Source: a virus. From it: 64,000 bases of DNA. The stretch lies in IMG/VR virus record IMGVR_UViG_3300036860_000542, positions 1-64,000 of that record; one strand, given 5' to 3'. The notes below the pieces were generated by a model. That model was not told where the DNA came from and did not search any database. It saw only the letters and a list, made by a program, of their open reading frames with translations. Below, one piece after another: positions 1 through 64,000 of the stretch. The position numbers were made by a program, and so were the translations under genes. Numbering within the stretch: position 1 is the stretch's first letter; the number at the start of each line of letters is the position of its first letter.

Positions 1-2
1 TC

Positions 3-1034
3 CTCGTCCTGGACGAGGCCCACGTTCTCGCTACGACGTCCCGGTCACTGCGCACTCAGGCCACCTCGCTCCTATCCCTCCTGGCGAGGCGCTGTGTGGC
101 AGTGACCGGGACGCCCCTTTGGAACAAGCCGGCTGGGTTGTACAGCCTGCTCGCCTGCGTGGCGCCGTCCGCCTGGGGCCGCTGGGATGTGTTTGCGACT
201 CGCTACGCATCAGGCATTCGCGGATCCTTCGGCTTCAGAACCGGCGACCCCTCCAACATCGAAGAGTTCCGATCGCGCATGTCCGAGATCATGGTCCGTC
301 GGACATGGGACGAAGTCCGCGACCAACTTCCTCCGACCAAGCGCGAGATCAAGGTCCTCCACCTCACGCCGTCACAAGAGCGCGAGATGGACTTCCTGGT
401 GAACGCCTTGCGCACGGACGACGGCACGACAGTGGGAACGATCGCCCGCCTGCGTCGAGTCCTAGGCGAAGCCAAGCTTCAGTACCTCTTCGAGGTCATC
501 GCACCCTGGTTCGGGATGCCGTTCGTCATCTGGGTCTGGCACCAGGACATCGCGGACGGGATCGAAGACGATCTCCGAGCGCGAGGCCTGCGTGTCTACA
601 AGGTCACCGGGAAGACGTCGATGTACCGGTCGAAGAAGACCGGCGAGGTGAAGCGTGAAGCGGTGCTCGACGCCTGGCGTGCCGACCCTGGGGGCATCCT
701 GGTGTGCAACATCGCCGTCGGCCAGGTGGGCATTGACCTTAGCCACGCCAGCCGCGCCGTCTTCGCCGAGCTCGACTTCACCCCGGCGACGATCGCCCAA
801 GCGGAGATGCGGACCTTCTCCCCCGAGCGTGAGATGGAGATCATCTACCTGGCGGCTCAGCACCGGGTGGATGAGGAGATTGTGAACGCCCTGAAGGCGA
901 AGTTCGGCACCTCGGAGCTGTTGGGTATCCCGGCAGCGGACGCCGCCGTGGAGATCTTGGGCAACGCCTTCGGGATCGAGGACGAGGGCGACTTGCAGCG
1001 GTTGATGGCCGCTGTCTTGGAGGGCGACGAATGA
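3..1034 (+). CDS. SNF2-family helicase (5' truncated by window edge)
   Basis: Frame opens at nt 3 with LVLDEAH (motif II); VTGTP motif III; C-terminal GQVGIDL and QAEMR helicase-C motifs. Confidence 0.85.
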   Translation, partial: LVLDEAHVLATTSRSLRTQATSLLSLLARRCVAVTGTPLWNKPAGLYSLLACVAPSAWGRWDVFATRYASGIRGSFGFRTGDPSNIEEFRSRMSEIMVRRTWDEVRDQLPPTKREIKVLHLTPSQEREMDFLVNALRTDDGTTVGTIARLRRVLGEAKLQYLFEVIAPWFGMPFVIWVWHQDIADGIEDDLRARGLRVYKVTGKTSMYRSKKTGEVKREAVLDAWRADPGGILVCNIAVGQVGIDLSHASRAVFAELDFTPATIAQAEMRTFSPEREMEIIYLAAQHRVDEEIVNALKAKFGTSELLGIPAADAAVEILGNAFGIEDEGDLQRLMAAVLEGDE

Positions 1035-1291
1035 ACATCACGTGCGCGTGTTGTGGAAAATCCTGTACCGACGAGCGGTACGGAGTCTGCTTCCCCTGCG
1101 GGATAGCTGGTGCTCGAGCCGCCATGCCAAAGAGCTGCGCCTACTGCCAGGAGAACGGCCCTCCTGTCTGCCCGGAGCACGATGTCACCGACTGCCAGCT
1201 CTGGGAGGGTTCGCGGGCCCACCTCGAGTTCTGGGATGAGCACGGGCCACGGTTGCAGTGGTTCCGCGACGGGAAGGAGACGAAGCCGTGA
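1031..1291 (+). CDS. small Cys-rich hypothetical protein
   Basis: ATGA overlap with the helicase stop; several CxxC pairs. Confidence 0.55.
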   Translation: MNITCACCGKSCTDERYGVCFPCGIAGARAAMPKSCAYCQENGPPVCPEHDVTDCQLWEGSRAHLEFWDEHGPRLQWFRDGKETKP

Positions 1292-1838
1292 AGCGTCTCG
1301 AGAAGATCGTGGACGTCGTGTTCTGGATCTGGGTGCCGATCCTCCTCGGCTACAGCGCCTTCCTCATCTGGGAGCGGCTGTGAGCGCGAAGAGGAGTTCG
1401 AAGTGGCCGCCCGATTGGACATTCGCGTGGCGCTACAGCAAGGAGCAACTCGGACCGCTTTCCGTGGCAGCCAGCAACTACTGCAACAAGAAGCGCTCCG
1501 ACCGGCGCTACATCCGGGCCCAGTTGAAGCAGCTCGCCGCTCGCTGGCAGGGCGAGAAGTACACCACGTCCATCGCTCGAGCGGTCGAGTCGCTCTTGAA
1601 GTTGCTCAAGTACGTGGAGGGGGACAGCAGGTGAACAAGTTCGAGAAGACGGCTCTGGAGTTCCTCGTCCTGGGCTTGATCGTGTCGGCTTCACTGATCG
1701 GATGGCACTTCGCGAGACGCTGGCTAGGAGGGGTGTGATGTTGAAGCAGTTGGGAACCGCATTGCTACTCGCAACCATGATCTCCCTCGTGGTCGCGGGC
1801 GCCGTGCTGGGAGTCGTCTTCCTCTTGGGAACTGCACC

Positions 1839-2852
1839 ATGAGCGAAGACGGATTCCATTACGAGATCGTCAACGGCCGGATGGTCAAGGTGGCGGACGC
1901 GGCGGACGCTCCAACGCTCCCTGTCTCGGACTCGTTGCCGCCACCTTCGGACGCCTCACCGGACTACTTGAACCTGGCTCCACTGCTCGATCTCACCCCG
2001 CTCGACGAGGCGCTCGACAAGGTCTGCGCTGAGCTCGGGTTGAAGATCCGGCCGGGCGGCGCGTCCGGGTACGGCTGGTCTACGCGAAGCATGCTGTTGG
2101 CGTGCCCGTACAAGTACAAGAAGCTCTACATCGACGCGCCGAGGAACCTCACCAGCGTGCGGTCACCCACAGCGCTCGAGGTCGGTGGTCTCTTCCACCA
2201 GCTCCTGGCCTTCCACTACATGCTCATGATGCCAGCGCGTGGTGGTCTGTCCGGGCCGGTGGACTTCGACTGGGTGAAGGCGCGTCTACTCGAGGAGCGT
2301 GTCTCAGCCGAGGTGGTGATGGAAGCCTTCCGGCTCTTCGACGCCTACCGCTTCCGGTACGAGGTGGACTACATCGAGCCCCTCGATGTCGAGGTTGAGG
2401 CATCGGACTCGGACGGCAACACCTGCCGCTACGACACCATCGTGCGGATCAGGGACAACAACGCCCTCATCATGCCTGGGATCTACATCCTGGAGCACAA
2501 GACCTGCGCCCGGTTCGACTTCCCGACGCTCGAGGGCTGGAAGAACGACGGCCAGATCATCGGCCAGATGTACATATGGCGCCAGGCCCGGCTGAAGCGG
2601 AAGTACGGTCGCCTGGACGGCGTCATCGTGAACCTGATCTCGAAGACGAAGACGCCGGACTTCCGCCGCATCGTGATCGCCCCGCAGGCGTGGCAGCTCA
2701 GCGGACACGCCAAGGACCTGAAGGTCTGGGACGCTCTCGAATCTCTTTTCCGCTCAACCGGTTGTTGGCCCCGCAACCGGCAATCGTGTAGGGGCCCCTA
2801 CGGACTCTGCAGTCTCTTCGACCACTGCGCCGGTGGAGGGTACACAAGATGA
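1839..2852 (+). CDS. Cas4-like PD-(D/E)XK exonuclease
   Basis: N-terminal CPYKY, G..FH helix, D...EHKT nuclease core, QxxxY-like motif, three C-terminal Cys (Fe-S staple). Confidence 0.8.
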   Translation: MSEDGFHYEIVNGRMVKVADAADAPTLPVSDSLPPPSDASPDYLNLAPLLDLTPLDEALDKVCAELGLKIRPGGASGYGWSTRSMLLACPYKYKKLYIDAPRNLTSVRSPTALEVGGLFHQLLAFHYMLMMPARGGLSGPVDFDWVKARLLEERVSAEVVMEAFRLFDAYRFRYEVDYIEPLDVEVEASDSDGNTCRYDTIVRIRDNNALIMPGIYILEHKTCARFDFPTLEGWKNDGQIIGQMYIWRQARLKRKYGRLDGVIVNLISKTKTPDFRRIVIAPQAWQLSGHAKDLKVWDALESLFRSTGCWPRNRQSCRGPYGLCSLFDHCAGGGYTR

Positions 2853-3012
2853 AAAAGAATGTCGTGAAAGCGGTGGTCGAGAACTCGATCATCTTCGGAG
2901 GCATTGAGGGGACGCTCCTCGATCACTTCAACATAGGACAGCGTGTCGTCATCATCGATGAGGACTGGTTCAATACGCTCAAGGACCCGGAGGCTCTGGA
3001 GGGAGATGACGA

Positions 3013-3393
3013 ATGAGCGAGCTGAAACGGATGGACTTGGACTTCCTGGTTCGCGAGATCAAGCGGGCGGCCGATGAGGCATACCGCCAGATCGATACGA
3101 AGGTCGTCGATCTGATCCAACAGGTTCGACAGGCGGTGGCCGTCCTTCCCCTCGATCTCGAAGCGCCAGTTCAGGCGCTCTACGTGAAGGACTTCACCGT
3201 CCCGTCTCGGGATCCCAACGCCTACGTGGAGCTCTACGAGGGCAACCTACGATTCAACGGGGCGGTGGTTGATGAGCAGCGCAGCGACGTCTACTGCGCC
3301 TCGGACAACCTTCGCCTGGTGGAGGACAACCGGCTCCGCCTGAAGACGGGCCACTACCGAGCGATGCTCACCATCACGAAGATCGAGCCATGA
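3013..3393 (+). CDS. hypothetical protein
   Basis: ORF with GGAG SD, stop overlaps next start. Confidence 0.6.
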   Translation: MSELKRMDLDFLVREIKRAADEAYRQIDTKVVDLIQQVRQAVAVLPLDLEAPVQALYVKDFTVPSRDPNAYVELYEGNLRFNGAVVDEQRSDVYCASDNLRLVEDNRLRLKTGHYRAMLTITKIEP

Positions 3394-3647
3394 AATACGA
3401 CCTCGAAGTCCGGGTGGTCGGCATGGAGGGGGATCGTGAGGTCTCGCGCTTCCAGCTCCACCAGGAAGGGATGGAGCTCAGCTTCCTGGCCACGATGTTG
3501 TCCGGCTTCGCGGAGAGCCTAGTGAGCTGGGCGAGTAAGGGCGCGCAGGCAGCGCAGGTGTACACCGGGCGGCGTTGCCGAACCTGCCGCATGGTGGGGC
3601 ACAATGGCCAGAACTGCCCGAACCGGAAGACGGGCACTGAGGAATAG
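3390..3647 (+). CDS. small protein with C-terminal CCHC zinc knuckle
   Basis: CRTCRMVGHNGQNC. Confidence 0.65.
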   Translation: MKYDLEVRVVGMEGDREVSRFQLHQEGMELSFLATMLSGFAESLVSWASKGAQAAQVYTGRRCRTCRMVGHNGQNCPNRKTGTEE

Positions 3648-3663
3648 AAAGGGGAAGAAAAGA

Positions 3664-4455
3664 ATGGGAATCGACATCAAAGCGGTGGACCTGAGCCCGG
3701 GGAAGAGGAGGCGGATCACGCTCGTCCTCTATGGGAGCTACAAGACGGGGAAGACGCAGTTCGCGGCGACCTTCCCGCGTCCGTTGTTCCTGGCCGACAA
3801 GGGTGAGTCCGGGTGGGAAACCATCCGATACATGGACCAAGCGTCCTTCTACGAACCGGACCGGAAGACGCAGTCGAACATGCCGGTGGAGGTCTTCCCG
3901 ATCGCCAGGGCGGAGGAGATGAACGCCTTCCTGCCCATGGTTCGGGAAGCAATCACGAAGGACCCGACCAAGTACGGCACGATCGTGATCGACAGCTTCA
4001 CCTTCTACTCGGACACCTACGCGGCTGCACTCGAGTGGAAGTACCGCCAGGAGATGGGCGCCAAGTACGACCCGAGGAAGATGTTCCAGGACCTCGGCTC
4101 GCACCTGCGCAACATCATGATCCAGGTCCACGACATGACCGAGCCGTACGGCATCAACGTGGTCTGGATCTGCCTGGAGAAGCCCCCTGGCGACGACAGC
4201 CCTGGTGGGCTGCTGTTGTCGGGCCAGTCGGCCAACAAGACGCCGGCCCGCTGCGACGGCATCCTCTACCACAAGAGCTACTCGGCCGGGAAGGAGTCGG
4301 TCTACGAGGTCCACAGTCGGCCCTATGGCACCTTCATGGCGGGCGGCCGTGGGTTCCAGGCGCTGCCCAACCCGCTGGTGAACGCCACCTACCGGGACCT
4401 GGAGCAGTACCTGGGCATCCTGCCGAGGTACGGAAAGGCGGTGAAGGCGGCATGA
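3664..4455 (+). CDS. Sak4-like (AAA_24) recombination ATPase
   Basis: Walker A GSYKTGKT, Walker B IVIDS; sits between exonuclease and SSB-like gene. Confidence 0.8.
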   Translation: MGIDIKAVDLSPGKRRRITLVLYGSYKTGKTQFAATFPRPLFLADKGESGWETIRYMDQASFYEPDRKTQSNMPVEVFPIARAEEMNAFLPMVREAITKDPTKYGTIVIDSFTFYSDTYAAALEWKYRQEMGAKYDPRKMFQDLGSHLRNIMIQVHDMTEPYGINVVWICLEKPPGDDSPGGLLLSGQSANKTPARCDGILYHKSYSAGKESVYEVHSRPYGTFMAGGRGFQALPNPLVNATYRDLEQYLGILPRYGKAVKAA

Positions 4456-4823
4456 GTGACTGCAGCGACCCGAACTGCTCTTTTCGTCGAACCTCCAAGC
4501 TCTGCCAACAGCGGGTCACGGAGATGATCGAAGAGATCGGGACGCTGCGAGCTCGCAATGGCGAGTTGCAACTGCTGGTTCAACAGCTTCAAGAGAAGGG
4601 CACCATGGTGTGGACACCGGAGACCGTCGAGAAGACCCTGAAGGCGCGGTGGGCGGAGTTGGAGCAGGTGGAGAAGGAACCGGAAGGTTCGATTCTTCCT
4701 TGTCGCTACGGCGGTCCTGGCTTCCGCCATCCAGCGTTCTGCATGTGCGGCGGAACCGGGACGATGACCAGAGAAGAGCTTATCGAAGACCTGAAGTGCG
4801 ACATCGAGATCTTGCACAAGTGA
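4452..4823 (+). CDS. hypothetical coiled-coil, Cys-containing protein
   Basis: ATGA overlap; MSDCSDPNC start. Confidence 0.55.
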   Translation: MSDCSDPNCSFRRTSKLCQQRVTEMIEEIGTLRARNGELQLLVQQLQEKGTMVWTPETVEKTLKARWAELEQVEKEPEGSILPCRYGGPGFRHPAFCMCGGTGTMTREELIEDLKCDIEILHK

Positions 4824-4883
4824 TTCCGTCCCTTCGGGGGACACAACAACGGCGACTTGGGTCGCCAGAAAGCGGAGTGGCAG

Positions 4884-5372
4884 ATGAGTGAAGCGGTTGA
4901 TTATCTGAGCCTCGATGGTCTCGTCACCGACGAGACGAAGTCCTGGGCCGGCGGACCTGGCAAGGGTCTCCCCGTGGGGGACTACCTGGTCAAGATCATC
5001 GGCAAGAGCAAGAACGCCGCCGAGGGCAAGACGCCTCAGCTCGAGGTGAAGCTCGAGGTGGTGGACGACACCGCCGGTGGCCAGCACAAGGGCCGCCAGA
5101 CCCGCGCCTGGTACTACCTCACGGCGGACGCCATCGGGCGGCTCACCAACCTCTTCGAGGCGGCCGGCGCCAAGCTGGACGCCAAGAAGGGCATCAACCT
5201 CGACTCGCTGATGGGCACCGAGCTCGTCATCGGCGTGTACGAGGAGAAGTTCGGTGGCGAGGCCAACCCGATGGGCGGCACCACCGAGGTGAAGACGCGG
5301 TCGAAGGTCTTCGATGAGCGTCCCCGCTCCGTGTGGGGCGAGGTCAAGGAGAAGGCGGCGTCCAAGAAGTAG
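4884..5372 (+). CDS. DUF669-like single-stranded DNA-binding protein
   Basis: LPVGDYLVKI...GKTPQLEVKLEV pattern; strongly biased codons; follows Sak4-like gene. Confidence 0.7.
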   Translation: MSEAVDYLSLDGLVTDETKSWAGGPGKGLPVGDYLVKIIGKSKNAAEGKTPQLEVKLEVVDDTAGGQHKGRQTRAWYYLTADAIGRLTNLFEAAGAKLDAKKGINLDSLMGTELVIGVYEEKFGGEANPMGGTTEVKTRSKVFDERPRSVWGEVKEKAASKK

Positions 5373-5389
5373 CCCCTGAGGCAGGGGGT

Positions 5390-5438
5390 GTGACGAGCGG
5401 GGCCCCGGGCTCGTCACTGAACCGCCGCACACCGGGGC
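5390..5438 (+). ncRNA. predicted H-type pseudoknot
   Basis: S1 GTGACGAGC 5390-5398 / GCTCGTCAC 5409-5417; S2 GCCCCGG 5402-5408 / CCGGGGC 5432-5438. Confidence 0.55.
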
Positions 5439-5442
5439 TTTT

Positions 5443-5515
5443 GCCTCCGTAGCTCAGCGAGAGCAGCCGGGGACCACCCGGAAGGTCGGTGGCTCGATGC
5501 CACTCGGAGGCTCTA
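5443..5515 (+). tRNA. degenerate tRNA / tRNA-like element (nominal anticodon ACC)
   Basis: Acceptor GCCTCCG/CGGAGGC, TA-GCTC...GAGC D arm, CCGG(G) anticodon arm, AGGTC variable loop, GGTGG-CTCGATG-CCACT T arm; non-canonical loops, ends CTA. Confidence 0.65.
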
Positions 5516-5533
5516 GTGGAAAGAGAGGGTGTT

Positions 5534-5962
5534 ATGGGGAATGACCATGAGCAGGAAGCACGGAAGATCAACGACGCCATTCTGCCGAAGTCGGTCTATG
5601 ACCGGGAACCGCAGACGATGATGGAGGCCGCCCATTCCTGGCTCCCCCACGTCTTCAACGACCCCGACTTCAAGTCCGCCATGGAGCAGTGCGACAAGAT
5701 CCTCACCGTCAAGGGAGCCGACTACACCCAGAAGCAACCGGATCGGCTCGCCAACTTCAAGGAGGCGGCGCTGTTCCTCGGACAGAACAAGTTCCAGGTC
5801 CTCGGCGTGTACCTCTACAAGCACCTAACAGCCGTATTTTCGTTCCTGAAGCACGGCCAGGTGGAGTCGGAGCCGATCGAGGGCCGGATCTTCGACTGCA
5901 TCAACTACTTCCTCCTCCTCTACAAGATGGTGCAGGAGCAGAAGCGGTCGGTGAAGCCGTGA
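5534..5962 (+). CDS. nucleotide-modification-associated (DUF1599/Nmad1-like, MazG-fold) protein
   Basis: KGADY...ANF...KH...E....I.D.INY.LLL pattern. Confidence 0.65.
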   Translation: MGNDHEQEARKINDAILPKSVYDREPQTMMEAAHSWLPHVFNDPDFKSAMEQCDKILTVKGADYTQKQPDRLANFKEAALFLGQNKFQVLGVYLYKHLTAVFSFLKHGQVESEPIEGRIFDCINYFLLLYKMVQEQKRSVKP

Positions 5963-6570
5963 TCAACCGGGCGCAGTTCAAGTTCATCGAGAAATTCATG
6001 AAGACCCTAGCTCTCGCCGGGGTGATCGACAACCAGGACGAGGCGACGGACTACTACTGCCGCGAGCGGAAGCGCATCATGCGACGCCAGCGTGCGAGTC
6101 GCAAGTCGCGGCGGGGTTGGGCATGAGCACCTGTCCGACCTGTCGTAAGCCCAACTGCGGCAACTGGGCGGCGTGTGCGCGAAAGGCCACGCTGATGGGT
6201 GCTAGTGAGGCGGATGCGTACGTAGCCGAGCTCATCTGGTACGGGATCGGGGTGGCGGAGACGCTGTTCCAGATCGGTCTGCGAGTAAAGGAAGCTGCCT
6301 TCGTCGAGGCGCTCGCGCTGCACGGTACGGCTGGCGTCCGTCGCATGTTGTTCACACAGACGATCAAGGAACTCGACGTTCACTTGATCAGGAAGGCAGT
6401 ACGGGGATGGTGACGATCGTTTGCTTCCACTGTGGCGAAGTCCGCGAGCTCCGCTTCTGCGGCCTGGACGGCGCAGTGCTTCTACCCGTCGGCTGGGCCT
6501 TCGCAAGAGACGAGCAGGGAACCCACCGCCTCTACTGCGAGCCCTGCAAGGAGCTCGCACGGGTGGTCGC

Positions 6571-7854
6571 GTGACTGAGCTCAACGACGCCCAACGGAAG
6601 GCTCGAGAAGAGATCCTGCAGTGGGTGAAGGACGACAAGACGCCGACGATGTCCCTCTCCGGCCCGGCCGGCACCGGGAAGACGTTCCTCGTCCGCTTCT
6701 TCCTAGAGGAGTTGGAGAAGCTCGCACCGGTCGTCCTCACTGCCACTACTGGCAAGGCCGCCTTGCGGCTGTCCGAGCTCACCAACCGGAAGGCATCCAC
6801 CCTGCACAGTGCGCTCTACGAGCCGCCGGACGACGAGAACACCTCCAAGAAGGGCTCCAAGCTCAAGTTCGACCGAATCCGCGTGCCGCCCAACGGCACC
6901 CTGCTCGTGGTGGACGAGTCGTCGATGATCACGCCGGACGTCTGGAAGGACCTCCAGAAGTGGACGTCGAAGTTCGGGGTGAAGGTGCTCTTCATCGGAG
7001 ACGGCTTCCAGCTCCCTCCGGTCATCGACTCCAAGAAGGAGGAAGACTTCAACATCTTCTCCCTGGTGCCGGGTCCGCGGCTTCATAAAGTCATGCGGAA
7101 CGGCGACTCCATTCTGGACGCGGCGACCGCGCTCCGGGTGGATGGGAAGATGATCCTCGAGAACCGAGGCTCGTACAACTGGCGGAAGGCGAAGCTGGCG
7201 GTGGTCCTCGGTGACTGGCTTCAGGCGCCGGACGATCACGCCATCATCACCTGGCGGAACAAGGTCCGCATGACTGCCAACCGGGTCATCCGCAAGGCGC
7301 GTGGTTTCGAGTCGCAATTCCCCATGCCCAACGAGCCCATCCTGGTGCGCAAGAACGGGAAGGGCTTCCTGAACGGCCAGATCGTCACCGCCATCGAAGA
7401 GTCGAAGCCCGGACCTAAGATGGGCCCGATCCAAGCCTCCTGGCTGAGGGTCTACGTGGAGGAGGACGGCGCCAAGCGGACGATGTTCGCCTCCTGCCAG
7501 GGCCGTGAAGAGCCGATGGATGGCGCCTTCCCCTGGCTCGAGGACGAGGAATGGCGCTGGTACATGCGTGAGAAGCGCATGTTCGAGCACCAGTGGGCCA
7601 TCGAGCATGATCTCGACACCTGTCGGATGGATCCGATCCCCATCACCTGGGGCTACTGCCTCACTGCTCATGCTGGCCAGGGCTCCGAGTGGGGACGGGT
7701 CACTGTCTACCTGGAGAACTACGACACCCAGAACAAGAACTTTCTTTCGCCATCGCTCCTACCGGACGGGACGCGAGTCCCGTTCTGGACGCGATGGGTC
7801 TACACGGCGATCACGAGGGCGAAGGCTCGTGTGGACGTCGTCATCGGGGGGTAA
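6571..7854 (+). CDS. Dda/RecD-like SF1B helicase
   Basis: GPAGTGKT, VVDESSM, GDGFQLPPV, TAHAGQGSEW, YTAITRAK; GTG start. Confidence 0.9.
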   Translation: MTELNDAQRKAREEILQWVKDDKTPTMSLSGPAGTGKTFLVRFFLEELEKLAPVVLTATTGKAALRLSELTNRKASTLHSALYEPPDDENTSKKGSKLKFDRIRVPPNGTLLVVDESSMITPDVWKDLQKWTSKFGVKVLFIGDGFQLPPVIDSKKEEDFNIFSLVPGPRLHKVMRNGDSILDAATALRVDGKMILENRGSYNWRKAKLAVVLGDWLQAPDDHAIITWRNKVRMTANRVIRKARGFESQFPMPNEPILVRKNGKGFLNGQIVTAIEESKPGPKMGPIQASWLRVYVEEDGAKRTMFASCQGREEPMDGAFPWLEDEEWRWYMREKRMFEHQWAIEHDLDTCRMDPIPITWGYCLTAHAGQGSEWGRVTVYLENYDTQNKNFLSPSLLPDGTRVPFWTRWVYTAITRAKARVDVVIGG

Positions 7855-7856
7855 CC

Positions 7857-8768
7857 ATGAGAACCGCAACGATCATCATCGACGAACCGATCATCGAAGT
7901 CATCGCCGAGATGAAGCTCGTCCACAACGGTGTCCTGGCCATGGCGGAGTGGGTCAAGAAGTATCGTCCCGACTGCGTGCCGGAAGGAGGTATCTACCGG
8001 GTGGAGGATCTTCTTCCTCACAGTCGTTGGGAGGAGTGGCCAGATGGTCGGAAGATCGCCACGGACGCCGGGGAGGAGAACGAGTTCCGATCCCCCTCCG
8101 ACAACGAGATCCTCTGCGAGCTTGCGGGTCGCAAGTGCTACGACAGCTTCGCGGAGAAGGGTGCGAAGCGGACCAACGCCGAATACCTAGCGAGCATGTG
8201 GACCGGCCGCGGCGTGCCGCATCGGAGTACGGGCTACCACGCGAAGATGTCGTTCTTCTTCGCGCACGTGAGCCGCCGCGTCTCCCACGAGCTCATCCGC
8301 AACTACGTGGGCTCCGATCGAGACGAAGAGGGCTCGCCCTCGCAGGAGTCTACCCGCTTCACCGAGCACCCGGGCGTGTACATCTGCCACCCGAGAGACC
8401 TCAAACCCCGCATGGATGGCCTGGGCGTACACGCCCCTTGGGGGATCGAACAGTTCCGTCGTGAGGCACAGGACAACTACGATCACTACCTCAGCTACAT
8501 CAGGGAGGCCGTTGCTGTCTTCCTTTACGACCACAAGACGGAGCCGAATGGCATGGATCGCAAGCGCATCTACGAGGCGGCCTCCGGCAGGCTCCTCCAG
8601 AGCTGCGCTACCTCCTTCATCTGGACGACGAACCCGATGGCGCTGATGAAGTTCTTCGGCGAGCGTTGCGACGAGGCGGCCGATCTCGAGATGCAGCGGT
8701 TCGCGAACATGCTGAAGAGGGCGTGCCTCAATCGGTGGCCGAATCTATTCCCGGGGGTGAAAGCGTGA
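7857..8768 (+). CDS. thyX: flavin-dependent thymidylate synthase, divergent
   Basis: LAGRKCYDS, VSRRVSHELIR...SQESTRF, R....ADLEM; RHR motif replaced by RNY. Confidence 0.75.
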   Translation: MRTATIIIDEPIIEVIAEMKLVHNGVLAMAEWVKKYRPDCVPEGGIYRVEDLLPHSRWEEWPDGRKIATDAGEENEFRSPSDNEILCELAGRKCYDSFAEKGAKRTNAEYLASMWTGRGVPHRSTGYHAKMSFFFAHVSRRVSHELIRNYVGSDRDEEGSPSQESTRFTEHPGVYICHPRDLKPRMDGLGVHAPWGIEQFRREAQDNYDHYLSYIREAVAVFLYDHKTEPNGMDRKRIYEAASGRLLQSCATSFIWTTNPMALMKFFGERCDEAADLEMQRFANMLKRACLNRWPNLFPGVKA

Positions 8769-9196
8769 TCCTCACCAAACCAAACGGGGTGTACACCTCC
8801 GTGATCGACGTGCCCAGGACTGAAGGGTTGGAGAAACGGTTTTGGGCCAAGGTAGAGAAGACGGACGACTGCTGGCTCTGGCGTGGTCGTATCAACCCAG
8901 GCGGGACAGGCCAAATGCGAATTGCGTCTGGCTCACGGGGACCTCAGGGCGGCACGCGAATCGATGCGCACAAGTTAGCCTACTTGTGGTTCGTTGGTCC
9001 GATCCCCGACGGGTATGAAGTGGATCACCTTTGTCGTGTGGCTATCTGCGTTCGCTTCGATCACCTGGAAGCGGTGACGCAGGAGATCAACCAACAACGC
9101 GCTCACTTCTGGCGAGTTCGCGACAAGCTGCGAGCTGAGGGCCTGGTCGCATCTCGTTTGGCTCGGGCACGCGCCCGTGCGGGAAGGAATATGTAG
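8765..9196 (+). CDS. HNH endonuclease
   Basis: RFWAKV..CWLW, VDHLCR...CVR.DHLEAVT..IN; GTG start overlapping thyX stop. Confidence 0.85.
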   Translation: MILTKPNGVYTSVIDVPRTEGLEKRFWAKVEKTDDCWLWRGRINPGGTGQMRIASGSRGPQGGTRIDAHKLAYLWFVGPIPDGYEVDHLCRVAICVRFDHLEAVTQEINQQRAHFWRVRDKLRAEGLVASRLARARARAGRNM

Positions 9197-9197
9197 C

Positions 9198-9557
9198 ATG
9201 CGACGAGTCGTGATCGAAAGCCCCTTCGCAGGTGATGTCAAGCTGAACCTGCGGTACCTTAGGGCGTGTATGCGGGATTGCCTCCTCCGAGGGGAAGCCC
9301 CCATCGCCTCCCACGCCCTGTACACCCAACCAGGGGTCCTGGACGACGACAACCCGGAAGACCGCAAGTTGGGGATGGGTGCCGGTTGGGCTTGGCATTC
9401 CGTCGCTGATGCGGTTATCATGTACATGGACCGGGGGGTCTCGAAGGGGATGGAATTGGGTGCTGCGCACGCGAGGGAATTGGGAATTCCGATCGAAGAG
9501 CGTTGGCTCGGGGACTACTGGAACCAGCTCCCCATCTACAAGACGAGGTGGGAGTAG
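9198..9557 (+). CDS. nucleoside 2-deoxyribosyltransferase-fold protein
   Basis: VVIESPFAG...GEAPIASHALYTQ...GVSKGM. Confidence 0.65.
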   Translation: MRRVVIESPFAGDVKLNLRYLRACMRDCLLRGEAPIASHALYTQPGVLDDDNPEDRKLGMGAGWAWHSVADAVIMYMDRGVSKGMELGAAHARELGIPIEERWLGDYWNQLPIYKTRWE

Positions 9558-9559
9558 TC

Positions 9560-9910
9560 ATGGCCGCCAACCGTGAAGCTCTCGGTCGTGCGGGCAAGAA
9601 AGGTGGCGCCGTCACGGCGGCGAAGCGACGAAACGGGTACCATCCTCTCCCCAAGTTCCAAGGCCGCCCGAAGCCTCCTCCTCCGCTCAAGCTCACCAAG
9701 GGTCGCTGCACCGACTGCAAGGCCAAGTTCACCGCGATGGGCAAGGACGCTGTTCGCAAGCTGCTCCTGGCGCACTGGGAGGAGCACCATCGCGGGGAGA
9801 AGCACGTCTACAGGCTGCCGACGCTCGAGGAGGCGTTGGGAACGGAGCCCGAGCCGTCGGAGCCCGAGCTCGTGCCGCTCGAACCGGAAGGAGATGGCGA
9901 TGCCGCATAG
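9560..9910 (+). CDS. small basic protein with C2H2-like finger
   Basis: CTDC...HWEEHH. Confidence 0.5.
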   Translation: MAANREALGRAGKKGGAVTAAKRRNGYHPLPKFQGRPKPPPPLKLTKGRCTDCKAKFTAMGKDAVRKLLLAHWEEHHRGEKHVYRLPTLEEALGTEPEPSEPELVPLEPEGDGDAA

Positions 9911-10114
9911 GAGTTCGCCGATGCGTTGTGAGATCTGCCAGCACGTGCTGGAGGACGACTACGGGGTCTGGATCGTGGGGAAGCTCGCCTGTGGCAAGTG
10001 CGTCGCGGCTTTCATCGATCTCATCCGAGGCGCCCGGTTGGCAGAGGAGCAGGCAGAGGCTGGAGATGAAGACGTTGGCCACTACGACAACTACGGAGTC
10101 ATCCCGGACGACGA

Positions 10115-13051
10115 ATGAGCCTGTCGGCCGAAGAAACGAACGAGATTCGGGGTCCGGGGGACTCTCCCCGGTGTGGCGAGTGTCCCTTCGCGCTCGAGGG
10201 ACGCCCATACCAACCCGTCCGTGGGATCGGCCCCCCGGACCCCCTTTTCCTGATCGTTGGCGAGGGCCCAGGTGCGAATGAGCGTGCTTCGGGCAAGCCC
10301 TTCATCGGCGCGAGTGGTGCGTTGCTCAACAAGGCCCTCGCCATGGTGCCGGCGGACCGGAATCGCGCTTGGGTCACGAACGCCCTGCTCTGCACACCTC
10401 CTGGCGCATCCGACGCTCAGAAGCGAGCCGCACGCGAGTGCTGCAAGCCTCGCCTCGACGCCGAGCTCGCGATGTTCCCAGGGAAGCCGGTCTCCGCGTT
10501 GGGCGCCGTCGCTGCTCACGCGCTTCTGGGAGAAAGGCAGTCGATCCGTGAAATGGCCGGCGCTACGTACGAGATTGAAGGGCGTGTGGTTGTTCCTACG
10601 ACTCACCCGGCTGCGATTCTCCGTGGCAGTGAGCAAGGCGAAGATCAAGAGGGTGGCGCGCACCGTGGGGACCTCGCCTTCTGGGCACTCGCGTACGATG
10701 TCGGGAAGGTAGCTCGCTTCGCCGAAGGCAAGCTCAACCGCTTCACGCAGGATGTCACCATCGAATGGAAGAATGGTGCGAGGGCGGATCAGCTTCTGGA
10801 AGAGATCGCCCACGAGATCATCGAGGACGAGCTGGGTGCCTGCGACACGGAGACGAACTCCTTGCGGCCGATGCAGTCCGTCATGTCGGCCATCGGCCTT
10901 GCGACGCGCAAGCGCGCCGTGTCGGTCCGCTGGGAGATCATCGGTCCCCGTGGCCTGGCCGCCATCCAGCGGGTGTTCTCACGGCCGTGGGTCCGGGTGG
11001 CCTTCCACAACGTCCTCTACGACCTCCCCGTCCTTCGTCACCATGGGTTCCGTCTCACCTGTCGGCTCGAGGACACGCTCCTGAAGCATCACAGCGCGTT
11101 CCCTGGGCTTGCTCACGACCTCCAGCGTGTCCTCACCCAGTTCTTCGTGGCGGCTCCGTGGAAGAGTGAGTTCCGCCAGGGCAAGAAAACCAAGGACCTC
11201 TTCGAGGACCTGGCCAACATCTCCCCGGACATCGGTGCTGATGAAGCCGAGAAGCGCTGGTTCGCTCTCCTCTGGTACAACGGCTGCGACACCCTGGCGA
11301 CTGCCCGGCTGGTGGATCCGCTCGACGAGCTCCTCACCAAGTTCAACGCCTGGGCGTCCTACAACGAGGACATCGCTCAGGTCCCCATCGCCAACGAGAT
11401 GCATGAGAACGGGACCCCACTCAACATCGAGCGCAACGACGAGATGGGTCGGTTCTTCACTCTCCGACTGGAAAAAGCGAAGGCGTTGTTCGAGGCGAAG
11501 GCGAACGACCCCGCAATTCGGACGAAGTTCCTCGACTACCTGGCCATGGAGCAAGCCAAGTCGATCCGCAAGGCCACCAAGGGCGGCAAGGGAACCCCTG
11601 AGCGCGTTCTCAAGAACGGGAAGATCAAGCCGGCCAAGCCGGGGAAGCCAGGTCGCCCTGCGGACCCGGCCGATTACGTCGAGCGCTGGTCCGTTCGTCA
11701 CGCCGAGATGACGGCTCTCGAGGGCACCAAGCGCCAGATCCAGTTCAAGATCGGGGCGCCGATGCATATCGTCGCCTACCTGAAGGCGAAGGGCATCCCG
11801 CTCTTCCTGGAGACGAAGACCGGTCGTCTGGCGGCCGGTGAACCGGCGCTACGACCCCTACGTCACCTCCCAGAGGTGCGGGCCCTGTTGTCGTACCGTG
11901 AGAACAAGACCGAGCTGGCCACGTTCATCCTCGGGGTGCGGAAGGCCCTCTACCCGGATGGACGGTTCCACTCACGCATCTCGATCTCGAAGATCACTGG
12001 TCGGTGGTCGTTCGAGGACCCGCAGGCGCAGAACTGGACCAAGGGAAAGCCCAAGTGGGTCTGCATGCACTGCGGACGGATGGAGAAAGCACACGAAGCG
12101 AAGCGTGCCGATGGCGCCTCTCTCTGCCCAGACGTGCTGGGAAAGCCGGAGTGGCCGCTGGGCGTGTACCCGAACGAGTCGAAGGTTCCCTCTGAGCCCA
12201 CGGTCTTCAAGAAGGAGAAGGGCACCTACGAGAACTGGCGGAAGAAGTGGCTTCTGCCTGATGGTACCGTCCACGAGAAGGGTCTGGAGAACGCCGGTGT
12301 GCCGAACCTCCGTTGGCAGGTGACGGCACCTCCGGGCTGGAAGTTGGTCGGGTTCGACATGGCGCAGCTCGAGGCTCGTCTGATTGCCCTCGAGTCGGGC
12401 GACGACTGGCTCATCTGGATCTTCGCCAACGACAAGGACATCCACTCCGAGGTGGCACGGGTGGTATGGGCCGACTTCGACAAGCAGCAGGTGGACGTGC
12501 GGAAGAGGCTCCGTGATTTCGTGAAGCGGCCGGAGTACGGCGCCTTCTACGGCGGCCAGGCCAACACGCTCTGGCAGAACATCCTGAAGGACGATCCCAC
12601 CGTCAAGAAGCAGGACATCGAGAAGGTGTTGGCCCTGATCAAACAGAAGATGGTCGGGGTCGGCGCCTGGCATCAACGGCTGCTCACCCAGGCGATGCTG
12701 CCTCCGCACGAGCTCCGGTCGATGTTCGGGCGTCGTTTCGTGTTCCCGTTGGGGACCTGCTCGCCCAATGACGCCTACAACAGCACGATCCAATCGGCCG
12801 GAGCTGGTATCATGGCTCGTGGTCTCAAGCGGCTGTACGAGCAAGTCGAAGCCGATCCTGAGAAGTGGAACTGGAACGTCGAAGCCAACCTGCAAATCCA
12901 CGACGCTTGCGTCTTCCTCTGTCGAGAGGAGCTCGCAGAAGAGTTCTGCGGGATCGTCAAGGCGTCGTTCGAGCAAGAGCACACCGTCAACGGCAAGACC
13001 GTCAAGTTTCCTGCGGACGCCAGGTTCGCGGATGACTGGGCAGGTCTGTAG
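10115..13051 (+). CDS. polA: family A DNA polymerase with N-terminal family-4 uracil-DNA glycosylase domain and 3'-5' exonuclease
   Basis: UDG: CGEC, GEGPG, PFIGASG, TNALLC, HPAAILR; exo: DTET, FHN..YD, YN..D; pol: DMAQLEARL, R...K...YG..YGG, QIHD. Confidence 0.92.
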   Translation: MSLSAEETNEIRGPGDSPRCGECPFALEGRPYQPVRGIGPPDPLFLIVGEGPGANERASGKPFIGASGALLNKALAMVPADRNRAWVTNALLCTPPGASDAQKRAARECCKPRLDAELAMFPGKPVSALGAVAAHALLGERQSIREMAGATYEIEGRVVVPTTHPAAILRGSEQGEDQEGGAHRGDLAFWALAYDVGKVARFAEGKLNRFTQDVTIEWKNGARADQLLEEIAHEIIEDELGACDTETNSLRPMQSVMSAIGLATRKRAVSVRWEIIGPRGLAAIQRVFSRPWVRVAFHNVLYDLPVLRHHGFRLTCRLEDTLLKHHSAFPGLAHDLQRVLTQFFVAAPWKSEFRQGKKTKDLFEDLANISPDIGADEAEKRWFALLWYNGCDTLATARLVDPLDELLTKFNAWASYNEDIAQVPIANEMHENGTPLNIERNDEMGRFFTLRLEKAKALFEAKANDPAIRTKFLDYLAMEQAKSIRKATKGGKGTPERVLKNGKIKPAKPGKPGRPADPADYVERWSVRHAEMTALEGTKRQIQFKIGAPMHIVAYLKAKGIPLFLETKTGRLAAGEPALRPLRHLPEVRALLSYRENKTELATFILGVRKALYPDGRFHSRISISKITGRWSFEDPQAQNWTKGKPKWVCMHCGRMEKAHEAKRADGASLCPDVLGKPEWPLGVYPNESKVPSEPTVFKKEKGTYENWRKKWLLPDGTVHEKGLENAGVPNLRWQVTAPPGWKLVGFDMAQLEARLIALESGDDWLIWIFANDKDIHSEVARVVWADFDKQQVDVRKRLRDFVKRPEYGAFYGGQANTLWQNILKDDPTVKKQDIEKVLALIKQKMVGVGAWHQRLLTQAMLPPHELRSMFGRRFVFPLGTCSPNDAYNSTIQSAGAGIMARGLKRLYEQVEADPEKWNWNVEANLQIHDACVFLCREELAEEFCGIVKASFEQEHTVNGKTVKFPADARFADDWAGL

Positions 13052-13063
13052 AAGGAGAAACCG

Positions 13064-15295
13064 ATGGAGCCCGCTCTCACGGACAACGCAGTGCAGGTGC
13101 TCAACAAGCGCTACCTCGTCAAGAACGAAGCCGGCGAGGTCGTGGAGACGCCTCGGCAGATGTTCGAACGGGTGGCGACGTTCATCGCCTCAGCCGATTC
13201 CGCCTACGGGGACGACCCAGGAGACTTCGCCGCCATCGCCTACGACATGATGGCCAACCGGGACTTTCTTCCCAACACGCCGTGCTTGGCCAACGCCGGG
13301 CGAGTGAACGGCACCGGCCAGCTCGCCGCCTGCTTCGTCCTGCCGGTCCCGGACTCCATGTACGAGATCATGGAGACCCTCAAGCACACCGCGCTGATCC
13401 ACCAGAGCGGTGGCGGCACCGGCTTCTCCTTCTCACGTCTCCGCCCGAACGGCGATTTCGTGAAGTCGTCCACCGGCGTGGCCAGCGGCCCGATCTCGTT
13501 CATGCGCATGTACAACAACACCACCGACTGCGTGAAGCAGAGCGGTCTCCGGCGTGGCGCCAACATGGGCATCCTCCGTGTGGACCACCCAGACATCATG
13601 GAGTTCATCACCTGCAAGCAGGACATGAAGGAGATCACCAACTTCAACATCTCCGTGGGCGTCACCAACGCCTTCATGTCGGCGTTCTTCGGCGACGAGG
13701 CGTACGACCTCATCAACCCAAGGACCGGGAAGTCGGTCGGACGCATCGGCGCTCGCCTGGTGTGGGGGAAGATCGTGAAGAACGCCTGGCTCAACGGGGA
13801 CCCGGGCATCTTCTTCATCGATCGCGTCAACGAGCTCGACCCGCTCACGGAGGTCCTCGGACCCATCGAGGCGACCAACCCCTGTGGCGAGGTGCCTCTT
13901 CGCGCCTACGATGCCTGCACGTTGGGCTCGATCAACGTGGGGAACTTCGTCTCTCACAGGGGAAACGGTGAGCCTATCATCGACTGGGGACGGCTCGAGC
14001 AGACGACACAACATGCTGTGCACTTCCTCGACAACGTCCTCACCGTCAACAAGTACCCAGTGAAGCAGATCTACGAAGTCACCCTGGCGAGTCGCAAGAT
14101 CGGACTCGGGGTCATGGGTTGGGCAGACACGCTGGCAAAGCTGAACATCCCGTACGACTCGGAGAAGGCTCTCAAGCTCGCTAGCCAAGTGGCGGAAGGT
14201 CTGAACGACTGGGCCGTGTACGCCTCCGAAGATCTGGCGCGTCGGCGTGGTGCGTTCCCCGCGTGGGAAGGCTCGCGTTGGCAGAAGCGTGGCGACGAGC
14301 CCCGTCGTAACTCGACTGTCACCGTCATCGCTCCCACTGGTTCGATTTCGATCATCGCTGGGTGCAGCTCGGGGATCGAGCCGTTCTTCGCCCTCTCCTA
14401 CGAGCGCAACCAGGCCGGCATGAAGATGAACGACTTCAACCAGGACTTCGCCGAGCGAGTGAGGCAGTACCTGAACGGCACCTCGGAGCCGGCGTTGTCC
14501 CAGGTGGCCATTACCGGGTCATGCCAGGACATCGCCGATCTGCCAGAAGGTCTTCGCGCCGTCTACAAGACGGCGTCGGAGATCGAGACCGACTGGCACG
14601 TGAAGATGCAGGCGGCCTTCCAACGGTACGTCGAAGACGGCGTCTCCAAGACGATCAACATGCCCAACAACGCCACCGAGGAGGACGTGGAGCACGCCTA
14701 CCGGCTCGCCTGGGAACTCGGGTGCAAGGGCATCACCGTCTACCGGGACGGTTGCAGACCCACGCAGGTCCTGGAGACCAAGAAGGCTTCAGCACCTACA
14801 ACCAAGTCATCGGCCTGGCCTTGGCGGAAGATCCCAGAAGAGACCGGCGAGCGAGAGGGCAAGACCATCACCAAGGGCACTGCCTTCGGGTCGCTGCACA
14901 CCACGATCAACCGACACCCAGACGACAACCAGCCGTTCGAGTGCTTCGGCTCCTTGGGGAAGGGCGGTGCCGAGGTGACGGCGTTCGCCGCCGCACTCGG
15001 GCGAGCGAGCTCCTTGCTCCTGCAGATCCCGTCGGAGTTGTCGCCGACCGAGCGGCTCGCCATGTTGGCGAAGCAGCTCATGGGTCTGTCGGGGACACAG
15101 CACGGCTTCGGCGACAAGAAGGTGGAGTCGGTGCCGGATGCGATGGCCAAGGCCATCATCCAGTTCCTTGCCAAGGAGGGTGTGGCGACCGACGCCAAGT
15201 TGGTCAAGGACGTCTGTCCCGACTGCAAGAAGGCCGCCCTGGTCAAGGGAGGCAAGTGCGACCTGTGTGAGTCGTGTGGCTACAGCAAATGTTGA
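13064..15295 (+). CDS. nrdJ: class II (B12-dependent) ribonucleotide reductase
   Basis: PNTPCL, ACFVL, GGGTG, TNPCGE, IAPTGSIS, SKTIN, KGITVYRDG; C-terminal TSCPD-like domain and Zn ribbon; no small subunit nearby. Confidence 0.9.
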   Translation: MEPALTDNAVQVLNKRYLVKNEAGEVVETPRQMFERVATFIASADSAYGDDPGDFAAIAYDMMANRDFLPNTPCLANAGRVNGTGQLAACFVLPVPDSMYEIMETLKHTALIHQSGGGTGFSFSRLRPNGDFVKSSTGVASGPISFMRMYNNTTDCVKQSGLRRGANMGILRVDHPDIMEFITCKQDMKEITNFNISVGVTNAFMSAFFGDEAYDLINPRTGKSVGRIGARLVWGKIVKNAWLNGDPGIFFIDRVNELDPLTEVLGPIEATNPCGEVPLRAYDACTLGSINVGNFVSHRGNGEPIIDWGRLEQTTQHAVHFLDNVLTVNKYPVKQIYEVTLASRKIGLGVMGWADTLAKLNIPYDSEKALKLASQVAEGLNDWAVYASEDLARRRGAFPAWEGSRWQKRGDEPRRNSTVTVIAPTGSISIIAGCSSGIEPFFALSYERNQAGMKMNDFNQDFAERVRQYLNGTSEPALSQVAITGSCQDIADLPEGLRAVYKTASEIETDWHVKMQAAFQRYVEDGVSKTINMPNNATEEDVEHAYRLAWELGCKGITVYRDGCRPTQVLETKKASAPTTKSSAWPWRKIPEETGEREGKTITKGTAFGSLHTTINRHPDDNQPFECFGSLGKGGAEVTAFAAALGRASSLLLQIPSELSPTERLAMLAKQLMGLSGTQHGFGDKKVESVPDAMAKAIIQFLAKEGVATDAKLVKDVCPDCKKAALVKGGKCDLCESCGYSKC

Positions 15296-15564
15296 AAGAG
15301 GTGACCTGTGTCCGATGATGAAGCCGCTGTCATTGCAAAGATCCAGAAGGTCGCAGACGAGATGATGAAGCCGCTCTTGGAGAGCGGGCTCAGCCTCTGG
15401 GAAGGGATGTCGGCCGTCTCCTACTTGGCTGTTGGGGCGATCCGTTACTCCGCGGGGGCCGCGGACAAGTGCCCGGCGTGCATCGCCGATCGCTTCATCG
15501 CGCTTCTGAAGGAGACGACGGATCTGGCAACCCATATCGGTGACGGAACAAGGACGGTGCACTG

Positions 15565-16047
15565 ATGTCGAAGCTGTTCTACGTGGCCTCTGGTCTCGCA
15601 AACGCCGATCGGGTGGGGAACCTCGTCCGTGAGCTCGAGAGCTACGGGTGGACCTGTACCTATGACTGGACGCTCGCCGAGATCAGTCCTACGGAGGGTT
15701 CGGTCGGTACGCCTGAGGAGAAGGAGCAGATCGCCTGGCATGAGATCAACGGCGTCATCGAGGCCGACATCATGGTGCTGTGGCTGCCAGGCGGCCGTGG
15801 TGCCCACGTCGAGCTCGGAGCGGCGTTGTCCTCCATGATCCCTGTCCTCCTGGTGTACGACAAGGAGGAGGACTTGAGAGGAGGGAGCGGCTTCGGTTAC
15901 GAGTGCATCTTCTATCTGCACGAGCGCGTGACGAAGTACAAGTACACAAGGGACATGGGTACGGTCGCGCTGGTCCACGAGATGGACCAGTTGTACGCCG
16001 CGCTCCTGTCCGAGACTGAGGACTGGGTCGCCTCGAAGGGGGGATGA
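15565..16047 (+). CDS. nucleoside 2-deoxyribosyltransferase-like protein
   Basis: FYVAS...EINGVIEAD...PGGRGAHVELGAAL. Confidence 0.75.
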   Translation: MSKLFYVASGLANADRVGNLVRELESYGWTCTYDWTLAEISPTEGSVGTPEEKEQIAWHEINGVIEADIMVLWLPGGRGAHVELGAALSSMIPVLLVYDKEEDLRGGSGFGYECIFYLHERVTKYKYTRDMGTVALVHEMDQLYAALLSETEDWVASKGG

Positions 16048-16820
16048 CGATGAGCGCGACGAACAGGGGTGAGGAACGCTACGACTTCGACGACTACCCT
16101 ACGCCCAATTGGTGCGTCCACCGGATGCTCGACAAGATGAAGCCGTACCTGCACGGTGACTTCTGGATCGACCCGTGCGCGGGTAGCGGCTCCCTGATCA
16201 AGGCGGTGAACAGCCACTACGCCGTCCCCAAACTCAACTGGCACGCCAACGACATCCAGGCGGTGAACAAGGAGCCGCTCTTGCGCCTCGCAAGCTGGGC
16301 GAACATCAGCGACATCACCCACTGGCTGCCCGACGACGAGCTGCCCAAGTACGACGTCTGGATCACGAACCCTCCTTATAATCTCGCTCGCGAGGTCATC
16401 GAGGTCGGGATGCAGCACGCCAAGACGGTGGCGATGCTCCTCCGGCTGAACTTCCTCGGCTCGAAGGCGCGGCACCCGTGGATCTCGACCCATATGCCGA
16501 AGTACATCGGCGTTCTTCCCGACCGGCCGGCGTTCCGCGTCTCCAAGAAGACCGGCAAGCTGGGGACGGACGCGACGGAATACGCCTGGATGGTGTGGCA
16601 GGCGTGGGATCAGCCTGGGACGTTCGACTTCCGTCGGAAGGAGTCCGAGACCTTCATGCTGGGGTTGACGGATCCTCGAGTCCTCGAAGAGGATCGAGAG
16701 CGAATCAGGGCTGGTTGCACTCCGCGCAGAACCCGCAGTGAGCCTCCTCCTCTTCCTCAGGATTCGTCTCCAACTGCGGCTTCGTCTTTATCAGACCCGC
16801 CTCACGAAGAGCTGGCTTGA
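16044..16820 (+). CDS. DNA amino-methyltransferase (probably N6-adenine)
   Basis: D.YPTP, IDPCAGSG motif I, ITNPPY motif IV, YAWMVW. Confidence 0.85.
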   Translation: MTMSATNRGEERYDFDDYPTPNWCVHRMLDKMKPYLHGDFWIDPCAGSGSLIKAVNSHYAVPKLNWHANDIQAVNKEPLLRLASWANISDITHWLPDDELPKYDVWITNPPYNLAREVIEVGMQHAKTVAMLLRLNFLGSKARHPWISTHMPKYIGVLPDRPAFRVSKKTGKLGTDATEYAWMVWQAWDQPGTFDFRRKESETFMLGLTDPRVLEEDRERIRAGCTPRRTRSEPPPLPQDSSPTAASSLSDPPHEELA

Positions 16821-18069
16821 GGTCCTGGATGTCCTTCATCTTCTTGAAGGGCACACCCAATCCCTCCTTGAGGAACTCCATGATGTCCTCGACATCGTCG
16901 GCGCCGGGGAGCTCGTTGTTATCCGCCTTGATCTGATTGATGCGGTCGAAGCTGCCGTCGGGCTTGAGGATGGCCTGCATGGTGAAGAGCCGGGTGCCGT
17001 CGGCATCTCGCATCGAGAAGATCTTGTTCTTCCCCGACTCCACCGCTTGGATGAAGCCGAACTGCTTCGAGCCGACGCAGAGACCACGACCACGACCTTC
17101 AGCCGGCAGTTCGGACGCCAATAGATCGACGACGTAGCCACCGTCCTTGAAGCGGTAGATGATGCGATCCTCATCGATGGCCTCGGCCGCTTTGCCTTCG
17201 CCCTCGACGTCTTCGAGGGCGGCGGCTACGGCTTCCTCGAGCTTGTCCCAGTCGGGGTCCGCGTCGGCGTAATGCTGAGCGTACTCCGAGATCTCGATGC
17301 CGTACCTGTTGGCCGCCTTCTCGATCTCGTTGAGGTCTAGGTTCAAGTCGGTCTTGTGATTGATCTCGACGAGGGCGTCCTCGATTTCGTCCGGGTACAT
17401 ACCCTCGATGATCTCCTTGAGGTCGTGTTGGTCGATGTAGAAGCTCTCGTAGGCAGTCGCCTTGAAGAAAGCCCCGCTGTAGGAGTCGGCGTTGTAGTCG
17501 AACGTCCAGTTGTCGCGGTCCTGCATGGCTTCGTTGAAGGCGGCGTCGATCTGCTCGAAGGAGTAGTCCTCTGCGAACTTGTGGCGGAGGTCGTCCAGGA
17601 GCTCCTTGTAGCGACGGCCGTGACCTCTCTCGATGTAGCCAGCGGCGTCGTTCTCCATCTCACCGAAGTAGTAGTCGAAGTCGCCCTCGAAGCTATCCTG
17701 CAAGTAGTTGGTGTCGGGCTCCTGAGTCCACTCGTGTCGCTTCACGAACTCGGCGACCATCTTCTCGATGCGTTCTTGTGACTCTGGATCGTCGGCCCGG
17801 ATCTGTTCTTGGACTTCTTCGTCGAGCTCGTCCCATTCATCATCCGGGATGTCGGCGCGGCGGACCCGCCCACGGCGCTTGCGATCAGCCGCATGGATCG
17901 CAGCCTGGAGATTCTCGTCGAGCTCCTCCCACTCGTCGTCGGAGAAGGCGCTTCGGGGGAGCTTCAAGAGCTCCTCCTCGGTCATCTCTTCGAGGGGCTT
18001 GAAGACCCTCGTGGGGGAACTCTCGAACAAATCCGGGTGGGTACCAACGGTCGGGTTTCTTCGCCCCAT
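16705..18069 (-). CDS. large acidic protein with C-terminal PcfJ-like domain
   Basis: EL.AEG....CVG...IFS.RD..G....T...QIK..NN; starts MGRRNP; start codon uncertain. Confidence 0.65.
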   Translation of the reverse strand: MGRRNPTVGTHPDLFESSPTRVFKPLEEMTEEELLKLPRSAFSDDEWEELDENLQAAIHAADRKRRGRVRRADIPDDEWDELDEEVQEQIRADDPESQERIEKMVAEFVKRHEWTQEPDTNYLQDSFEGDFDYYFGEMENDAAGYIERGHGRRYKELLDDLRHKFAEDYSFEQIDAAFNEAMQDRDNWTFDYNADSYSGAFFKATAYESFYIDQHDLKEIIEGMYPDEIEDALVEINHKTDLNLDLNEIEKAANRYGIEISEYAQHYADADPDWDKLEEAVAAALEDVEGEGKAAEAIDEDRIIYRFKDGGYVVDLLASELPAEGRGRGLCVGSKQFGFIQAVESGKNKIFSMRDADGTRLFTMQAILKPDGSFDRINQIKADNNELPGADDVEDIMEFLKEGLGVPFKKMKDIQDLKPALREAGLIKTKPQLETNPEEEEEAHCGFCAECNQP

Positions 18070-18096
18070 GTTCATAGGGTAGCATAACGGTCGAAG

Positions 18097-18126
18097 TTGA
18101 CGTACCCCCCGTAAGGAGGCTACACT
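18097..18126 (+). promoter_or_regulatory. sigma70-like promoter
   Basis: TTGACG-18 nt-TACACT upstream of 18155. Confidence 0.55.
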
Positions 18127-18154
18127 TTTAGCTAATCCGGTTAGGAGCTCCCTG

Positions 18155-18844
18155 ATGCCCGCAAAGCGTGGTGCCAAGCGACCGATTCATCTCCCTGCTC
18201 TGGCGACTCGCAAGCGACGTGCTCGCAAGAACCCGTCCTCGGATGGGTTCATCTCCAACGCCAAGGACGCAGTCATCGCCAACGGCCTGGTCCATGCGGC
18301 CGGAGGCTACGCCAGCGCCCGCCTGGCCGGTCGAATCGCTCGCCGCATGCTAGCGGCCAAGTTCCCGGCCCTGGGCCGCCACGCCACTCCGCTGGGCAAC
18401 GTCGCCATGGCGGCCGTGATCTACATGGTCACCAAGAAGTGGCGGAAGGTGCGCGAGGAGGCAGTGATCGGCGCCGTGATCGCGGTCATCCAGTCCATCC
18501 TCCAGGCGTACATGCCCGGCTTGGCCGCGATGCTGATGGACACGGACGCCAGCCTCGAGCTGGCTGGGGCGAAGGCGGCGGCCGGTCTGGATGCTGCGCC
18601 GCAAGCGATGAGGAAGCCTGGTCTCCGCAAGAAGTTCGTCCTGCCCGGTGAGATCGAGGCTGGTCGTGCCGAGGAAGCGCGAGCGAGCTCCAACGGGCCG
18701 GTGAAGTACGTCATGCCCGGCTCTCCTGGATCAGGTTACGGTGCGCCATCGGTCGGAGACGACTTCGAAGACGCCACGGCGAACATCCCGGACACGGCTG
18801 GTGATCTCGAAGGCGACGACGACCTGGGCATCTTCAACCAGTAG
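18155..18844 (+). CDS. putative virion membrane/core protein, paralog of the C-terminal domain of 41466-42881
   Basis: Basic leader ending RKNP; LGRHATPL, VTKKWR, IGAVIAVIQSILQAYMP align with the larger protein. Confidence 0.7.
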   Translation: MPAKRGAKRPIHLPALATRKRRARKNPSSDGFISNAKDAVIANGLVHAAGGYASARLAGRIARRMLAAKFPALGRHATPLGNVAMAAVIYMVTKKWRKVREEAVIGAVIAVIQSILQAYMPGLAAMLMDTDASLELAGAKAAAGLDAAPQAMRKPGLRKKFVLPGEIEAGRAEEARASSNGPVKYVMPGSPGSGYGAPSVGDDFEDATANIPDTAGDLEGDDDLGIFNQ

Positions 18845-18897
18845 GAGGTCCTCTGCTCGAAGTCATCGAGTGCCTCTCGGACTCCGATTCGTGGAGT

Positions 18898-19344
18898 TTG
18901 AGCTCGGAGAGCGATCCGCCTGGTGAGCCTCCGGCGACTCCTCCGCCAAAGATCAGGTTGAGCGATGACGAGAAGAGGCGGAAGACGGTCCTGATCGTTG
19001 AGGACGATCAGGACGTCCGCGTAGCGGTCATGGACTGCCTGGCAGAGGAACACTACAGCGCGGTTGCGGTCCGCAACGGTGTGGAGGCCATCTACTACCT
19101 CACTCGCGTTCCAAGGCTGCCAGACCTCATCCTGCTCGACCTGGTGATGCCTGTGATGGATGGCTGGACGCTCAGGAAGAAGCTCGAGGCGAACCCCGAG
19201 TGGAACCGGATCCCAGTCGTGATCTACAGTGCCAACACTCGGGTCCGACCCATCACGGCCGCTGTTGTGCTTGCCAAGCCGATCAGCTTGGCCACGTTGG
19301 TGGACGTCATCGAAGAGCAGATCGTGAAGAAGAATAAACCATGA
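18898..19344 (+). CDS. stand-alone response-regulator receiver (CheY-like) protein
   Basis: VLIVEDD, PDLILLDLVMPVMDG, IPVVIYSA, LAKP. Confidence 0.9.
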   Translation: MSSESDPPGEPPATPPPKIRLSDDEKRRKTVLIVEDDQDVRVAVMDCLAEEHYSAVAVRNGVEAIYYLTRVPRLPDLILLDLVMPVMDGWTLRKKLEANPEWNRIPVVIYSANTRVRPITAAVVLAKPISLATLVDVIEEQIVKKNKP

Positions 19345-19652
19345 AGCTAGTCGATCTCGACCCGAGATGGATCAGTAGCGGCGGTGAGGGGATCACACGG
19401 AACGGCCAGCCTGTCCTCCAACGCGACGGCGTCGGGATCGGCTGTGACTGCCCATGCGGTACCGAAGGATGTTGGCTGGCAGTCTACTTCACGAACCCGA
19501 TTGATGGCGGCCCGACACTTGAGGGTGTCACCGTCTCCTGGCAGCGGACCGGTGACACCTTCGAGACGCTCACGCTTCGCCCTTCACTACAGCGACGAGG
19601 CGGCTGCGACTGGCACGGCTTCTTGACCGACGGCGTCTTCGTGAAGGTCTAG
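19341..19652 (+). CDS. small Zn-binding protein (DUF6527-like)
   Basis: CPCG...W...TL.PS....C.WHG.L.DG. Confidence 0.65.
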   Translation: MKLVDLDPRWISSGGEGITRNGQPVLQRDGVGIGCDCPCGTEGCWLAVYFTNPIDGGPTLEGVTVSWQRTGDTFETLTLRPSLQRRGGCDWHGFLTDGVFVKV

Positions 19653-19731
19653 AACTCTCTCAACAACAGCCGATAGAGAAGGAAGTAGGTGAGATTCTCG
19701 CCTTCGAGCCGCACCCACACTTCATGGTCGA

Positions 19732-20718
19732 TCATAACGACGCCTGCACACGCTCGATGATGGGGAGGACGTCGAGGACGCGCTTGAACCAGGTGTGGTT
19801 CTTGAGCACCTCTCCACGGCCAGCCCTGCCCATCGCCTTGGCCTTGTCGGGGTTGTCGAGGAGCCAACGTACTCTGGTGACCAACTGATCGTTGGTCCTA
19901 AAGAACAGGCAGTGGTCGCCGTCCTTGAACTCAGTCTCCAGGAGAGGGATGTGGTAGCAGACGATGGGCGTACCGCTCGCCATGGAGATGAGCTGGCGGT
20001 CGGAGTAGTAGAGCGGGATGTCGTTGAAGTTGGAGATGGAGACGCCCACCTTGGCGCGCTTCCACACGGAGACCTGATCCTTGACGTGGCAGGCACCCAC
20101 CGTGCGGATGTCACCCGGCCAGCCCATGCCGACGACTCCGTAGTCGAACCCTGCATCGCCTAGAGCCCGTAGGGCTCCCTCGCGTTGAGGGGTGCCCGGG
20201 AAGGCTCCCCCGTAGTGGTTCCCGATCATGACGACGTCGGGGACCCGGAAGGGCGGCTTCCAGTTGCGCTCCTCCAGAACGTCTTCATGCCAGTCGAGAC
20301 CCATTTGCAGGTAGTGGACCTCGGGGGCGCCAGCCGCCTTGAAGAGCTCGGTCTGTCCGGCCGCCGCGATGAAAGAGACGTGAGTCGTCTTGCAGATCGA
20401 CGAGAGGTAGTCTGAGACGTCGGCTCTGCAGTCACCCATCCAGTGACTGAGCACCGTCTTCGGCGACCGTTGCTGGATCTCACGAAGTCCATCCGCCTCG
20501 ATGATGCCGGTGTTCTGGCACTGTAGCCACAACCAATCGGGCTGGAAGTTGACGACTTCTTCCACGAGCTGCCTGGTGATCTCGTGGGCGTTGAGGCCCC
20601 TGCGTTCGCGCTCGAAGTAGTCGAAGTGGCTCGTGTAGAAGAGCGACTCGAAGGCATGCATCATCCCCCGTTGGGGGTGGTCGTAGTTGATGGTTGCCGT
20701 GAGGACCTTCTTGATCAT
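19732..20718 (-). CDS. CgeB-like glycosyltransferase (GT-B)
   Basis: YYSDR....ASG...F.DG.H..F...L.....WLL.NP..A..MG..GR..VL..HTW. Confidence 0.8.
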   Translation of the reverse strand: MIKKVLTATINYDHPQRGMMHAFESLFYTSHFDYFERERRGLNAHEITRQLVEEVVNFQPDWLWLQCQNTGIIEADGLREIQQRSPKTVLSHWMGDCRADVSDYLSSICKTTHVSFIAAAGQTELFKAAGAPEVHYLQMGLDWHEDVLEERNWKPPFRVPDVVMIGNHYGGAFPGTPQREGALRALGDAGFDYGVVGMGWPGDIRTVGACHVKDQVSVWKRAKVGVSISNFNDIPLYYSDRQLISMASGTPIVCYHIPLLETEFKDGDHCLFFRTNDQLVTRVRWLLDNPDKAKAMGRAGRGEVLKNHTWFKRVLDVLPIIERVQASL

Positions 20719-21401
20719 CGAAGTACCTTTCTGGCGGCGTAGTCGCGTTGCATCATCTCCGCCCGGCCGACGATGTCGCCCCAGGGCGGTACGAAGACGT
20801 TCGGATCCTTCCGGCAGACGCCGAATCCGGTGTAGTGCAGCATGTCGAGCTTCTGCTTCTCCTCGGGGACGAGATCCCAGAAGACCTGCATCTCGCAGGT
20901 CGCCATGTCGAGCTCGAGATCGTCGAAGAAGATGAGACCACCAGGTCGGACGAACTGGCGATAGGCGACGTACTCACCGTAGGTTTGGTTGAAGTTGTGA
21001 AGGCCGTCGATGAAGAGCAGGTCGAAGTAGTTGTGAAGGTCTCGGTGCTCGCTAGCCCACACCATCGAATCCGCGGTCTCGGCCATGGCAGGAACCAGCT
21101 TTCCCTCCAGGGCGCGGTCGAGTTGCACTTTCGCGTCCGGGTTGATGTCGATGGTGCGCACGAAACCGCCATCGTTGGCGAAGGCGAGGTGCGCGGCTGA
21201 GGCTCCTAGGTTGGTCCCAATCTCCAGGACTGCCAGCGGGTAGAACTCTTGAACTAGTTCATGAAAGAACTGGTAGTAGAGACCGTCGTCCCCAGGATTG
21301 AGCGAACCGTTAGCCAACGTCTTCAGCCACTCAGGTCGATCGTCGGAGATCTTCGGTAGTAATTGGGCGATAGCAAGACAGTTGCCGATGGTTGGGATCA
21401 T
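20715..21401 (-). CDS. class I SAM methyltransferase (Methyltransf_24-like)
   Basis: VLEIGTNLGAS, DLLFIDGLH, VRPGGLIFFDD. Confidence 0.85.
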   Translation of the reverse strand: MIPTIGNCLAIAQLLPKISDDRPEWLKTLANGSLNPGDDGLYYQFFHELVQEFYPLAVLEIGTNLGASAAHLAFANDGGFVRTIDINPDAKVQLDRALEGKLVPAMAETADSMVWASEHRDLHNYFDLLFIDGLHNFNQTYGEYVAYRQFVRPGGLIFFDDLELDMATCEMQVFWDLVPEEKQKLDMLHYTGFGVCRKDPNVFVPPWGDIVGRAEMMQRDYAARKVLR

Positions 21402-21985
21402 GGCTTCTCCAGAACAAGGATGGCTGGGTAGACAATGGCACGCTTGGCACGACCGTCAAGAGCGTAGCCCTCTATGTGGGATCGCAGCTCTTGTGGTTGC
21501 AGAAAATCGTGATGCCAATCCTCGACGACGTAGAACCCACCCGGGTTCAGCATCTCCCAACACCGGTCTAGCGCTGGGAACACCGCCTTTGGTCCATGTC
21601 CACCGTCGTCGATGATGAGATCGAAGCAGCCGAGATCTCGAACACCCGGATCAGGCATGGTCATCCCGATCAGTCTGAAGGTGGTGTGGCAGCAATAGTA
21701 GTGAGCCTTGCACACCTCAGTGACTTGACCCAGATCGTTGTCGATTCCGACGATCTCGCTTGGGTGCCACAAGTGCGCCCACAGCGCAAGACTTCCTCCT
21801 CGACACACGCCGATCTCCAGAACTCGCATGGGAGCCAAAAAGATCTGCTCCAGGAACCGGTTCCAGGACTCGCGAACGATCTCGTCCTTTTGGTGCGCAA
21901 GTTCAGGGCCGCTGCCCGGAGCCCCGTTGGCCTTGAACTGGAGAACGTGACCGCACTCCAATTCCATCCGCGCTTCGATTTTCAC
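21398..21985 (-). CDS. SAM-dependent (sugar O-)methyltransferase
   Basis: VLEIGVCRGGSL, FDLIIDDGGH, LNPGGFYVVED; GTG start. Confidence 0.8.
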   Translation of the reverse strand: MKIEARMELECGHVLQFKANGAPGSGPELAHQKDEIVRESWNRFLEQIFLAPMRVLEIGVCRGGSLALWAHLWHPSEIVGIDNDLGQVTEVCKAHYYCCHTTFRLIGMTMPDPGVRDLGCFDLIIDDGGHGPKAVFPALDRCWEMLNPGGFYVVEDWHHDFLQPQELRSHIEGYALDGRAKRAIVYPAILVLEKP

Positions 21986-22716
21986 CCGATTACCTCCGTG
22001 CGAGCGTAAGGGTGATCATGGAGCGGAGCGATCTCGAACCCACGCCGTTCGGGGTTCCAGATGTCGATCGTGGTTGGGTGTACGTCCTTGTCTCCTGGCT
22101 TCCAGCCAATAAATTTTTCCTCGAGCCAGTTGGGACGGAGCTCAGCCTGGTGGCCGTGACAGGACCACTTGTACCGGGTGAGCGCGACCGACTGGGCGTA
22201 GCCGGCGTGGATCACTGGGTTGAGACCGCTCAGGAAGCCTTGGGGCCCGCTGTAGCCCACGTTGAGGACGCGGATTGGCATCCAGTGGTCCACGTTCACC
22301 CAGTTGAAACTCCTCCACAGATGAACCATGTTGACGCCGCACGTCCCCGACCAGGACTTGATGCCATCAGCCATCACGAAAGCCTTCTCCACTTGGCCTG
22401 GCTGCCAGATCTCGTCGGCGTCCACCACCAGGACCTGGCTGGCACCCACCGTCTCGGCGACCTTGTAGATCGCGTTGCGATGGTCACCCTCCGACGTCCA
22501 ATGTCCTCGATGCCACACGATGGGGATGGAGGAGAAGCGGTGGGCTTCCGCGAACAACTCCTCCTCGCTGTCGGGACAGGTCATGTTCGTCGGGTGACCG
22601 TAGCTCGGACGCTCGGTGTACAGGACATGGAACTGGTCCACGGACTCCTGCACCGAGCGGACGGCCCACGCCAGGTACTCTTTGCCGTAGTGCAGAGCGC
22701 AATACGCGATCCTCAT
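21982..22716 (-). CDS. GT-A (family 2-like) glycosyltransferase
   Basis: YLAWAVRS.., RN, VLVVDADE DxD motif, IHAGY. Confidence 0.7.
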   Translation of the reverse strand: MRIAYCALHYGKEYLAWAVRSVQESVDQFHVLYTERPSYGHPTNMTCPDSEEELFAEAHRFSSIPIVWHRGHWTSEGDHRNAIYKVAETVGASQVLVVDADEIWQPGQVEKAFVMADGIKSWSGTCGVNMVHLWRSFNWVNVDHWMPIRVLNVGYSGPQGFLSGLNPVIHAGYAQSVALTRYKWSCHGHQAELRPNWLEEKFIGWKPGDKDVHPTTIDIWNPERRGFEIAPLHDHPYARTEVIG

Positions 22717-23537
22717 CTGATCTCCTTCAGCGCCTGCAGCGCTCCGTTCGGGAACTGGTGTTCGATGCAGAGGCGGTTGAAGAAGCTGTGACGCATCTGA
22801 TCGACGTTGCATGGAATATGACCCTGCACCGCCTGTTGACAGAACTCAGCGATGTCGTGGTAACCGATGCTGAGGAAGTCCACGCCAGGGATCAGCGGGA
22901 AGGGATCAGCGCAGTGCTCAGAGACGAACAGCGTCGAGAAGGCTGCTCCAACAGCGAAGCGCAACGGCTCGCCGATGAGCGCATCGGTCTGGTGGACGTT
23001 GAGAAACAGCTTGGAGCGAAGGAGGCCACCGGCCCGCTCGCTGCCCCAGGAGTTCGGCGCCAAGTCCAACCCTAACTGGTGGAGCCGCCCGTAGATGTGG
23101 TTCCGCCGACCGTTCACGTAGGAGTAGTGCGTGATGTCGTGAGCTCGCGTCTCGCTGGCTGGGATCAAGAGACCAGGATGACTGCCCATCACCACGAACT
23201 TCATGCGGGTGTCGAGGGTTTGGTAGTAGCGGTCGGCCACCCAGATTTCATCCACGTGCGTGAATGCCTCGGTGATGACCTCGTTGAAGTTGCCGGCATA
23301 CTCCCCGTCCGGTCGCTCGAGGTTCCACCACACGATCTTGGCTCGACGCGCCTTTGGGAGTTGGCGGCTCTTGAGCTCTCCGGTGATCGGAGTCGTCACG
23401 TAGATCGTGTCGGAGTTGATGTCGATCTCGTCCACGAAGCAGGTGGGGAGGCCAGCGAGCTCCACCATCTTCCAGAAGTCCTGATAGCTATCGTAGTGGT
23501 GTCGCGTCCGAGCGAACTTGAAGTTCATGCCAACCAC
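22713..23537 (-). CDS. putative glycosyltransferase (GT-B-like)
   Basis: RSKLFLNVH...EPLRF pattern; context between sugar genes. Confidence 0.55.
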   Translation of the reverse strand: MVGMNFKFARTRHHYDSYQDFWKMVELAGLPTCFVDEIDINSDTIYVTTPITGELKSRQLPKARRAKIVWWNLERPDGEYAGNFNEVITEAFTHVDEIWVADRYYQTLDTRMKFVVMGSHPGLLIPASETRAHDITHYSYVNGRRNHIYGRLHQLGLDLAPNSWGSERAGGLLRSKLFLNVHQTDALIGEPLRFAVGAAFSTLFVSEHCADPFPLIPGVDFLSIGYHDIAEFCQQAVQGHIPCNVDQMRHSFFNRLCIEHQFPNGALQALKEIR

Positions 23538-24544
23538 TCCGGGTTTTCCATGTACCAGGCCACGGTCTCGGCGAGCGACCTCTCGAGGTTGAGGGAGAAG
23601 TTGAAGCCCATGTTCTTCAGCACCGTCCCGTCCAGAGCGTAGCGCAGGTCATGACCAGGCCGGCTCGAGTGGAAGTCCACCATCTCGTACTTGAGCGGCT
23701 TGCCGACGAGCTTAGCGATCATCTGAGCCAGGGAGAGGTTGTCGATCTCACACTCGCCCACCAGGTTGACTTTGGTGCAGCGGGGGAGCTGCTTCTCGCA
23801 GTGCTTCTCGATCAGGAACTTGAGTGCCTGGCCCACGTTGCGGGCGTAGAGATAGAAGCGACTGCCCGCCTTCGCACAGGCGGCGTCGGCATGAACGGTG
23901 AGGACGTACTCGCGTAGCACGCAGGCGATGACCTTCGGGATGAACTTCTCGGCATGCTGTCTCTCGCCGAAGACGTTCATCGTGTGAGTGCAGAGCATGG
24001 CCAGATCGTAGGTGTTGGAGAAGGCGACGGCCATCTCCTCGGCACCGGCTTTGCTGGCGGCGTAGGGGTTGCCGCTGTTGTAGCGGTCCCACTCGCGGTA
24101 GGCGGTTCCTTCAGGCGCCGGTCCGAAGATCTCGTCCGTGCCGAAGTGGATGAAGAGCGGGTGCTTGCGTATGGAGGACATCATCATCTTGCGTGCTTTG
24201 GTCCACTCGAGGAGGTTGGTCGTCCCGACGACGTTGTCCATGACGAAGGACATCGGATCGATGATAGACCGATCCACGTGGGTCGAGGCAGCCATGTGGA
24301 GGATGACGTCCACGTGGCCGATGGCGCGATCGACCGTCGGGTTGATTGCGGCTCGCAAGTCGTGCCAGACGAACTTCACCCGGTTGGCATGCTCCTTCCA
24401 GTGCGGGATGTCGCGCAGTCGATGCAGGGTGCTGGTCGCGTCGATGCGATCGAGGCCGACGAGCTCCCAGTTGGTCTCGTCGAGGAAGAGGGAAGCCACG
24501 TGATGACCGATGAAGCCATTCATGCCCGTGATCAGGACTCGCAT
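23525..24544 (-). CDS. NDP-glucose 4,6-dehydratase (RmlB-like)
   Basis: ITGMNGFIG, HMAASTHVDRSI, TDEIFG, PYAASK, RPGHDLRYALD. Confidence 0.88.
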   Translation of the reverse strand: MRVLITGMNGFIGHHVASLFLDETNWELVGLDRIDATSTLHRLRDIPHWKEHANRVKFVWHDLRAAINPTVDRAIGHVDVILHMAASTHVDRSIIDPMSFVMDNVVGTTNLLEWTKARKMMMSSIRKHPLFIHFGTDEIFGPAPEGTAYREWDRYNSGNPYAASKAGAEEMAVAFSNTYDLAMLCTHTMNVFGERQHAEKFIPKVIACVLREYVLTVHADAACAKAGSRFYLYARNVGQALKFLIEKHCEKQLPRCTKVNLVGECEIDNLSLAQMIAKLVGKPLKYEMVDFHSSRPGHDLRYALDGTVLKNMGFNFSLNLERSLAETVAWYMENPEWLA

Positions 24545-24552
24545 GCGTTCTC

Positions 24553-24858
24553 CTAGTAGAGGCAAGGGTCCCACTTGGGACAACCCTCGCGACAGTTTCC
24601 CTCTCGCACCGTCTTGTCGGTCTTCAGGATCTCGAGGCAGCGCTCCGCGGCCTCCAGGCACGTCTCTCCATGGCCTGTGACGTCGCGTGTAACACCGGTA
24701 CCTGGGTGAAAGTGATAGTCGCGCAACCACACACGCCACGAGCCGCTACCGAAGCACTCAGCGGTGACGTGATGGCCGACGATCCTCATGATTTCGTTCA
24801 TCACCTCGTTGAGGCGATCCTGCTCCTTGCGCGTCGCAAGTCCACGATGGCGGCTCAT
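24553..24858 (-). CDS. hypothetical protein
   Basis: ORF packed in operon. Confidence 0.5.
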   Translation of the reverse strand: MSRHRGLATRKEQDRLNEVMNEIMRIVGHHVTAECFGSGSWRVWLRDYHFHPGTGVTRDVTGHGETCLEAAERCLEILKTDKTVREGNCREGCPKWDPCLY

Positions 24859-25051
24859 GCGATTTTCACCAGGGCCCGACGAAGCTCCTGAAGCAGACCT
24901 GGGGTTAGTTCCACCGATGCTTCCGGGAAACTCGCAGAATCGGGCAGCACTCTGCGGTCCCTGATGCGCACTTCGAATCGGCCGTCTTTCACTGCCACGA
25001 TGCAGAACTCTGCACCGTCCACGTGGTACTGAAGAATCGTTTCACGCTTCG

Positions 25052-25756
25052 TCATGCTGGCACCTTCTCCCAGGCACCGCCCCACCTCTGCTGGAAGAGG
25101 TAGGAGTCGGTCTGCCCGTCGTTGTTCTTGATGCGGAGGCTGTCTTGCGCGTTGAGGTCGTGGACCTGCAGGTTGAAGGCTGGGAAGACCTCCCACTTCA
25201 GAACATGCAGCCAGCATCCGAACTCGGTGTCGCCGCCGTAGGTCCTGTAGATCGGGTTCCAGAACTTGCAGCCGGTAGGATCACCCTGGCGCTTCGCCAC
25301 CTGCATGCCGGCCTCCGTTCTGATCATCCCGAAGTTGGCATAGATTCGACCGTTCCATCGGTCGAAGTCGTAGCCGCCGCGGAGGTCGAACGCGAAGGCC
25401 ACCTCACCGATCTTCGGGTCGCTGTCGATGAGCGCACGCGCTCTCTCGAGCATGTCCGGCGTGACGAGCTCAGCGTCGTCGTTCAGATGCACCACGTACT
25501 GGTAGCCGTTCTTGACGGCGTACTCGAAGCCAAGGTTGAAGGCGTTGACGGCACCCTGCAGGCCCGGGTTCTCCCAGATGTAGTCGCAGTCTCCCTGCTC
25601 GTCGAGCCACTCCATGGTGCCGTCGGTCGAACCGCCGTCCACCGCGATGATGTCGTAGAAGCTGGTGCCGGCGTTCTTGCGGATCGACGCCACGCACTGC
25701 TTCAAGTAGGAGAGCCGGTTGTAGGTTCCGAACACGATCGCGATGCGGGGAATCAT
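25052..25756 (-). CDS. family 2 glycosyltransferase
   Basis: TYNR..L..C..S, VDGGSTDGT, LNDD, YGGDTEF. Confidence 0.88.
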   Translation of the reverse strand: MIPRIAIVFGTYNRLSYLKQCVASIRKNAGTSFYDIIAVDGGSTDGTMEWLDEQGDCDYIWENPGLQGAVNAFNLGFEYAVKNGYQYVVHLNDDAELVTPDMLERARALIDSDPKIGEVAFAFDLRGGYDFDRWNGRIYANFGMIRTEAGMQVAKRQGDPTGCKFWNPIYRTYGGDTEFGCWLHVLKWEVFPAFNLQVHDLNAQDSLRIKNNDGQTDSYLFQQRWGGAWEKVPA

Positions 25757-26149
25757 GCTTGCCCCTTTGCAGGTTGGCCTTGATGGAGAAGCTGGTCGAT
25801 CTGCCTCAGATCCGCCGCCGTGAGTTGTTGGAACTCACGGGCGGTGGCTACCAACTTCTCCACGATGAGGATGTCGGCGTCGATTCGCTTCTGAAGCTTC
25901 TTCTGCAGGTGGATCTCGTAGGCCCACAAGCCCACGAGCGCGATGTTGGTGGCGAGAAGGACCCACAGGAGCGTCATGGCAGCGGCCTCTCTGCGCAGTC
26001 CACGGTGTATATCTCGTCCGGGCTGCCTGCACCTGCGCATCCCGGCGGGTGTCGGACCACGAGACAACGATCGCCTTGGCGGAGGATCTCGACTTTCGCT
26101 TCTGTGCAGCTCAACGCGAAGAGGAGTCCGACCAACCACTGCCACCGTT

Positions 26150-26569
26150 TCATGACGGCGTCTCGTAGTCGGGGAAGCCGAAGAAGCTGCACGTGGCGAT
26201 GTACGCCTTCTTCTGGTTCTGATGCTTCTGCAGCTCCTCGAAGTAGTGCTCGATGAAGCCGGGAACGAGCGGTGTCTCGCCGTCGTCCGTCCTTCCGAAG
26301 TAGGAATGCCCCGGTGGTAGCGGGAACTCCTCCGGGGTGAGATCGAAACCAGCCGCCAGCTTGGCTCGTGCCTCCTCGACCTCGTCCTTGATCGGGTCTT
26401 CAGAGATGAAGACACTTGGCTCCTGGATCAGCACCGTCGTCGTGTGGTGCTCGAGCTCGTGCAGGCCGATGGCGTCCTTGACGATCTCGTGCAGGGTTCT
26501 GAATTGGGCCTCGGTGAACGCCCGCTTGCCACCCTTTCGCTTCGTCTTCGCTGGATTGCGCTTCTTCAT
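26150..26569 (-). CDS. hypothetical protein with basic MKKRNP leader
   Basis: AAGGA SD; ATGA overlap with upstream stop. Confidence 0.6.
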   Translation of the reverse strand: MKKRNPAKTKRKGGKRAFTEAQFRTLHEIVKDAIGLHELEHHTTTVLIQEPSVFISEDPIKDEVEEARAKLAAGFDLTPEEFPLPPGHSYFGRTDDGETPLVPGFIEHYFEELQKHQNQKKAYIATCSFFGFPDYETPS

Positions 26570-26763
26570 GCGAGTCCTTCCTTCTCGGCGAACCACTCGT
26601 GTACAACGAGCTTGCCTTCGTGGCCGACGGCGTAGACCTCGGAGTCGTCATCCACCACCGACTTGGGAACCCAGAACTCGTTTCCGTCGATGATGCAGAG
26701 GAGAGCGCGCTCGGTCTCCTTCACGCACTCGACGTCCTCGAGCGTGATCGTGGAACGCGGCAT
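26566..26763 (-). CDS. conserved small phage protein
   Basis: ETERA.L......WVPKS.......W.A.KEG pattern. Confidence 0.65.
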   Translation of the reverse strand: MPRSTITLEDVECVKETERALLCIIDGNEFWVPKSVVDDDSEVYAVGHEGKLVVHEWFAEKEGLA

Positions 26764-27622
26764 CTACCACCTCACCTTCAGACCGTGCTTCTCTTCCAGG
26801 TGCATGCGGACGTAACTGGGCGGGCCGGTCGTGTTGTTGTGGAGGACGTCACCGCAGTCCTCGCAGAGAACATGGTAGCGGCGGCGGCCCGTGTGGAAGC
26901 CTTCACCCTTGGCTGGCGAGATGGAGAATAGGACGCCGGACACGACGACGTCGCAAGTCACGCCGGCTTTGGGGCCGTTGTGGCCGTAGATGTCGTCCGG
27001 TCGCGGCCAGGGGAAGGGCCAGTCGATGCGTTTCGTGTCGGGCGGATCGACGTATCCAGACACGGTCGTCTCCTTCTGCATGAGACAGGTGCAGCCCATC
27101 GGCACGAAGGAGTGACCCTCGTCGAGTGGACTCCCGTGCCTCTTGCGACTTCCACCGCACCCGCAGGTGTCGGGGTCGATCACCTGCAGGCAGCCACGAC
27201 AGAGGATCTCGGTGTGACGTTCCTGGTCCATCACTTCCTCTTCAGGAGCCGCTGTATCGCGGTCCAGCAGAAGTCGCAGAGGTCTCCGAAGGCTCCGTGG
27301 TCGGTAGGAGGTGCGTGCGCGGCGCCTGCGTGACATTTCAGCATTCCTTCATCTCCTTCAGCCAACGAGCGACGTCATCCTTCGTCACCTCGAACAGATC
27401 GGTGCTCCACTCGCCCGTCCAGGCGACGAGGAAGACGGCGCCAGAGTCCATGTCCTGTGCGGCACGACGCAGGACTTCGAGTTTGTCACCCTTGTTCTTG
27501 ACGAAGTGGAGGAGACCGTCCTTCACACGTCCGAGGGTCACCCTTCTATCCCAGAACGGGCTGTTGTTGGCATCCGTTCGTGCGTGTCTCCACCCCATGT
27601 ACACCCCTTCCTTATATGTACA

Positions 27623-28582
27623 TCACTTCTTCTTGGGGTTCAACAACTCAACGGCCTTCTGCTTGGCCGCCTCCCCCCGCTTGTCGTAGATCCGCGTCGT
27701 TTCGATAGAAGCGTGTCCCATCAGGTCTGCTACCACGTTCAGGTCGGCGCCCTTGTCGAGCAGGTGCGTAGCGAAGCTGCGACGCAGGTCATGGGGTGTG
27801 AATTCGGTCACACCGGATGCACGACGCAGCTCGTAGAGGACGTGGTTGACCCCCACCAGACCGAGTCGGCGGTTCAGTGCCTTGGACTTCGCGTAGCGGA
27901 CGAACAGAGGACCCGCGTCGCGTTGTGCGATCAGCTGTTCGACCTGCTTGCGCCAGCCGCTGGGCACGTAGACGGTTCTGTACTTGCCCCCCTTGCCGCG
28001 GATCTGTAGGCCGCCGGTCTTCTTCTCGTAGTCCTCGACGTCCAAAGCGGGCACTTCCGCCCGACGCAGCCCGGCCGCGTACATTAGGACGATGAGAGCG
28101 GCGTCTCGAACGCCCGCGGGGCCTGTGCAGGCTGCTAGAAGCCGGTCGATCTCGTCTTCAGACAGCGAACGTCCGGCCTCCGGCATGGTGCTGTGCGCCA
28201 TCGACTTGACGTCGATCGCCTGCATGTACGTCTCGGCCTTTAGTTGCCCCATCCGCCAGGCTTCACGGAGAACCCCACGTACCGCGGATAGGCTCCGGTT
28301 GACGGAGCGGGGGCTGTAGCGCTCGATCAGGCGCGCTCGTAGGGCCTGCACGTGTTGTCGGCGAAGCTTCGTCCACGGCAACGTGAACGCATCGGCCTGG
28401 GGCTCGAGGATCCTGGCCACCGCGTGCAGGGCGGAGAGCATGGAGGCGCGTCCAGAGGGGGCCAGGGAAGCTAGGTAGACGGCGACGGGCTGCGCGGTGA
28501 CAGGCATAGCCGCTTCTACCCGTACGAGACCCTTCTCACGCCGCATAGAAGGAGTATAGCGCGGTATAGAATAGGCATTCAA
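27623..28582 (-). CDS. tyrosine recombinase (integrase/resolvase)
   Basis: RDAAL...GLRRAE, GKGGK, HDLRR, GHASIETTRIY catalytic set; true start probably downstream (near 28545). Confidence 0.92.
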   Translation of the reverse strand: MNAYSIPRYTPSMRREKGLVRVEAAMPVTAQPVAVYLASLAPSGRASMLSALHAVARILEPQADAFTLPWTKLRRQHVQALRARLIERYSPRSVNRSLSAVRGVLREAWRMGQLKAETYMQAIDVKSMAHSTMPEAGRSLSEDEIDRLLAACTGPAGVRDAALIVLMYAAGLRRAEVPALDVEDYEKKTGGLQIRGKGGKYRTVYVPSGWRKQVEQLIAQRDAGPLFVRYAKSKALNRRLGLVGVNHVLYELRRASGVTEFTPHDLRRSFATHLLDKGADLNVVADLMGHASIETTRIYDKRGEAAKQKAVELLNPKKK

Positions 28583-28685
28583 GCAAGTGCTAACTAATTG
28601 AAATCATTAAGGATTTCGTCCACTTCGAGATCCCCTCTGGCGATCGCAACTTGACCCTGTACATCGACTCCTGCAACATCGTTGC

Positions 28686-29654
28686 ATGAACGATCTGCAG
28701 GGGCGGATCCTGATCACCGGGGCCAAAGGTTTCTTGGGCTCCCATCTAGTACGAGCCTTCCTGGACACCCCGATCTACCGCGCAGCGGCCAACGAAGGGG
28801 TGATCGAAGGCCTTCTCACCCCCCACCATGAGGATCTGGATCTTCTAACCCAAGCGGACGTGTACGACTACTTCTCAGAGCACAGACCCGACGTCGTATT
28901 TCACCTTGCCGCGAACGTCGGCGGCATCGGGGCGAACCGGAGACGCCCTGGTGCCTTCTTCTACGACAACATGATGATGGGCTTGAACGTGATCGACGCC
29001 TGCAGGGCCTTCAGGGCACGCAAGGTGATCGTCGTGGGCACCGTGTGCAGCTACCCGAAGATTCCGCCGCGCATCCCGTTCCTGGAGGAAGACTTCTGGG
29101 AGGGCTATCCCGAGCCCACCAACGCGCCCTACGGCATCGCGAAGAAAGCTCTCCTGGTGATGGGACAGGCGTACCGTGAGGAATACGACCTTAATGTCAT
29201 CCACGTGGTGCCCACCAACCTGTACGGCTCAGGCGACGACTTCGACGATGACACCTCCCACGTCATCCCGGCGCTGATCAAGAAGATCCTCGCGGCGCAG
29301 AAGGCAGGAGAGGACCATATCGTCGTCTGGGGCGATGGGTCGCCGACTCGAGAGTTCTTGTACGTCGAGGACTGCGTGCGCGGTCTTCTCACCGCCGCGG
29401 AGTTCTACAGCGACTACATGCCTCTGAACCTCGGCAGCGGCCAGGAGATATCCATTCTCAACCTCGTAACGCTGATCGCCAACACGGTGGGTTGGCAGGG
29501 CAATGTCTGGTGGAACAAGGAGATGCCGAACGGGCAGCCACGGCGGGCCGTGGACAGCAGCGTCGCCTACTCGATGGGATGGAAGCCGCGCATGCACCTT
29601 CACGAAGGCATTCGTCTCACGATCGATTGGTACCAGAACGGGGGTGAGCTGTGA
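28686..29654 (+). CDS. fcl: GDP-L-fucose synthase
   Basis: HLAANVGGIGAN, VCSYPK, YGIAK, PTNLYG, SHVIPAL, WGDGSPTREFLYV, PNGQPRR. Confidence 0.93.
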   Translation: MNDLQGRILITGAKGFLGSHLVRAFLDTPIYRAAANEGVIEGLLTPHHEDLDLLTQADVYDYFSEHRPDVVFHLAANVGGIGANRRRPGAFFYDNMMMGLNVIDACRAFRARKVIVVGTVCSYPKIPPRIPFLEEDFWEGYPEPTNAPYGIAKKALLVMGQAYREEYDLNVIHVVPTNLYGSGDDFDDDTSHVIPALIKKILAAQKAGEDHIVVWGDGSPTREFLYVEDCVRGLLTAAEFYSDYMPLNLGSGQEISILNLVTLIANTVGWQGNVWWNKEMPNGQPRRAVDSSVAYSMGWKPRMHLHEGIRLTIDWYQNGGEL

Positions 29655-30622
29655 AGCGTGCGCTGATTACCGGAGCCGCGGGCCAAGACGGCTACTGGCT
29701 CGCCAAGTTGCTCCTCGAGAAGGAGTACGATGTCCACGGCATCGTGCGGCGGTCCAGCAACCCAGTGGTCGCTCGCGTCGCCACCATGCCCATCACCCTG
29801 CACGTTGCCGACATGACCGATCAGCACTCGCTCGACATGGTGATCTCGCAGGTCGATCCGCAGGAGGTCTACAATCTGGCAGCACAGTCGCACGTGGGTC
29901 TGTCGTTCGAGATCCCCGAGTACACAGCCGACGTCACTGGCCTGGGAGCGTTGCGCTTGCTCATGGCCTGCAGGAAGCACGCGCCGCAGGCCCGCTTCTA
30001 CCAGGCCAGCACGTCCGAGCTCTTCGGATCGGCCCCCGGACCGCAGAACGAGGCCACGCCCTTCCACCCTCGCAGCCCCTATGGCGTTGCCAAAGCGTTC
30101 GCCTACTACTCCGTGCAGAACTACCGTGAGGCATACGGGATGTTCGCCGTGAACGGCATCCTCTTCAACCACGAGAGCGAGCACCGCGGGACGGAATTTG
30201 TGAGTCGCAAGATCACCATGGCCGCCGCTCGTATCAAGGCTGGGTCCCACACCAAACTGCGTCTCGGCAACCTGGACGCGATGCGCGACTGGGGACACGC
30301 CGAGGACTACGTCCGCGCCATGTGGATGATGCTGCAGCAGGACAAGCCTCAGGACTACGTGATCGGCACGGGTGTATCCCATACGGTGCGCGACTTCCTC
30401 GATGCCGCCTTCGGGGAGCTCAGGTTGCCGTGGGAGGGCTACGTGGAGATCGTGCCTGAGCTCTACCGACCGGCGGAGGTCAACATGCTCTGCGCCGACT
30501 GGAGCAGGGCCCGCCTCGAGCTAGGCTGGGAACCGCAGATCAGCTTCAGGGAGCTCGTCAAGCGGATGATCAGCCACGACGTGCGATTGGTACTGGACTC
30601 TCGCCGCGCCGTGAGGCCCTGA
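29651..30622 (+). CDS. gmd: GDP-mannose 4,6-dehydratase
   Basis: ALITG..GQDG, NLAAQSHV, QASTSELFG, PRSPYGVAK, LFNHES, RDWGHA, RPAEV. Confidence 0.95.
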   Translation: MKRALITGAAGQDGYWLAKLLLEKEYDVHGIVRRSSNPVVARVATMPITLHVADMTDQHSLDMVISQVDPQEVYNLAAQSHVGLSFEIPEYTADVTGLGALRLLMACRKHAPQARFYQASTSELFGSAPGPQNEATPFHPRSPYGVAKAFAYYSVQNYREAYGMFAVNGILFNHESEHRGTEFVSRKITMAAARIKAGSHTKLRLGNLDAMRDWGHAEDYVRAMWMMLQQDKPQDYVIGTGVSHTVRDFLDAAFGELRLPWEGYVEIVPELYRPAEVNMLCADWSRARLELGWEPQISFRELVKRMISHDVRLVLDSRRAVRP

Positions 30623-31552
30623 TCTGCGCGAACCACCGCTGCAAGGCGGGGTGCGGCAGGCGGCAGCAGAACGCGCAGAGGTGCAGGTCTCCGTCCACGC
30701 TGATCCATCTGTCGGGGAGCGGCTCGGTGCCGTACTTCTTCACCGGTTTGGGCGGCGTCTCGATGCTGCACTTGTCGCAGGTGAAGTAGTAGGTCACTTG
30801 ATAGAACAACCGAGCCGTTCAGCCATCTTGATGGCGTCCTCGGTAGTGGCGAAGGAGCCGTACGACTTGTCGGTGTCCCAGCTCACGTAGCCGTGCAACG
30901 CAACACGGCCGTCGGCGTGGTCCACGTAGCAGTGCTCGACACGACCGGTGGCCATGGACGCCTTGTAGATCGCGTAGCCTCCATAGAACGTGAGTCCGCC
31001 AACGAGGACGACGATCACGAGTCCAAAGAAGGACGTGAGAGTGTCCTCGCTCCACAGCGACTTCCACGCCCGTGCGAATCTCTCCGGCCAGGTGACCACC
31101 GATTCGAGGAGCTTGGCGTTCTTCTGTCTGAGGACGGCGTTCTCCACTTCGAGCTCATCGGCGTACTGTCGCCAGAGATCTGCGTTGTCGCTATCACGAT
31201 AGGGCTTGCTCATGGTTTCCCCTTCTGAGCCACCGCAGGTGGCGGCTCTGTACATTGTCCTCGCGGAGTCGGCTTGCACTCGCACTCCGCGCCACCAAGA
31301 CCTCCGTGACACTTGCAGACGAACCCGTTCTCCCAACGGTGCTTCACCTGGATGGTGCAACCCGGACCGGCGTAGACGGCAGCCAAGATGAACACGATGT
31401 CCCAGAACCGACGACTCATATCGGACCTCCTGTGCAGAAGCAGTTACCGCGTAGCTTCCTGCACCGCTTGCAACGGTTCAGGAGGACGAACAAGAGCCCG
31501 CCTAGGTTGACGAGCAGCGTCCCGAAGATCATGGTGGCGAGGAGCGGCAGCA

Positions 31553-31864
31553 TCACACCCGTGGCGGCCAGGTCCAGTGCTTGTGCTTCGGGTCTGGTGC
31601 GCACGGAACGTCGGGCAGCACACGATCACCGTAGGCGAGAGCACCGTGCACGCCTGGATCGTAGATCGGGCGCAGGTAGACCGCGTAGCAGCGCTCGTCC
31701 AGCTTCGGGTTGTAGCTGTGGTGATGAACGACCCAGTCGGATGTGCGCTGCAACGCGGTTACCTTGTCTTGGTCGAAGACCGATCGGGTGATGATGCAGA
31801 CCATCGGCTCGTCGCAGCGCTCGTGCGGCCAGAAGAAGACGACGCGACCCGGTGTGGGTTTCAT
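31553..31864 (-). CDS. conserved phage hypothetical protein
   Basis: MKPT.GR.V.F ... W.WP.RV termini. Confidence 0.6.
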   Translation of the reverse strand: MKPTPGRVVFFWPHERCDEPMVCIITRSVFDQDKVTALQRTSDWVVHHHSYNPKLDERCYAVYLRPIYDPGVHGALAYGDRVLPDVPCAPDPKHKHWTWPPRV

Positions 31865-32217
31865 CAGCAGGCCTTTCCGCCGTGGCGGTACGGCCGCGTC
31901 ACGTTGAAGAGGTACTTCTCCTCGATCGCGGCGTCGAGGTCGATGCCGAGCGCACCAGCGAGGTCGTAAGCACGGATCACGACGTCGGCGAGCTCGGAGG
32001 GGAATCCCTCCACCTTGCCGTCCTCGCGACGACGCAACTTCATGTCGCCTTCGCGGTAGCACTCCAGCGCCTCGCTGATCTCGGAGTGCATGAGGCACAA
32101 CTTCTCTGGGATCACCTTCTCCGGCTCGGGCTGGTTGTCCCACCAACCCTTCTCCCTCGACAGCGCATGATGCTTGTTCATCGGATGCTTCATCGGCACA
32201 CCCCTTTGTTCGGCCAT
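31864..32217 (-). CDS. MazG-like nucleotide pyrophosphohydrolase
   Basis: LMHSEISEALE, ELADVVIR, K...N..RP.RHGGK. Confidence 0.8.
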   Translation of the reverse strand: MAEQRGVPMKHPMNKHHALSREKGWWDNQPEPEKVIPEKLCLMHSEISEALECYREGDMKLRRREDGKVEGFPSELADVVIRAYDLAGALGIDLDAAIEEKYLFNVTRPYRHGGKAC

Positions 32218-32325
32218 GAGGGGAGCATCGATTTCAGCAGCCAGTAGAGGATCTGGGAATCGGAGATGCGGACTACGGACAACGTCATCGAAGCCCCCTG
32301 ATGTACATAGACTACAAGAGGAGGC

Positions 32326-32511
32326 TCAACCTGTCCACGCCGAAGGCGCGTCACCCCCCTCGCAAAGCCACTGGTCGAGCTCCTGGAAGCCCTTGGCGAG
32401 CTGCACGCAGGTCTCCGCGTTGATCCGCTGGTCCTTGTCCGCCGCGTCGCTGATCTGCCGCGCCAGGTTGCGGAGGACGTTGAGTACCGCGTTCGGGTTA
32501 GTGATATCCAT
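32326..32511 (-). CDS. small hypothetical protein
   Basis: LD.WL..GG..P..W C-terminus; GAGG SD. Confidence 0.55.
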   Translation of the reverse strand: MDITNPNAVLNVLRNLARQISDAADKDQRINAETCVQLAKGFQELDQWLCEGGDAPSAWTG

Positions 32512-32522
32512 TACTTACCTCC

Positions 32523-32861
32523 TCACCCGATCCTGGGCACGGTCATCGGTCCGTTGGGGCCGACGATCCGCGGCGCTTCGCCGACCTTGAGCCGCTCCAC
32601 CCGCGCCACCTGGTCGGCTTCGAACATCACCTCGGCCATGACCGGCTCGCGGTTCGGCCCCTCGCCCTTGCTCAGCATGACGAAGATGCCATCGACGGGT
32701 CCCGCCCTGAGCAGGCCGGCCGCCGCCGAGCTCGCCATGGCGCCCTTCAGCGTGGGGATGAGCGACTGGGTCTTGAAGTGGACCTGGCACTCGACTCCGG
32801 GGATGCCGTTCGCCGCCATGCCCTCTTCGATCAGCTTCTCGAGCAATGCCTTCATGTACAT
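32523..32861 (-). CDS. hypothetical protein
   Basis: AAGGAG SD; biased codons. Confidence 0.6.
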   Translation of the reverse strand: MYMKALLEKLIEEGMAANGIPGVECQVHFKTQSLIPTLKGAMASSAAAGLLRAGPVDGIFVMLSKGEGPNREPVMAEVMFEADQVARVERLKVGEAPRIVGPNGPMTVPRIG

Positions 32862-32876
32862 GAACCGTTTCTCCTT

Positions 32877-33029
32877 TCACTTCTTGTTGAGGAGCTCCTG
32901 CGCCGCCTTGACGATGAGCTCGGTGACCGAACACTCGTCCTTCTTGGCGCGCTTGCTCAGCTTCTGCCAGAGCTCCTCGGGCAGAAGGAGGTGCGTGTTG
33001 TGGACGGTCGGATCCTTCTTCTTTGCCAT
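32877..33029 (-). CDS. ribbon-helix-helix (Arc/CopG-like) regulator
   Basis: 50 aa: THLLLPEELWQKL...AK....SVTELI..A..E.L; TGATG coupling to upstream gene. Confidence 0.75.
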   Translation of the reverse strand: MAKKKDPTVHNTHLLLPEELWQKLSKRAKKDECSVTELIVKAAQELLNKK

Positions 33030-34210
33030 CAGCATTCCTCCAGGAACTTCTTCCAGTGGGCGCCGACCGCTCGATAGGAGAATCGGGTCTCCATTCGGGT
33101 CCGATCCGCGGTGTCCCGCTTCAGTCGCCTGTTGTAGGCGTAGCGCATGAGGGCCTTGGCGTCGCTGATGTTCGGCTCCGCCCAGTTCTGGCTGCCATCG
33201 ATGCCCGTCGGCACCGCTCGCTTCATCGGCGTGAAGGTGAAGCCTCCGATGTTCACCTGCTTGCCCGCCTTCACCTCGGGGGTGATGGCAGGCGTGAGGA
33301 AGTAGTCGATCTCTTGCGCCTGCGAGTAGCCGCCTAGGAACTCCCACTGGCCGCCGAATCCCGTGGCGATCATCGGGTTGCCGACGATGGCGGCCTCGAA
33401 GGCTCCTAGGGCCCACGCTTCGCCTCGCGACAACGTGACGTAGCAGTGGGAGGTGTGGTGGAGCTCGCGAAGCTCGAGCTCATTGAGCCGACGGTCCTTC
33501 ATCGGGAAGTCGTGCTTCACGAACTCGACCTCTGGGAGATCGTCCAGGCCGGAGCACCGCAGGAGGTGCATGACGTCATCGTCGATGACGTCCTGAGCGA
33601 CGAAACGCAGCTTCACCTTGTCCTTCGACCCGCGGAACTCGGACAGGTACGCCTTGAGGAGGCCAATCGGGTTCTTCCGCTCGTTCCAGAGGTTGATGGT
33701 GTAGAAGATGTACGGTTCATCCGGCGGGACCGGCGGGTCCTCCACCCACCAGAACTTCGGCTCGAAGCCGTACGGGATGACCTTCAGCTTGTGGGTCTGG
33801 ATGCCGCTGCGGGCGAGCGCGGTGCTCGTGAAGTTCGACGGGCCGATGACGTAGTCGAAGTGCGCATCCAGCACCTTGCCGTCCGACTCGGGTAGACGGT
33901 CCGTCTCCCAAGTCGTGTAGCAGATCTTCTTCACGCTAGGACCAGGGTCCAGGTCCTTGTTGATGAACTCGTGCGCGAAGCGCGGGATCGTCATCACGAT
34001 GACGTGGGTCGGATCGTCGAAGGCCCGCACGCGCTCGAGGAGACACCCGTAGCGCGGATCGAGATCCTCGGTGTTGCAGTCGTGGAGTGGGGTGATCGAG
34101 AGGTTGACCCCCGCCTGGTAGAGAGCCATGGCAGTGTCATGCGCCGCCTGGGCGTAGCCGGAGTGGACCGCGAACGGACAGATGAACTCTACCTTGATGG
34201 GCTTGCCCAT
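33029..34210 (-). CDS. family 4-like (GT-B) glycosyltransferase
   Basis: SGY, YTTWET, ERKN..GL..A, SRGEAW.L...EA...G.P.IAT..GG. Confidence 0.85.
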   Translation of the reverse strand: MGKPIKVEFICPFAVHSGYAQAAHDTAMALYQAGVNLSITPLHDCNTEDLDPRYGCLLERVRAFDDPTHVIVMTIPRFAHEFINKDLDPGPSVKKICYTTWETDRLPESDGKVLDAHFDYVIGPSNFTSTALARSGIQTHKLKVIPYGFEPKFWWVEDPPVPPDEPYIFYTINLWNERKNPIGLLKAYLSEFRGSKDKVKLRFVAQDVIDDDVMHLLRCSGLDDLPEVEFVKHDFPMKDRRLNELELRELHHTSHCYVTLSRGEAWALGAFEAAIVGNPMIATGFGGQWEFLGGYSQAQEIDYFLTPAITPEVKAGKQVNIGGFTFTPMKRAVPTGIDGSQNWAEPNISDAKALMRYAYNRRLKRDTADRTRMETRFSYRAVGAHWKKFLEEC

Positions 34211-34980
34211 GAACGAATCCTCTCTCTCAGGATGGTGAGGTCCGGTTGTGGACCGTGGGGCATGTAGCGATCCTTGTCCGTCTGCAGGCGGTCGAGCAAC
34301 GACTCGTTCTTCAAGGTCGGCTCGTTGGTGAACAAGGGCTCCTGGCAACGATGTTCGACTACCCAGGTGTTCACGTCCTCCCAGAGCTTCCACTTGCGGT
34401 TCGCAAGACGGATGCCGATCTCAATGTCCTCCTTCGCACAGCCGCCGTACGCCTCGTCGAAGCCGTTGACGTCGAGCAGCGCCTCGAGCGGGTAGCCGAC
34501 AGCGCTACCTCGCAAGCTCGTTGGACCGATCTCGTAGTACGGCTCCGGGTGCCCCGGAACCGGGGGGAAGTCGAAGTTGCTCTGGTAGGCGTGCTTGAAG
34601 CGAACGATGCGGACCTCCTCCCACGCCTTGGTCACCCGCTTGAAGAAGTTCGGGTGAACCGCCGAGCAGTCGTCGAGGAAGAAGAGGTACTCGCCTCGGG
34701 CGTACGCGATGCCGGTGTTGCGAGCTCCGTTCTGATCAGGGAGTTGTTTCGTGTCCACCAACGGCCCGTGAAAGACGGATGGCTTCGGCGGCACGTGAAC
34801 AACCCAGTGCGGTAGGTTGAACCGCTGCGTCCGGCGCGGATCCCACCACAAGCCAGCATCGACCAAGATCCACTCGAAGTCGGGGGTGTGGCCGCACGCT
34901 TCGCGAGCCACAAGAATGGACCCGATCATCTCGCGGACCATGGGGTTCTTGCGCGCCGTGATCGTGACGAGGGAGATCAC
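34189..34980 (-). CDS. family 2 glycosyltransferase
   Basis: ARNTGIAYARGEYLFFLDD, VNGFDE.Y, EDIEIGIRL. Confidence 0.85.
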   Translation of the reverse strand: MISLVTITARKNPMVREMIGSILVAREACGHTPDFEWILVDAGLWWDPRRTQRFNLPHWVVHVPPKPSVFHGPLVDTKQLPDQNGARNTGIAYARGEYLFFLDDCSAVHPNFFKRVTKAWEEVRIVRFKHAYQSNFDFPPVPGHPEPYYEIGPTSLRGSAVGYPLEALLDVNGFDEAYGGCAKEDIEIGIRLANRKWKLWEDVNTWVVEHRCQEPLFTNEPTLKNESLLDRLQTDKDRYMPHGPQPDLTILRERIRSWASPSR

Positions 34981-35519
34981 GGAAGGAACCCGTCAACGGC
35001 CGCTGCGAAGACCTCCGGGCTCGTCTCGTAGTCCATCGAGTCCAACAGGAACGGTCGGCAGATCAGATCGTACTTGTCCAGCGCGGCCCACTCCTCTGAT
35101 ACGAGAGGCCTGGGCCAGTCTCCGATCATCGCGATGTTGGGAACACCAGCGGTCCACAGACGAGCGAAGTCGGTGACGGCGTTGGGCTCCTCCAAGTCGT
35201 CTGTGTTGGTGGGCAGACCGCGCTTCTTGTCGGTGGCCGCTTGCATTTGCTTCAGGCCCGTGAGGACGTTGGTAGCGGAGATGGGTTGCACCCCGAAGAC
35301 GACGTTGACGTAGGAAGAGCTCAATCTTCCGCAGAAGTATTTCCAGAACTCGTAGAGGGGGTTGTGGGCATCGAGTACGGCGAACGGGATCACCAACAGG
35401 AGAGGTTCGAGTCCAGCCTTCACCATAGCTCGAATGTACTCGATAGCCAGGTTCCGCCAGCGGAGATCGCCCTCGGGTATGAACATGCGGACGTTGGCTT
35501 CCCTCACCATGATGTACAA
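34977..35519 (-). CDS. hypothetical protein, possibly related to the GT-B N-terminal half
   Basis: Loose similarity to the N-terminus of 33029-34210; start uncertain. Confidence 0.45.
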   Translation of the reverse strand: MYIMVREANVRMFIPEGDLRWRNLAIEYIRAMVKAGLEPLLLVIPFAVLDAHNPLYEFWKYFCGRLSSSYVNVVFGVQPISATNVLTGLKQMQAATDKKRGLPTNTDDLEEPNAVTDFARLWTAGVPNIAMIGDWPRPLVSEEWAALDKYDLICRPFLLDSMDYETSPEVFAAAVDGFLP

Positions 35520-35547
35520 GGTGATGTACAGAGAGGCAGGACGTCAA
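35511..35547 (-). promoter_or_regulatory. promoter with tandem TGTACATC operator-like boxes
   Basis: Minus-strand TTGACG followed by two boxes (GATGTACA at 35511 and 35523 on +). Confidence 0.5.
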
Positions 35548-35556
35548 GTTGGAAGA

Positions 35557-35886
35557 TTATCGGGAACGCTTGCCGAGAAAGTAGCCAAGAGCGCCCACAG
35601 CCACCATGGCGATAACGTTCATGGGGTCTTCGAGGATTCCGTCGAGTCCCTTCAAGCCCTTCGGCAGCTTCGAGTCGGCGATCTTCTTGACGCACCGCTT
35701 GAGCTTCTTGGAGTAGATGAAACCGACCGGACACGGATCCTTCGGCGGATCAGGCTCCACCAGGAGGATGCGCTCCGCTCCCCACTGCGGTCCCCAGGTG
35801 GGGTACTGGATCGGGAAGGGGTACGGGTAGAATCCTCCGCCCCGCCGATGATGCCAACCAAGTCCGGTGCGTCCCATGTTCATCAT
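35557..35886 (-). CDS. putative virion membrane protein
   Basis: GLG motifs, C-terminal hydrophobic helix followed by GKRSR. Confidence 0.6.
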   Translation of the reverse strand: MMNMGRTGLGWHHRRGGGFYPYPFPIQYPTWGPQWGAERILLVEPDPPKDPCPVGFIYSKKLKRCVKKIADSKLPKGLKGLDGILEDPMNVIAMVAVGALGYFLGKRSR

Positions 35887-36185
35887 CCTTTCAGGAGACC
35901 GTACCCAACACCAGCAAGACCCACCAGACGCGCTGTCTTGCGCTCCATGCCGAGGAGACAGGCCACACCCATCGCGAGGAGCCCGAACTGCACAGCGGGC
36001 ACCACAGAGCCCCAGGCGCCCAATCCGTCGGCGTTGCCGACGTACTGGAGCTGGGTGACGCCGCCCGTGTGGAACTTCCCGCTCAGCGGCGCCGGTGCCT
36101 CGGGCTTGCAGCACGGCTTGCCGACGTAGCAGTTGTTGCAGCACTTCTTCTTGGCGCCCTTGTGCTTCATCTGCCACCTCCGCAC
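35883..36185 (-). CDS. putative virion membrane protein
   Basis: Cys-rich basic N-terminus, DGLGA, two hydrophobic helices. Confidence 0.55.
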   Translation of the reverse strand: MRRWQMKHKGAKKKCCNNCYVGKPCCKPEAPAPLSGKFHTGGVTQLQYVGNADGLGAWGSVVPAVQFGLLAMGVACLLGMERKTARLVGLAGVGYGLLKG

Positions 36186-36631
36186 TCACAGAAATACCGA
36201 GACTTTCCGCATACTTGGCAGCGACCGTTCTTGCGAGTCGCGAGCTCGAGAGTGCTTCCACACCGCTTGCAGTGTCCGATCTCGAAGCGCTCCTCGTCGT
36301 CCTCACGACGACCGCCTGGGTGCGTCTCGGTTCGGAAGAGGCTGGGATCCGACTTGAGTCGCTCGTGGTAGGCGACGGGACAACTCTCCTGGCTGAACTT
36401 GTGGGTGGCGCGCTTGCGGCGCACGTGGACGGTGGTGGCACCACCCTTCGGATCGGTGACGACCTCGAAGCCAGCCGGCCCTGCAGCCTTGGTGAGCTCC
36501 TTCAGGAGGGCGTAGGACGTGTTATCGTCGGCGTCGAACTGCATGGTCTCGACGCCCAGAGCTGTGAGTGTGTCGTAGACGAAGGCTTCAGCAGCGCTGC
36601 CTTCGGGAACGACCGCGTAGGCTCGAGTCAC
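36167..36631 (-). CDS. hypothetical protein with C-terminal Zn ribbon
   Basis: GTG start overlapping upstream stop; CKRC, CQVC. Confidence 0.5.
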   Translation of the reverse strand: MTRAYAVVPEGSAAEAFVYDTLTALGVETMQFDADDNTSYALLKELTKAAGPAGFEVVTDPKGGATTVHVRRKRATHKFSQESCPVAYHERLKSDPSLFRTETHPGGRREDDEERFEIGHCKRCGSTLELATRKNGRCQVCGKSRYFCECGGGR

Positions 36632-37056
36632 ACGTCCCTCGCGATGTTCTTCTCGATTGCGACTCGCCACCGGCAGAGACCAAGACCGAACTCCTGGCGC
36701 CTCCCTTCCGGTAGCTCCCAAGTGCATTCGAACGGCTCGACGGAGAGCTCGCCGGTTTCCGGCTTCCAATCCATGTCCTTGCGCTCCTGGCGCACGTAGA
36801 GGGCGTGCGGGGCACCGGGCATGGAGCACTTCGGGCAGATGAGGTGGAGGACGAAACGTCCATCCGTCAAGTAGAGGTCGGACTCGATCACCCGGTCACG
36901 CCAGCGGATGAGCGGGTGACCGATAGCCGACTTCGTCATGTCGATGGACGACTGGATACCGTGCTGTGCCGACTCCCCGGACGGATCGGGGACGTCACCA
37001 GCAATGTGGTAGAGGGATTCGCGTTGAGGGTCGAAGGCAGTGCTCATGGTGTACAT
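36628..37056 (-). CDS. hypothetical Zn-binding protein
   Basis: CPKC...LSVEPF.C...C.W. Confidence 0.55.
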   Translation of the reverse strand: MYTMSTAFDPQRESLYHIAGDVPDPSGESAQHGIQSSIDMTKSAIGHPLIRWRDRVIESDLYLTDGRFVLHLICPKCSMPGAPHALYVRQERKDMDWKPETGELSVEPFECTWELPEGRRQEFGLGLCRWRVAIEKNIARDV

Positions 37057-37067
37057 CCTACCAGGAG

Positions 37068-37364
37068 CTACTTCCTCTTGCCACCACGCCTCTTCAGGAG
37101 GTAGATCCCACCGATCACTGCCACTCCGCCCAAGATCCATGGCAGGTAGCTGGGGGACTCCTGGATCGTGACCGGCGCCGCAGCCTGCCCCTTCCCGAAG
37201 ACGGAAGCGATCGCGTCGAAGCCGGACTTGATGGTCCCGCCCCAGTCTGTCTTCGCGGTGGTCGCAGCGGCCGGCTTCGGGGTCACGCTGCCAAGAATCC
37301 CACCGGTGATGCTTCCAGTGAGGGCCGGCGTCGCACCCATCCCGGTCTTGATGTACTGGCTCAT
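37068..37364 (-). CDS. tail-anchored membrane protein, MSQY paralog 3
   Basis: MSQYIKTGMGA; WILGGVAVIGGIYLLKRR. Confidence 0.75.
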   Translation of the reverse strand: MSQYIKTGMGATPALTGSITGGILGSVTPKPAAATTAKTDWGGTIKSGFDAIASVFGKGQAAAPVTIQESPSYLPWILGGVAVIGGIYLLKRRGGKRK

Positions 37365-37606
37365 TTCTTTCCTCCAGCCGCCTTGCGGCGACGCTTCAAG
37401 AAGTAGGCGCCGCCGACGAGCGCGACGGCACCAAGCAGGTACCACTTGTACGTGTCCAAGAAACCGCCCGAAGGCGCGGCGGCGGCAGCGGCAGCGCGTT
37501 CGGCAGCTCGCTTGGCGGACACGCAGCGTTCCACGCCACCGGACCTACGATGAAGTTGTCCAGGACCGCAGGTCAAACCGAGACCGATGGGAACGTACTG
37601 GCTCAT
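37361..37606 (-). CDS. tail-anchored membrane protein, MSQY paralog 2
   Basis: MSQYVPIGLGL; YKWYLLGAVALVGGAYFLKRR. Confidence 0.75.
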   Translation of the reverse strand: MSQYVPIGLGLTCGPGQLHRRSGGVERCVSAKRAAERAAAAAAAPSGGFLDTYKWYLLGAVALVGGAYFLKRRRKAAGGKK

Positions 37607-37845
37607 CGCTTTCTGCCCTTCTTGCGTCCTCGGCGCTTGAGATAGATGACTCCGCCTGCAAGCGCCATGGTACCCAGCAGGTACCACTTGTACTTGGAGA
37701 CGAAGCCTTCCTGCACCGGAGTGACCGTGGTTCCTGTTGGTCCTGTGCTCACCTTGACGCCGGCTTTGGCCAGCTGGGTGCTCAAGGTGGGAATCATCCT
37801 CGAGAAGACGCCAGGAACCGCACCAACTGCGATGTACTGGCTCAT
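37603..37845 (-). CDS. tail-anchored membrane protein, MSQY paralog 1
   Basis: MSQYIAVGA; YKWYLLGTMALAGGVIYLKRR. Confidence 0.75.
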   Translation of the reverse strand: MSQYIAVGAVPGVFSRMIPTLSTQLAKAGVKVSTGPTGTTVTPVQEGFVSKYKWYLLGTMALAGGVIYLKRRGRKKGRKR

Positions 37846-38888
37846 GACCGCCTCCGTAGGAAGAGGAAGTAGATGGCCGCCGCGCCACCGGCGTAGAGGG
37901 CCCACTTCGGCACCTTGCTCAGCATGCCGGCCGCTGCGGCTGCAGGGAGTTCAGGAGCGGCCGGGGCCGGCCCGGCATCCTCTTCGCCTTCCTCTGGGGG
38001 AGCATCAGGGCTCCACGGGCCGCTGGGACCACCGCCTCCACCACCCCCGCCACCGGCGTAGGCTTCCGGCGGAAGAGGCATGGATGGACCCGGTACGATC
38101 GGCGTGAGACTCGAGACCGGTCCTGGAGGCGACTGCACGAGCGGTTGCGCCGTCGTGGCGGATGCGAACGACTTGGTGGAGAGCGTCGCGAGCGTCGGCT
38201 TGACCAACGACCCGGTCTTGGGCAAGGAAATCGTCCGCGACGGAGCGGCCAGCTTCTCGGTGATCTGCTTGAACCAACCCTTGTGAAGGCCGCGATTGCC
38301 CGGCGCCGTCTTGGTGCCGAGTACGCGCTTCACCTTCTTCTTGGCAGCAGCACGCTGCGCAGCAGTGGGTACGAGCGGCATGGCTTTCTTGACCTCCGTC
38401 TGTTTCACAACCGCGGGCGCCGGGGCCTTCACCGGAAGGAGTACCGGGGCCGTCACAGCGGCCACGGGAAAAGTGGGGACGGTGGCCTTCGTCACAGGTG
38501 TGAGCGAAGAGACCGGCCCCGCCGGCATGGGAGCGATCAAACTTGGAGCCGCAACTCGCGTCGGCGCTGGGGCTGGCGTCGTCGAGATCGGAGCGAGTGC
38601 AGAGACGAGGCTTGGCAGAGGTGTCGCCACCGATCGGATCGGAGCGGCTGATACGACGAGCGGCTTCACCGACACCGGTGGGATGACCATCGGCTTCGCG
38701 GCCGTGGCACGAGCCACAGCAGACACTGGGGCGGCCTTGGAGACCGCAATCGGAGCCGCCTTGGGCACAGGCTTCGGGGCGGGCTTGGGCGCAGGTCTCG
38801 CCACCGCCACCACCTTCTTGACGGCGGCCACGATCGGCTTGGGGGCCGTCACCGACAGGGTGAGGCCAAGGCTGCGTCTGTACGACAT
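37842..38888 (-). CDS. Ala/Pro/Lys/Thr-rich low-complexity protein with C-terminal membrane anchor
   Basis: MSYRRSLGL start; PKPA repeats; poly-Gly linker; KWALYAGGAAAIYFLFLRRRS. Confidence 0.7.
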   Translation of the reverse strand: MSYRRSLGLTLSVTAPKPIVAAVKKVVAVARPAPKPAPKPVPKAAPIAVSKAAPVSAVARATAAKPMVIPPVSVKPLVVSAAPIRSVATPLPSLVSALAPISTTPAPAPTRVAAPSLIAPMPAGPVSSLTPVTKATVPTFPVAAVTAPVLLPVKAPAPAVVKQTEVKKAMPLVPTAAQRAAAKKKVKRVLGTKTAPGNRGLHKGWFKQITEKLAAPSRTISLPKTGSLVKPTLATLSTKSFASATTAQPLVQSPPGPVSSLTPIVPGPSMPLPPEAYAGGGGGGGGGPSGPWSPDAPPEEGEEDAGPAPAAPELPAAAAAGMLSKVPKWALYAGGAAAIYFLFLRRRS

Positions 38889-39229
38889 CAGCGCTTCCCC
38901 AGGGAGTACCCGATGAAGAAGGGGATACCCAGAACGGCGAGCGCGGCGACCGGCGCGACCCACTTGTGCTGCAGGGCGTACTTGTACGCCTTCAGGGGCG
39001 CCACCGCGTACTTGAGGCCGATACCAGCAGGCTTGGCGCCGCCAGGTTTGGCTGGCGGCTGCAGCGCGTTGATGTCCATGATGAGCCCCGTCACCTTGGG
39101 GAGTGCTGGGTCATCAAGGATCGCGGACGTGGCCTGCACAACTCCGCCCACCTTGCCGGCGTACTCGGCCACCGCGCCAGCGAGTGCTTGGCGGCGAGCT
39201 CTGCTCCGGTTGCGGTTGACGTAGCTCAT
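38888..39229 (-). CDS. putative virion membrane protein
   Basis: MSYV basic leader; C-terminal hydrophobic helix followed by GKR. Confidence 0.7.
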   Translation of the reverse strand: MSYVNRNRSRARRQALAGAVAEYAGKVGGVVQATSAILDDPALPKVTGLIMDINALQPPAKPGGAKPAGIGLKYAVAPLKAYKYALQHKWVAPVAALAVLGIPFFIGYSLGKR

Positions 39230-39337
39230 CAGATCCTCAAGTAGCCCGTCGATCTTCGTCTCCGTCCCTGAACACGTCTCCGGTAGTTCGTGCAGGGTAG
39301 GCCTCGCGAGGCCGACGGGCTAGTTCAAGAGCCGATG

Positions 39338-39949
39338 CTACTTCTTCCTCCTTCCGGCCAGACGCATCACCAGGTTGCCGACGCCCAGCTTGGTCCAGGC
39401 CAGGTAGGCGATCCCAACGATCACGCCCCACTTCATGAGCTGGCCACTGGTGTCACACTGCCAGGCGCCGTACTTGGCGATGCACTCGTACTTCTCCTTC
39501 TCCTTCGCGTAGTCGGCGTAGGAGTTGATCGCCGCCATGAGCACTAGAGCCACGGCGCCAACCACGATCAACAGGGGCAGGATGCCCTGCGCCTGCGGGC
39601 CGGAGGGCGGTGGCGCCGCGCCGACGATGATCAGTCGAGCGAGGGTCGGAGCGTCCGATGGGAGACGGACGTTCGACCCGTATACCTCGAGCAGGAGCGC
39701 TTGCATCTTCGCCGCCAGCGTCGCCTCGATCTGAGCCCGTTCGGCCGCCTCTGTTGGGGAGAGCCCGGCGCGGCTGTTCATGTCGCGGTACTTGAGCCAG
39801 TCCTTCAAGGACCGCTTCATCTTGTTGAGCTCGACTCGAGGGTTCTTCATGGGGGTAGCTCCCATCCCACCGTAGTGGATGAGCTCCGCCAACGGCGCAT
39901 CGGAATGCGGGATCTGGCGGACAGGAACGGTGTCGTAGTGCTTCGCCAC
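39338..39949 (-). CDS. putative virion membrane protein, two TM helices
   Basis: GTG start with AGGAG SD; YGGMGATPMKNP; two hydrophobic helices; basic tail. Confidence 0.7.
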   Translation of the reverse strand: MAKHYDTVPVRQIPHSDAPLAELIHYGGMGATPMKNPRVELNKMKRSLKDWLKYRDMNSRAGLSPTEAAERAQIEATLAAKMQALLLEVYGSNVRLPSDAPTLARLIIVGAAPPPSGPQAQGILPLLIVVGAVALVLMAAINSYADYAKEKEKYECIAKYGAWQCDTSGQLMKWGVIVGIAYLAWTKLGVGNLVMRLAGRRKK

Positions 39950-39957
39950 TTCGTCTC

Positions 39958-40572
39958 CTACATGTTGACGATGCGGTAGCCAGGCAGCGCGACCACGAGC
40001 TGGCCCTGCGTCGGCGGCGTCGAGCCGCTGAACGTGATGGCCTCGTAGGTCGGGGTGACGGCGATCGTCGTGTTCGGGGTGAACAGCGACGGCACCGGCA
40101 GCGGGATGACGTTCTCCGGCTGCGAGAGCAGTCCACCAGGAACCGGGGACGACTGGAAGTTGCGCTGCGACCCGGTGTCGATGAACTGGTAGCTGATGTC
40201 GATGAAGTCGGCCGCGATGGTCTGCGTGGGGAGCTGCGCCGAGCACACCGGCCGCCACCGACCGAAGTTGGTGGCGCTGGAGGGCAGCGTCGGCTTCCAC
40301 AGGATCATCGGGTAGTGGGTCATGATGAACGGGCCGTCCTGGGAGACCAGCATCTGGGCTGGGTTCCCCTGGCGACCGTTCACCGTGATGTCGAACAGCA
40401 CGGTGCCGACGAGGGTATAGAAGAGACGACGACCAGGGATGGCGTCGATCTCCTCCTGGACGGTGCGCGGCTTCTTGGCCGCCTCCTTCAGGATGTCCAT
40501 CTCCTGTCGGAGACGCATGATCTCCTGCTTGAAGGGGGCGAGGGCCTGTCTGAGGGCTGCGTTGTCGGACAT
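39958..40572 (-). CDS. putative single-jelly-roll capsid protein 2
   Basis: Short N-terminal coiled coil then about 160 aa of alternating beta-type sequence; LPVPSLF.PNTTIAV and terminal LVVALPGYR mirror the upstream gene. Confidence 0.55.
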   Translation of the reverse strand: MSDNAALRQALAPFKQEIMRLRQEMDILKEAAKKPRTVQEEIDAIPGRRLFYTLVGTVLFDITVNGRQGNPAQMLVSQDGPFIMTHYPMILWKPTLPSSATNFGRWRPVCSAQLPTQTIAADFIDISYQFIDTGSQRNFQSSPVPGGLLSQPENVIPLPVPSLFTPNTTIAVTPTYEAITFSGSTPPTQGQLVVALPGYRIVNM

Positions 40573-40655
40573 CGGAAGCACTCCCTATACCCGGAGGTTG
40601 GGCTGGTCTGGTCGAACACCGGGTTGCGACTCGCCAGACCTTCGAGGGTAGAAGT

Positions 40656-40702
40656 GAGGGGGGAAGTCGGGCGGGGTGTGGGTGTACCCGACTTCCCCCC
40701 TC
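40656..40702 (-). terminator. 16-bp perfect hairpin after the putative major capsid gene
   Basis: GAGGGGGGAAGTCGGG 40656-40671 / CCCGACTTCCCCCCTC 40687-40702; weak U tract. Confidence 0.65.
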
Positions 40703-40713
40703 GTGTCGAACGA

Positions 40714-41292
40714 CTACTGGACGTCGCGGGTCTGGAGGCCGTCGATGACGAACATGATCACCTTCTCGTCATCGGTGGCGCCCGTGTTCAGGTTCACCAG
40801 GGCGTCGGTGGAGCCCACGGTGAAGAACTGGCACTGGACCGCGAAGTTCTGGCGGACCGGCACCATGATGGGCCGCGCCAGCTTCAGGATCGCCTCGTGG
40901 GTCGGATCGCCGAGGTTGAAGATGGACGTGGTGTCGTCCACCGAACCCCAGACGCCGCCGCCCGACGGGTAGTACCAGCACGGCGCCTGGAAGGCCGGCT
41001 TGTCACCCAGCGACAGGGTGAAGTAGAGCTGCGAAGCCACCCGCAGGTAGTTCGCACGACGGTTGGTGCCGTTGAAGTACAGCCAGCACCGCAGGGCCAG
41101 GATGACGTAGGTCTGATCGGACGCGAGCTGGCCGGCGACCTGGAGGTTCGTGAGGTCCAGGCGGCCGATGTTCGCGTTGCCGAACAGCACCGTGGTCTGC
41201 TGGACCACCGGCGAGGGGGTGCCGGTGGTGCGGATGATGGTGTCCCAGAACGGCTGGTGACGACGTTCCTTGACTCCGTGAAGACGAGGCAT
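40714..41292 (-). CDS. putative single-jelly-roll major capsid protein
   Basis: 192 aa, beta-rich, strong AAGGAG SD, strongly biased codons, followed by a strong hairpin; TNL..AGQL, L..PI.VP.RQNF.V, terminal FVIDG..R.VQ. Confidence 0.62.
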   Translation of the reverse strand: MPRLHGVKERRHQPFWDTIIRTTGTPSPVVQQTTVLFGNANIGRLDLTNLQVAGQLASDQTYVILALRCWLYFNGTNRRANYLRVASQLYFTLSLGDKPAFQAPCWYYPSGGGVWGSVDDTTSIFNLGDPTHEAILKLARPIMVPVRQNFAVQCQFFTVGSTDALVNLNTGATDDEKVIMFVIDGLQTRDVQ

Positions 41293-41465
41293 CTGGCTTT
41301 CTCCTTGCTCTCGACGTCCTCTGTTTTGTCTCGACCGAGCATCATTGCCGGTCTAGTGGGGTGACTTCCCCATCTGCAGACGTCGATCCAGCGGGTAGTG
41401 CAGCGGGCAGCGCGGAGTGAAGTGGAAGGTGGGGGCCCCCGAAGGAGCCCCCACCTAGTCGCGTT

Positions 41466-42881
41466 CTAGTAGCCCCAGCCCCAGCCGCCGAAGATGCCGG
41501 CGTACAGGGAGTCGAGCTTGTCGGCGGCCGGCGTCCACTGGGGGACCGTTCGGACCATCGACCTGGAGGGCACAGGGGCCAGCATGCGGGCCGTGGGGAC
41601 CGGGGCGACCATGGCAGGAGCACCGGCGGCGCCGAGCTCCTCGTAGGCACCGGTCTCCATGTACTCGCCGAGCTCCTCTTCGGCGCCCGTCTCGACGTAC
41701 TCGCCCGTCTCGACGTACTCGCCCATGTCCTGCTGGAAGGCGCCGAGGGCCTCGTCGTACACGCCCTCCGCCGCGCCCAGGGCAGCCTGGACCGACAGCG
41801 GGGCGTACGCCTTGATGAGGGCCTCGATCAGGTTCACGCCCAGGCCGATCATGATCGGCGAGTGGTACCGGGACAGGAACCGGACCTTCTTGGTGGCGAT
41901 GCTGCCCAGGACCACCATGCCGGCATGGAGGACAGGACCAGCGTGGTTGCCCAGCTTGTCCGCCACCATGCCGCCCAGGCGGCTCACGATCAGCCGGCCA
42001 CCGACCATGGCGCCGACTACCGGAAGGGCAGCCTTGGCCACGGTCATGAGCCCGCCGAGCGGGTTCTTGCGGAGGCGGAAGCCCCGCAGGATGCCACCAC
42101 GACGCCGGCCATGACGGCGCCGACGCGGGTTGTGACGCCGACGCCGACGGCGACGGGGATTCGCCAGCACGGGGGCGAAGGCATTGCGGCGACGACGCCG
42201 AGCGTGACGACGCCGACGAGGATTCCGACGAGCCTTGCGACGCCGACGCTTCCGGCGCGGGTTCATCAACGGCTCACCCGCTGTGAAGTGCCGACCACCG
42301 GCGTACTTCTTCCGCCGGGTCCGCCACGCCTTCTTGGCCGCACGACGCCGACGCGCCTTCCCGTAGCTCTTCCGGCGCACCTTGCCACGGCGGGCCTTCC
42401 GACGCTTGCGGAAGCCCTTGGGTCCGTACTTCTTCCGCCGGGTCCGCCACGCCTTGAGGGCGGCGCGACGGCGCTTGCTCGACTTCCTCTTCTTCGCCAT
42501 CGGGGTTCTCCTTCTCTTGGGCCGTCGCGCCTTCCGGCGCGGGTTGGTGTACAACAGGGCCGCGTTGCGGCGGCGACGCCTCCGGCGCGGGTTGGCCAGC
42601 GCCGTCATGTGGGGGTTCTTGCGGCGGCGCCGAGCCTTGCCGAACTTCTTGTTGTGGGCCCGCCAGTAGCGCTTGAGGCCGATCGGCATCTTGCGCGAGA
42701 TCTTCACAGGACCCTTCGGACGGCGCGCCTTGGAGCGCTTCCGCTTCGGGTTCAGGCGGGACGCCCGAACAGCAGCGAGGCCGCCGCGGGCAGTGGAAGC
42801 AGTTCGACGGGCCTTGATGAGGCCGAGCTTTCGCCGGAGGGCTGCGGTTCTTCCAGGAGGATTGACGAACCAGGTTGGCAT
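41466..42881 (-). CDS. protamine-like Arg/Lys-rich core polyprotein with membrane-associated and acidic C-terminal domains
   Basis: About 270 aa of Arg/Lys runs split by ten NP dipeptides; then hydrophobic helices; then GEYVET repeats. Confidence 0.75.
   Translation of the reverse strand: MPTWFVNPPGRTAALRRKLGLIKARRTASTARGGLAAVRASRLNPKRKRSKARRPKGPVKISRKMPIGLKRYWRAHNKKFGKARRRRKNPHMTALANPRRRRRRRNAALLYTNPRRKARRPKRRRTPMAKKRKSSKRRRAALKAWRTRRKKYGPKGFRKRRKARRGKVRRKSYGKARRRRAAKKAWRTRRKKYAGGRHFTAGEPLMNPRRKRRRRKARRNPRRRRHARRRRRNAFAPVLANPRRRRRRRHNPRRRRHGRRRGGILRGFRLRKNPLGGLMTVAKAALPVVGAMVGGRLIVSRLGGMVADKLGNHAGPVLHAGMVVLGSIATKKVRFLSRYHSPIMIGLGVNLIEALIKAYAPLSVQAALGAAEGVYDEALGAFQQDMGEYVETGEYVETGAEEELGEYMETGAYEELGAAGAPAMVAPVPTARMLAPVPSRSMVRTVPQWTPAADKLDSLYAGIFGGWGWGY
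41684..41724. repeat. 18-bp tandem repeat encoding GEYVET
   Basis: CGCCCGTCTCGACGTACT twice plus a partial copy. Confidence 0.85.
42302..42455. repeat. 31-bp direct repeat encoding KAWRTRRKKY
   Basis: Identical copies at 42302-42332 and 42425-42455. Confidence 0.85.
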
Positions 42882-42977
42882 GCTCTCTCCGTTCAGTTTC
42901 CCAACGACAAATCGTTGGGGGCGCTTCCGCGGTTACTGTTGTCCGCGCACCGGAGAGAGCGAGGACTTGCGAGTCTA

Positions 42978-43007
42978 AAGATACGGGTACTTCCAGGACC
43001 CTGTCAA
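42978..43007 (-). promoter_or_regulatory. sigma70-like promoter for the core/capsid operon
   Basis: Minus strand TTGACA-18 nt-TATCTT. Confidence 0.65.
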
Positions 43008-43009
43008 GT

Positions 43010-43438
43010 TCATCTACGCCTGGGGGAGGATAGAGCGGAATCCAGCTTAGATTCCAAGCGGTTAAGAGATTCGAGAATCGACCGAAGTCGTACCTCCTGC
43101 TCCGCTTTGGATACCTCGAGCGTCTTCACACGCTCGTCGAGGGTCTTCTGCATGGCGGTGTACTCCGCCCTCGCGCTCACGAAGCTCTCCGCGTCGGGGT
43201 ACTTCCCGAGACGGAACACCGTCACCGCGATCGGCACACCCATGGTGATGACGAAGGCGCACACCCACGATGCCACCTTCGCGATCGACGGACGAAGCAT
43301 GTTCTCGATCCACGAGAACTTCGTATTGCCCTGGTTGAGGCTGTTCTTCACCTCTTCCTTGAAGTGCGCGAAGGTGTGCTCAATGACGAGCATGCGATCG
43401 CGCAGCTCCTTGAACTCTTCGGCTTCCTGTGGAGTCAT
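43010..43438 (-). CDS. membrane protein with coiled coils (holin-like candidate)
   Basis: One central TM helix flanked by heptad segments; ATGA overlap. Confidence 0.5.
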   Translation of the reverse strand: MTPQEAEEFKELRDRMLVIEHTFAHFKEEVKNSLNQGNTKFSWIENMLRPSIAKVASWVCAFVITMGVPIAVTVFRLGKYPDAESFVSARAEYTAMQKTLDERVKTLEVSKAEQEVRLRSILESLNRLESKLDSALSSPRRR

Positions 43439-44145
43439 CCGGTTATGCCTTCCGGTCTCACGTCCAGCATCCCGCCCCACAACGCGGCCTCGAGCCTCGC
43501 TCGAGGTCCCTTCACGTCGATGATGAGCAGGGCGCGACCGGAAGGAACAGCGTAGAGCTCAGGATACGGTCGCGCCTCTGCATCAGACTTCCTGCCGGCG
43601 GCGTTCTTGTACTGGAAGCCGAGACACAGGCCGAGCAGGTAGAGGCTCTCCACCTTCTTCAGCCAACTAGGAACCTCTTCCAGCGGACCCTCATCGATCA
43701 TGGAGTCCGTTGGCACGTACACACCCACTCCGGCCTCGTGCTCGTGGATGTAGTCGTTGAACTTCGACTCCCACTTGTCGGAGCGATAGAGGATGTGGTA
43801 GGCATCGCCGATGTACATGAGCTCCGAAGGCATCTGAAAGCCTTCCAGAATGCCGAACTCCTGGGGATCGAACTTGGTGAAGCGCTTGTAACCCTTCACC
43901 GCGTCCATGAAGTCGGGGGGAGGTTCAGGTGGGTTCTTTTGTGGACGCTCGCCCAACTTGCGAAACATGTCCTCTTTCGAGAAACCCAGGTATCCGTGCA
44001 TGTGATGCTTGCCCATGCCAGCGTCGGCATCAAACCAGGCGTTGCTCTGTCGATCAAAGTAGACCGTCGCGATGGTGTTGCCATCGTCGTCAACCACCAG
44101 TTGATTGCCGGTGTCCGCGTAGTCCTTGGCACGTTTCAACTTCAC
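43435..44145 (-). CDS. putative virion protein with internal KNP junction
   Basis: Two segments joined at RPQKNPPEPPP; position in structural block. Confidence 0.55.
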   Translation of the reverse strand: MKLKRAKDYADTGNQLVVDDDGNTIATVYFDRQSNAWFDADAGMGKHHMHGYLGFSKEDMFRKLGERPQKNPPEPPPDFMDAVKGYKRFTKFDPQEFGILEGFQMPSELMYIGDAYHILYRSDKWESKFNDYIHEHEAGVGVYVPTDSMIDEGPLEEVPSWLKKVESLYLLGLCLGFQYKNAAGRKSDAEARPYPELYAVPSGRALLIIDVKGPRARLEAALWGGMLDVRPEGITG

Positions 44146-44564
44146 CGAATCGCCTCCAACGTCTCGACGAAGTGGCGGTTGGAGAGCGCGCTATCTCCAC
44201 GCAGAGATCGGATTCTGGAGACGACGGTTCGAGCACTCATACCCATGATCCGCATCGCCATGGCAGCCACCCAGGCGGAACGGTTGCGGCCCGCAAAACA
44301 GGTGACGAGAACCTTCTTGCCCCTCTCCAACGCATCCGCCACCACGACCGCAGTGCGAAGCGCCCACGCACGCTCCGTCAAGGTGGGCTTGGCGTCGTCA
44401 AGGCCTACGTAGACGAGGTTCTGTCCGGTCTCTGGGAATCGAGGTTGGTACTCAAGGGCAGTGAAGACGATCATATCGAAGCCCTTCGGAAGAACCATGG
44501 GAGCCGAACCGATGAATAGGTTCGGATACACCTCAGTTCTGTCTGCGAGCTCCTTCATGTTCAT
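44142..44564 (-). CDS. dual-specificity protein phosphatase
   Basis: EVYPNLFIGS, LDD acid loop, VLVTCFAGRNRS (CX5R), R..AL.N..F. Confidence 0.85.
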   Translation of the reverse strand: MNMKELADRTEVYPNLFIGSAPMVLPKGFDMIVFTALEYQPRFPETGQNLVYVGLDDAKPTLTERAWALRTAVVVADALERGKKVLVTCFAGRNRSAWVAAMAMRIMGMSARTVVSRIRSLRGDSALSNRHFVETLEAIR

Positions 44565-44845
44565 CTCATGATGCGCCAGAGGCCGTAACCGAGCAACCCC
44601 AGGCCAATGTACAACGACCAAGAGGAGCCGCCGAGATCGAAGTCTCCCAATCCTCGAGCGATCTGGCCACGAGCAGCTGCGCCCTCACCGATTTTCCTCA
44701 CGCCAGCAGGCAGTGCCCAACCAGCTTGGTCTGAAGCCACACGGGTGCCGAGATGAGATGGTGCCTTCGGGAACGCGGCGGTCTGATGGCCGTCCTCGTA
44801 GTAGTCGTACCGGCGCAAGGCCGGCTTCCAGACCGAGTAGATCAC
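44561..44845 (-). CDS. small tail-anchored membrane protein
   Basis: RGLGDF followed by a C-terminal hydrophobic helix. Confidence 0.65.
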   Translation of the reverse strand: MIYSVWKPALRRYDYYEDGHQTAAFPKAPSHLGTRVASDQAGWALPAGVRKIGEGAAARGQIARGLGDFDLGGSSWSLYIGLGLLGYGLWRIMR

Positions 44846-45030
44846 TTCTTTCCGCCCAGCCAGATCAGAGCCATCACCAGGACGAAGGTTCCGCCGAGGC
44901 CGAGAAGAACACTCTTCCCGTCCACCGCACCAAGACCATGCTTCCTGGAGGGAGGAGCCGGGTAGCCGCGCCAGTCCCAGGCGTAGGGCGCCATGCCGTG
45001 GGAGTAGAATCCATCCTTGGGAGCTGCCAT
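44842..45030 (-). CDS. small tail-anchored membrane protein
   Basis: HGLGAV followed by a hydrophobic helix and GKK. Confidence 0.65.
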   Translation of the reverse strand: MAAPKDGFYSHGMAPYAWDWRGYPAPPSRKHGLGAVDGKSVLLGLGGTFVLVMALIWLGGKK

Positions 45031-45034
45031 CGGA

Positions 45035-46009
45035 CTACCTCCGCTTCTTCTTGGGCTTGAAGATGAAGAAGGCCGCGACGCCGATGCCGGCGGCGGCGAC
45101 CATGCCGTACCCGGACGTGAGGAAGTTCATGATGCCGCTTCCCAGGAGCGACGTGCCGGCGCTACCCGCGTCGGGCGACATCGATGACACGAGGCTCTGC
45201 ACGGAGGCCACCGCCTGGCCCGCGGTGCCAAGGTACTTCCTGATTATGATGGCCGTCTTGTCGGCCGAGGCCGCCACGACGAACGGACGCTGGTACTTCT
45301 CCCAGGCGATGTAGACACCCTGGAGATGGTTCGCCTCATCCGTGGTGAGCTTACGATTGTAGCGATCCAAGAATAGCTCCTTGGCCCTCCGCGCTGCGGC
45401 AGCCGCCGTCTTCGGGCCGATCTTCCCATCGATCGCCACGCCGAGGACCGTCTGGAGCTGCTTGAACTTGGTGGTCACGGCTGGGCTCTTGCCGAAGCAA
45501 TACTCCGCGCTGCCACCGCCCACACAATCGATCGACGTGCTGGGGATCGTATAGATGATGGCGGCGTCGAGCGGAGACACTGAAGCACCAAGGCTGATCG
45601 GCTCGCCGATCGCTGTGCGCTGCGTCTGCTTCCAGTTGATCTGCTTCATCGGCTTCAGGTTCCACCGCTTGTTGCGGCGGCAGAGCTTGTAGATATGCAT
45701 CCACGGAACCGCCGGCCAGTTGCGGCCCGCAACCTGAGCGATGGCAGACTGAGTCGCCGCGTTCATGAGGCCGTTTCTCGGGACGTTGAAGCCGAGCTCG
45801 TTGAGGCACTTCTGGATGCCTTGCACGACCACCATGACCGGCTGCGAGGACGGATCGCTCTCCCCAGGCGTGAGGAAGAGAGTCGGGACCGCCATGCTGG
45901 CCAGATACGGTCGCACGCCCATGTCGGCGATGATCTGCCGAACGTCGAGCGGGCCGATCGGGAACTCAGGCGCTTCGGCTTCGCCGTTCTTCTTCTCTTC
46001 CTTTGCCAT
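45035..46009 (-). CDS. membrane-anchored protein with two peptidoglycan-binding-like motifs
   Basis: VQGIQKCLNELGF....NG.M...T..AI and LQ..LGV.IDGKIGPKT..A; C-terminal TM followed by KPKKKRR. Confidence 0.65.
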   Translation of the reverse strand: MAKEEKKNGEAEAPEFPIGPLDVRQIIADMGVRPYLASMAVPTLFLTPGESDPSSQPVMVVVQGIQKCLNELGFNVPRNGLMNAATQSAIAQVAGRNWPAVPWMHIYKLCRRNKRWNLKPMKQINWKQTQRTAIGEPISLGASVSPLDAAIIYTIPSTSIDCVGGGSAEYCFGKSPAVTTKFKQLQTVLGVAIDGKIGPKTAAAAARRAKELFLDRYNRKLTTDEANHLQGVYIAWEKYQRPFVVAASADKTAIIIRKYLGTAGQAVASVQSLVSSMSPDAGSAGTSLLGSGIMNFLTSGYGMVAAAGIGVAAFFIFKPKKKRR

Positions 46010-46011
46010 GA

Positions 46012-46644
46012 TCAATCTCTCCTTCGAGTCACCAGGTGCGTGACGTAGAACGCGCCAAGACCGATGCCGGCCCACTTCATCCAAGTGGGCACGCTGGGTA
46101 GGAGCCACCAGGCGGCCTTGAATGGCGCCTTGACGATCGCCTGCGCCACGTCGTGCGCGGCTTCAGCAACCGCTTCTCCGAACATCGTGTACGCTCGCGG
46201 TGCCAAGAAGATCCCGCCGGACCGGAGCACAAGCTGTTCGGTGGACTTCCAGAAGCTCACCGCCAAGCTCTCCGGCAGAATCGAGTTGCCGTAGGCGTTC
46301 GCGAGCGCGGTGTTGATCCAACCAGTCTCCGACTGCCAGGCGGGGTACTCGCGCTTCCACGCGATACGGCCGGCGGAAGTGAGCAGCGGTGCTGCCACTC
46401 CGAATAGGAGGGCATTGAAGGCCTCATCGTTGTTCACGCGCTTGTTGACTTGCGTGAACGGCTCCTCCCAGAAGTTCTTCAGCTTCAACCATTGCGTGCC
46501 CGAGAGGTTGGGGTATCGAATGTCCGTCCGACCGGGAAGGAAGACGGAAGTCTCTCCCCAGACACGCCTCGCCTCGTTCTTCTGAGCAGCGAGCATGCCC
46601 ACGAAGTCGCGGTAGTTGACGGTCTGGACGGTGAAGTTCGCCAT
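46012..46644 (-). CDS. tail-anchored membrane protein
   Basis: WMKWAGIGLGAFYV..LV.RRRD. Confidence 0.65.
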   Translation of the reverse strand: MANFTVQTVNYRDFVGMLAAQKNEARRVWGETSVFLPGRTDIRYPNLSGTQWLKLKNFWEEPFTQVNKRVNNDEAFNALLFGVAAPLLTSAGRIAWKREYPAWQSETGWINTALANAYGNSILPESLAVSFWKSTEQLVLRSGGIFLAPRAYTMFGEAVAEAAHDVAQAIVKAPFKAAWWLLPSVPTWMKWAGIGLGAFYVTHLVTRRRD

Positions 46645-46652
46645 GGCTTACC

Positions 46653-47780
46653 TCACTTCAACAGGATGACAGCAAGGAGGATGGCGCCCCCGCCGATGGC
46701 CACCGGGATGATGGGAAAGCCACCGCCGGTAGAGCCAGCATCGCCAGGCGTCGGAGCGCAAAGACCTTGCGCCACGTCGGCGCCGGTCGAACCAGCCTGC
46801 GCGCCCTGTGGTCCACCAGCCGCCGCGCCGCCCGCCATCGCGCCGAGCTTGAGAAGGCCGCTGTTGGCGATCTTGCACGCCACCTTCCCGACCTTGTCGA
46901 GCGCGTTCTTCGCCTTGTCGGCGACCTTGCTGGCCGTCCCGGGGAAGGTGAGCGCAAGAGACGCCCCACCAGTAGCAGGAGCGAGGATGACGCCTGCTCC
47001 CTTCTTGGCGTAGCTCTTCACGGAGCTCCACAGGCCACCGAGACCATCAGCCCCAGCGCAGCACGCACCGAGACCCATGAGGCCGCTGGTGGGCGCCTTG
47101 CCCGTCTTGCCCATCTCCATGAGCTGGTCGAGCGTGTGGTTGGCAACGACGACGGTGATGGCCTTCAGGAGCGCCGTCTTCGCGTCGTACTTCTTCGCCT
47201 TCATCAGCAACTCGGCCTTGGACTCCACCGCGGCCGGGAAGCTCGAGTCGATGTTCCCAAGCACCGCCTGGAGGAAGATCTTCCTCTCGATCGGTGTCCT
47301 GAACTGGCGGGCATCGGCCATCAGCATGCCGGCGATCTGCTTGGCGAGCTGCGCCACGCCATCACGACCGCCGCCCGGAGCGTCGGCAAGCGCGCCGAGC
47401 GAGCTCCGACCAGCGAGCGTCGGGTTCGACAAGGTGCCGTACTTGCCCGCGCTCTTGTTCTCGTCGAAGATTCCGACGCCGACGCGCTCGGTGTGCTCAC
47501 GCGCCGTGACGATCTCCGGGATGAGACCGAAGATCGTCCCGCGCTTCGTGTAGTGGGTGGTTCGCACGCCCTGGCCGAGCGGTTCGTCACGGACCGACTG
47601 CGGAAGGATGTACGGAGGCCAACCGCCTGGGTTCCGCGGGTTGCGCAGGCCCTGAACGTCGATCGTCTTCCTCTTGCGGTACTTCGAGACGATAGCGCCT
47701 CGACGGAACGGCTCGTCGATGACGTTCTGCGGGATCGCGTACCCGGCGATGTAAGGAGATCCGCGTCTCAGAAGAGCCAT
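46653..47780 (-). CDS. putative virion membrane protein with several LG motifs
   Basis: AAGGAG SD; SLGA, GLMGLGA, DGLGGLW; C-terminal TM. Confidence 0.7.
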   Translation of the reverse strand: MALLRRGSPYIAGYAIPQNVIDEPFRRGAIVSKYRKRKTIDVQGLRNPRNPGGWPPYILPQSVRDEPLGQGVRTTHYTKRGTIFGLIPEIVTAREHTERVGVGIFDENKSAGKYGTLSNPTLAGRSSLGALADAPGGGRDGVAQLAKQIAGMLMADARQFRTPIERKIFLQAVLGNIDSSFPAAVESKAELLMKAKKYDAKTALLKAITVVVANHTLDQLMEMGKTGKAPTSGLMGLGACCAGADGLGGLWSSVKSYAKKGAGVILAPATGGASLALTFPGTASKVADKAKNALDKVGKVACKIANSGLLKLGAMAGGAAAGGPQGAQAGSTGADVAQGLCAPTPGDAGSTGGGFPIIPVAIGGGAILLAVILLK

Positions 47781-47781
47781 G

Positions 47782-48303
47782 TCACTTTCTCCTTTTGGAC
47801 TTGCGAGCTGCAACCTCAAGATAGCGGATCATCCGACGCAACGTGTTCACGTTGTCGTCGATCAGACCAAGAGCCATGTTGCAGATGTGGCAGAGTAACC
47901 CGCGTACCGCGCCTGTTTTATGATCGTGATCGATCGGCCACTTGTGATGATCTCTCCACGGACCACGAGTCTCTTTCGAGCCGCAAATGGCGCAGGCGTG
48001 ACCCTGTCTCTGTAGCATGCGATTGTATTCAGCATCCGTAAGACCGAACTTTCTTAGCCTTCGGGCAGCCGAACGTAGGACTTTTGTCTCCGGCGACTTT
48101 TCGTATGCGCGCCTTTCAGCTAGGTACTTTTTCCAAGCTGCAGGATCTTCTTTCTTCAGCTTCTGCTTCCAGCGCTTGATGCGTTCTCGCGCCTTCCTTT
48201 TACACTCTTCATACCAAGCAGGGTCCTCTTCGGCTTTCTTTCGATGCCAAAGGGTGGACGCGCTCTTTCCGCCCCGATCCTTCATGTACATAGTATAGCT
48301 CAT
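47782..48303 (-). CDS. endonuclease VII-type HNH (homing) endonuclease
   Basis: Q...CAIC...IDHDHKTG.VRGLLC..CN..LG; visibly more AT-rich than neighbours. Confidence 0.88.
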   Translation of the reverse strand: MSYTMYMKDRGGKSASTLWHRKKAEEDPAWYEECKRKARERIKRWKQKLKKEDPAAWKKYLAERRAYEKSPETKVLRSAARRLRKFGLTDAEYNRMLQRQGHACAICGSKETRGPWRDHHKWPIDHDHKTGAVRGLLCHICNMALGLIDDNVNTLRRMIRYLEVAARKSKRRK

Positions 48304-48857
48304 GCCACCGGCCACACCTTGGCCGCGACGACGCGCCTGAGCATCTTCCTCGTGTCGGGACCCGCTACGGGGTCGCAGACAATCCACGTTCCACTCTTCG
48401 GCTCTCGAGCCTCACAGAAGACGTGGCTGTACTGGCGTTCCTTCTTGTAGAACATGTGCCGGAATGCGCAAGTCACCACCCTCACTTCGCATCCAACGGC
48501 AAGGCACAACGCCCCGATGAGCGCTGCCATGTCGTCGCAGTCGAGGTTCGGAATCTGGCCGGTCTTCATCTGGTTGCACACCACGTAAGGCGCCTTGACA
48601 AGCTCGATGGTACGCGGATCGCGCATGTAGCGCGTGTGCGCGGAGACGAAGTTGTTGACGGCCAAGATCTCGGAGAGATAGTCCTTCGTGCGCAGACCCT
48701 GGCAGATGTCCTCAGCGAGCTGGCGCACGCACGAGTGGTTCTGCGACTCGAGCATTCCGCGGGCGATGAAGGCGACGCTATGCGGCGCCCCACGGTAGTC
48801 GAGCTTCAGAACCCTGTCATCACCAAGTCCCCACGGCACGTAGGGGACACTTTCCAC
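48300..48857 (-). CDS. transglutaminase-like (papain-fold) cysteine protease candidate
   Basis: Y..DP..E, DCDD (Cys), SHVF (His), W...DP (Asp). Confidence 0.85.
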   Translation of the reverse strand: MESVPYVPWGLGDDRVLKLDYRGAPHSVAFIARGMLESQNHSCVRQLAEDICQGLRTKDYLSEILAVNNFVSAHTRYMRDPRTIELVKAPYVVCNQMKTGQIPNLDCDDMAALIGALCLAVGCEVRVVTCAFRHMFYKKERQYSHVFCEAREPKSGTWIVCDPVAGPDTRKMLRRVVAAKVWPVA

Positions 48858-48884
48858 CGGAGAAGTCGTGGACTTACACCTGAG

Positions 48885-48914
48885 AATATACAGGACCAGG
48901 GCCTAGGGGTGCAA
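48885..48914 (-). promoter_or_regulatory. sigma70-like promoter
   Basis: Minus strand TTGCAC-18 nt-TATATT. Confidence 0.55.
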
Positions 48915-48918
48915 CTTG

Positions 48919-50559
48919 CTACTCGACGGGCGGGGATTCCGTGGGGACTTCAGGGGCTTCCGCAGGCGGCGCTTCGTCTTCGGTCATGCCGAGCATGGCC
49001 GCAACGCACTTCCTCAGCCAGTTCCGACCGCGCTGCGAGTACAGGATCGACCCGTCCGGCGGGTTGGCGGCCTGAATGAAGGCGTCCGGTCCCATTTGCC
49101 GGAGAGCGGAGATGATCTCCGTGGGCACCATCGAGCGTGCCGAGACGGCGAAGGCCATCGGATCTGTCCCATTGGTGATGGCCTGCTCGACGAACTGCAT
49201 CGCCGCCGCGACCTCCATCGGGTTCAACTCGATGACGTGACCCTGAGAAGGCGCTTGCGGCTTCGGCTTGCGAGTCGAAACCACTGCGGTCTCGCCCTGT
49301 GCTGCGGCACGCGCTGCTTGCGCCGCTCTCTTCCGCTTCAGCACCTCCGGGTTCACCTGAGGAGGAGCAGCGGGCGGGGCGTTCTCGACTCGAGACGCCA
49401 CAGCCTGTGCCATCGGGCTCTGCATCACGGTCTGCAGCACACGCTCCCAAGTGGAAGCCGGCTCCTGTTCGCCAGGACCGAGGATCTCGAGAGCATTCTT
49501 GAGCTGCGCCACCTGCTCGACGGCGTCGAGAGGACCCTTCTCCTTGATGTCGCGCAGCTTCGCGCACTCGGTCTTCGACTCGGCGAGCTGCCTCTCGAGG
49601 TCGGCGACCCGACCCTTGAAGCCGTCGAGCCGGGCCTCGTAGCTCTGCTCGACGGACTTCAACGCCTGGCCATGCGTCTCGCGCAGCATGCTGATCTCAC
49701 GATCGTGCGAGCGATCGCGTCTCTCGAGCTCCGCTTGAAGGCGAGTGCGCTCCGCTTCGACGTCATGGCGATTGTTCTCTCGGAGGGTACGCAGCTCCGA
49801 GTCGAACTGAGCCCGCAGTGCATCGATGCGCCCGGACTCGCCCGCCACCAGGTGCTCGAACGTCTTCTCGATCACCGACGGTGTGGACGGTGTCTTGTTG
49901 GCGTTCGTGATGAGGTTGAGGATCTGGGCATCCTTCTCCGCCATCTGCCGACGCATCTCCATCATCTCTTGCTGCAGCATCTTGACGGCCGGCGGATCGA
50001 AGGCGAGCTTCATGAGCTCCGCATCGCCTCCGCCCTTCTTGCGGTTCTCGTCCTCGAGCTCCCAGGCTCTCTTCTGGCTGAGCTCTGCGGCGCGGGCCAT
50101 GTGGTCGAGGGCCTTGCCCTGCAGGGCGACATCGTCACCGTCCTTGAGCATGGTCTTGGGGGCACCGGGCGTCTCGGCAAGCAGCGCACCACTCAGCCGC
50201 GGATCACCTTCGATCTCGAACGACTTCGCACCCGCGTAGGTCCAACCGCCCTTCGGGTTCGGTCGGAACGTCTTCACCTGGTACTTGCCGCCACCGAAGC
50301 GCTGCTTGATGTCTTTCTCGTCGAAGGGCTCGTCGTACTCCTCCAGGAAGCCGGCGATGTGGTGGCCTTGCCACTCACGAGGGTATTTCCTCTCGAGCTT
50401 GATCTTGAGCGCACCCGAGGTGCCGAGCTCCTGGAGCCACTCGAAGATGGACTTGTCCTCCGCCTGCGCGATCGTCTGCGCGGACATGGACACGTCCTCC
50501 TTCTGCTTGCCCTTGAGCGGCGTCACAGGTGCGACGTCATCGTAGGTCTGTTCACTCAT
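48919..50559 (-). CDS. large coiled-coil protein (assembly/scaffold candidate)
   Basis: AAGGAG SD; N-terminal globular part, about 200 aa of heptads, helical C-terminal domain. Confidence 0.7.
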   Translation of the reverse strand: MSEQTYDDVAPVTPLKGKQKEDVSMSAQTIAQAEDKSIFEWLQELGTSGALKIKLERKYPREWQGHHIAGFLEEYDEPFDEKDIKQRFGGGKYQVKTFRPNPKGGWTYAGAKSFEIEGDPRLSGALLAETPGAPKTMLKDGDDVALQGKALDHMARAAELSQKRAWELEDENRKKGGGDAELMKLAFDPPAVKMLQQEMMEMRRQMAEKDAQILNLITNANKTPSTPSVIEKTFEHLVAGESGRIDALRAQFDSELRTLRENNRHDVEAERTRLQAELERRDRSHDREISMLRETHGQALKSVEQSYEARLDGFKGRVADLERQLAESKTECAKLRDIKEKGPLDAVEQVAQLKNALEILGPGEQEPASTWERVLQTVMQSPMAQAVASRVENAPPAAPPQVNPEVLKRKRAAQAARAAAQGETAVVSTRKPKPQAPSQGHVIELNPMEVAAAMQFVEQAITNGTDPMAFAVSARSMVPTEIISALRQMGPDAFIQAANPPDGSILYSQRGRNWLRKCVAAMLGMTEDEAPPAEAPEVPTESPPVE

Positions 50560-51067
50560 CGGAATCTCCTTCGGGTTCGTCGTTGGATTCCTCGACGGCC
50601 TCATCCGCATCACCCTCGGGGTCTCCAGCTTCCTCGCTCTCATCCGAGGTCGTATGCTCCTCGACGGCCTCCGCCGTGAGCTCGAACGCGGTGAGGTACG
50701 CGGCGGCCTGGCCCTGCAGACGCTTGGCCGTGGTGTCATCGAGAGGGACGCCGGCCTTCATCTTGGCGACCTCGTCCGCGATGACCTTCCCCAGCTCGAG
50801 GGTAGCCAGGATCTGATCAGCGAGCTCGGGTTGGATCAGACTGTCGGACCCATCGATGAGAGCGTCCATCGCCTGCTCGAGACGCACGATGCGAGCTCCG
50901 AAGTGATCCGCCATCGTCTGCATGAGCGGGTAGGCGTTGTCACGGAACTCGTTCTTCGCCTCGATGAACTTGGCCTTGGAGACGCGCTGCTCCGCTTTCG
51001 CCAAGTCCTCCATCAGGAAGGCATGCTCCTCTTGTCCTTCGGTGGTGTCTTCCGGCTTGTCCATCAC
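50552..51067 (-). CDS. helical protein with acidic tail
   Basis: ORF overlapping both neighbours; Glu/Asp-rich C-terminus. Confidence 0.7.
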   Translation of the reverse strand: MMDKPEDTTEGQEEHAFLMEDLAKAEQRVSKAKFIEAKNEFRDNAYPLMQTMADHFGARIVRLEQAMDALIDGSDSLIQPELADQILATLELGKVIADEVAKMKAGVPLDDTTAKRLQGQAAAYLTAFELTAEAVEEHTTSDESEEAGDPEGDADEAVEESNDEPEGDSDE

Positions 51068-51504
51068 TTCTTCTCCTTCTTGCGAGGCGCCAGGTAACGC
51101 TGGCGAGCGTGTTCACGATTCGCGATGTCCATAGGGTCCATGGGGACCCACTCGGAGCATTCGAAGACGCAGTCATCGGTGAGGTCGAGCTCCACACCAG
51201 GGATGACCTTGCAGATGCGGTTGATCTGCCTTGGCGCCCGATCGAGGCCTCTCGACTCCACCTCCGCGAAGGAGTGGATCTCGATGTAGTGACGACAGGG
51301 ACCACGTAGGCAAACGAAGTTGTCCGGGCTGGCCTTCGGAAGCGGTTCGGGTCTCCCAAGGTACCCGACCATGTTCGGGCCGCCGTCCTTCGCCGGAGGC
51401 GGCGCCGGGTCCGGTTCCACGTCCTTCCAGGGGTCGAGCTCCTTTCGCTTCTCGTCGTCGAGCTTGTCGCCGTCTTTACCCACCTGCCGGTTGCCGATCT
51501 TCAT
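51064..51504 (-). CDS. Cys-containing hypothetical protein, first gene of leftward block
   Basis: GGAG SD; C...C.H, C...C..C. Confidence 0.7.
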   Translation of the reverse strand: MKIGNRQVGKDGDKLDDEKRKELDPWKDVEPDPAPPPAKDGGPNMVGYLGRPEPLPKASPDNFVCLRGPCRHYIEIHSFAEVESRGLDRAPRQINRICKVIPGVELDLTDDCVFECSEWVPMDPMDIANREHARQRYLAPRKKEKK

Positions 51505-52240
51505 GGCCGTTTCTCCGAGGTAACTGCGAGGTTCAGTGAGGTTTTCCCGGGATTGTTTTGGGTCCTCGTGTTACCCAAGCCTAAGAACGAGCCAACCCCC
51601 AAGCAAGTTGAAAGATTCAGGGCGGCCGATCGGGGTCCGGGGATCGCCCATTCGGCCGGATTCCCCGGTTTGCGATCCCTCGGGAACCTCCGTTCCAGCG
51701 AGGTTTCCGGCCCGAGGCCTCCGGCCATGGCCAGGTAGGCGGCCGATCGGCCGCGCCCGATGGCCAGGCCAGGGCAGGCTAGGGGGGCGTAGGTCCGTAT
51801 CCCACACTGGAAAAGCGTTCAGTGGATTGCGGCGCGCAAGCGGGTCGCGTGCGGCACCCTGGGATGCCCGCCAAACGCGCCAGGATGCCCGTGGCGCCAC
51901 GATCGCGGCGCCAGGGTACCCTCGGGCACCCCCCGAATTTGCGCGGCGCGGCGTGAAATTGCGACACGCAAATGGGCCGATTTTGCGACAGTGACGCAAG
52001 AAAACCCCGGGACAACTGCGCAGTACGACATGTGATCCCCCGGGAAAATCGCGGATTTGCGCGATCCGGGTGCCGCGGCACGCCGCGTGCTTCCGGGGAA
52101 ATCAGGCGCGGCAAGGCGCCAACCCCCGGGTTTGGGAGGCCCGGGTCGCAGGTAGGTCCGGGGATGACAGGAACCTTCGTGGCGGTTTCCCCAGATCTCG
52201 CACGGTCCACTGCGGACCCACGCCAGGAGTTGTGCCCTGG
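51505..52240. other. non-coding divergence region (origin or genome-end candidate)
   Basis: No credible ORF; palindromes and short repeats; strand switch point. Confidence 0.5.
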
Positions 52241-52244
52241 TCGG

Positions 52245-52261
52245 TCTCTGAAAACTGAATA
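52245..52261 (+). promoter_or_regulatory. boxA-like antitermination element
   Basis: TCTCTGAAAACTGAATA resembles the rrn-leader TCTTTGAAAACTGAA motif; heads the long rightward operon. Confidence 0.55.
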
Positions 52262-52276
52262 GACCTAGGAGTCGTC

Positions 52277-52501
52277 GGCTGTCCTATCACCGAGGCTTCC
52301 CCGCAGGACCAGGGGCGCACGAACCGCTAGCGCAGTCTGGGCAGAGGTAGTCCACTCTCTCACTTGTCACAGGGGAATGAGGTAGGTGTGGTAACGGTCA
52401 CCAGCCGCGACGGACTACCTAGGGGAAAAGCCCCAAACGATTGAGTAACTGCTCAAGCCTTGAACGTACGGGATACCTGCTGTCTGCACGACAGGACAGC
52501 C
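52277..52501 (+). ncRNA. predicted multibranch structured RNA, about 225 nt
   Basis: Nested stems 52277-85/52493-501, 52291-98/52455-62, 52345-53/52412-20 plus small hairpins. Confidence 0.55.
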
Positions 52502-52532
52502 ACAACCTTCAGATCCCTGCCTTCAAGGCCTC

Positions 52533-52808
52533 ATGGAGGGACTCAACCATGATCTACGCCTTGTACACGAAACAGAATCAGAAGGTTCCGTCGCGACTCT
52601 TCGAGTGCTGGGATGATGCCGATGCCTGGCAGAACTCGAGGGAAGCAGACGTCACGGAGCGTTACGAACTACGTCCTCTCCTGGAGAAGGACATGGACAT
52701 GCTCCTCGACGCTTGGACCAAAGGCCAGGCAACACTCCTCGGAAAGGTTTGAACCCTGCTAGGACCCATGACCTCGGTCGTGGGTCTCGATGGAGGGACT
52801 CAACCATG
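52533..52808 (+). repeat. 19-bp direct repeat covering SD and start codon
   Basis: ATGGAGGGACTCAACCATG at 52533-52551 and 52790-52808. Confidence 0.9.
52549..52752 (+). CDS. small early protein
   Basis: GGAGG SD, ATG. Confidence 0.6.
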   Translation: MIYALYTKQNQKVPSRLFECWDDADAWQNSREADVTERYELRPLLEKDMDMLLDAWTKGQATLLGKV

Positions 52809-52979
52809 GAGACCATGGGCCAAGCAATCGACGAGGCTATCCGCAAGCACGAGACGATCTACCCTCAGAGCGAGGTCTATCGCGCTGAGGTGAGCGAATC
52901 GGATCTCCGAACGGCCTGGGTGGTCCTCATCCACGCCAGTCACTTCAGCGTCCCGTGTCGCTACTACGTGAGGAGGTAG
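52806..52979 (+). CDS. small early protein
   Basis: GGAGG SD, ATG. Confidence 0.6.
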   Translation: METMGQAIDEAIRKHETIYPQSEVYRAEVSESDLRTAWVVLIHASHFSVPCRYYVRR

Positions 52980-53141
52980 GTCTCATGGCCAGGCAGTGGC
53001 CAACGAACTACATCCCGAAGAAGGACATCCCCAAGTGCGACATGGGCGTCGCCTGGTGGTGTTGCAACAGTGGCCGCTACCTTACCTGGCGCAAGTTGGT
53101 CGGTCTGGTCAAGTGGGCCCAGAAGAAGGAGAAGTAAGACC

Positions 53142-53462
53142 ATGTCCTACAACGGCTACAAGAACTACGAGACCTGGGCGATCTGCCTCTGGATCGACAA
53201 CGAGGAAGACACCTACCTCTCATGGAAGGATCGAGCCAAGGAGCTCCTCCTAGAGGCCAGAGAGAGTCTTCTCGACGACGCCAACAACGACGAAATCGCC
53301 AAAGCCAGCGAAGACGCCAGGATCCGCCTCGCCGACGAGCTCAAGGATCACTTCGAAGAGGTGATGCCCGACCTTGGAGCGTCGGTCTGGGCCGACCTCC
53401 TGAATGCAGCTCTCAGCGAGGTTGACTGGCACGAGGTCGCCTCCTCTCGCTACGACGAGTAA
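53142..53462 (+). CDS. conserved acidic phage early protein
   Basis: YNG..NYETW...LWIDN...AL.EVDW.E.A pattern. Confidence 0.7.
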   Translation: MSYNGYKNYETWAICLWIDNEEDTYLSWKDRAKELLLEARESLLDDANNDEIAKASEDARIRLADELKDHFEEVMPDLGASVWADLLNAALSEVDWHEVASSRYDE

Positions 53463-54137
53463 AGGCTCCTGCTAGGGTCTACAACTGAGGTTGTAGGCTT
53501 CGATGAAGAAGCTTTTCTCTTGCACTACATCCACTCTCCGATGTACATAATACCCAGGGGGTTGAACGTGGTCCACTGGCACAGCTACTACGACCGGCTC
53601 TACCTTTCCCCATCTTCCCCTCCTCGAGCCGCCTGTCGGCTGTCCACCTCACGAGGGGATCGTATCGACGCCAACATCAGGGAGGTCAACTGTGAGCGGT
53701 GCAAGCTCAAGCACACCCACGAAATGCAGCGAAGCTACACCAAGCTCCGACACGAGATCCTCGCTTCCAAGCGAAAGATCTACTCGTGAAGGTCTCGGTG
53801 GAGAAAGGGATCACAGGCTGGTGGATATTGACGGTCCAGGATGGACCGATGACAGTGATGGAGTTTCATCCAGTCTGGAGATCCCTACTCGAGCGGGTAG
53901 CCTTTCTGTTCGGCGTCGATTGGCCGCCGGAAGCGGACCCGATGGACCTGTGGGATCAGCTCCACCTCCCACGGAGCGGTATATACCGCTAGGTGCTACC
54001 CAGGATCCGTGGCCCTGGGTTGATAGTGAGGTAGTTCGCTACCTCTGCTCGATCGATTCAGGATGGGCACGTCTCAAGGCCCTCCTGTTCCTCGGTTTCT
54101 CGTCCCTCTGATACAATCCAAACGAAGGAGAACGTAC

Positions 54138-54788
54138 ATGAAGACCCGCATCGCTCTTGCCTTGCTCGCGTCCGCTTGCGCCCAGCCTCCGACCGACGTC
54201 CAGGGCTTGGCCCACTCCGTCCCTCAGGGACCCAACACGATCATGGTCGCCGACGACGGCGCGGCGCAGCCCGTGGACATCCAAGCCCTCGCGGCACCTG
54301 CGCCGACGGCGCCGACGGCCGTCGATCCGCCCCCGCCTCCCCCGGCCTGTGTCCAGGGTGACTGGACCTACACCTTCACGTTCGGGCCGGGCACGTGCGA
54401 CTCCGATCCCTTCGTCTCGGCCATCGAAGCCCTGGACGATCCACCCGCGTTCTACCCGTCTCAGTGCTTCGTCCTTCCGGTCAACGCTCCGAACCTGTTC
54501 TCGAGCGCTGGAGCCTTCGTCATCGATGACAACGGCTTCTACGGCCAGCCTGTCACCGTGAACGGTTGTGATTTCGCTATCGACTACCTCCTCGGGCCCA
54601 TGCGCGATGCTTGCGGCGAGGATCGTACCGTGGTCTGGGATTTCTCCTTCACGGCTACTCCGGGGGGCGCAATCGGCTCGGGAACCATCTACCTGGACGT
54701 TGCCAAGGAGGACACGACCGTGGGTGGCGTCATGGTGCCCTATGCCTCTTGCGAGCAGCAAGTCACGATCAACGCCACCAAGCTCTAG
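54138..54788 (+). CDS. lipoprotein with Pro-rich linker and paired cysteines
   Basis: AAGGAG SD; MKTRIALALLASA-C lipobox. Confidence 0.75.
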   Translation: MKTRIALALLASACAQPPTDVQGLAHSVPQGPNTIMVADDGAAQPVDIQALAAPAPTAPTAVDPPPPPPACVQGDWTYTFTFGPGTCDSDPFVSAIEALDDPPAFYPSQCFVLPVNAPNLFSSAGAFVIDDNGFYGQPVTVNGCDFAIDYLLGPMRDACGEDRTVVWDFSFTATPGGAIGSGTIYLDVAKEDTTVGGVMVPYASCEQQVTINATKL

Positions 54789-55107
54789 GGGGACCCATGA
54801 ACATCGAGATCGAAGACGAAGACGAGGTCGTCGTCGAAGTGGATCTCTCCGACCTCGTGAGTCACTGCGACGCTTGCCTCAAGCCTCTCACCGAACTCGA
54901 AGAACCTCTCGGCTACTGCGAAGACTGCGCCTGGGAGATCGCTTCCTGGACGCCGACAAGCTAGAGAAACCAGCCAAGGAGGTCGCCCATGCGTCGGATC
55001 AGCTAAAGCCGACTGCCGCAAAGATCCAGCGCGTGCCCAGTAACCTGGCAGGAGGGTTGGCGACTCTCCCACGCGCCCAGCGGAAACCAAACCAAGGAGG
55101 ATTCCCA

Positions 55108-55383
55108 ATGCGTCTGATGCGTCTCGTCTGCGACGGAAACAAGGATCTGGCTGTGTCCCCCGCGCACGTCATCTCGATCACGAAGGGAGGGGACCGGGAC
55201 AAGGTCATCGTCCGCCTCACGGACAACATCTGCCAATTCGTCATCGGCTCCTACGAGGGTGTCATCCTGGAATGGGAACGCGCCCTCAGTGGCCAGCCTC
55301 CGGCCTACCTCGGACACGAGGAGGACGACCCGGACGACGGCCCACCCGACTCGTTCGATCCGCCCGACTCCGACGGGTACTAG
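55108..55383 (+). CDS. small FlbD-like beta protein with acidic tail
   Basis: AAGGAGG SD; V.P.HV.SI.....V.L.D....V..S.E.V. Confidence 0.5.
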   Translation: MRLMRLVCDGNKDLAVSPAHVISITKGGDRDKVIVRLTDNICQFVIGSYEGVILEWERALSGQPPAYLGHEEDDPDDGPPDSFDPPDSDGY

Positions 55384-56075
55384 CCATGATGAAATCCGTC
55401 CCCGAACTGGCCGCTGCCCTGCATATGGTCCTCGCCAGGCTGGACAGCCAACCCAAGACCTCGGCCGAATGGGAAGCGATCTTCGACGCGCTCCGTGAGG
55501 CCAGCCGCTACGCCCTCAAGAAACTCCAGGAGGAAAGATAGCCATGGAAAACTTCAGCGTCCACGTGGACGACATGTTCGACTGGGAAGACGACGAGCCG
55601 ACCGAGGTGTGGTCGCGCACCCTGCCTGGGTTCGTGCCGGCGCCCCCTTCGGAGAAGCCCACCGTCCGCGCCATGAAGCCCATCCGACTCCAGGCCAAGG
55701 AGGGTGCGTCGTGAACGTGAACATCCGACTCATCGACATCTGCTTCTGCGACTACCTCCTCGATCACCACAACCGCGACGGGGAGATCCTCGTCGGAGTG
55801 CCGCTACGTGGGCAGTCCGCGGAGGAAATGGCCTCGGACATCGTGGACGAGGTCAACCGCGCCGACGACGGGGTGCCCGAGACGCTCACCGACGATCTCG
55901 TGTACGAACACGCGCTCGCCTGCCTGGCGCTGCCCCGGATGTCCTTCCTCTCGCCCATCCCGGAGTTCGCTCCCAACCCGTGCGAGTGCGGCCAGCGCAA
56001 CGGCGACTGCGACTGCGAGCAGCCCTCCGCGTGGTTCCTCGTCAAGTGGGACATCGAACAGCAGGAGGTCGCGTC

Positions 56076-56276
56076 ATGACGAAGAAGGACTATCAGCTCA
56101 TCGCGGAGGCTCTCACGAACTCACGGTGCCCCAAGGTCGGTCCCAAAGACCGAGGGGCGGCTGAGATCAACACCGTCGTGGACGACGTCGTGAGGCAACT
56201 GGCCGAGGCGCTGTCCAAGGACAACCCGCGGTTCGATCGTCAACGGTTCCTCGCTGCCTGCAACTACATGCAGTAG
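56076..56276 (+). CDS. conserved small phage protein
   Basis: MT.KDY.LIA...DNPRFD..RF..AC. Confidence 0.7.
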   Translation: MTKKDYQLIAEALTNSRCPKVGPKDRGAAEINTVVDDVVRQLAEALSKDNPRFDRQRFLAACNYMQ

Positions 56277-56291
56277 CGACTCGCAACTCTC

Positions 56292-56320
56292 TTGACAACG
56301 TCTCAACCGATGTACATCAT
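56292..56320 (+). promoter_or_regulatory. promoter with GATGTACATC palindrome
   Basis: TTGACA-17 nt-CATCAT; palindrome 56309-56318. Confidence 0.6.
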
Positions 56321-56342
56321 CAGAAACCAGGAGGGAACACCC

Positions 56343-57509
56343 ATGGCACTCTTCCATCACGATCACCGCAACTACGACGAGGCCGCTTCCGAGGCCGCCA
56401 AGCGGGCGCGCAAGCACCTCGAAGAGCAGATCGAGGCCGGCAAGGCCAAGGCCCTGGCCGTCATCGACAAGGTCATCGACGAGACCCCGAAGGACAAGAT
56501 CGTCCGCGTCGATCGGCTGGAGTTCGACGCCAAGCCGAACGGCCAGCAAGTCGCCGTCTACGAGGGTCGCAAGCCGCGAACCATCGAGGGCGCCGACCTC
56601 GTCATCAATCCCGCGGAGAACGGCTGGGAACGTCTGCACCGCAACGCCCTCGGCCAGATGGCCGAGCGGGCGGGCATCCCGATGTCGTACATCTCCACCC
56701 TGGAGAATCAGGGTCTGTGGGGAAAGAAGCTGATCGCGGAGAACCTCCGCCAGCTCTTCGACCACAAGGCGGATGAGAAGTACCTCCTCCGCTCCGTCCA
56801 CAACGAGGTGCGCGGCTTCCTGAGCAACAAGTACCGGCGCCTCAACACCCAGCAGCTCATCGAGACCGCGACCAAGGCGTTCAGGGAGCTTGGTCTGGTC
56901 CCGGTGGACGGCATCGGCACCGACACCCGCATCCGCATTCGCGCCCTCCTCCCCGTCATCTTCGAGCCGGTCCCGGGCGAGATCATCTGCTACGGCCTCG
57001 ATTGGGGCCAGAGCGACTTCGGCAACGGCGCGCACGTCGCGTCGGCCTTCATGGATCGCCTCTGGTGCACCAACACGGGTGTGATGCACTCGCAACTCCG
57101 TGAGGTCCACCTCGGCACCCGCCTCTCCGAGGACATCGCGTGGTCCGATCGGACCTACAAGCTGGACAGCGATCGGTCCGCCTCGATGCTCGAGGACATG
57201 ATCAAGGGCGCCCTCTCCCCGGCCAAGGTCGAAGAGATGAACGCACTCATCGTCCAGGCCGACGCCGAGAAGGTGGAGTCCAGGGACGTGGACGCCTACC
57301 TCAAGAAGAACCTCACCAAGGGCCTCGCCGAGAAGGTCTCCGAGGCCTTCCGATCGAACGACGTCGAGATGTTGCCCCCGGGCAACACCAAGTGGCGGCT
57401 GTCGAACGCTCTGTCCTGGATCGCCCAGAAGGTCGAGGACAAGGAGCAGACGCTGGATCTCCAGCGTCTCGCCGGCCAGGTCGTCGAGGGTCTCCAGAAG
57501 GCGGCGTAG
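56343..57509 (+). CDS. DUF932-family protein
   Basis: VRGFLS.KY..L, S..G.G, RLWCTN, H.G, W.L.NA.S..A. Confidence 0.75.
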   Translation: MALFHHDHRNYDEAASEAAKRARKHLEEQIEAGKAKALAVIDKVIDETPKDKIVRVDRLEFDAKPNGQQVAVYEGRKPRTIEGADLVINPAENGWERLHRNALGQMAERAGIPMSYISTLENQGLWGKKLIAENLRQLFDHKADEKYLLRSVHNEVRGFLSNKYRRLNTQQLIETATKAFRELGLVPVDGIGTDTRIRIRALLPVIFEPVPGEIICYGLDWGQSDFGNGAHVASAFMDRLWCTNTGVMHSQLREVHLGTRLSEDIAWSDRTYKLDSDRSASMLEDMIKGALSPAKVEEMNALIVQADAEKVESRDVDAYLKKNLTKGLAEKVSEAFRSNDVEMLPPGNTKWRLSNALSWIAQKVEDKEQTLDLQRLAGQVVEGLQKAA

Positions 57510-57518
57510 AACGGTCTG

Positions 57519-57591
57519 TAGTCCCCCCAGGGGTTGCGAGCCGCAATGCGGAAGGCGACCAAGCCAAGGTTCGCAACCTCGCTGGGGACTA
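57519..57591 (+). other. long branched intergenic hairpin
   Basis: TAGTCCCC/GGGGACTA and GGGTTGCGAGCC/GGTTCGCAACCT arms. Confidence 0.65.
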
Positions 57592-57608
57592 TCGAAAAGG
57601 GGTGAACG

Positions 57609-58946
57609 ATGAAACGCATCGAGTTGACGATCAAGGTGGACTACCTTCCGACCTGGGGCTTGTGGGAGGGGGTCCGAGAGCTGGTTCAGAACGCTCGAGA
57701 CGCGGAGATCGAGCATCAGGCCAGTCTCGTCGCTTTCCACAACGGGACCACGAACACGCTCACGATCAAGAACGATGGGGTGGACCTTCCCCACGAGGCC
57801 CTGCTCCTCGGCCACACGACCAAGAACGAGCGGACCGACACGATCGGGAAGTTTGGCGAGGGTCTCAAGCTGGGAGTCCTAGCCCTCGTCCGCGCCGGTC
57901 ACAAGGTCGTCATCCACACAGGCAGGGAGATCTGGAAGCCTGCGCTCGTCCCCTCCACGCAATTCGAGGGCTCGACGGTCCTGGCCTTCACGATCGAGCG
58001 TCGGCCGCGCCGCACCTCGCCACAGGTGCGCGTGGACGTCTGCGACATCGACGAGGAGGCCTGGAAGGACATGAAGCGGTCGTTCCTCTTCCTGTCCGAA
58101 CGGAAGGACGACGACACCGTGGTCACGGCCAACGGAACGCTCCTCCTCGCGCCGCGCATGAAGGGGCGTGTCCACGTCAAGGGGATCTTCGTCCAGGCGA
58201 AGTCTCGCCTCGAGTACGGCTACGACATGACCGGCGACGTGGAGCTGGACCGAGACCGGCGCATCGTGGCGAGTTGGGATCTCGAGAACCGTCTCGGAGC
58301 GATCTGGAACGAGGCTGTGCAGCTTCGGCCGGACCTGCTCGATCCCTTCTACAAGCTGTTGGAGGAGGGCAAGGAGGACGTCTACCGCTTCCACTATTCG
58401 GCCAACGTCTCGGATCAGGTGGCCATCCAGGTCACCGACAAATTCCAGGGACGATTCGGCACGGACGCCGTCCCGGTCTCCAACCTGGGGGACAGCAAGA
58501 CGATCGAGCACTTCGGCAAGCGTGGGATCGTGGTCTCCAAGCCGCTCGCCAACATCCTCCACGTGACGCTCGGGGACATCGAGGAGGTCAAGAAGAAGCT
58601 GGCCGAGGAGGTTGTGGAGCACTTCTCGTGGGGAGACCTATCCGATGTCGAGCGGACCCATCTCGAGCGGGCTGTCGAGCTCTTGGATGGACGTTGCTCT
58701 CTCAACGACGTGGACGTCGTCCGCTTCCGCAGTGCGAACCTCCTCGGCCAATACAAGGTCGGGCGGCTCCTCCTCGCGAAGCGCATCCTCGACACGTTCA
58801 AGACCACCCTCGCGACCCTGGTCCACGAGGTTGCTCACAACAACGGCGGCGACGGCGAGAAGGGCCACGTTGCGGCGCTGGAAGCGATCTGGTCCGACAT
58901 CGTCATCCGAGTCCTGGAAGGAGGCAGTCATGGCAGCACACACTAA
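57609..58946 (+). CDS. GHKL-type ATPase with C-terminal HExxH motif
   Basis: RELVQNARD, NDG, IGKFGEGLK; TLVHEVAH. Confidence 0.8.
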   Translation: MKRIELTIKVDYLPTWGLWEGVRELVQNARDAEIEHQASLVAFHNGTTNTLTIKNDGVDLPHEALLLGHTTKNERTDTIGKFGEGLKLGVLALVRAGHKVVIHTGREIWKPALVPSTQFEGSTVLAFTIERRPRRTSPQVRVDVCDIDEEAWKDMKRSFLFLSERKDDDTVVTANGTLLLAPRMKGRVHVKGIFVQAKSRLEYGYDMTGDVELDRDRRIVASWDLENRLGAIWNEAVQLRPDLLDPFYKLLEEGKEDVYRFHYSANVSDQVAIQVTDKFQGRFGTDAVPVSNLGDSKTIEHFGKRGIVVSKPLANILHVTLGDIEEVKKKLAEEVVEHFSWGDLSDVERTHLERAVELLDGRCSLNDVDVVRFRSANLLGQYKVGRLLLAKRILDTFKTTLATLVHEVAHNNGGDGEKGHVAALEAIWSDIVIRVLEGGSHGSTH

Positions 58947-59895
58947 GGCGGAACGCATCACCCGAACGAGGATGGATACCATCCTCATCACCGCTCGCAT
59001 GATCGAATCCTGGAAGGCTCCTCCTTGCCAGCGACGTCTCCGCATCAACGAGAAGGTTCGGAAGCTGTCCGAGCAGATCAAGGCGAGCGGTGGCGTGATC
59101 CCGGGCATCATCCACCTCGCCGTGGTGAACAACGTCACCTACTTGCTCGACGGACAACACCGGATGTACGCCTTCTCCATGTCCGGCTCGGAGGAGGGGT
59201 ACGCCGACGTCTGCTGGCACTACTTCGACGACACGGCGGAGATGGGCATCGAGTTCGACGCGCTCAACTCGCGACTCGTGGCCATGAAACCGGACGATCA
59301 CCTCCGGGCGCAGGAGGAATCGAGTCCCTACCTGCAGTTGATCCGCAAGAGGTGTCCGTTCATCGGCTACGACAACATCCGTCGGTCGGCCACCTCCTCG
59401 CCCGTCGTGTCCATGTCGGCCGCGCTCCGGTGTTGGTTCGGATCGCGACCCGAGGTGCCGACCACGGCGGGCGGGTCCTGCTCGCAGAACCTCGCCGGAG
59501 ATCTCACCGAAGAGGAGACGGAGAACTTCGTCTCGTTCATGACGTGCTGCTTCGCGGCCTGGGGCCGGGACGCGGAGTACCACAAGCTGTGGGGCGGTTT
59601 GACAGTGCTCCTTAGCGCCTGGCTGTACCGGAGGACCGTCATCTCGCAATACTCGCCGAACTCCACGCGACTCGGTCGCGACGTCTTCACCAAGTGCCTC
59701 ATGTCCCTGTCCGCCAACAAGCACTACGTGGACTGGATCGTGGGTCGTCTGGCCAACAGCGAGCGGGATCGTTCGCCGGCCTACACCAAGCTCAAGGCTG
59801 TCTTCACCAAGCGTGTGATGGACGAGACCGGGAAGAAGCCCCGCCTTCCCGCGCCGGCCTGGCAGCTCGGTCACACCAAGGGAGGGGAACCATGA
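58930..59895 (+). CDS. DGQHR/ParB-like domain protein
   Basis: QR, LLDGQHR, F..LN. Confidence 0.75.
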   Translation: MAAHTKAERITRTRMDTILITARMIESWKAPPCQRRLRINEKVRKLSEQIKASGGVIPGIIHLAVVNNVTYLLDGQHRMYAFSMSGSEEGYADVCWHYFDDTAEMGIEFDALNSRLVAMKPDDHLRAQEESSPYLQLIRKRCPFIGYDNIRRSATSSPVVSMSAALRCWFGSRPEVPTTAGGSCSQNLAGDLTEEETENFVSFMTCCFAAWGRDAEYHKLWGGLTVLLSAWLYRRTVISQYSPNSTRLGRDVFTKCLMSLSANKHYVDWIVGRLANSERDRSPAYTKLKAVFTKRVMDETGKKPRLPAPAWQLGHTKGGEP

Positions 59896-60206
59896 CGAAC
59901 GGCGTTCAGACCCCTGAGTTGGACAAGCTCAGGAAGATCTCGCACTACTCACAGAAGATCGGCGAGTTCCTGGAGTGGTTGAAGCGAGCGGGGTTCGTCA
60001 TCGCCGTACGCCACTACCACACCAACGACTGTCGGCCTTCTCGTCCGACCGCGTTCGGCGAGTGCGGCATGCGCGATGGTGACCTGTTCGAGGCCGCCTA
60101 CAGCACGCGAACTCTCCTCGGCCGCTTCTTCAAGCTCGATCTGGACAAGATCGAGTCGGAGAAGCGTGCGTTGCTCGAGGTCATCAAGAAGGGACACGCG
60201 CCGTGA
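59892..60206 (+). CDS. hypothetical protein
   Basis: ATGA overlap; SQ.IGEFLEWL pattern. Confidence 0.6.
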   Translation: MTNGVQTPELDKLRKISHYSQKIGEFLEWLKRAGFVIAVRHYHTNDCRPSRPTAFGECGMRDGDLFEAAYSTRTLLGRFFKLDLDKIESEKRALLEVIKKGHAP

Positions 60207-60432
60207 TGCGCCGCATCGCCGTCTGGCTGCTCGATCGGGCGGAGAAGCTCTACCTGCACGTCCACGGGTGGAAACACACCGGCCCGAACGAGTGGGACTC
60301 GCCCAAAGACCACGAGAAGCGACACGTGGCCATCACCCAGACCCACGCCATCAACTCATGCCGCTACTGGCACGCCCAACGAAGGCGAACCCTCCGGCTC
60401 ATGAAGGGCGGTTTTCTGAAGGAGCGTAAGCC

Positions 60433-60924
60433 ATGAGCGACAACGACTACTGCGAATCTTGTGGGGCCAACCTGCTCCTCACCGGGATGCAGCACAACCC
60501 AAACTGTTCGGACACCTTCGCGCTCGATGAGCCCTACCCACCCCGTATGTCATCCGCTTACGAGTGGAAGCTGAACGAGTGGAAGCGCAGCGGCGCTAAG
60601 GAGGAAGAGATCTTCGAGGCCGGCCCTCTCCGCTTCAACATCAGCCGCGCCAAGCGCATCATCGTCAAGGCGCCTAGGCCCGTGATCCGCCTTCCGCTGG
60701 AACCGTTTGCGACGCTTCTCGAGATCCTAGTGGATCTCGGTCCGTCCATCCCGGGACGGGACTACAACGTCACCTTCCCCATCATCGTCGCGACGCTCAA
60801 ACAAGGTGGGAAGATCCCCATCGACGGGTGGCATCGCATCGATAAGGCCCTGAAGCTTGGACTGGCGTCCATTCCGACGGTGATCCTCACCGTCGAAGAG
60901 ACCAAGGTCGTGAGGAGGAAGTGA
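60433..60924 (+). CDS. ParB/Srx-like domain protein
   Basis: PIIV.....IDGWHR..KA. Confidence 0.65.
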   Translation: MSDNDYCESCGANLLLTGMQHNPNCSDTFALDEPYPPRMSSAYEWKLNEWKRSGAKEEEIFEAGPLRFNISRAKRIIVKAPRPVIRLPLEPFATLLEILVDLGPSIPGRDYNVTFPIIVATLKQGGKIPIDGWHRIDKALKLGLASIPTVILTVEETKVVRRK

Positions 60925-61710
60925 TGCCGTACCGCACCATGAAGCCGATCGATCCGCCGCCGCCCGTGTTGAAGAAGCTGAGCGAGTTCCCGGATACCGT
61001 GGCTGGTCTTCGGGCCCTCATATACGCCGTAAGGGATGCCCCACCTGGAAGCTCTCACTACGGCCTCTATTGGCAGATCAAGGGCTCCTTTCCCGACGAG
61101 CGGTGGTTCCCCAAACTCGTCGCCGCGCTGGGAGATCTCGAGCGTCGCATCATCGCGATCGAACACCAGCTCATCCGATTCGAACTCGGAGGGAGGTAGA
61201 TCATGGACACCAGACCTGGGTTCTCCATCGTCGTGGACATTGGCCATGACAGCGACAGAGCCGGCGGGGACATCCTGGAGGTCTCCCTCTACTGCGCCCG
61301 TTGCAATCGTCTCATCCTGTCCTGGCGACCTCCTACGCCGCTGGACACGATCGAACGCGAGGCCGATCGGCACCCGGCCGAATGCAATCTGGGAAGGAAG
61401 GGAAAACGATGACCGACTTCAGATTCGGAGCGCTACTCCAGCGGGTCGCGGAGGCCATCGAGAGGGTGCAACACTGGGAAGTGATCCGGGACCCCCCGGA
61501 GGGATACGACGTGTACCGAGGGAGCTACCGGGACATCAACGTCTACGTGGGCGGGCACCAGACCCAGGACGCCATCCTGGAGGGGACGGCTGTCTTCCTG
61601 GGAGCGAACCTCCCCATCCTTCGCCTTACCCCGGAGATGGCCCACCGAGCCCTCGAGCTGGCGCGGAGCGCGAGGAGGGCGCAGGCTTCCTGATTCTTGC
61701 GACTCGGAAC

Positions 61711-61740
61711 TTGACATCAACCACGCACGATGTACATGCT
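61711..61740 (+). promoter_or_regulatory. promoter with GATGTACAT box
   Basis: TTGACA-18 nt-CATGCT; box 61729-61737. Confidence 0.6.
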
Positions 61741-61764
61741 GTTCTAACCCAAGGAGCAACCACC

Positions 61765-62697
61765 ATGAGCGAGCTCGTCATGAAGCGTTTCGAAGACCTG
61801 GTCGAGAACAAGTCGGCCGGTTTCACCAATCCCCGCGAGAAGTTCGACGCCAACAAGCTCAAGGAGCTGGCGGCCGACATCAAGGAGCGTGGACTCGTCT
61901 ACCCGCTGCAGGTCTGGGAGGCGGAGTACGAGGGCAAGAAGATGTTCGTCGTGGTCGGCGGCGAGCGTCGGCGCCTGGCGATCGGCATGCTGATCGAGTC
62001 CGGCGACTGGCCGAAGGGTCGCGGCATCGAGTGCCGGCTCGTCAAGGCCACCAACCTCAAGGAGGCGCACTACGAGGCCGTCTCCGACAACCTCCACCGT
62101 GAGGACCTGTCCTCGTACGAGCTCGCCAAGGAAGTTGCGAGTCTCAAGATCCTCGGCGACTCGCAGAAGACGATCGCCCAGCACCTCAACAAGTCCGAGA
62201 CCTGGATCAGCCGCAAGCTGAAAGCATACGAGTCGGCCTCACCGGCTCTGCGCTCCGCCTGGAAGACCGGCAAGGTCCCGGATGACACCGTCGAGGACAT
62301 CGCTTCGCTGCCCGAAGAGGAGCAGGATGACGCCGTCGAGGCGCAGATCAAGCTGCGCGAGAAGGGAACCTCCCAGGCCAAGAAGGCGGCCAAGAAGGCG
62401 GCGAAGAAGAAGGCCAAGAAGCTGCAGCGCGCCTCCACCAGGGAGCTCTCAGCTGTCCTCGCGATCACCGAGAAGGCGCCGAAGGACAACTCCTACCTCC
62501 GCGGCATGAGCGACGCGCTCCGTCTCTCCCTCGGTATGCTCGAGGAAGACGACCTCAAGGGCGACTTCAAGCAGCTCAAGAAGGAGCTCGAGAAGGCCGC
62601 CGCCGTCGAGGAGGCAGAAGCGGAGGCCAAGGCGGAAGCCAAGGCGACGGCGAAGGCCGCGAAGAAGAACGGCAAGGCAGTCGAAGCAGCCGCCTGA
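61765..62697 (+). CDS. ParB/Spo0J-like protein with HTH and Ala/Lys-rich tail
   Basis: NPR..F..L.ELA.DI..RG, GGERR, DNL.REDL, SQ..IA..L.KS..WIS. Confidence 0.85.
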   Translation: MSELVMKRFEDLVENKSAGFTNPREKFDANKLKELAADIKERGLVYPLQVWEAEYEGKKMFVVVGGERRRLAIGMLIESGDWPKGRGIECRLVKATNLKEAHYEAVSDNLHREDLSSYELAKEVASLKILGDSQKTIAQHLNKSETWISRKLKAYESASPALRSAWKTGKVPDDTVEDIASLPEEEQDDAVEAQIKLREKGTSQAKKAAKKAAKKKAKKLQRASTRELSAVLAITEKAPKDNSYLRGMSDALRLSLGMLEEDDLKGDFKQLKKELEKAAAVEEAEAEAKAEAKATAKAAKKNGKAVEAAA

Positions 62698-62720
62698 GAG
62701 GCGGCTAGGAGGGGGAACCC

Positions 62721-63188
62721 ATGCATCCGTTGCTCGTCGAGGCGCGAAGCGCTTCGCTTTCGCGTCGCATCCGCAATGCCATCATAAGGACCTCTCGCAA
62801 GCACGACTTGGCCGTCGTCCGAGGGCCGTGCGGCTACTTCGACACGTGCGGCGCCTCCTGGACAGGTTGGTACCAGACGGCCGGAGACATCGTCTCCGGC
62901 GTCACCGCCAACCAAGTCGTGAAGCTGAACCGGTCTCGAGGCCGGGTGATCTGTCCCATCTGCGCGGTCCTCGCCGACAAGGGCCTCGAGACCCATATCG
63001 GCGGGGACATCGAGGACATGTTCGCCTCGTTGATGGACCTCCACACGCACGAGGTGGTGGGGTTCTTACAGGGGTGGGACGGCGACACCCGAGCGGCCGA
63101 TGCGGAGGACCTGGTCATGTTCAACATGGGCCGCAAGCTGGCTCGTGACCTCGTCGAGGACTTCGACGTGTCGGACGTGTCGTCGTGA
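62721..63188 (+). CDS. hypothetical protein
   Basis: GGAGG SD; CPIC. Confidence 0.55.
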   Translation: MHPLLVEARSASLSRRIRNAIIRTSRKHDLAVVRGPCGYFDTCGASWTGWYQTAGDIVSGVTANQVVKLNRSRGRVICPICAVLADKGLETHIGGDIEDMFASLMDLHTHEVVGFLQGWDGDTRAADAEDLVMFNMGRKLARDLVEDFDVSDVSS

Positions 63189-63633
63189 AGATCGAGCTGA
63201 AGGAAAGCGGCTGCGCCAACCCCTACCACCCCCCGGAGTGCGAGCGGTTGTACCCAGAGTGCATCCGCGACCTTGAAGGACACGTAGTGCTCACCGAGGA
63301 GGAGTGGCTGGACGTGTGCCAGAGGAACATCAGGACCGTCTTCCGTGAGGTGGAGGTCGTGAAGAAGTGCTAATCTGGAGGTGAACGAATGATCGTCTTC
63401 GTCGGAACTCAAGTTTTGGTCTACGCAGGTAGCGATCCGAGGGAGTTCTCCGAGAAGCTGGTCTACCATCGTGTCCTCACGAACGATGAACGACGCAAGC
63501 TCGTCACGTGGGCGAAGGATCGCTTCGGACCCACCGGCCGCATCCTCTTCAAGTCTCTCTCCCCAGACGAACTTGCCCGCGAGATGGCCGAAGCCGAGGC
63601 GTTCATGGACTGGGTGGAAAGGAACAAGGAGCC

Positions 63634-64000
63634 ATGAGCAAGATCCCTGTCAATCCGGGTCCCGCGCACTGGGGTGGTCGTCACGCGGGCGCCTTCCAGC
63701 CGCGTGGCCCCATCAAGGCGTTGGGCAACATTCGCTCGAATCCCGTGGCGTGGGAGAGTGAAGACACCCTATCCGCACGCCTGTTCGTCGGCTTATCTGT
63801 CGGCTCGCAACCCAGGTACACCCTCGACGATCTCATCGGGATCGTTCGTACGATTCGCGAGGAGCAGGCGCCTGAAGACCCGTCCGTCACCTTCCTCGCG
63901 CAGAGAGGCGTCTACAAGTACAAGGCGACCGGCAAGACCGTCGAGGAGGATGGTGGCCAGGTCATCATCATCGACACGCAAGGGATGGCGCCGAAGGCAT
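63634..64000 (+). CDS. hypothetical protein with NP-containing leader (3' truncated, absent from ORF track)
   Basis: AAGGAG SD; MSKIPVNPG...IRSNPVAW...ARLFVG; open to the window end. Confidence 0.65.
   Translation, partial: MSKIPVNPGPAHWGGRHAGAFQPRGPIKALGNIRSNPVAWESEDTLSARLFVGLSVGSQPRYTLDDLIGIVRTIREEQAPEDPSVTFLAQRGVYKYKATGKTVEEDGGQVIIIDTQGMAPKA

Follow-up and report, generated by a model that had tools for sequence, protein, structure and literature searches.

A putative tag-and-enzyme system in the morphogenesis module of a probably tailless, membrane-containing bacterial virus

Genes of the morphogenesis module

The window, i.e. the whole stretch of 64,000 nt analysed here, contains the morphogenesis module of an uncultured virus that has a bacterial host and a complete genome of 82.4 kb; the virus is probably tailless and membrane-containing. 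As listed in Table 1, the gene of a transglutaminase-fold enzyme is found there on the same strand as a series of genes for tail-anchored or other membrane proteins. A preliminary description had listed instances of a small-(Leu/Met)-Gly motif in these proteins, and all of them were found in the translations. The enzyme gene had also been placed at the head of the operon, a position that did not stand since two same-strand genes (48919-50559 and 51064-51504) come before it.

Table 1. Features of the module, with the evidence for each where given
Feature	Coordinates	Strand	Basis
Transglutaminase-fold Cys-His-Asp enzyme, 185 aa, without membrane anchor in this clade	48300-48857	-	PF01841
Large tail-anchored protein, internal conserved [LM]-G-L-G site	46653-47780	-	5-ortholog alignment
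Tail-anchored protein with ISLGA site	45035-46009	-	weak peptidoglycan-binding-like matches
Small tail-anchored protein, 62 aa, HGLGA	44842-45030	-	translation
Small tail-anchored protein, M-I-Y start, RGLGD just before anchor	44561-44845	-	orthologs
Arg/Lys-rich core-like protein, hydrophobic domain, acidic tail	41466-42881	-	C-terminal alignment
Tail-anchored protein, 31-residue leader ending GGMG	39338-39949	-	GTG start, AGGAG site
Tail-anchored protein, MSY + basic spacer + ALAG	38888-39229	-	8-sequence alignment
Pro/Ala-rich tail-anchored protein, start MSYRRSLGL	37842-38888	-	
Small tail-anchored protein, start MSQYIAVGAV	37603-37845	-	ATG with 5-nt Shine-Dalgarno match
Small tail-anchored protein, start MSQYVPIGLGL	37361-37606	-	
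Small tail-anchored protein, start MSQYIKTGMGA	37068-37364	-	
Small membrane protein, DGLGA at residue 54, not N-terminal	35883-36185	-	
Tail-anchored protein, start MMNMGRTGLGW	35557-35886	-	

Some gene extents had to be redrawn. The true starts of ORFs 39338-40300, 37842-38963 and 35557-36444 are at 39949, at 38888 and near 35886, respectively. ORF 37361-37888 is not a single gene: it consists of 37361-37606 and, hidden in another frame, of 37603-37845, the third MSQY paralog.

The degree to which the motif is kept varies from gene to gene. It recurs at internal domain boundaries in the large anchored protein (46653-47780) and in the basic core-like protein (41466-42881). For the former, whose relatives start with MAYNLP, the sequence L[ML]GLG[ACL] is kept in 5/5 orthologs, with a second [LM]G about 10 residues on. 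For the latter, the acidic tail is made of repeats of [LM]G-E/D-Y and EELG, and alignment of the C-terminal 230 aa from six genomes showed S-x-L-G, a hydrophobic-G pair and three EELG units to be conserved. The ISLGA site of the 45035-46009 product aligns with L-D or L-G in relatives and is thus only partly conserved; this protein also gave matches to PG_binding_3 (22.4 bits) and PG_binding_1 (20.1 bits), both under their own cut-offs. Orthologs of the 44561-44845 product from five relatives have M-R-Y or M-I-Y starts, and the pre-anchor site of the family is GLG or LG in three of six sequences and LDG in the three others. The first 27 codons of 39338-39949 (81 nt from the GTG) have a GC3 of 0.81, and the three orthologs found begin at about the end of the leader of the window protein. 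A homolog of the 44842-45030 product was found in one relative only (G005), and none was found in the relatives for the 35883-36185 product. The motif is absent from the scaffold-like 546-aa protein and from one capsid-like protein.

Architecture, enrichment and conservation of the leader

The leader opens with M-x-Y and a hydrophobic residue and closes with a small-(Leu/Met)-Gly element, after which Asp, Ala or Gly usually comes; between the two is a spacer of about 2-25 residues that is variable and for the most part basic. The M-x-Y start and its link to C-terminal anchors, which the preliminary description had missed, are the stronger half of the signal: an M.Y or MSQY start is present in 63 of 829 called proteins, and a C-terminal anchor in 41 of these 63 versus 70 of the 766 others (Fisher 6e-24). 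In an unbiased tripeptide scan, MSY (z 18), SLG (z 7.6) and MGD (z 7.4) were prominent, and GLG alone reached a z of only 2.4.

Within 21 module proteins, [GSA][LM]G was observed 26 times, versus 12.4 ± 3.5 after residue shuffling (0/2000 shuffles reached 26), and G[LM]G 16 times versus 4.8 ± 2.2; the remaining 87 called proteins of the genome gave 28 occurrences of [GSA][LM]G versus 37.7 ± 5.8. When six related genomes were considered, the motif was found at residues 3-35 in 29 of 78 tail-anchored and 32 of 643 other proteins (Fisher 9e-15), these counts being derived from our own crude gene caller, which mis-set some starts, and from related genomes, so that the tests are not independent. 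Shuffles of the tail-anchored set gave 6.5 ± 2.4 for the same residues and none of 2000 reached 29, and residues 36-68 of the same proteins contained the motif in only 3 of 49 cases. In the window's own genome, the strict motif was present at residues 3-35 in four of ten tail-anchored proteins. Soluble non-anchored proteins were depleted in [GSA][LM]G (152 observed versus 183.7 ± 13.3, a difference not calibrated on unrelated genomes) and likewise in G[LM]G (43 versus 61.6 ± 7.6). With a loose hydrophobic-Gly definition, the count (32 versus 26.0 ± 2.8) was barely over that expected from composition. When protein families were set by BLAST of the middle regions, the tag was present in 18 of 44.

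The best-conserved tagged family is that of the 38888-39229 product. A profile search gave 368 matches, of which 147 representatives less than 50% alike were analysed. M.Y starts were found in 82 of them; [LM]G occurred before the core in 95 (41.7 ± 5.0 in shuffles) and [GSA][LM]G in 53 (14.7 ± 3.5 in shuffles). In the 93 cases where a residue follows the Gly, it was Asp 38 times, Ala 14 times and Lys 3 times. Both ends of the leader are kept while its length and sequence are free to vary. Conservation in homologs, which the preliminary description had proposed as a test of its own claim, is therefore borne out by these distant representatives as well as by the 5/5 orthologs of the large anchored protein.

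The transglutaminase-fold enzyme

The 48300-48857 product matches PF01841 (Transglut_core) in Pfam with 27.7 bits (cut-off 23; E 3.5e-6), and a relative (L007) does so with 31 bits. The intact Cys-His-Asp triad noticed at the outset was confirmed: C107 (DCDD), H145 (SHVF) and D162 (CDP) are invariant and in this order in 30/30 aligned homologs. The AlphaFold model (mean pLDDT 88.4) retrieved transglutaminase-fold chains only, among the Foldseek matches listed. These include the putative proteases 3kd4 and 3isr and also Rad4/PNGase, TG2, LapG, TgpA and PeiP; the four listed at E<=0.001 are all transglutaminase-like putative proteases. By profile, triad and fold, the enzyme is thus a member of the transglutaminase-like superfamily, which belongs to the papain-like clan; that this clan includes transglutaminase cores is stated in PMC10318531.

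In the window enzyme and its 29 aligned homologs the sequence stops directly after the core, and none of them has a C-terminal membrane anchor. The eight longer homologs found are all of about 430-520 aa; seven of them, and the G005 enzyme, carry an intein-like insert exactly before the catalytic Cys, a placement typical for essential active-site motifs. None of these eight carries a Pfam domain in the precomputed annotation, and among them no fusion to a wall-binding domain was thus seen. The enzyme has no match in PHROGs and hence no lysin family there.

The enzyme is 46-61% identical across six related loci, where few proteins of the module are as well conserved and where it is level with the capsid-like ones, and it was present in 3/3 complete records reached via a capsid-like protein. 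Among the 71 proteins of the window or genome scanned in Pfam, no other protease-like morphogenetic enzyme was detected, the only other peptidase being an anchored M23 cell-wall enzyme (86.5 bits); the genome also has a weak CHAP match. Self-activation at the WGLGD near the N-terminus of the enzyme had been suggested as well, but the site is poorly kept: [GSA][LM]G is found there in 3 of 30 homologs and GVG in one more, and most homologs start downstream of this position. Self-activation is thus unsupported.

Possible role of the tag and the enzyme, and comparison with known systems

Most of the membrane-anchored late proteins share an [LM]G-ending tag, and their genes adjoin that of a highly conserved cysteine enzyme. 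For this reason the module resembles a hitherto undescribed system of tag and enzyme by which virus particles are built; no published description of such a system was found in the literature searched. Like the fold and invariant triad of the enzyme and the tag with its enrichment and conservation, the co-occurrence of the two was computed directly here. We infer that the target of the enzyme is the tag, that the enzyme works on it as a protease and that it cuts after the Gly. The tail-anchored proteins would be made with their common N-terminal leader; the transglutaminase-fold enzyme of the same operon would most likely recognise the tag and would cut after its Gly during particle assembly, which would free short leaders and split domains at the internal sites, a trimming comparable to that performed by adenovirus protease on its precursors. 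A hydrophobic residue at P2 is in keeping with a papain-like enzyme. We put forward this trimming tentatively, with somewhat less than even confidence. Motif-directed maturation, as first proposed for this locus, thus keeps its real enzyme and a motif enriched and conserved on module membrane proteins, and loses self-activation and the operon-head position. Counting against a protease, the transglutaminase fold is also that of amidases, glycanases, acyltransferases and cross-linkers; the strict motif is seen near the N-terminus of only part of the tail-anchored proteins, and the scaffold-like protein and one capsid-like protein do not have it.

The main rival, which we consider less likely, is a leader that stays uncleaved and serves for sorting or docking, bringing tail-anchored proteins to a viral membrane patch or to the capsid or scaffold; the enzyme would then have its substrate elsewhere (e.g. 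a host protein, the core protein or the scaffold-like protein). The strongest signal is indeed at the extreme N-terminal M-x-Y and includes no cut site, and anchors and leaders both resemble shared modules flanking variable middles. Furthermore, Leu/Met-Gly-Asp with the amphipathic stretch behind it could simply cap a helix that follows a disordered basic arm, which would argue against cleavage. Leader and enzyme domain share one side of the membrane, which fits docking and cleavage equally. However, the conserved internal sites of the large anchored and core-like proteins are unexpected for an N-terminal address, a spacer that varies but has a fixed Leu/Met-Gly-Asp terminus resembles propeptide junctions, and the other proteins are depleted in the motif. 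As to the motif being a mere by-product of Gly/Leu/Ala-rich composition and shared paralog descent, the proteins are Gly-rich, some motif instances lie inside anchors, the three MSQY genes are paralogs and the loose definition stays near expectation. This explanation is nevertheless hardly credible: composition-keeping shuffles never reached the observed counts, for the window module, the six genomes or the best-conserved tagged family, so that the motif stands above a Gly/Leu-rich background; residues 36-68 are poor in it; it is found in families with unrelated middle regions; and a distant cultured phage, SSIP-1, also carries it.

Two further explanations concern the enzyme. It could be a cell-envelope hydrolase that acts at entry or lysis, comparable to the transglutaminase-fold pseudomurein endoisopeptidases known from methanogen phages, and the motif would then be unrelated. 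PeiP is among the Foldseek matches (rank 45, E 3.5e-2), the SSIP-1 homolog gp34 has a virion-protein annotation and the 45035-46009 neighbour has its sub-cut-off peptidoglycan-binding matches; we nonetheless hold this to be improbable, as the genome already has the M23 peptidase and the CHAP match, the longer homologs show inserts before the Cys (seven of eight) and no wall-binding fusion, no PHROGs lysin family was matched, and conservation equal to that of capsid-like proteins would be unusual for lysins. Slightly more improbable still is cross-linking, the alternative named in the preliminary description, in which the enzyme would act as a genuine transglutaminase or transpeptidase and join tagged proteins to one another, to lipid or to the capsid. 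TG2, factor XIII and TglA share the fold and triad, but the enzyme is a bare 185-aa core that does not show the multi-domain architecture of animal-type transglutaminases, no Gln or Lys is conserved with the tag (Lys being rare after the Gly, as given above), and the microbial homologs are reportedly argued to be mostly proteases in the Pfam family text.

The closest comparison is with SSIP-1, a cultured membrane-containing phage. The window enzyme is a homolog of its gp34 (hhalign 97.9%, E 3.8e-13, 138 columns), the alignment covering both the D-C-D-x-M Cys motif and the R-Y-x-x-D-P...V-E-L block specific to the family; by tblastn, the L007 enzyme matched gp34 (E 2e-7) and the window's own enzyme gave no match in the phage collection. 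In the SSIP-1 record, gp34 is labelled a structural protein and no function is given. It also lies within a late module, beside anchored proteins with G-[LM]-G leaders: ORF36, gp37, ORF52 and gp53, which adjoin gp34, have GMGD, GLGA, GLGL and GMGS, respectively, after 16-33 residues. The differences are that gp34 has 304 aa, is itself anchored at the C-terminus and contains RGMGE in its linker, whereas the window enzyme is soluble (the L007 enzyme, like gp34, has an anchor), that the SSIP-1 genome is of 43.8 kb and the present one of 82.4 kb, and that no similarity to gp45 or gp46 could be detected for the capsid-like protein here.

LapG and the BTLCP family have the same fold (Foldseek 4fgq and 4fgo; TM about 0.46-0.48 on the target), and LapG is described in PMC10990149 as a proven transglutaminase-like Cys protease that cleaves at a site of small residues and thereby takes off an N-terminal module. 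It differs in being periplasmic and calcium-dependent, in cutting at Ala-Ala in a single adhesin substrate and in being only 15-18% identical to the window enzyme; the BTLCP/LapG profile itself did not match the latter, Pfam at E<=0.01 giving PF01841 only.

Double-glycine leaders are short, N-terminal and Gly-ending, and are cut by the C39 peptidase domains of the papain superfamily; that system is an export-coupled one for bacteriocins, with another leader consensus and without virion context. In T4, unrelated proteins have a short N-terminal tag in common that brings them into the particle, whereupon the prohead protease gp21 removes it. The likeness is in this capsid targeting sequence; gp21 is a serine protease with another site and soluble internal substrates, whereas the tagged proteins here are membrane-anchored. 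Adenain cuts its precursors at (M/I/L)XGG-X and (M/I/L)XGX-G sites, and its substrates include a precursor that is small and basic and has a hydrophobic tail. The fold and clan are different here (no adenain profile or fold was found for the enzyme in Pfam or among the listed Foldseek matches), the host is a bacterium, the motif has a hydrophobic residue beside a single Gly, and cleavage is a proposal. As in the virion-maturation-protease class, a conserved short motif is nevertheless shared by several predicted virion proteins, and what the system would have in common with adenain is one packaged Cys protease with a short Gly-based consensus on many unrelated core and membrane-side virion proteins.

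The late module and its setting

The complete virus record, of which the window is the first 64 kb, is 82,417 bp long, with a direct terminal repeat of 127 bp and a G+C content of 62%. Its genes, preceded by AGGAG-type ribosome sites, code for a family A DNA polymerase, ribonucleotide reductase, ThyX and helicases; a sugar-nucleotide and glycosyltransferase block is also present, and within this glycan region lies a tyrosine integrase, so that the virus, to judge from its gene content, may be temperate. No terminase, portal or HK97-type capsid protein was found among the 71 window and genome proteins scanned in Pfam, which are a part of the full gene set. The late module runs on the minus strand from about 51.5 kb to 35.5 kb, and its gene order (see table) is kept in related IMG/VR records of 75-86 kb. 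The transglutaminase-fold enzyme, which the preliminary description had placed at the head of an operon, is the second or third gene of this module. A dual-specificity phosphatase gene (DSPc) inside the structural module is absent from related loci.

The AlphaFold model of the capsid-like protein, built from five sequences, reached a pLDDT of 50.4. The hhalign comparison of its family with gp45 and gp46 of the cultured phage SSIP-1 revealed no similarity, the search of the phage collection gave no match, and the protein atlas returned weak leads only, to PRD1 P3 and P2-type families (0.76-0.78). On these results the two beta-rich proteins are at most candidate jelly-roll capsid proteins, and the virus may be tailless. 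In a related genome (G005), an insert of about 800 bp interrupts the first capsid-like gene. It contains a LAGLIDADG-type ORF in a different frame, and a stop follows exon 1, an arrangement that resembles a group I intron carrying a homing endonuclease.

Location of the late-module genes, in conserved order, and of the other features discussed
Feature	Position	Strand	Remark
Coiled-coil, scaffold-like protein			546 aa; first in the conserved order
Transglutaminase-core enzyme	48300-48857	-	next in module
Large anchored protein			next in module
Several small anchored proteins			next in module
Conserved protein			236 aa; next in module
Arg/Lys-rich protein			next in module
Two small, very conserved beta-rich proteins			66-71% and 47-57% identity; next in module
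Run of small anchored proteins			last in module
Endonuclease VII/HNH gene	47782-48303	-	80.7 bits
Large anchored protein of the module, tried as anchor source	46653-47780
Proteins with L-G/L-D switching	45035-46009; 44561-44845
Dual-specificity phosphatase gene	44142-44621	-	DSPc, 37 bits
Acidic tail of basic protein	41466-41700	-
Capsid-like protein	40714-41292
Protein whose orthologs start near the leader's end	39338-39949
Tagged family of 368 matches	38888-39229
Related anchors	35557-39229		also loci L009-L013
Tyrosine integrase	27623-28441	-	111.9 bits
M23 peptidase	68714-69334 (L047:5714-6334)	+	86.5 bits; outside window
Intein-like insert, G005	L006:6853-7836		328 residues
Insert in capsid-like gene, G005	L032 ~14380-15175		~800 bp
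Late module of distant virus	L007:9899-17709

A conserved enzyme of transglutaminase fold

The enzyme matches Pfam Transglut_core above the cut-off, and at least 517 clusters of homologs were found, many of them on contigs 65-110 kb long. Cys107, His145 and Asp162 do not vary across an alignment of 30 sequences, nor do a family-specific R-Y-x-x-D-P...E-L block and Y-R-G-A-P; this bears out the Cys-His-Asp triad of the preliminary description. The structural model (pLDDT 88.4) retrieved transglutaminase-fold chains only with Foldseek, i.e. two structural-genomics putative proteases, Rad4/PNGase, TG2, LapG, TgpA, TglA and PeiP. Since a confident model matches nothing but such chains, the predicted fold is certain; the chemistry is left unfixed by it. 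No match for the enzyme was obtained in PHROGs, in the PDB by sequence profile, in IMG/VR with the single protein as query or in the phage collection with the window's enzyme as query. It was present in all three complete records reached via the capsid-like protein, the other two being fragments that end before the region.

A review (PMC6356626) ascribes to phage SSIP-1 a membrane, an architecture of the PRD1-adenovirus type and two types of major capsid protein. Its gp34 is annotated as a structural protein in the SSIP-1 record and has a C-terminal anchor. The anchored enzyme of a distant relative (locus L007) is similar to gp34 by tblastn (E 2e-7), and the profile of the window family aligns with it at 97.9% probability over 138 columns, family-specific block included. 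The enzyme belongs both to the transglutaminase-like superfamily and to the family of SSIP-1 gp34. In the distant virus itself (56% G+C, enzyme 30% identical) the gene order is unchanged: the enzyme, with its own anchor, comes before a basic protein, a pair of beta-rich proteins and an anchored protein whose sequence starts MSTFGSIG. The idea that in the window the anchor is supplied by the next gene was rejected, since the ortholog of that gene does not resemble gp34's C-terminal half.

In G005 an intein-like insert of 328 residues falls precisely at the junction of Asp106 with the catalytic Cys; its first residue is Cys, it ends with Asn just before the catalytic Cys, and it resembles LAGLIDADG weakly (19.2 bits versus a cut-off of 22.5). 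A search for longer forms gave eight homologs, seven of which (listed as proteins P0274-P0280) have an insert at the same junction; no other fusion of the enzyme was found among the eight. Inserts in this position indicate that the Cys motif is under strong constraint. In the window, an endonuclease VII/HNH gene overlaps the stop of the enzyme gene, lacks a counterpart in eight related loci, and probably encodes a free-standing homing endonuclease beside a highly conserved gene.

A bipartite leader on tail-anchored proteins

The 21 module proteins of the window contain 26 copies of the motif [GSA][LM]G, where shuffles that preserve composition give 12.4 ± 3.5; the remaining 87 called proteins contain 28, with 37.7 ± 5.8 expected. 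All the instances named in the preliminary description exist, but several of the ORFs to which they were assigned are too long or composite. When relatives are read, nearly all small proteins that end in a hydrophobic anchor and a Lys/Arg tail have a common start: M-x-Y plus a hydrophobic residue; a spacer, variable and for the most part basic; and small-Leu/Met-Gly, in which Val, Phe or Tyr sometimes replaces Leu/Met. After the Gly there is usually Asp, Ala or Gly, with an acidic patch. The anchors look like a second shared module beside the leader, to judge by their residues: G-M/I-S/P-T-T-T before the helix, a G-G pair in mid-helix, and A-Y-L-L-F followed by a Lys/Arg run.

Six genomes were then counted with a crude gene caller of our own (829 proteins); as they are related, the counts are not independent, and as the caller missed some leaders, they are conservative. 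M.Y or MSQY starts were found in 63 of the 829 proteins, and a C-terminal anchor in 41 of these 63 versus 70 of the 766 others. Within residues 3-35, [GSA][LM]G is present in 29 of 78 tail-anchored proteins (6.5 ± 2.4 in shuffles) versus 32 of 643 others, and within residues 36-68 of the same anchored proteins in 3 of 49. Among 591 soluble non-anchored proteins it is mildly depleted, with z about -2.4 on a scale uncalibrated against unrelated genomes. In an unbiased tripeptide scan of the anchored proteins, anchors masked, MSY came first (17 versus 0.7), SLG seventh and MGD tenth. Compared by BLAST over their middle regions, the 78 proteins form 44 families, 18 with the motif and 25 with an M.Y start. 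The same leaders were seen by eye in four further loci, and in SSIP-1 the motif follows 16-33 residues in ORF36 (GMGD), gp37 (GLGA), ORF52 (GLGL) and gp53 (GMGS).

Conservation in homologs, a check proposed in the preliminary description, was assessed first on the 38888-39229 family, for which a profile search over 1.84 billion representatives gave 368 matches; the best 150 were analysed and 147 could be anchored on a conserved D-P core. An M.Y start is present in 82 of the 147, nearly so in 13 more, and after an over-long call in 4. Ahead of the core, [LM]G is found in 95 of 147 (41.7 ± 5.0 in shuffles) and [GSA][LM]G in 53 of 147 (14.7 ± 3.5); where a residue follows the Gly (93 cases), it is Asp 38 times and Ala 14 times. 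The large anchored protein keeps an internal L-[ML]-G-L-G in 5/5 orthologs, and the basic protein several [LM]G positions in 6/6. The acidic tail of the latter combines [LM]G-E/D-Y-V/I-x-x-G repeats with three EELG units, again in 6/6 genomes. Less conserved is the site in two proteins, where it switches between L-G and L-D. Three orthologs of the 39338-39949 protein begin about at the end of the window's leader, the codons of which look coding (GC3 of 0.81, AGGAG site). Variants starting M-G-D seemed naturally leaderless, but in two checked cases MSY or MSF leaders lie in frame upstream, the starts having been mis-set by the caller. The original observation of a shared motif is confirmed and sharpened; its interpretation is partly supported.

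Proposed leader removal, its alternatives and known systems

In the mechanism that we propose, the bipartite leader would address tail-anchored proteins to the viral membrane, and a packaged transglutaminase-fold cysteine protease would then remove it by a cut after the Gly of the small-hydrophobic-Gly junction. The leaders precede a C-terminal anchor, and so does the enzyme domain unless the enzyme is soluble; we infer that the two would share one compartment. Enzymes with a Cys-His-Asp transglutaminase core belong to the papain-like clan (PMC10318531), and LapG, a proven relative, cuts at a site of small residues and so takes off an N-terminal module (PMC10990149). Given this clan, this precedent and a conserved junction behind a hypervariable leader, cleavage after the Gly is the simplest reading, to which we give somewhat less than an even chance. 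Self-activation at the enzyme's own WGLGD, suggested earlier, finds no footing: [GSA][LM]G is there in 3 of 30 homologs, and most begin downstream of that point.

The same leader could be a docking tag that stays uncleaved, which we regard as less likely than cleavage but as the main alternative. That the enzyme is an envelope hydrolase is improbable, and was made more so by the M23 peptidase of the genome, which has a C-terminal anchor and a basic tail without the leader tag and is likely the virus's own cell-wall enzyme. Cross-linking by the enzyme is a slightly fainter prospect still. As for chance, GLG alone is weak in the tripeptide scan (z 2.4) and a loosely defined hydrophobic-Gly motif hardly exceeds what composition gives (32 versus 26.0 ± 2.8); with the stricter motif well above its shuffles, such an origin is very hard to credit.

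Leader removal by the packaged protease, if true, would bring a new type of protease into virus assembly. What has been kept across hundreds of metagenomic relatives (at least 517 enzyme clusters, 368 representatives of one tagged family) is a short, easily mutated tag together with one small enzyme, and as both are also in cultured SSIP-1 the question is directly testable at the bench. Our literature searches, with supplementary files outside their scope, returned no description of this pairing. For prokaryotic internal-membrane viruses (PRD1, PM2, P23-77, SSIP-1) we know of no maturation protease and no common address tag, and the sorting of membrane proteins into such particles is, to our knowledge, an open question. 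Tentatively, the very widespread, uncultured SSIP-1-like viruses of bacteria, which contain a membrane, may have a previously unknown maturation system, with a bipartite leader on dozens of unrelated tail-anchored proteins and a packaged transglutaminase-fold protease. That enzyme would be the first protease known to mature an internal-membrane phage, and a prokaryotic counterpart, of different fold, of the adenovirus protease. The proposed system would work like the adenovirus protease and its set of precursors, and like T4 gp21 acting on the capsid-targeting sequence; the window enzyme is a member of neither family. If cleavage does occur, adenovirus maturation would have an independent parallel in a virus possibly of the adenovirus capsid lineage.

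Follow-up and report, generated by a model that had tools for sequence, protein, structure and literature searches.

The 64,000-nt window analyzed here belongs to the 82,417-nt genome of a soil virus and encodes, on its minus strand, a 471-amino acid (aa) protein of 53.8 kDa and pI 12.0, whose ATG-initiated gene adjoins likely capsid genes (Table 1). The protein consists of three parts, namely a basic arm, a set of hydrophobic helices and an acidic repeat tail, which were already apparent to the first-pass annotation and are retained across a large family. The Arg/Lys-rich arm, originally estimated at about 270 residues, extends over 273 residues that include 124 Lys or Arg and a single acidic residue. 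The block KAWRTRRKKY is indeed duplicated within the arm, starting at residues 143 and 184, and the underlying DNA repeat spans 49 nt at 88% identity, with the copies 123 nt apart. The GC3 of the gene, 0.84, is similar to that of the neighboring genes.

Table 1. The 471-aa protein gene, its parts and signals, and the adjacent capsid-like genes (positions in the window)
Feature	Coordinates	Strand	Remarks
Full ORF, 471 aa	41466..42881	-	Family of 243 clusters at 50% identity
N-terminal motif MPTWFVNP	42858..42881	-	Family consensus M-P-I/L-x-Y/F-V-N-P/G
Basic arm, residues 1-273	42063..42881	-	124 K+R, 1 D+E, ten NP
KAWRTRRKKY copy 1, residues 143-152	42426..42455	-	Repeat family D5
KAWRTRRKKY copy 2, residues 184-193	42303..42332	-	Repeat family D5
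Junction Asn273-Pro274	42060..42065	-	Family motif M/Y-R-R/S-N-P-G/S/A
Gly/Ala-rich hydrophobic helical domain, residues 274-365	41787..42062	-	AlphaFold pLDDT 90-97
Acidic repeat stretch, residues 372-418	41628..41768	-	GEYVET/EEELG units, repeat family D1, 18-nt period
C-terminal motifs PVPxRSxxRxVP and LYxGIFGG, residues 434-471	41469..41582	-	Alignment and consensus
Sigma-70-like promoter match, TTGACA/18 nt/TATCTT	42978..43007	-	10/12 positions match
Shine-Dalgarno-like GGAGAG	42885..42890	-	Ahead of first ATG (42881-42879)
Internal Shine-Dalgarno AAGGAG	42508..42513	-	Rare AGA-AGG-AGA Arg codons
Predicted nested short form from ATG M128	41466..42500	-	344 aa, 38.8 kDa, starts MAKKRK
g192, 192 aa, likely major capsid protein	40714..41292	-	Beta-rich model, jelly-roll-like matches
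g207, 207 aa, possible second capsid protein	39958..40581	-	N-terminal helix and beta-rich domain

An hmmscan search of the whole protein against Pfam-A returned no family at E ≤ 0.1, and PHROGs together with Pfam yielded no match for this protein, for g192 or for most of the module. Likewise, tblastn against 50,697 GenBank phage records found no match, a profile built from family alignment A5 reached only E = 0.17 at best against PDB sequences, and in the ESM Atlas the protein matched only unnamed viral clusters (0.89-0.90). No description of the lineage or of the protein was found in the literature; supplementary data may hold such descriptions. In four soil RNA-library runs, the gene was covered only by pieces of about 35 nt with 4-6 differences, all in the Arg-coding repeats, and because these pieces are so short and mismatched, they permit no statement on its expression. 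Sequencing runs with small shares were not taken as evidence of habitat.

The first search for the protein yielded 17 relatives, and its C-terminal domain is matched by 243 clusters at 50% identity (E ≤ 0.001), 101 of which reach E ≤ 1e-30. Judging from these comparisons, this is a real, conserved gene. Genomes encoding a member of the family are about 68-89 kb long, and the lineage probably represents unclassified viruses of roughly this size, mainly from soil, with bacterial hosts. Arm length among the family gene calls ranges from 4 to 446 residues and, in the few genomes that are complete, does not scale with genome length. Among 24 short gene calls on a hand-picked list, 16 begin just after the junction; two scans for such arm-less proteins found no locus, and at the readable loci the frame is open upstream.

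The gene order g606, transglutaminase-like gene, ..., g236, 471-aa gene, g192, g207, g174, g113 is conserved in all eight IMG/VR loci. In six of seven loci from metagenome-assembled genomes (MAGs), the 471-aa gene lies directly upstream of g192, and in the MAG locus L016 no ORF was found upstream of g192. The position just ahead of a putative capsid gene was pointed out previously and proves to be a conserved feature; the gap is 173 nt here. The product of g192 has 654 homologs, the best 120 of which are at least 70% identical, and is 57-73% identical across 15 loci. Its beta-rich model (pLDDT 64) best matched SPV1 chain 6oj0_T (Z 7.7, rmsd 4.2, 129 aligned), along with P23-77 VP17 (Z 6.4), HHIV-2 (Z 6.2), HCIV-1 (Z 6.0) and P23-77 VP16 (Z 5.4), all of these matches falling below the confidence line of the tool (Z < 8). 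Foldseek aligned it with SH1 6qt9_a at E = 1.5e-3, whereas the matches from a viral structure library were all generic beta-sandwiches. By this model, g192 is likely the major capsid protein, its best structural counterparts being single-jelly-roll capsid proteins of membrane-containing viruses. The syntenic g207, which is 47-53% identical in loci L002-L009 (alignment A6), might be a second capsid protein. A complex prediction for g192, g207 and residues 375-471 of the 471-aa protein scored 0.00, with a mark of 0.32, and speaks neither for nor against binding.

The rest of the module contains several genes that end with a clear membrane anchor and a basic tail, and a transglutaminase-core protein at 48300-48857 (Pfam E = 3.5e-6). 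A six-frame search of the whole genome detected no TerL_ATPase, Terminase_6N, Phage_capsid, Pox_A32 or FtsK family, with the A32- and FtsK-type packaging ATPase families among these, PF04665 and PF01580, giving no match at E ≤ 1 anywhere in the genome. A 549-aa Walker-A protein, unassigned to a family, is encoded at genome positions 79694-81343.

The capsid-like neighbors allow for a reading in which the arm is located between the shell and an internal membrane, where it would bind anionic lipid head groups, in the manner of VP11 of P23-77, and make no contact with DNA. VP11 has a lipid-binding role. During PRD1-type assembly, the side of the host membrane that faced the cytoplasm comes to face the capsid; under the positive-inside rule, an arm with a charge of +123 is expected to stay cytoplasmic and therefore might point toward the capsid and not toward the DNA. 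Furthermore, P23-77, as described, has two jelly-roll capsid proteins and, beside them, a minor capsid protein that is basic (PMC12429598), and the g192 model matches VP17 and VP16. However, the Arg and Lys content of the arm, 45% over 273 residues, far exceeds that of VP11 and is typical of nucleic acid condensers, each copy would have to fit 33 kDa of arm into the small gap that separates the shell from the membrane, and Pfam, PHROG and PDB searches linked the 471-aa protein to no known protein by sequence. We regard such a capsid-membrane role as quite unlikely.

A TTGACA promoter had been proposed ahead of the gene. The site is present in this genome, where it is the sole match in the 6 kb between 39000 and 45000 (shuffles, mean 0.4); its conservation did not hold up, given that none of 12 related loci has a TTGAC-type site within 260 nt upstream of the gene. 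The Shine-Dalgarno-like GGAGAG precedes the first ATG by 4 nt. A second such signal lies inside the arm-coding region; AGR accounts for only seven of 96 Arg codons, and three of these seven fall at residues 123-125. Of 15 genes, 14 have a Shine-Dalgarno core at a distance of 5-17 nt ahead of the homologous internal Met (background, 0.0094 per nt), as do 15 of 20 metagenome loci ahead of their internal Met, although the two sets share some contigs. In addition, a Met of the MA(K/R) type is the start of 38 of 102 family gene calls. The 20-locus survey excludes L031, in which the match lies at the 5' end of the locus; L033, L034 and L023 probably duplicate L003 and L005, either as identical contigs or as close copies, and the arm statistics of the survey are rough, with the junction misplaced in several loci, which leaves the counts of internal starts and of the N-terminal motif unaffected. 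Together, the conserved internal ribosome-binding site and ATG, newly noticed here, predict a nested 344-aa form.

Nested long and short forms are also characteristic of scaffold-type gene pairs of tailed phages. The 471-aa protein could, by this resemblance, be no virion component at all: it might serve in assembly as a scaffold or chaperone and then be expelled, or act as a takeover protein that condenses the host nucleoid; so variable an arm length suggests loose constraint. Nevertheless, the gene is located inside a conserved structural block, directly ahead of the most conserved gene, its conserved C-terminal motifs suggest a fixed partner, and takeover genes are usually early whereas this gene belongs to a late-looking minus-strand module. 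A function outside the virion appears highly improbable.

The last KNP of the arm, at residue 273, had been singled out as the switch to the next domain, and a high-confidence AlphaFold helix begins precisely at residue 274. The best 19-residue Kyte-Doolittle mean in residues 274-365 is 1.67 (family median, 1.56; 62 of 149 members reach 1.6), compared with values of up to 2.97 for neighboring genes with clear membrane anchors, and each candidate membrane helix in the family carries conserved charges (K or R inside). Of the membrane domain postulated earlier, the hydrophobic helical character stands, and the case for membrane spanning is borderline by hydropathy, with charges inside the helices. 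A fold search with the model of the protein found only generic helical matches, the best being KvAP (1orq_C) at Z 8.2, below the line of the tool for helical folds. The acidic tail is as described: residues 372-418 comprise 15 Asp or Glu and no Lys or Arg, GEYVETG occurs at residue 387 with an overlapping copy at 393, and GEYMETG at 405; EEELG repeats are kept in the family. The suggestion that this tail neutralizes the arm fails because it would oppose about 15-17 acidic residues to 124 basic ones. In the C-terminal motifs, P438, S441, G462 and F464 are invariant in alignment A1.

A conspicuous feature of the arm is the distribution of its Asn residues. The protein contains 15 Asn, of which 13 lie within the first 285 residues and ten are followed by Pro (residues 7, 44, 89, 97, 113, 207, 220, 241, 251 and 273); their contexts are precisely those given before (VNP, LNP, KNP, ANP, TNP, MNP, RNP, ANP, HNP and KNP). 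The remaining arm Asn occur in two RRRNA motifs (residues 106 and 233) and in one HNK (residue 77), the only exception to the initial observation that Asn is almost confined to NP and RRRNA. When residues 1-285 were shuffled 20,000 times, NP occurred 0.91 times on average and no shuffle reached ten; this test overstates the independence of the sites because part of the excess stems from duplication of an NPRRRR unit at the DNA level (repeat families D3, D4 and D10). A comparison across the family is the sounder test, and it too is positive for these sequences.

Of 132 aligned relatives, 131 retain the junction Asn and 124 the junction Pro; where Pro is replaced, the residue after the Asn is G, A, V, F, I or M. 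Among 131 members with the junction Asn, 102 have an arm that is 100 residues or longer, and arm composition and NP counts were derived from these. These arms contain 27.2% R, 15.7% K, 0.6% E and 0.4% D, and 332 of their 532 non-junction Asn precede Pro, compared with 23.4 expected (14.2-fold); Ser-Pro and Thr-Pro are not enriched (0.94-fold and 1.11-fold, respectively). Taken one by one, 24 of 26 relatives show a significant excess of NP, and the relative at locus L002 carries five tandem YRRNPRRR units. A motif of the MPTWFVNP type opens 47 of the 102 arms and is present in 15 of the 20 metagenome loci, with V preceding N in 79% of 52 N-terminal NP sites. Across the homologs, then, NP is retained while the sequence and length of the arm vary, and the reading frame is conserved. 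By these counts, the NP pairs are a selected, Asn-specific punctuation of the arm.

Two other accounts of the pairs were rejected. The SPKK minor-groove motif consists of Ser or Thr, then Pro, then basic residues, and an SPKK-like turn is not supported by the Ser-Pro and Thr-Pro frequencies in the 102 arms. A genome-wide basic-NP tag is disfavored by the proteome of the source genome, where NP occurs at just 1.38 times the expectation, similar to NG at 1.44, and by the NP motifs of the other virion-module proteins g174, g388, g606 and g236, which are not kept in homologs.

The punctuation could signify that the protein is a polyprotein, with the arm cut between Asn and Pro by Asn cyclization or by a protease, so that Arg-rich DNA-condensing peptides are freed from an anchored C-terminal domain. 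The specificity for Asn fits such processing, and a constant junction Asn followed by a variable residue is what chemistry carried out by the Asn side chain would be expected to leave. Self-cleavage at Asn-Pro is established in RsgI and in the outer capsid proteins mu1 and VP5, as reported (PMC10328401), and the NPTH motif of YscU/FlhB proteins self-cleaves (PMC3189125). The amplification of NPRRRR units in the 471-aa gene and of YRRNPRRR in L002 points in the same direction. The known self-cleaving sites are, however, folded turns with helper residues, whereas those of the arm lie mostly in low-confidence, probably disordered Arg runs, and none of the ten is NPTH. The NP-bounded segments measure 7 to 94 residues, and a cut at N7|P8 would free a pointless 7-residue peptide although this motif is among the best conserved.

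With regard to a protease, the adenain family Peptidase_C5 (PF00770) had no match at E ≤ 1 in six frames of the whole 82,417-nt genome, no legumain-type protease was found in the genome, and the sole candidate, the transglutaminase-core protein, is not known to be specific for Asn-Pro. A dedicated NP-specific viral protease is therefore unsupported, considering also that the NP of other virion proteins are not conserved, which argues against a shared protease site, and that NP is hardly enriched in the proteome. The AlphaFold model offers an ordinary alternative: helices start at residues 99, 208, 221, 243, 252 and 274, that is, at six of the ten NP a helix begins at the Pro or one residue later. 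The arm helices are modeled with low confidence (pLDDT 50-63 over most of the arm), and these starts may simply reflect a known cap preference; a pure helix-cap role would be expected to enrich Ser-Pro and Thr-Pro as well, and neither is enriched in the family arms. On balance, the polyprotein is a possible but unlikely reading. Its extreme version, a protamine polyprotein of a prokaryotic virus that cleaves itself by Asn cyclization without any protease, sheds Arg-rich peptides from a C-terminal domain bound to membrane or capsid, and condenses the 82-kb genome through charge neutralization instead of motor pumping, draws on the fact that no terminase and no A32- or FtsK-type ATPase is detectable; we consider it very unlikely.

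The explanation we prefer, with a probability of about 50%, is that the 471-aa protein is a late, abundant, probably virion-internal structural protein with a DNA-binding arm, anchored helices, nested products and NP hinges. The arm, which is long, Arg-dominated and nearly devoid of acidic residues, fits the composition of protamine-like viral DNA condensers, a class defined by function and not by homology, and from this composition we infer that it condenses DNA. As a polycation, it would bind the packaged double-stranded (ds) DNA non-specifically and neutralize part of its charge; at about +123 per copy, approximately 1,330 copies would neutralize the whole 82-kb genome. The folded hydrophobic helices would keep the arm at an internal membrane or beneath the capsid shell, and the acidic repeats and conserved C-terminal motifs might contact other parts of the virion. 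Two nested products would be made, the long form from the first ATG and the 344-aa form from the internal ribosome-binding site and ATG. The NP pairs most likely start or hinge short Arg-rich helices that form on DNA, with Asn as the helix cap and Pro as the first helix residue; cutting at some of them, chiefly at the invariant junction Asn273, is possible.

Adenoviruses, baculoviruses, ascoviruses and a few archaeal viruses condense their genomes with proteins, whereas tailed phages package naked DNA with a motor. The 471-aa gene marks a widespread lineage, with 654 relatives of g192 and 243 clusters of the protein itself, that combines a protamine-like protein of 100-450 basic residues with no recognizable packaging enzyme. 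If the arm condenses DNA, this lineage would provide a prokaryotic model of protein-mediated genome condensation under a membrane; if the protein were to cleave itself, no adenovirus-mu-like core system would have been known before from any but eukaryotic viruses, and Asn-Pro chemistry would have gained a new use. The Asn-specific punctuation and the conserved nested start are cheap-to-test handles on how a polycation is produced, kept soluble and deployed.

Comparison with known systems brings out partial likenesses. The portoglobovirus SPV1, whose capsid chain is the best match of g192, has a nucleocapsid protein, VP1, beneath a membrane and a single-jelly-roll shell; unlike the present virus, SPV1 is archaeal and has a 20-kb genome, and its VP1 assembles with A-form DNA into a defined filament. 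The genome of P23-77 is 17 kb. Its basic minor capsid protein VP11 (22 kDa, pI 10.63, about 147 copies) is encoded, as described, alongside several membrane proteins and two capsid proteins, all of them small (PMC12429598); compared with the 471-aa protein, it is small and far less basic and lacks fused hydrophobic or acidic domains. A possible likeness to two-jelly-roll membrane viruses (Sphaerolipoviridae-like/Helvetiavirae) lies in the g192 matches, at Z 6.0-7.7 or Foldseek E = 1.5e-3, obtained with a model of pLDDT 64; no A32- or FtsK-type packaging ATPase was found in the genome.

With reovirus mu1/aquareovirus VP5, RsgI anti-sigma factors and FlhB/YscU/EscU, the 471-aa protein shares a conserved Asn-Pro at a domain boundary, and in RsgI, by the published account, the site adjoins a membrane helix (PMC10328401). 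In contrast to these proteins, it has up to ten sites set in Arg runs, none of them NPTH, and shows no homology to them in Pfam or PDB searches.

Among the DNA condensers, adenovirus pVII and pre-mu (pX) are Arg-rich proteins that condense dsDNA in a jelly-roll icosahedral capsid and are cut from precursors during maturation. The Arg-rich character is shared with the 471-aa protein, which has no Pfam relation to them (no family at E ≤ 0.1); its arm exceeds theirs several-fold in length and continues into a hydrophobic domain and an acidic tail, no adenain family was found in its genome, its site motif is N-P rather than the adenain consensus, and the host is probably bacterial. Baculovirus P6.9 is likewise described as a protamine-like DNA-binding core protein; it is very small, regulated by phosphorylation, without an anchor domain and without a Pfam relation to the 471-aa protein. 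Ascovirus P64, an unusually large virion protein (64 kDa, pI 12.2) of a large DNA virus, condenses genomic DNA through a basic repeat domain (PMC6163548). It differs from the 471-aa protein in belonging to an insect virus, in the C-terminal position of its basic domain and in having no detectable sequence relation, and the available description speaks of neither punctuation by NP nor a hydrophobic domain nor an acidic tail (PMC6163548); what the two have in common is that each is a large cationic protein, the one described here combining 53.8 kDa with a pI of 12.0.

The protein encoded by the target gene, an open reading frame on the minus strand, has a computed mass of 53.8 kDa and a pI of 12.0. 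Its arm (residues 1-273) carries 124 Lys and Arg against a single acidic residue and contains 13 of the 15 asparagines; ten of these, at residues 7, 44, 89, 97, 113, 207, 220, 241, 251 and 273, are followed by proline, the remaining three lying in RRRNA (twice) and HNK (once). Past the junction, Asn273-Pro274, come about 90 hydrophobic residues rich in Gly and Ala, then, at 372-418, a stretch with 15 acidic residues and none that is basic, carrying GEYVET/EEELG units, and a conserved C-terminal end with the motifs PVPxRS... and LYxGIFGG. The KAWRTRRKKY block reflects a 49-nt duplication whose copies are 88% identical. Third-position GC is 0.84, as in the neighbouring genes. The sequence thus bears out the first-pass annotation in its description of the reading frame, the Asn-Pro (NP) pairs, the duplicated block, the hydrophobic domain, the acidic GEYVET tail and the TTGACA site.

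Features on the minus strand around the basic-arm gene
Feature	Position	Strand	Remarks
Target gene	41466-42881	-	ATG start, 471 residues
g192, directly downstream of the target	40714-41292	-	192 aa; 654 relatives
g207, second conserved small gene	39958-40581	-	N-terminal heptad-like helix of ~45 residues, then beta-rich domain (alignment)
TTGACA / 18 nt / TATCTT	43007-42978	-	sequence match
GGAGAG	4 nt ahead of target ATG	-	sequence
In-frame ATG (Met128) within arm	42500-42498	-	AAGGAG upstream, 7-nt spacer
Dual-specificity phosphatase	44142-44621	-	Pfam DSPc, E 3.6e-9; three genes upstream of target
Tail-anchor-pattern protein	38888-39229	-	hydropathy 1.74-2.97 among the five; short basic tail
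Tail-anchor-pattern protein	39338-39862	-	as above
Tail-anchor-pattern protein	44842-45030	-	as above
Tail-anchor-pattern protein	45035-46108	-	as above
Tail-anchor-pattern protein	46653-47819	-	as above

A search with the C-terminal domain identified 17 relatives; a profile run against 1.84 billion representatives retrieved 243 clusters at E <= 0.001, 101 of them at E <= 1e-30. Searches of Pfam, PHROGs, the PDB and GenBank phages returned no relatives, and in the literature, apart from supplementary material, neither the protein nor its lineage was found to be described. The gene order g606, transglutaminase-like gene, ..., g236, target, g192, g207, g174, g113 (genes named by length in amino acids) is kept in eight IMG/VR loci, seven of them on contigs of 75.6-86.4 kb. 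Seven further loci lie on contigs of 5.6-88.7 kb binned into metagenome-assembled genomes (MAGs) of unrelated phyla, so that the binning gives no host; the bins are assigned to Gemmatimonadota, Thermomicrobiales, Galbitalea, Peribacteria, Kiloniellales and Deltaproteobacteria. The structural block at 35557-51504 is syntenic with these IMG/VR and MAG loci (L002-L016) on contigs of ~68-89 kb. Across loci, the C-terminal domain of the target is ~30% identical, compared with 57-73% for g192, and neither the sequence nor the length of the arm is fixed (median 180 residues, longest 446).

Against this variability, the NP pairs are retained, as the first-pass annotation had proposed to check by alignment. 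The junction residue is Asn in 131 of 132 aligned sequences (Lys in the other) and is followed by Pro in 124, within the motif (M/Y)-R-(R/S)-N-P-(G/S/A); two loci keep the Asn but have Val or Met in place of the Pro. Among 102 family arms of at least 100 residues, Pro follows 332 of 532 non-junction Asn, where 23.4 are expected (14.2x), and one third of the arm prolines come after Asn, whereas Ser-Pro (0.94x) and Thr-Pro (1.11x) are not enriched. An Arg run follows NP in 70 of these arms, and an N-terminal M-P-I-x-Y/F-V-N-P/G motif recurs besides the junction. Family arms hold 1 to 9 NP pairs (median 4), a range exceeded by the ten in the window. When residues 1-285 were shuffled 20,000 times, NP pairs averaged 0.91 and never numbered ten; this single-sequence test overstates the excess because some of it goes back to an NPRRRR unit that was recently duplicated in the DNA (repeat families D3, D4 and D10). 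One homolog (L002:9158-10618) has five tandem YRRNPRRR units just ahead of the junction, that is, the junction motif itself has been amplified. NP as a virus-wide tag was rejected: the other 104 predicted proteins show NP at 1.38x and NG at 1.44x expectation, and the sites in g174, g388, g606 and g236 are not retained in their homologs.

The reading given most weight, tentatively, is that NP acts as helix or hinge punctuation of the arm. Helices are well known to favor Asn as their cap followed by Pro as their first residue, and in the full-length AlphaFold model they start at 99, 208, 221, 243, 252 and 274, in every case on an NP proline or one residue later. However, the arm helices are modeled with low confidence, and Ser and Thr, likewise good caps, go unused ahead of Pro. 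The Asn specificity and the tolerance of varied residues after the junction Asn would fit cleavage through the Asn side chain, in line with the processing into peptides originally envisaged; such cleavage has precedents in RsgI, reovirus mu1 and aquareovirus VP5 (PMC10328401) and in NPTH proteins of type III secretion (PMC3189125). Those sites, however, occupy folded turns with helper residues, NPTH occurs at none of the ten target sites, a cut at Asn7 would take a 7-residue peptide off one of the best conserved motifs, and a genome search found no adenain or legumain family members; we consider cleavage unlikely. The remaining weight falls on some binding role of unspecified kind. The arm is not pure low complexity, given that a helix motif, R-R-A-A-x-K-x-W-R-x-R-K or M-P-x-A-L-x-x-Y-W-K (window 42303-42455), recurs across the family, residues 67-88 and 127-165 reach pLDDT 80-89, and 72 of 102 family arms contain at least one Trp.

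The arm also harbors a conserved nested start. Of 15 genes, 14 have a Shine-Dalgarno (SD) core 5-17 nt ahead of the homologous Met (M-A-K/R), against a background of 0.0094 per nt, and the core is kept although the encoded residues differ; in metagenome data, 15 of 20 loci, with some earlier contigs among them again, likewise have an SD ahead of the internal Met. For 38 of 102 family members, the gene as called begins at this Met, yet in readable loci the frame is open further upstream, with the N-terminal motif present. Such a conserved start and open upstream frame indicate that the gene probably yields two forms, of 471 and 344 residues (38.8 kDa), the second being predicted by the nested start. 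In the window, AAGGAG is composed of AGA-AGG-AGA, rare-type Arg codons that make up 7 of 96 in the gene. There the three rare AGR codons stand in a row. The internal SD with its ATG (window 42498-42513, minus strand) is conserved across loci L002-L015 and L021-L037.

Residues 275-365 are modeled as long helices (pLDDT 90-97). Their hydropathy is borderline for a membrane span (best 19-residue mean 1.67; family median 1.56), with 62 of 149 family members reaching 1.6, and a conserved Lys or Arg sits inside every candidate helix. Membrane association is nevertheless plausible because neighboring genes encode anchors: several small proteins of the surrounding minus-strand block end in a strong hydrophobic anchor and a basic tail (hydropathy up to 2.97), and the five that show the tail-anchor pattern fit a virion or assembly membrane. 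The proposal that the acidic tail neutralizes the arm fails, as the tail has too few acidic residues (15-17) to balance the 124 basic ones; the conserved repeats and end motifs of the tail are more suggestive of a docking surface.

The adjacent g192 is likely a capsid gene, judging from its predicted fold. The AlphaFold model is beta-rich, at moderate confidence only (pLDDT 64), and best matches single-jelly-roll capsid proteins of membrane-containing viruses, with scores below the search tool's own confidence line: SPV1 6oj0_T (Z 7.7, rmsd 4.2, 129 residues aligned), P23-77 VP17 (Z 6.4), HHIV-2 (Z 6.2), HCIV-1 (Z 6.0) and SH1 (Foldseek E 1.5e-3). A viral structure library returned generic matches only. 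The best 120 of its 654 relatives are at least 70% identical, on contigs of up to 112 kb. Contigs from four soil RNA libraries (151-189 nt each, 0-1 differences) match within window 40730-41408, in g192 and the 116 nt upstream of it, a hint of expression only, since DNA can contaminate such libraries.

The record is a single sequence of 82,417 nt, its first 64 kb being the window, and judging from its 127-nt terminal repeat the genome is probably complete and either circular or circularly permuted; an open reading frame crossing the record ends through the repeat (window 1-1034 and genome 81579-82417) fits circular assembly. It carries genes for a family-A DNA polymerase joined to uracil-DNA glycosylase, for ribonucleotide reductase, for helicase (PIF1-like) and annealing (Sak4-like) proteins and for sugar-nucleotide enzymes. 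No TerL_ATPase, Terminase_6N, HK97-type Phage_capsid, Pox_A32 or FtsK family turned up when the whole genome was searched in six frames, and family scans of the larger reading frames gave no portal or tail families. Beyond the window, two adjoining paralogs (genome 69318-71506, plus strand; L001:7318-9506) match phrog_10356, 'virion structural protein' (E 5.5e-12 and 1.8e-8), and next to them a 669-aa protein weakly matches Phage_cement_2; together they look like a second structural cluster on the opposite strand. The block around the target also encodes a transglutaminase-core protein, a peptidoglycan-binding protein and the dual-specificity phosphatase; tblastn found no homolog of this phosphatase in the IMG/VR loci L002-L009. 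Control by dephosphorylation is described for baculovirus P6.9.

We propose, with a probability of about 0.5, that the target gene, through its two nested forms, supplies a late structural protein whose polycationic arm would bind packaged DNA and neutralize part of its charge while the C-terminal domain would hold the arm either to an internal membrane or beneath the shell. Some 1,330 copies would neutralize all 164,580 phosphates, so a few hundred would achieve partial neutralization of the adenovirus kind. Topology is the chief difficulty: under assembly of the PRD1 type, a strongly positive arm would be left facing the capsid from the membrane. That would favor a role as capsid-side 'glue' rather than on DNA, like P23-77 VP11 (pI 10.63, about 147 copies; PMC12429598).

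If the arm does bind DNA, the protein would work like viral DNA condensers; it belongs to none of their families. It is likened in function to adenovirus VII and mu and baculovirus P6.9, and also to SPV1, with its core beneath a membrane and a jelly-roll shell (PMC8459092). The closest likeness is to ascovirus P64, a virion protein of 64 kDa and pI 12.2 (PMC6163548), which the target resembles in size and charge without being a member of the P64 family.
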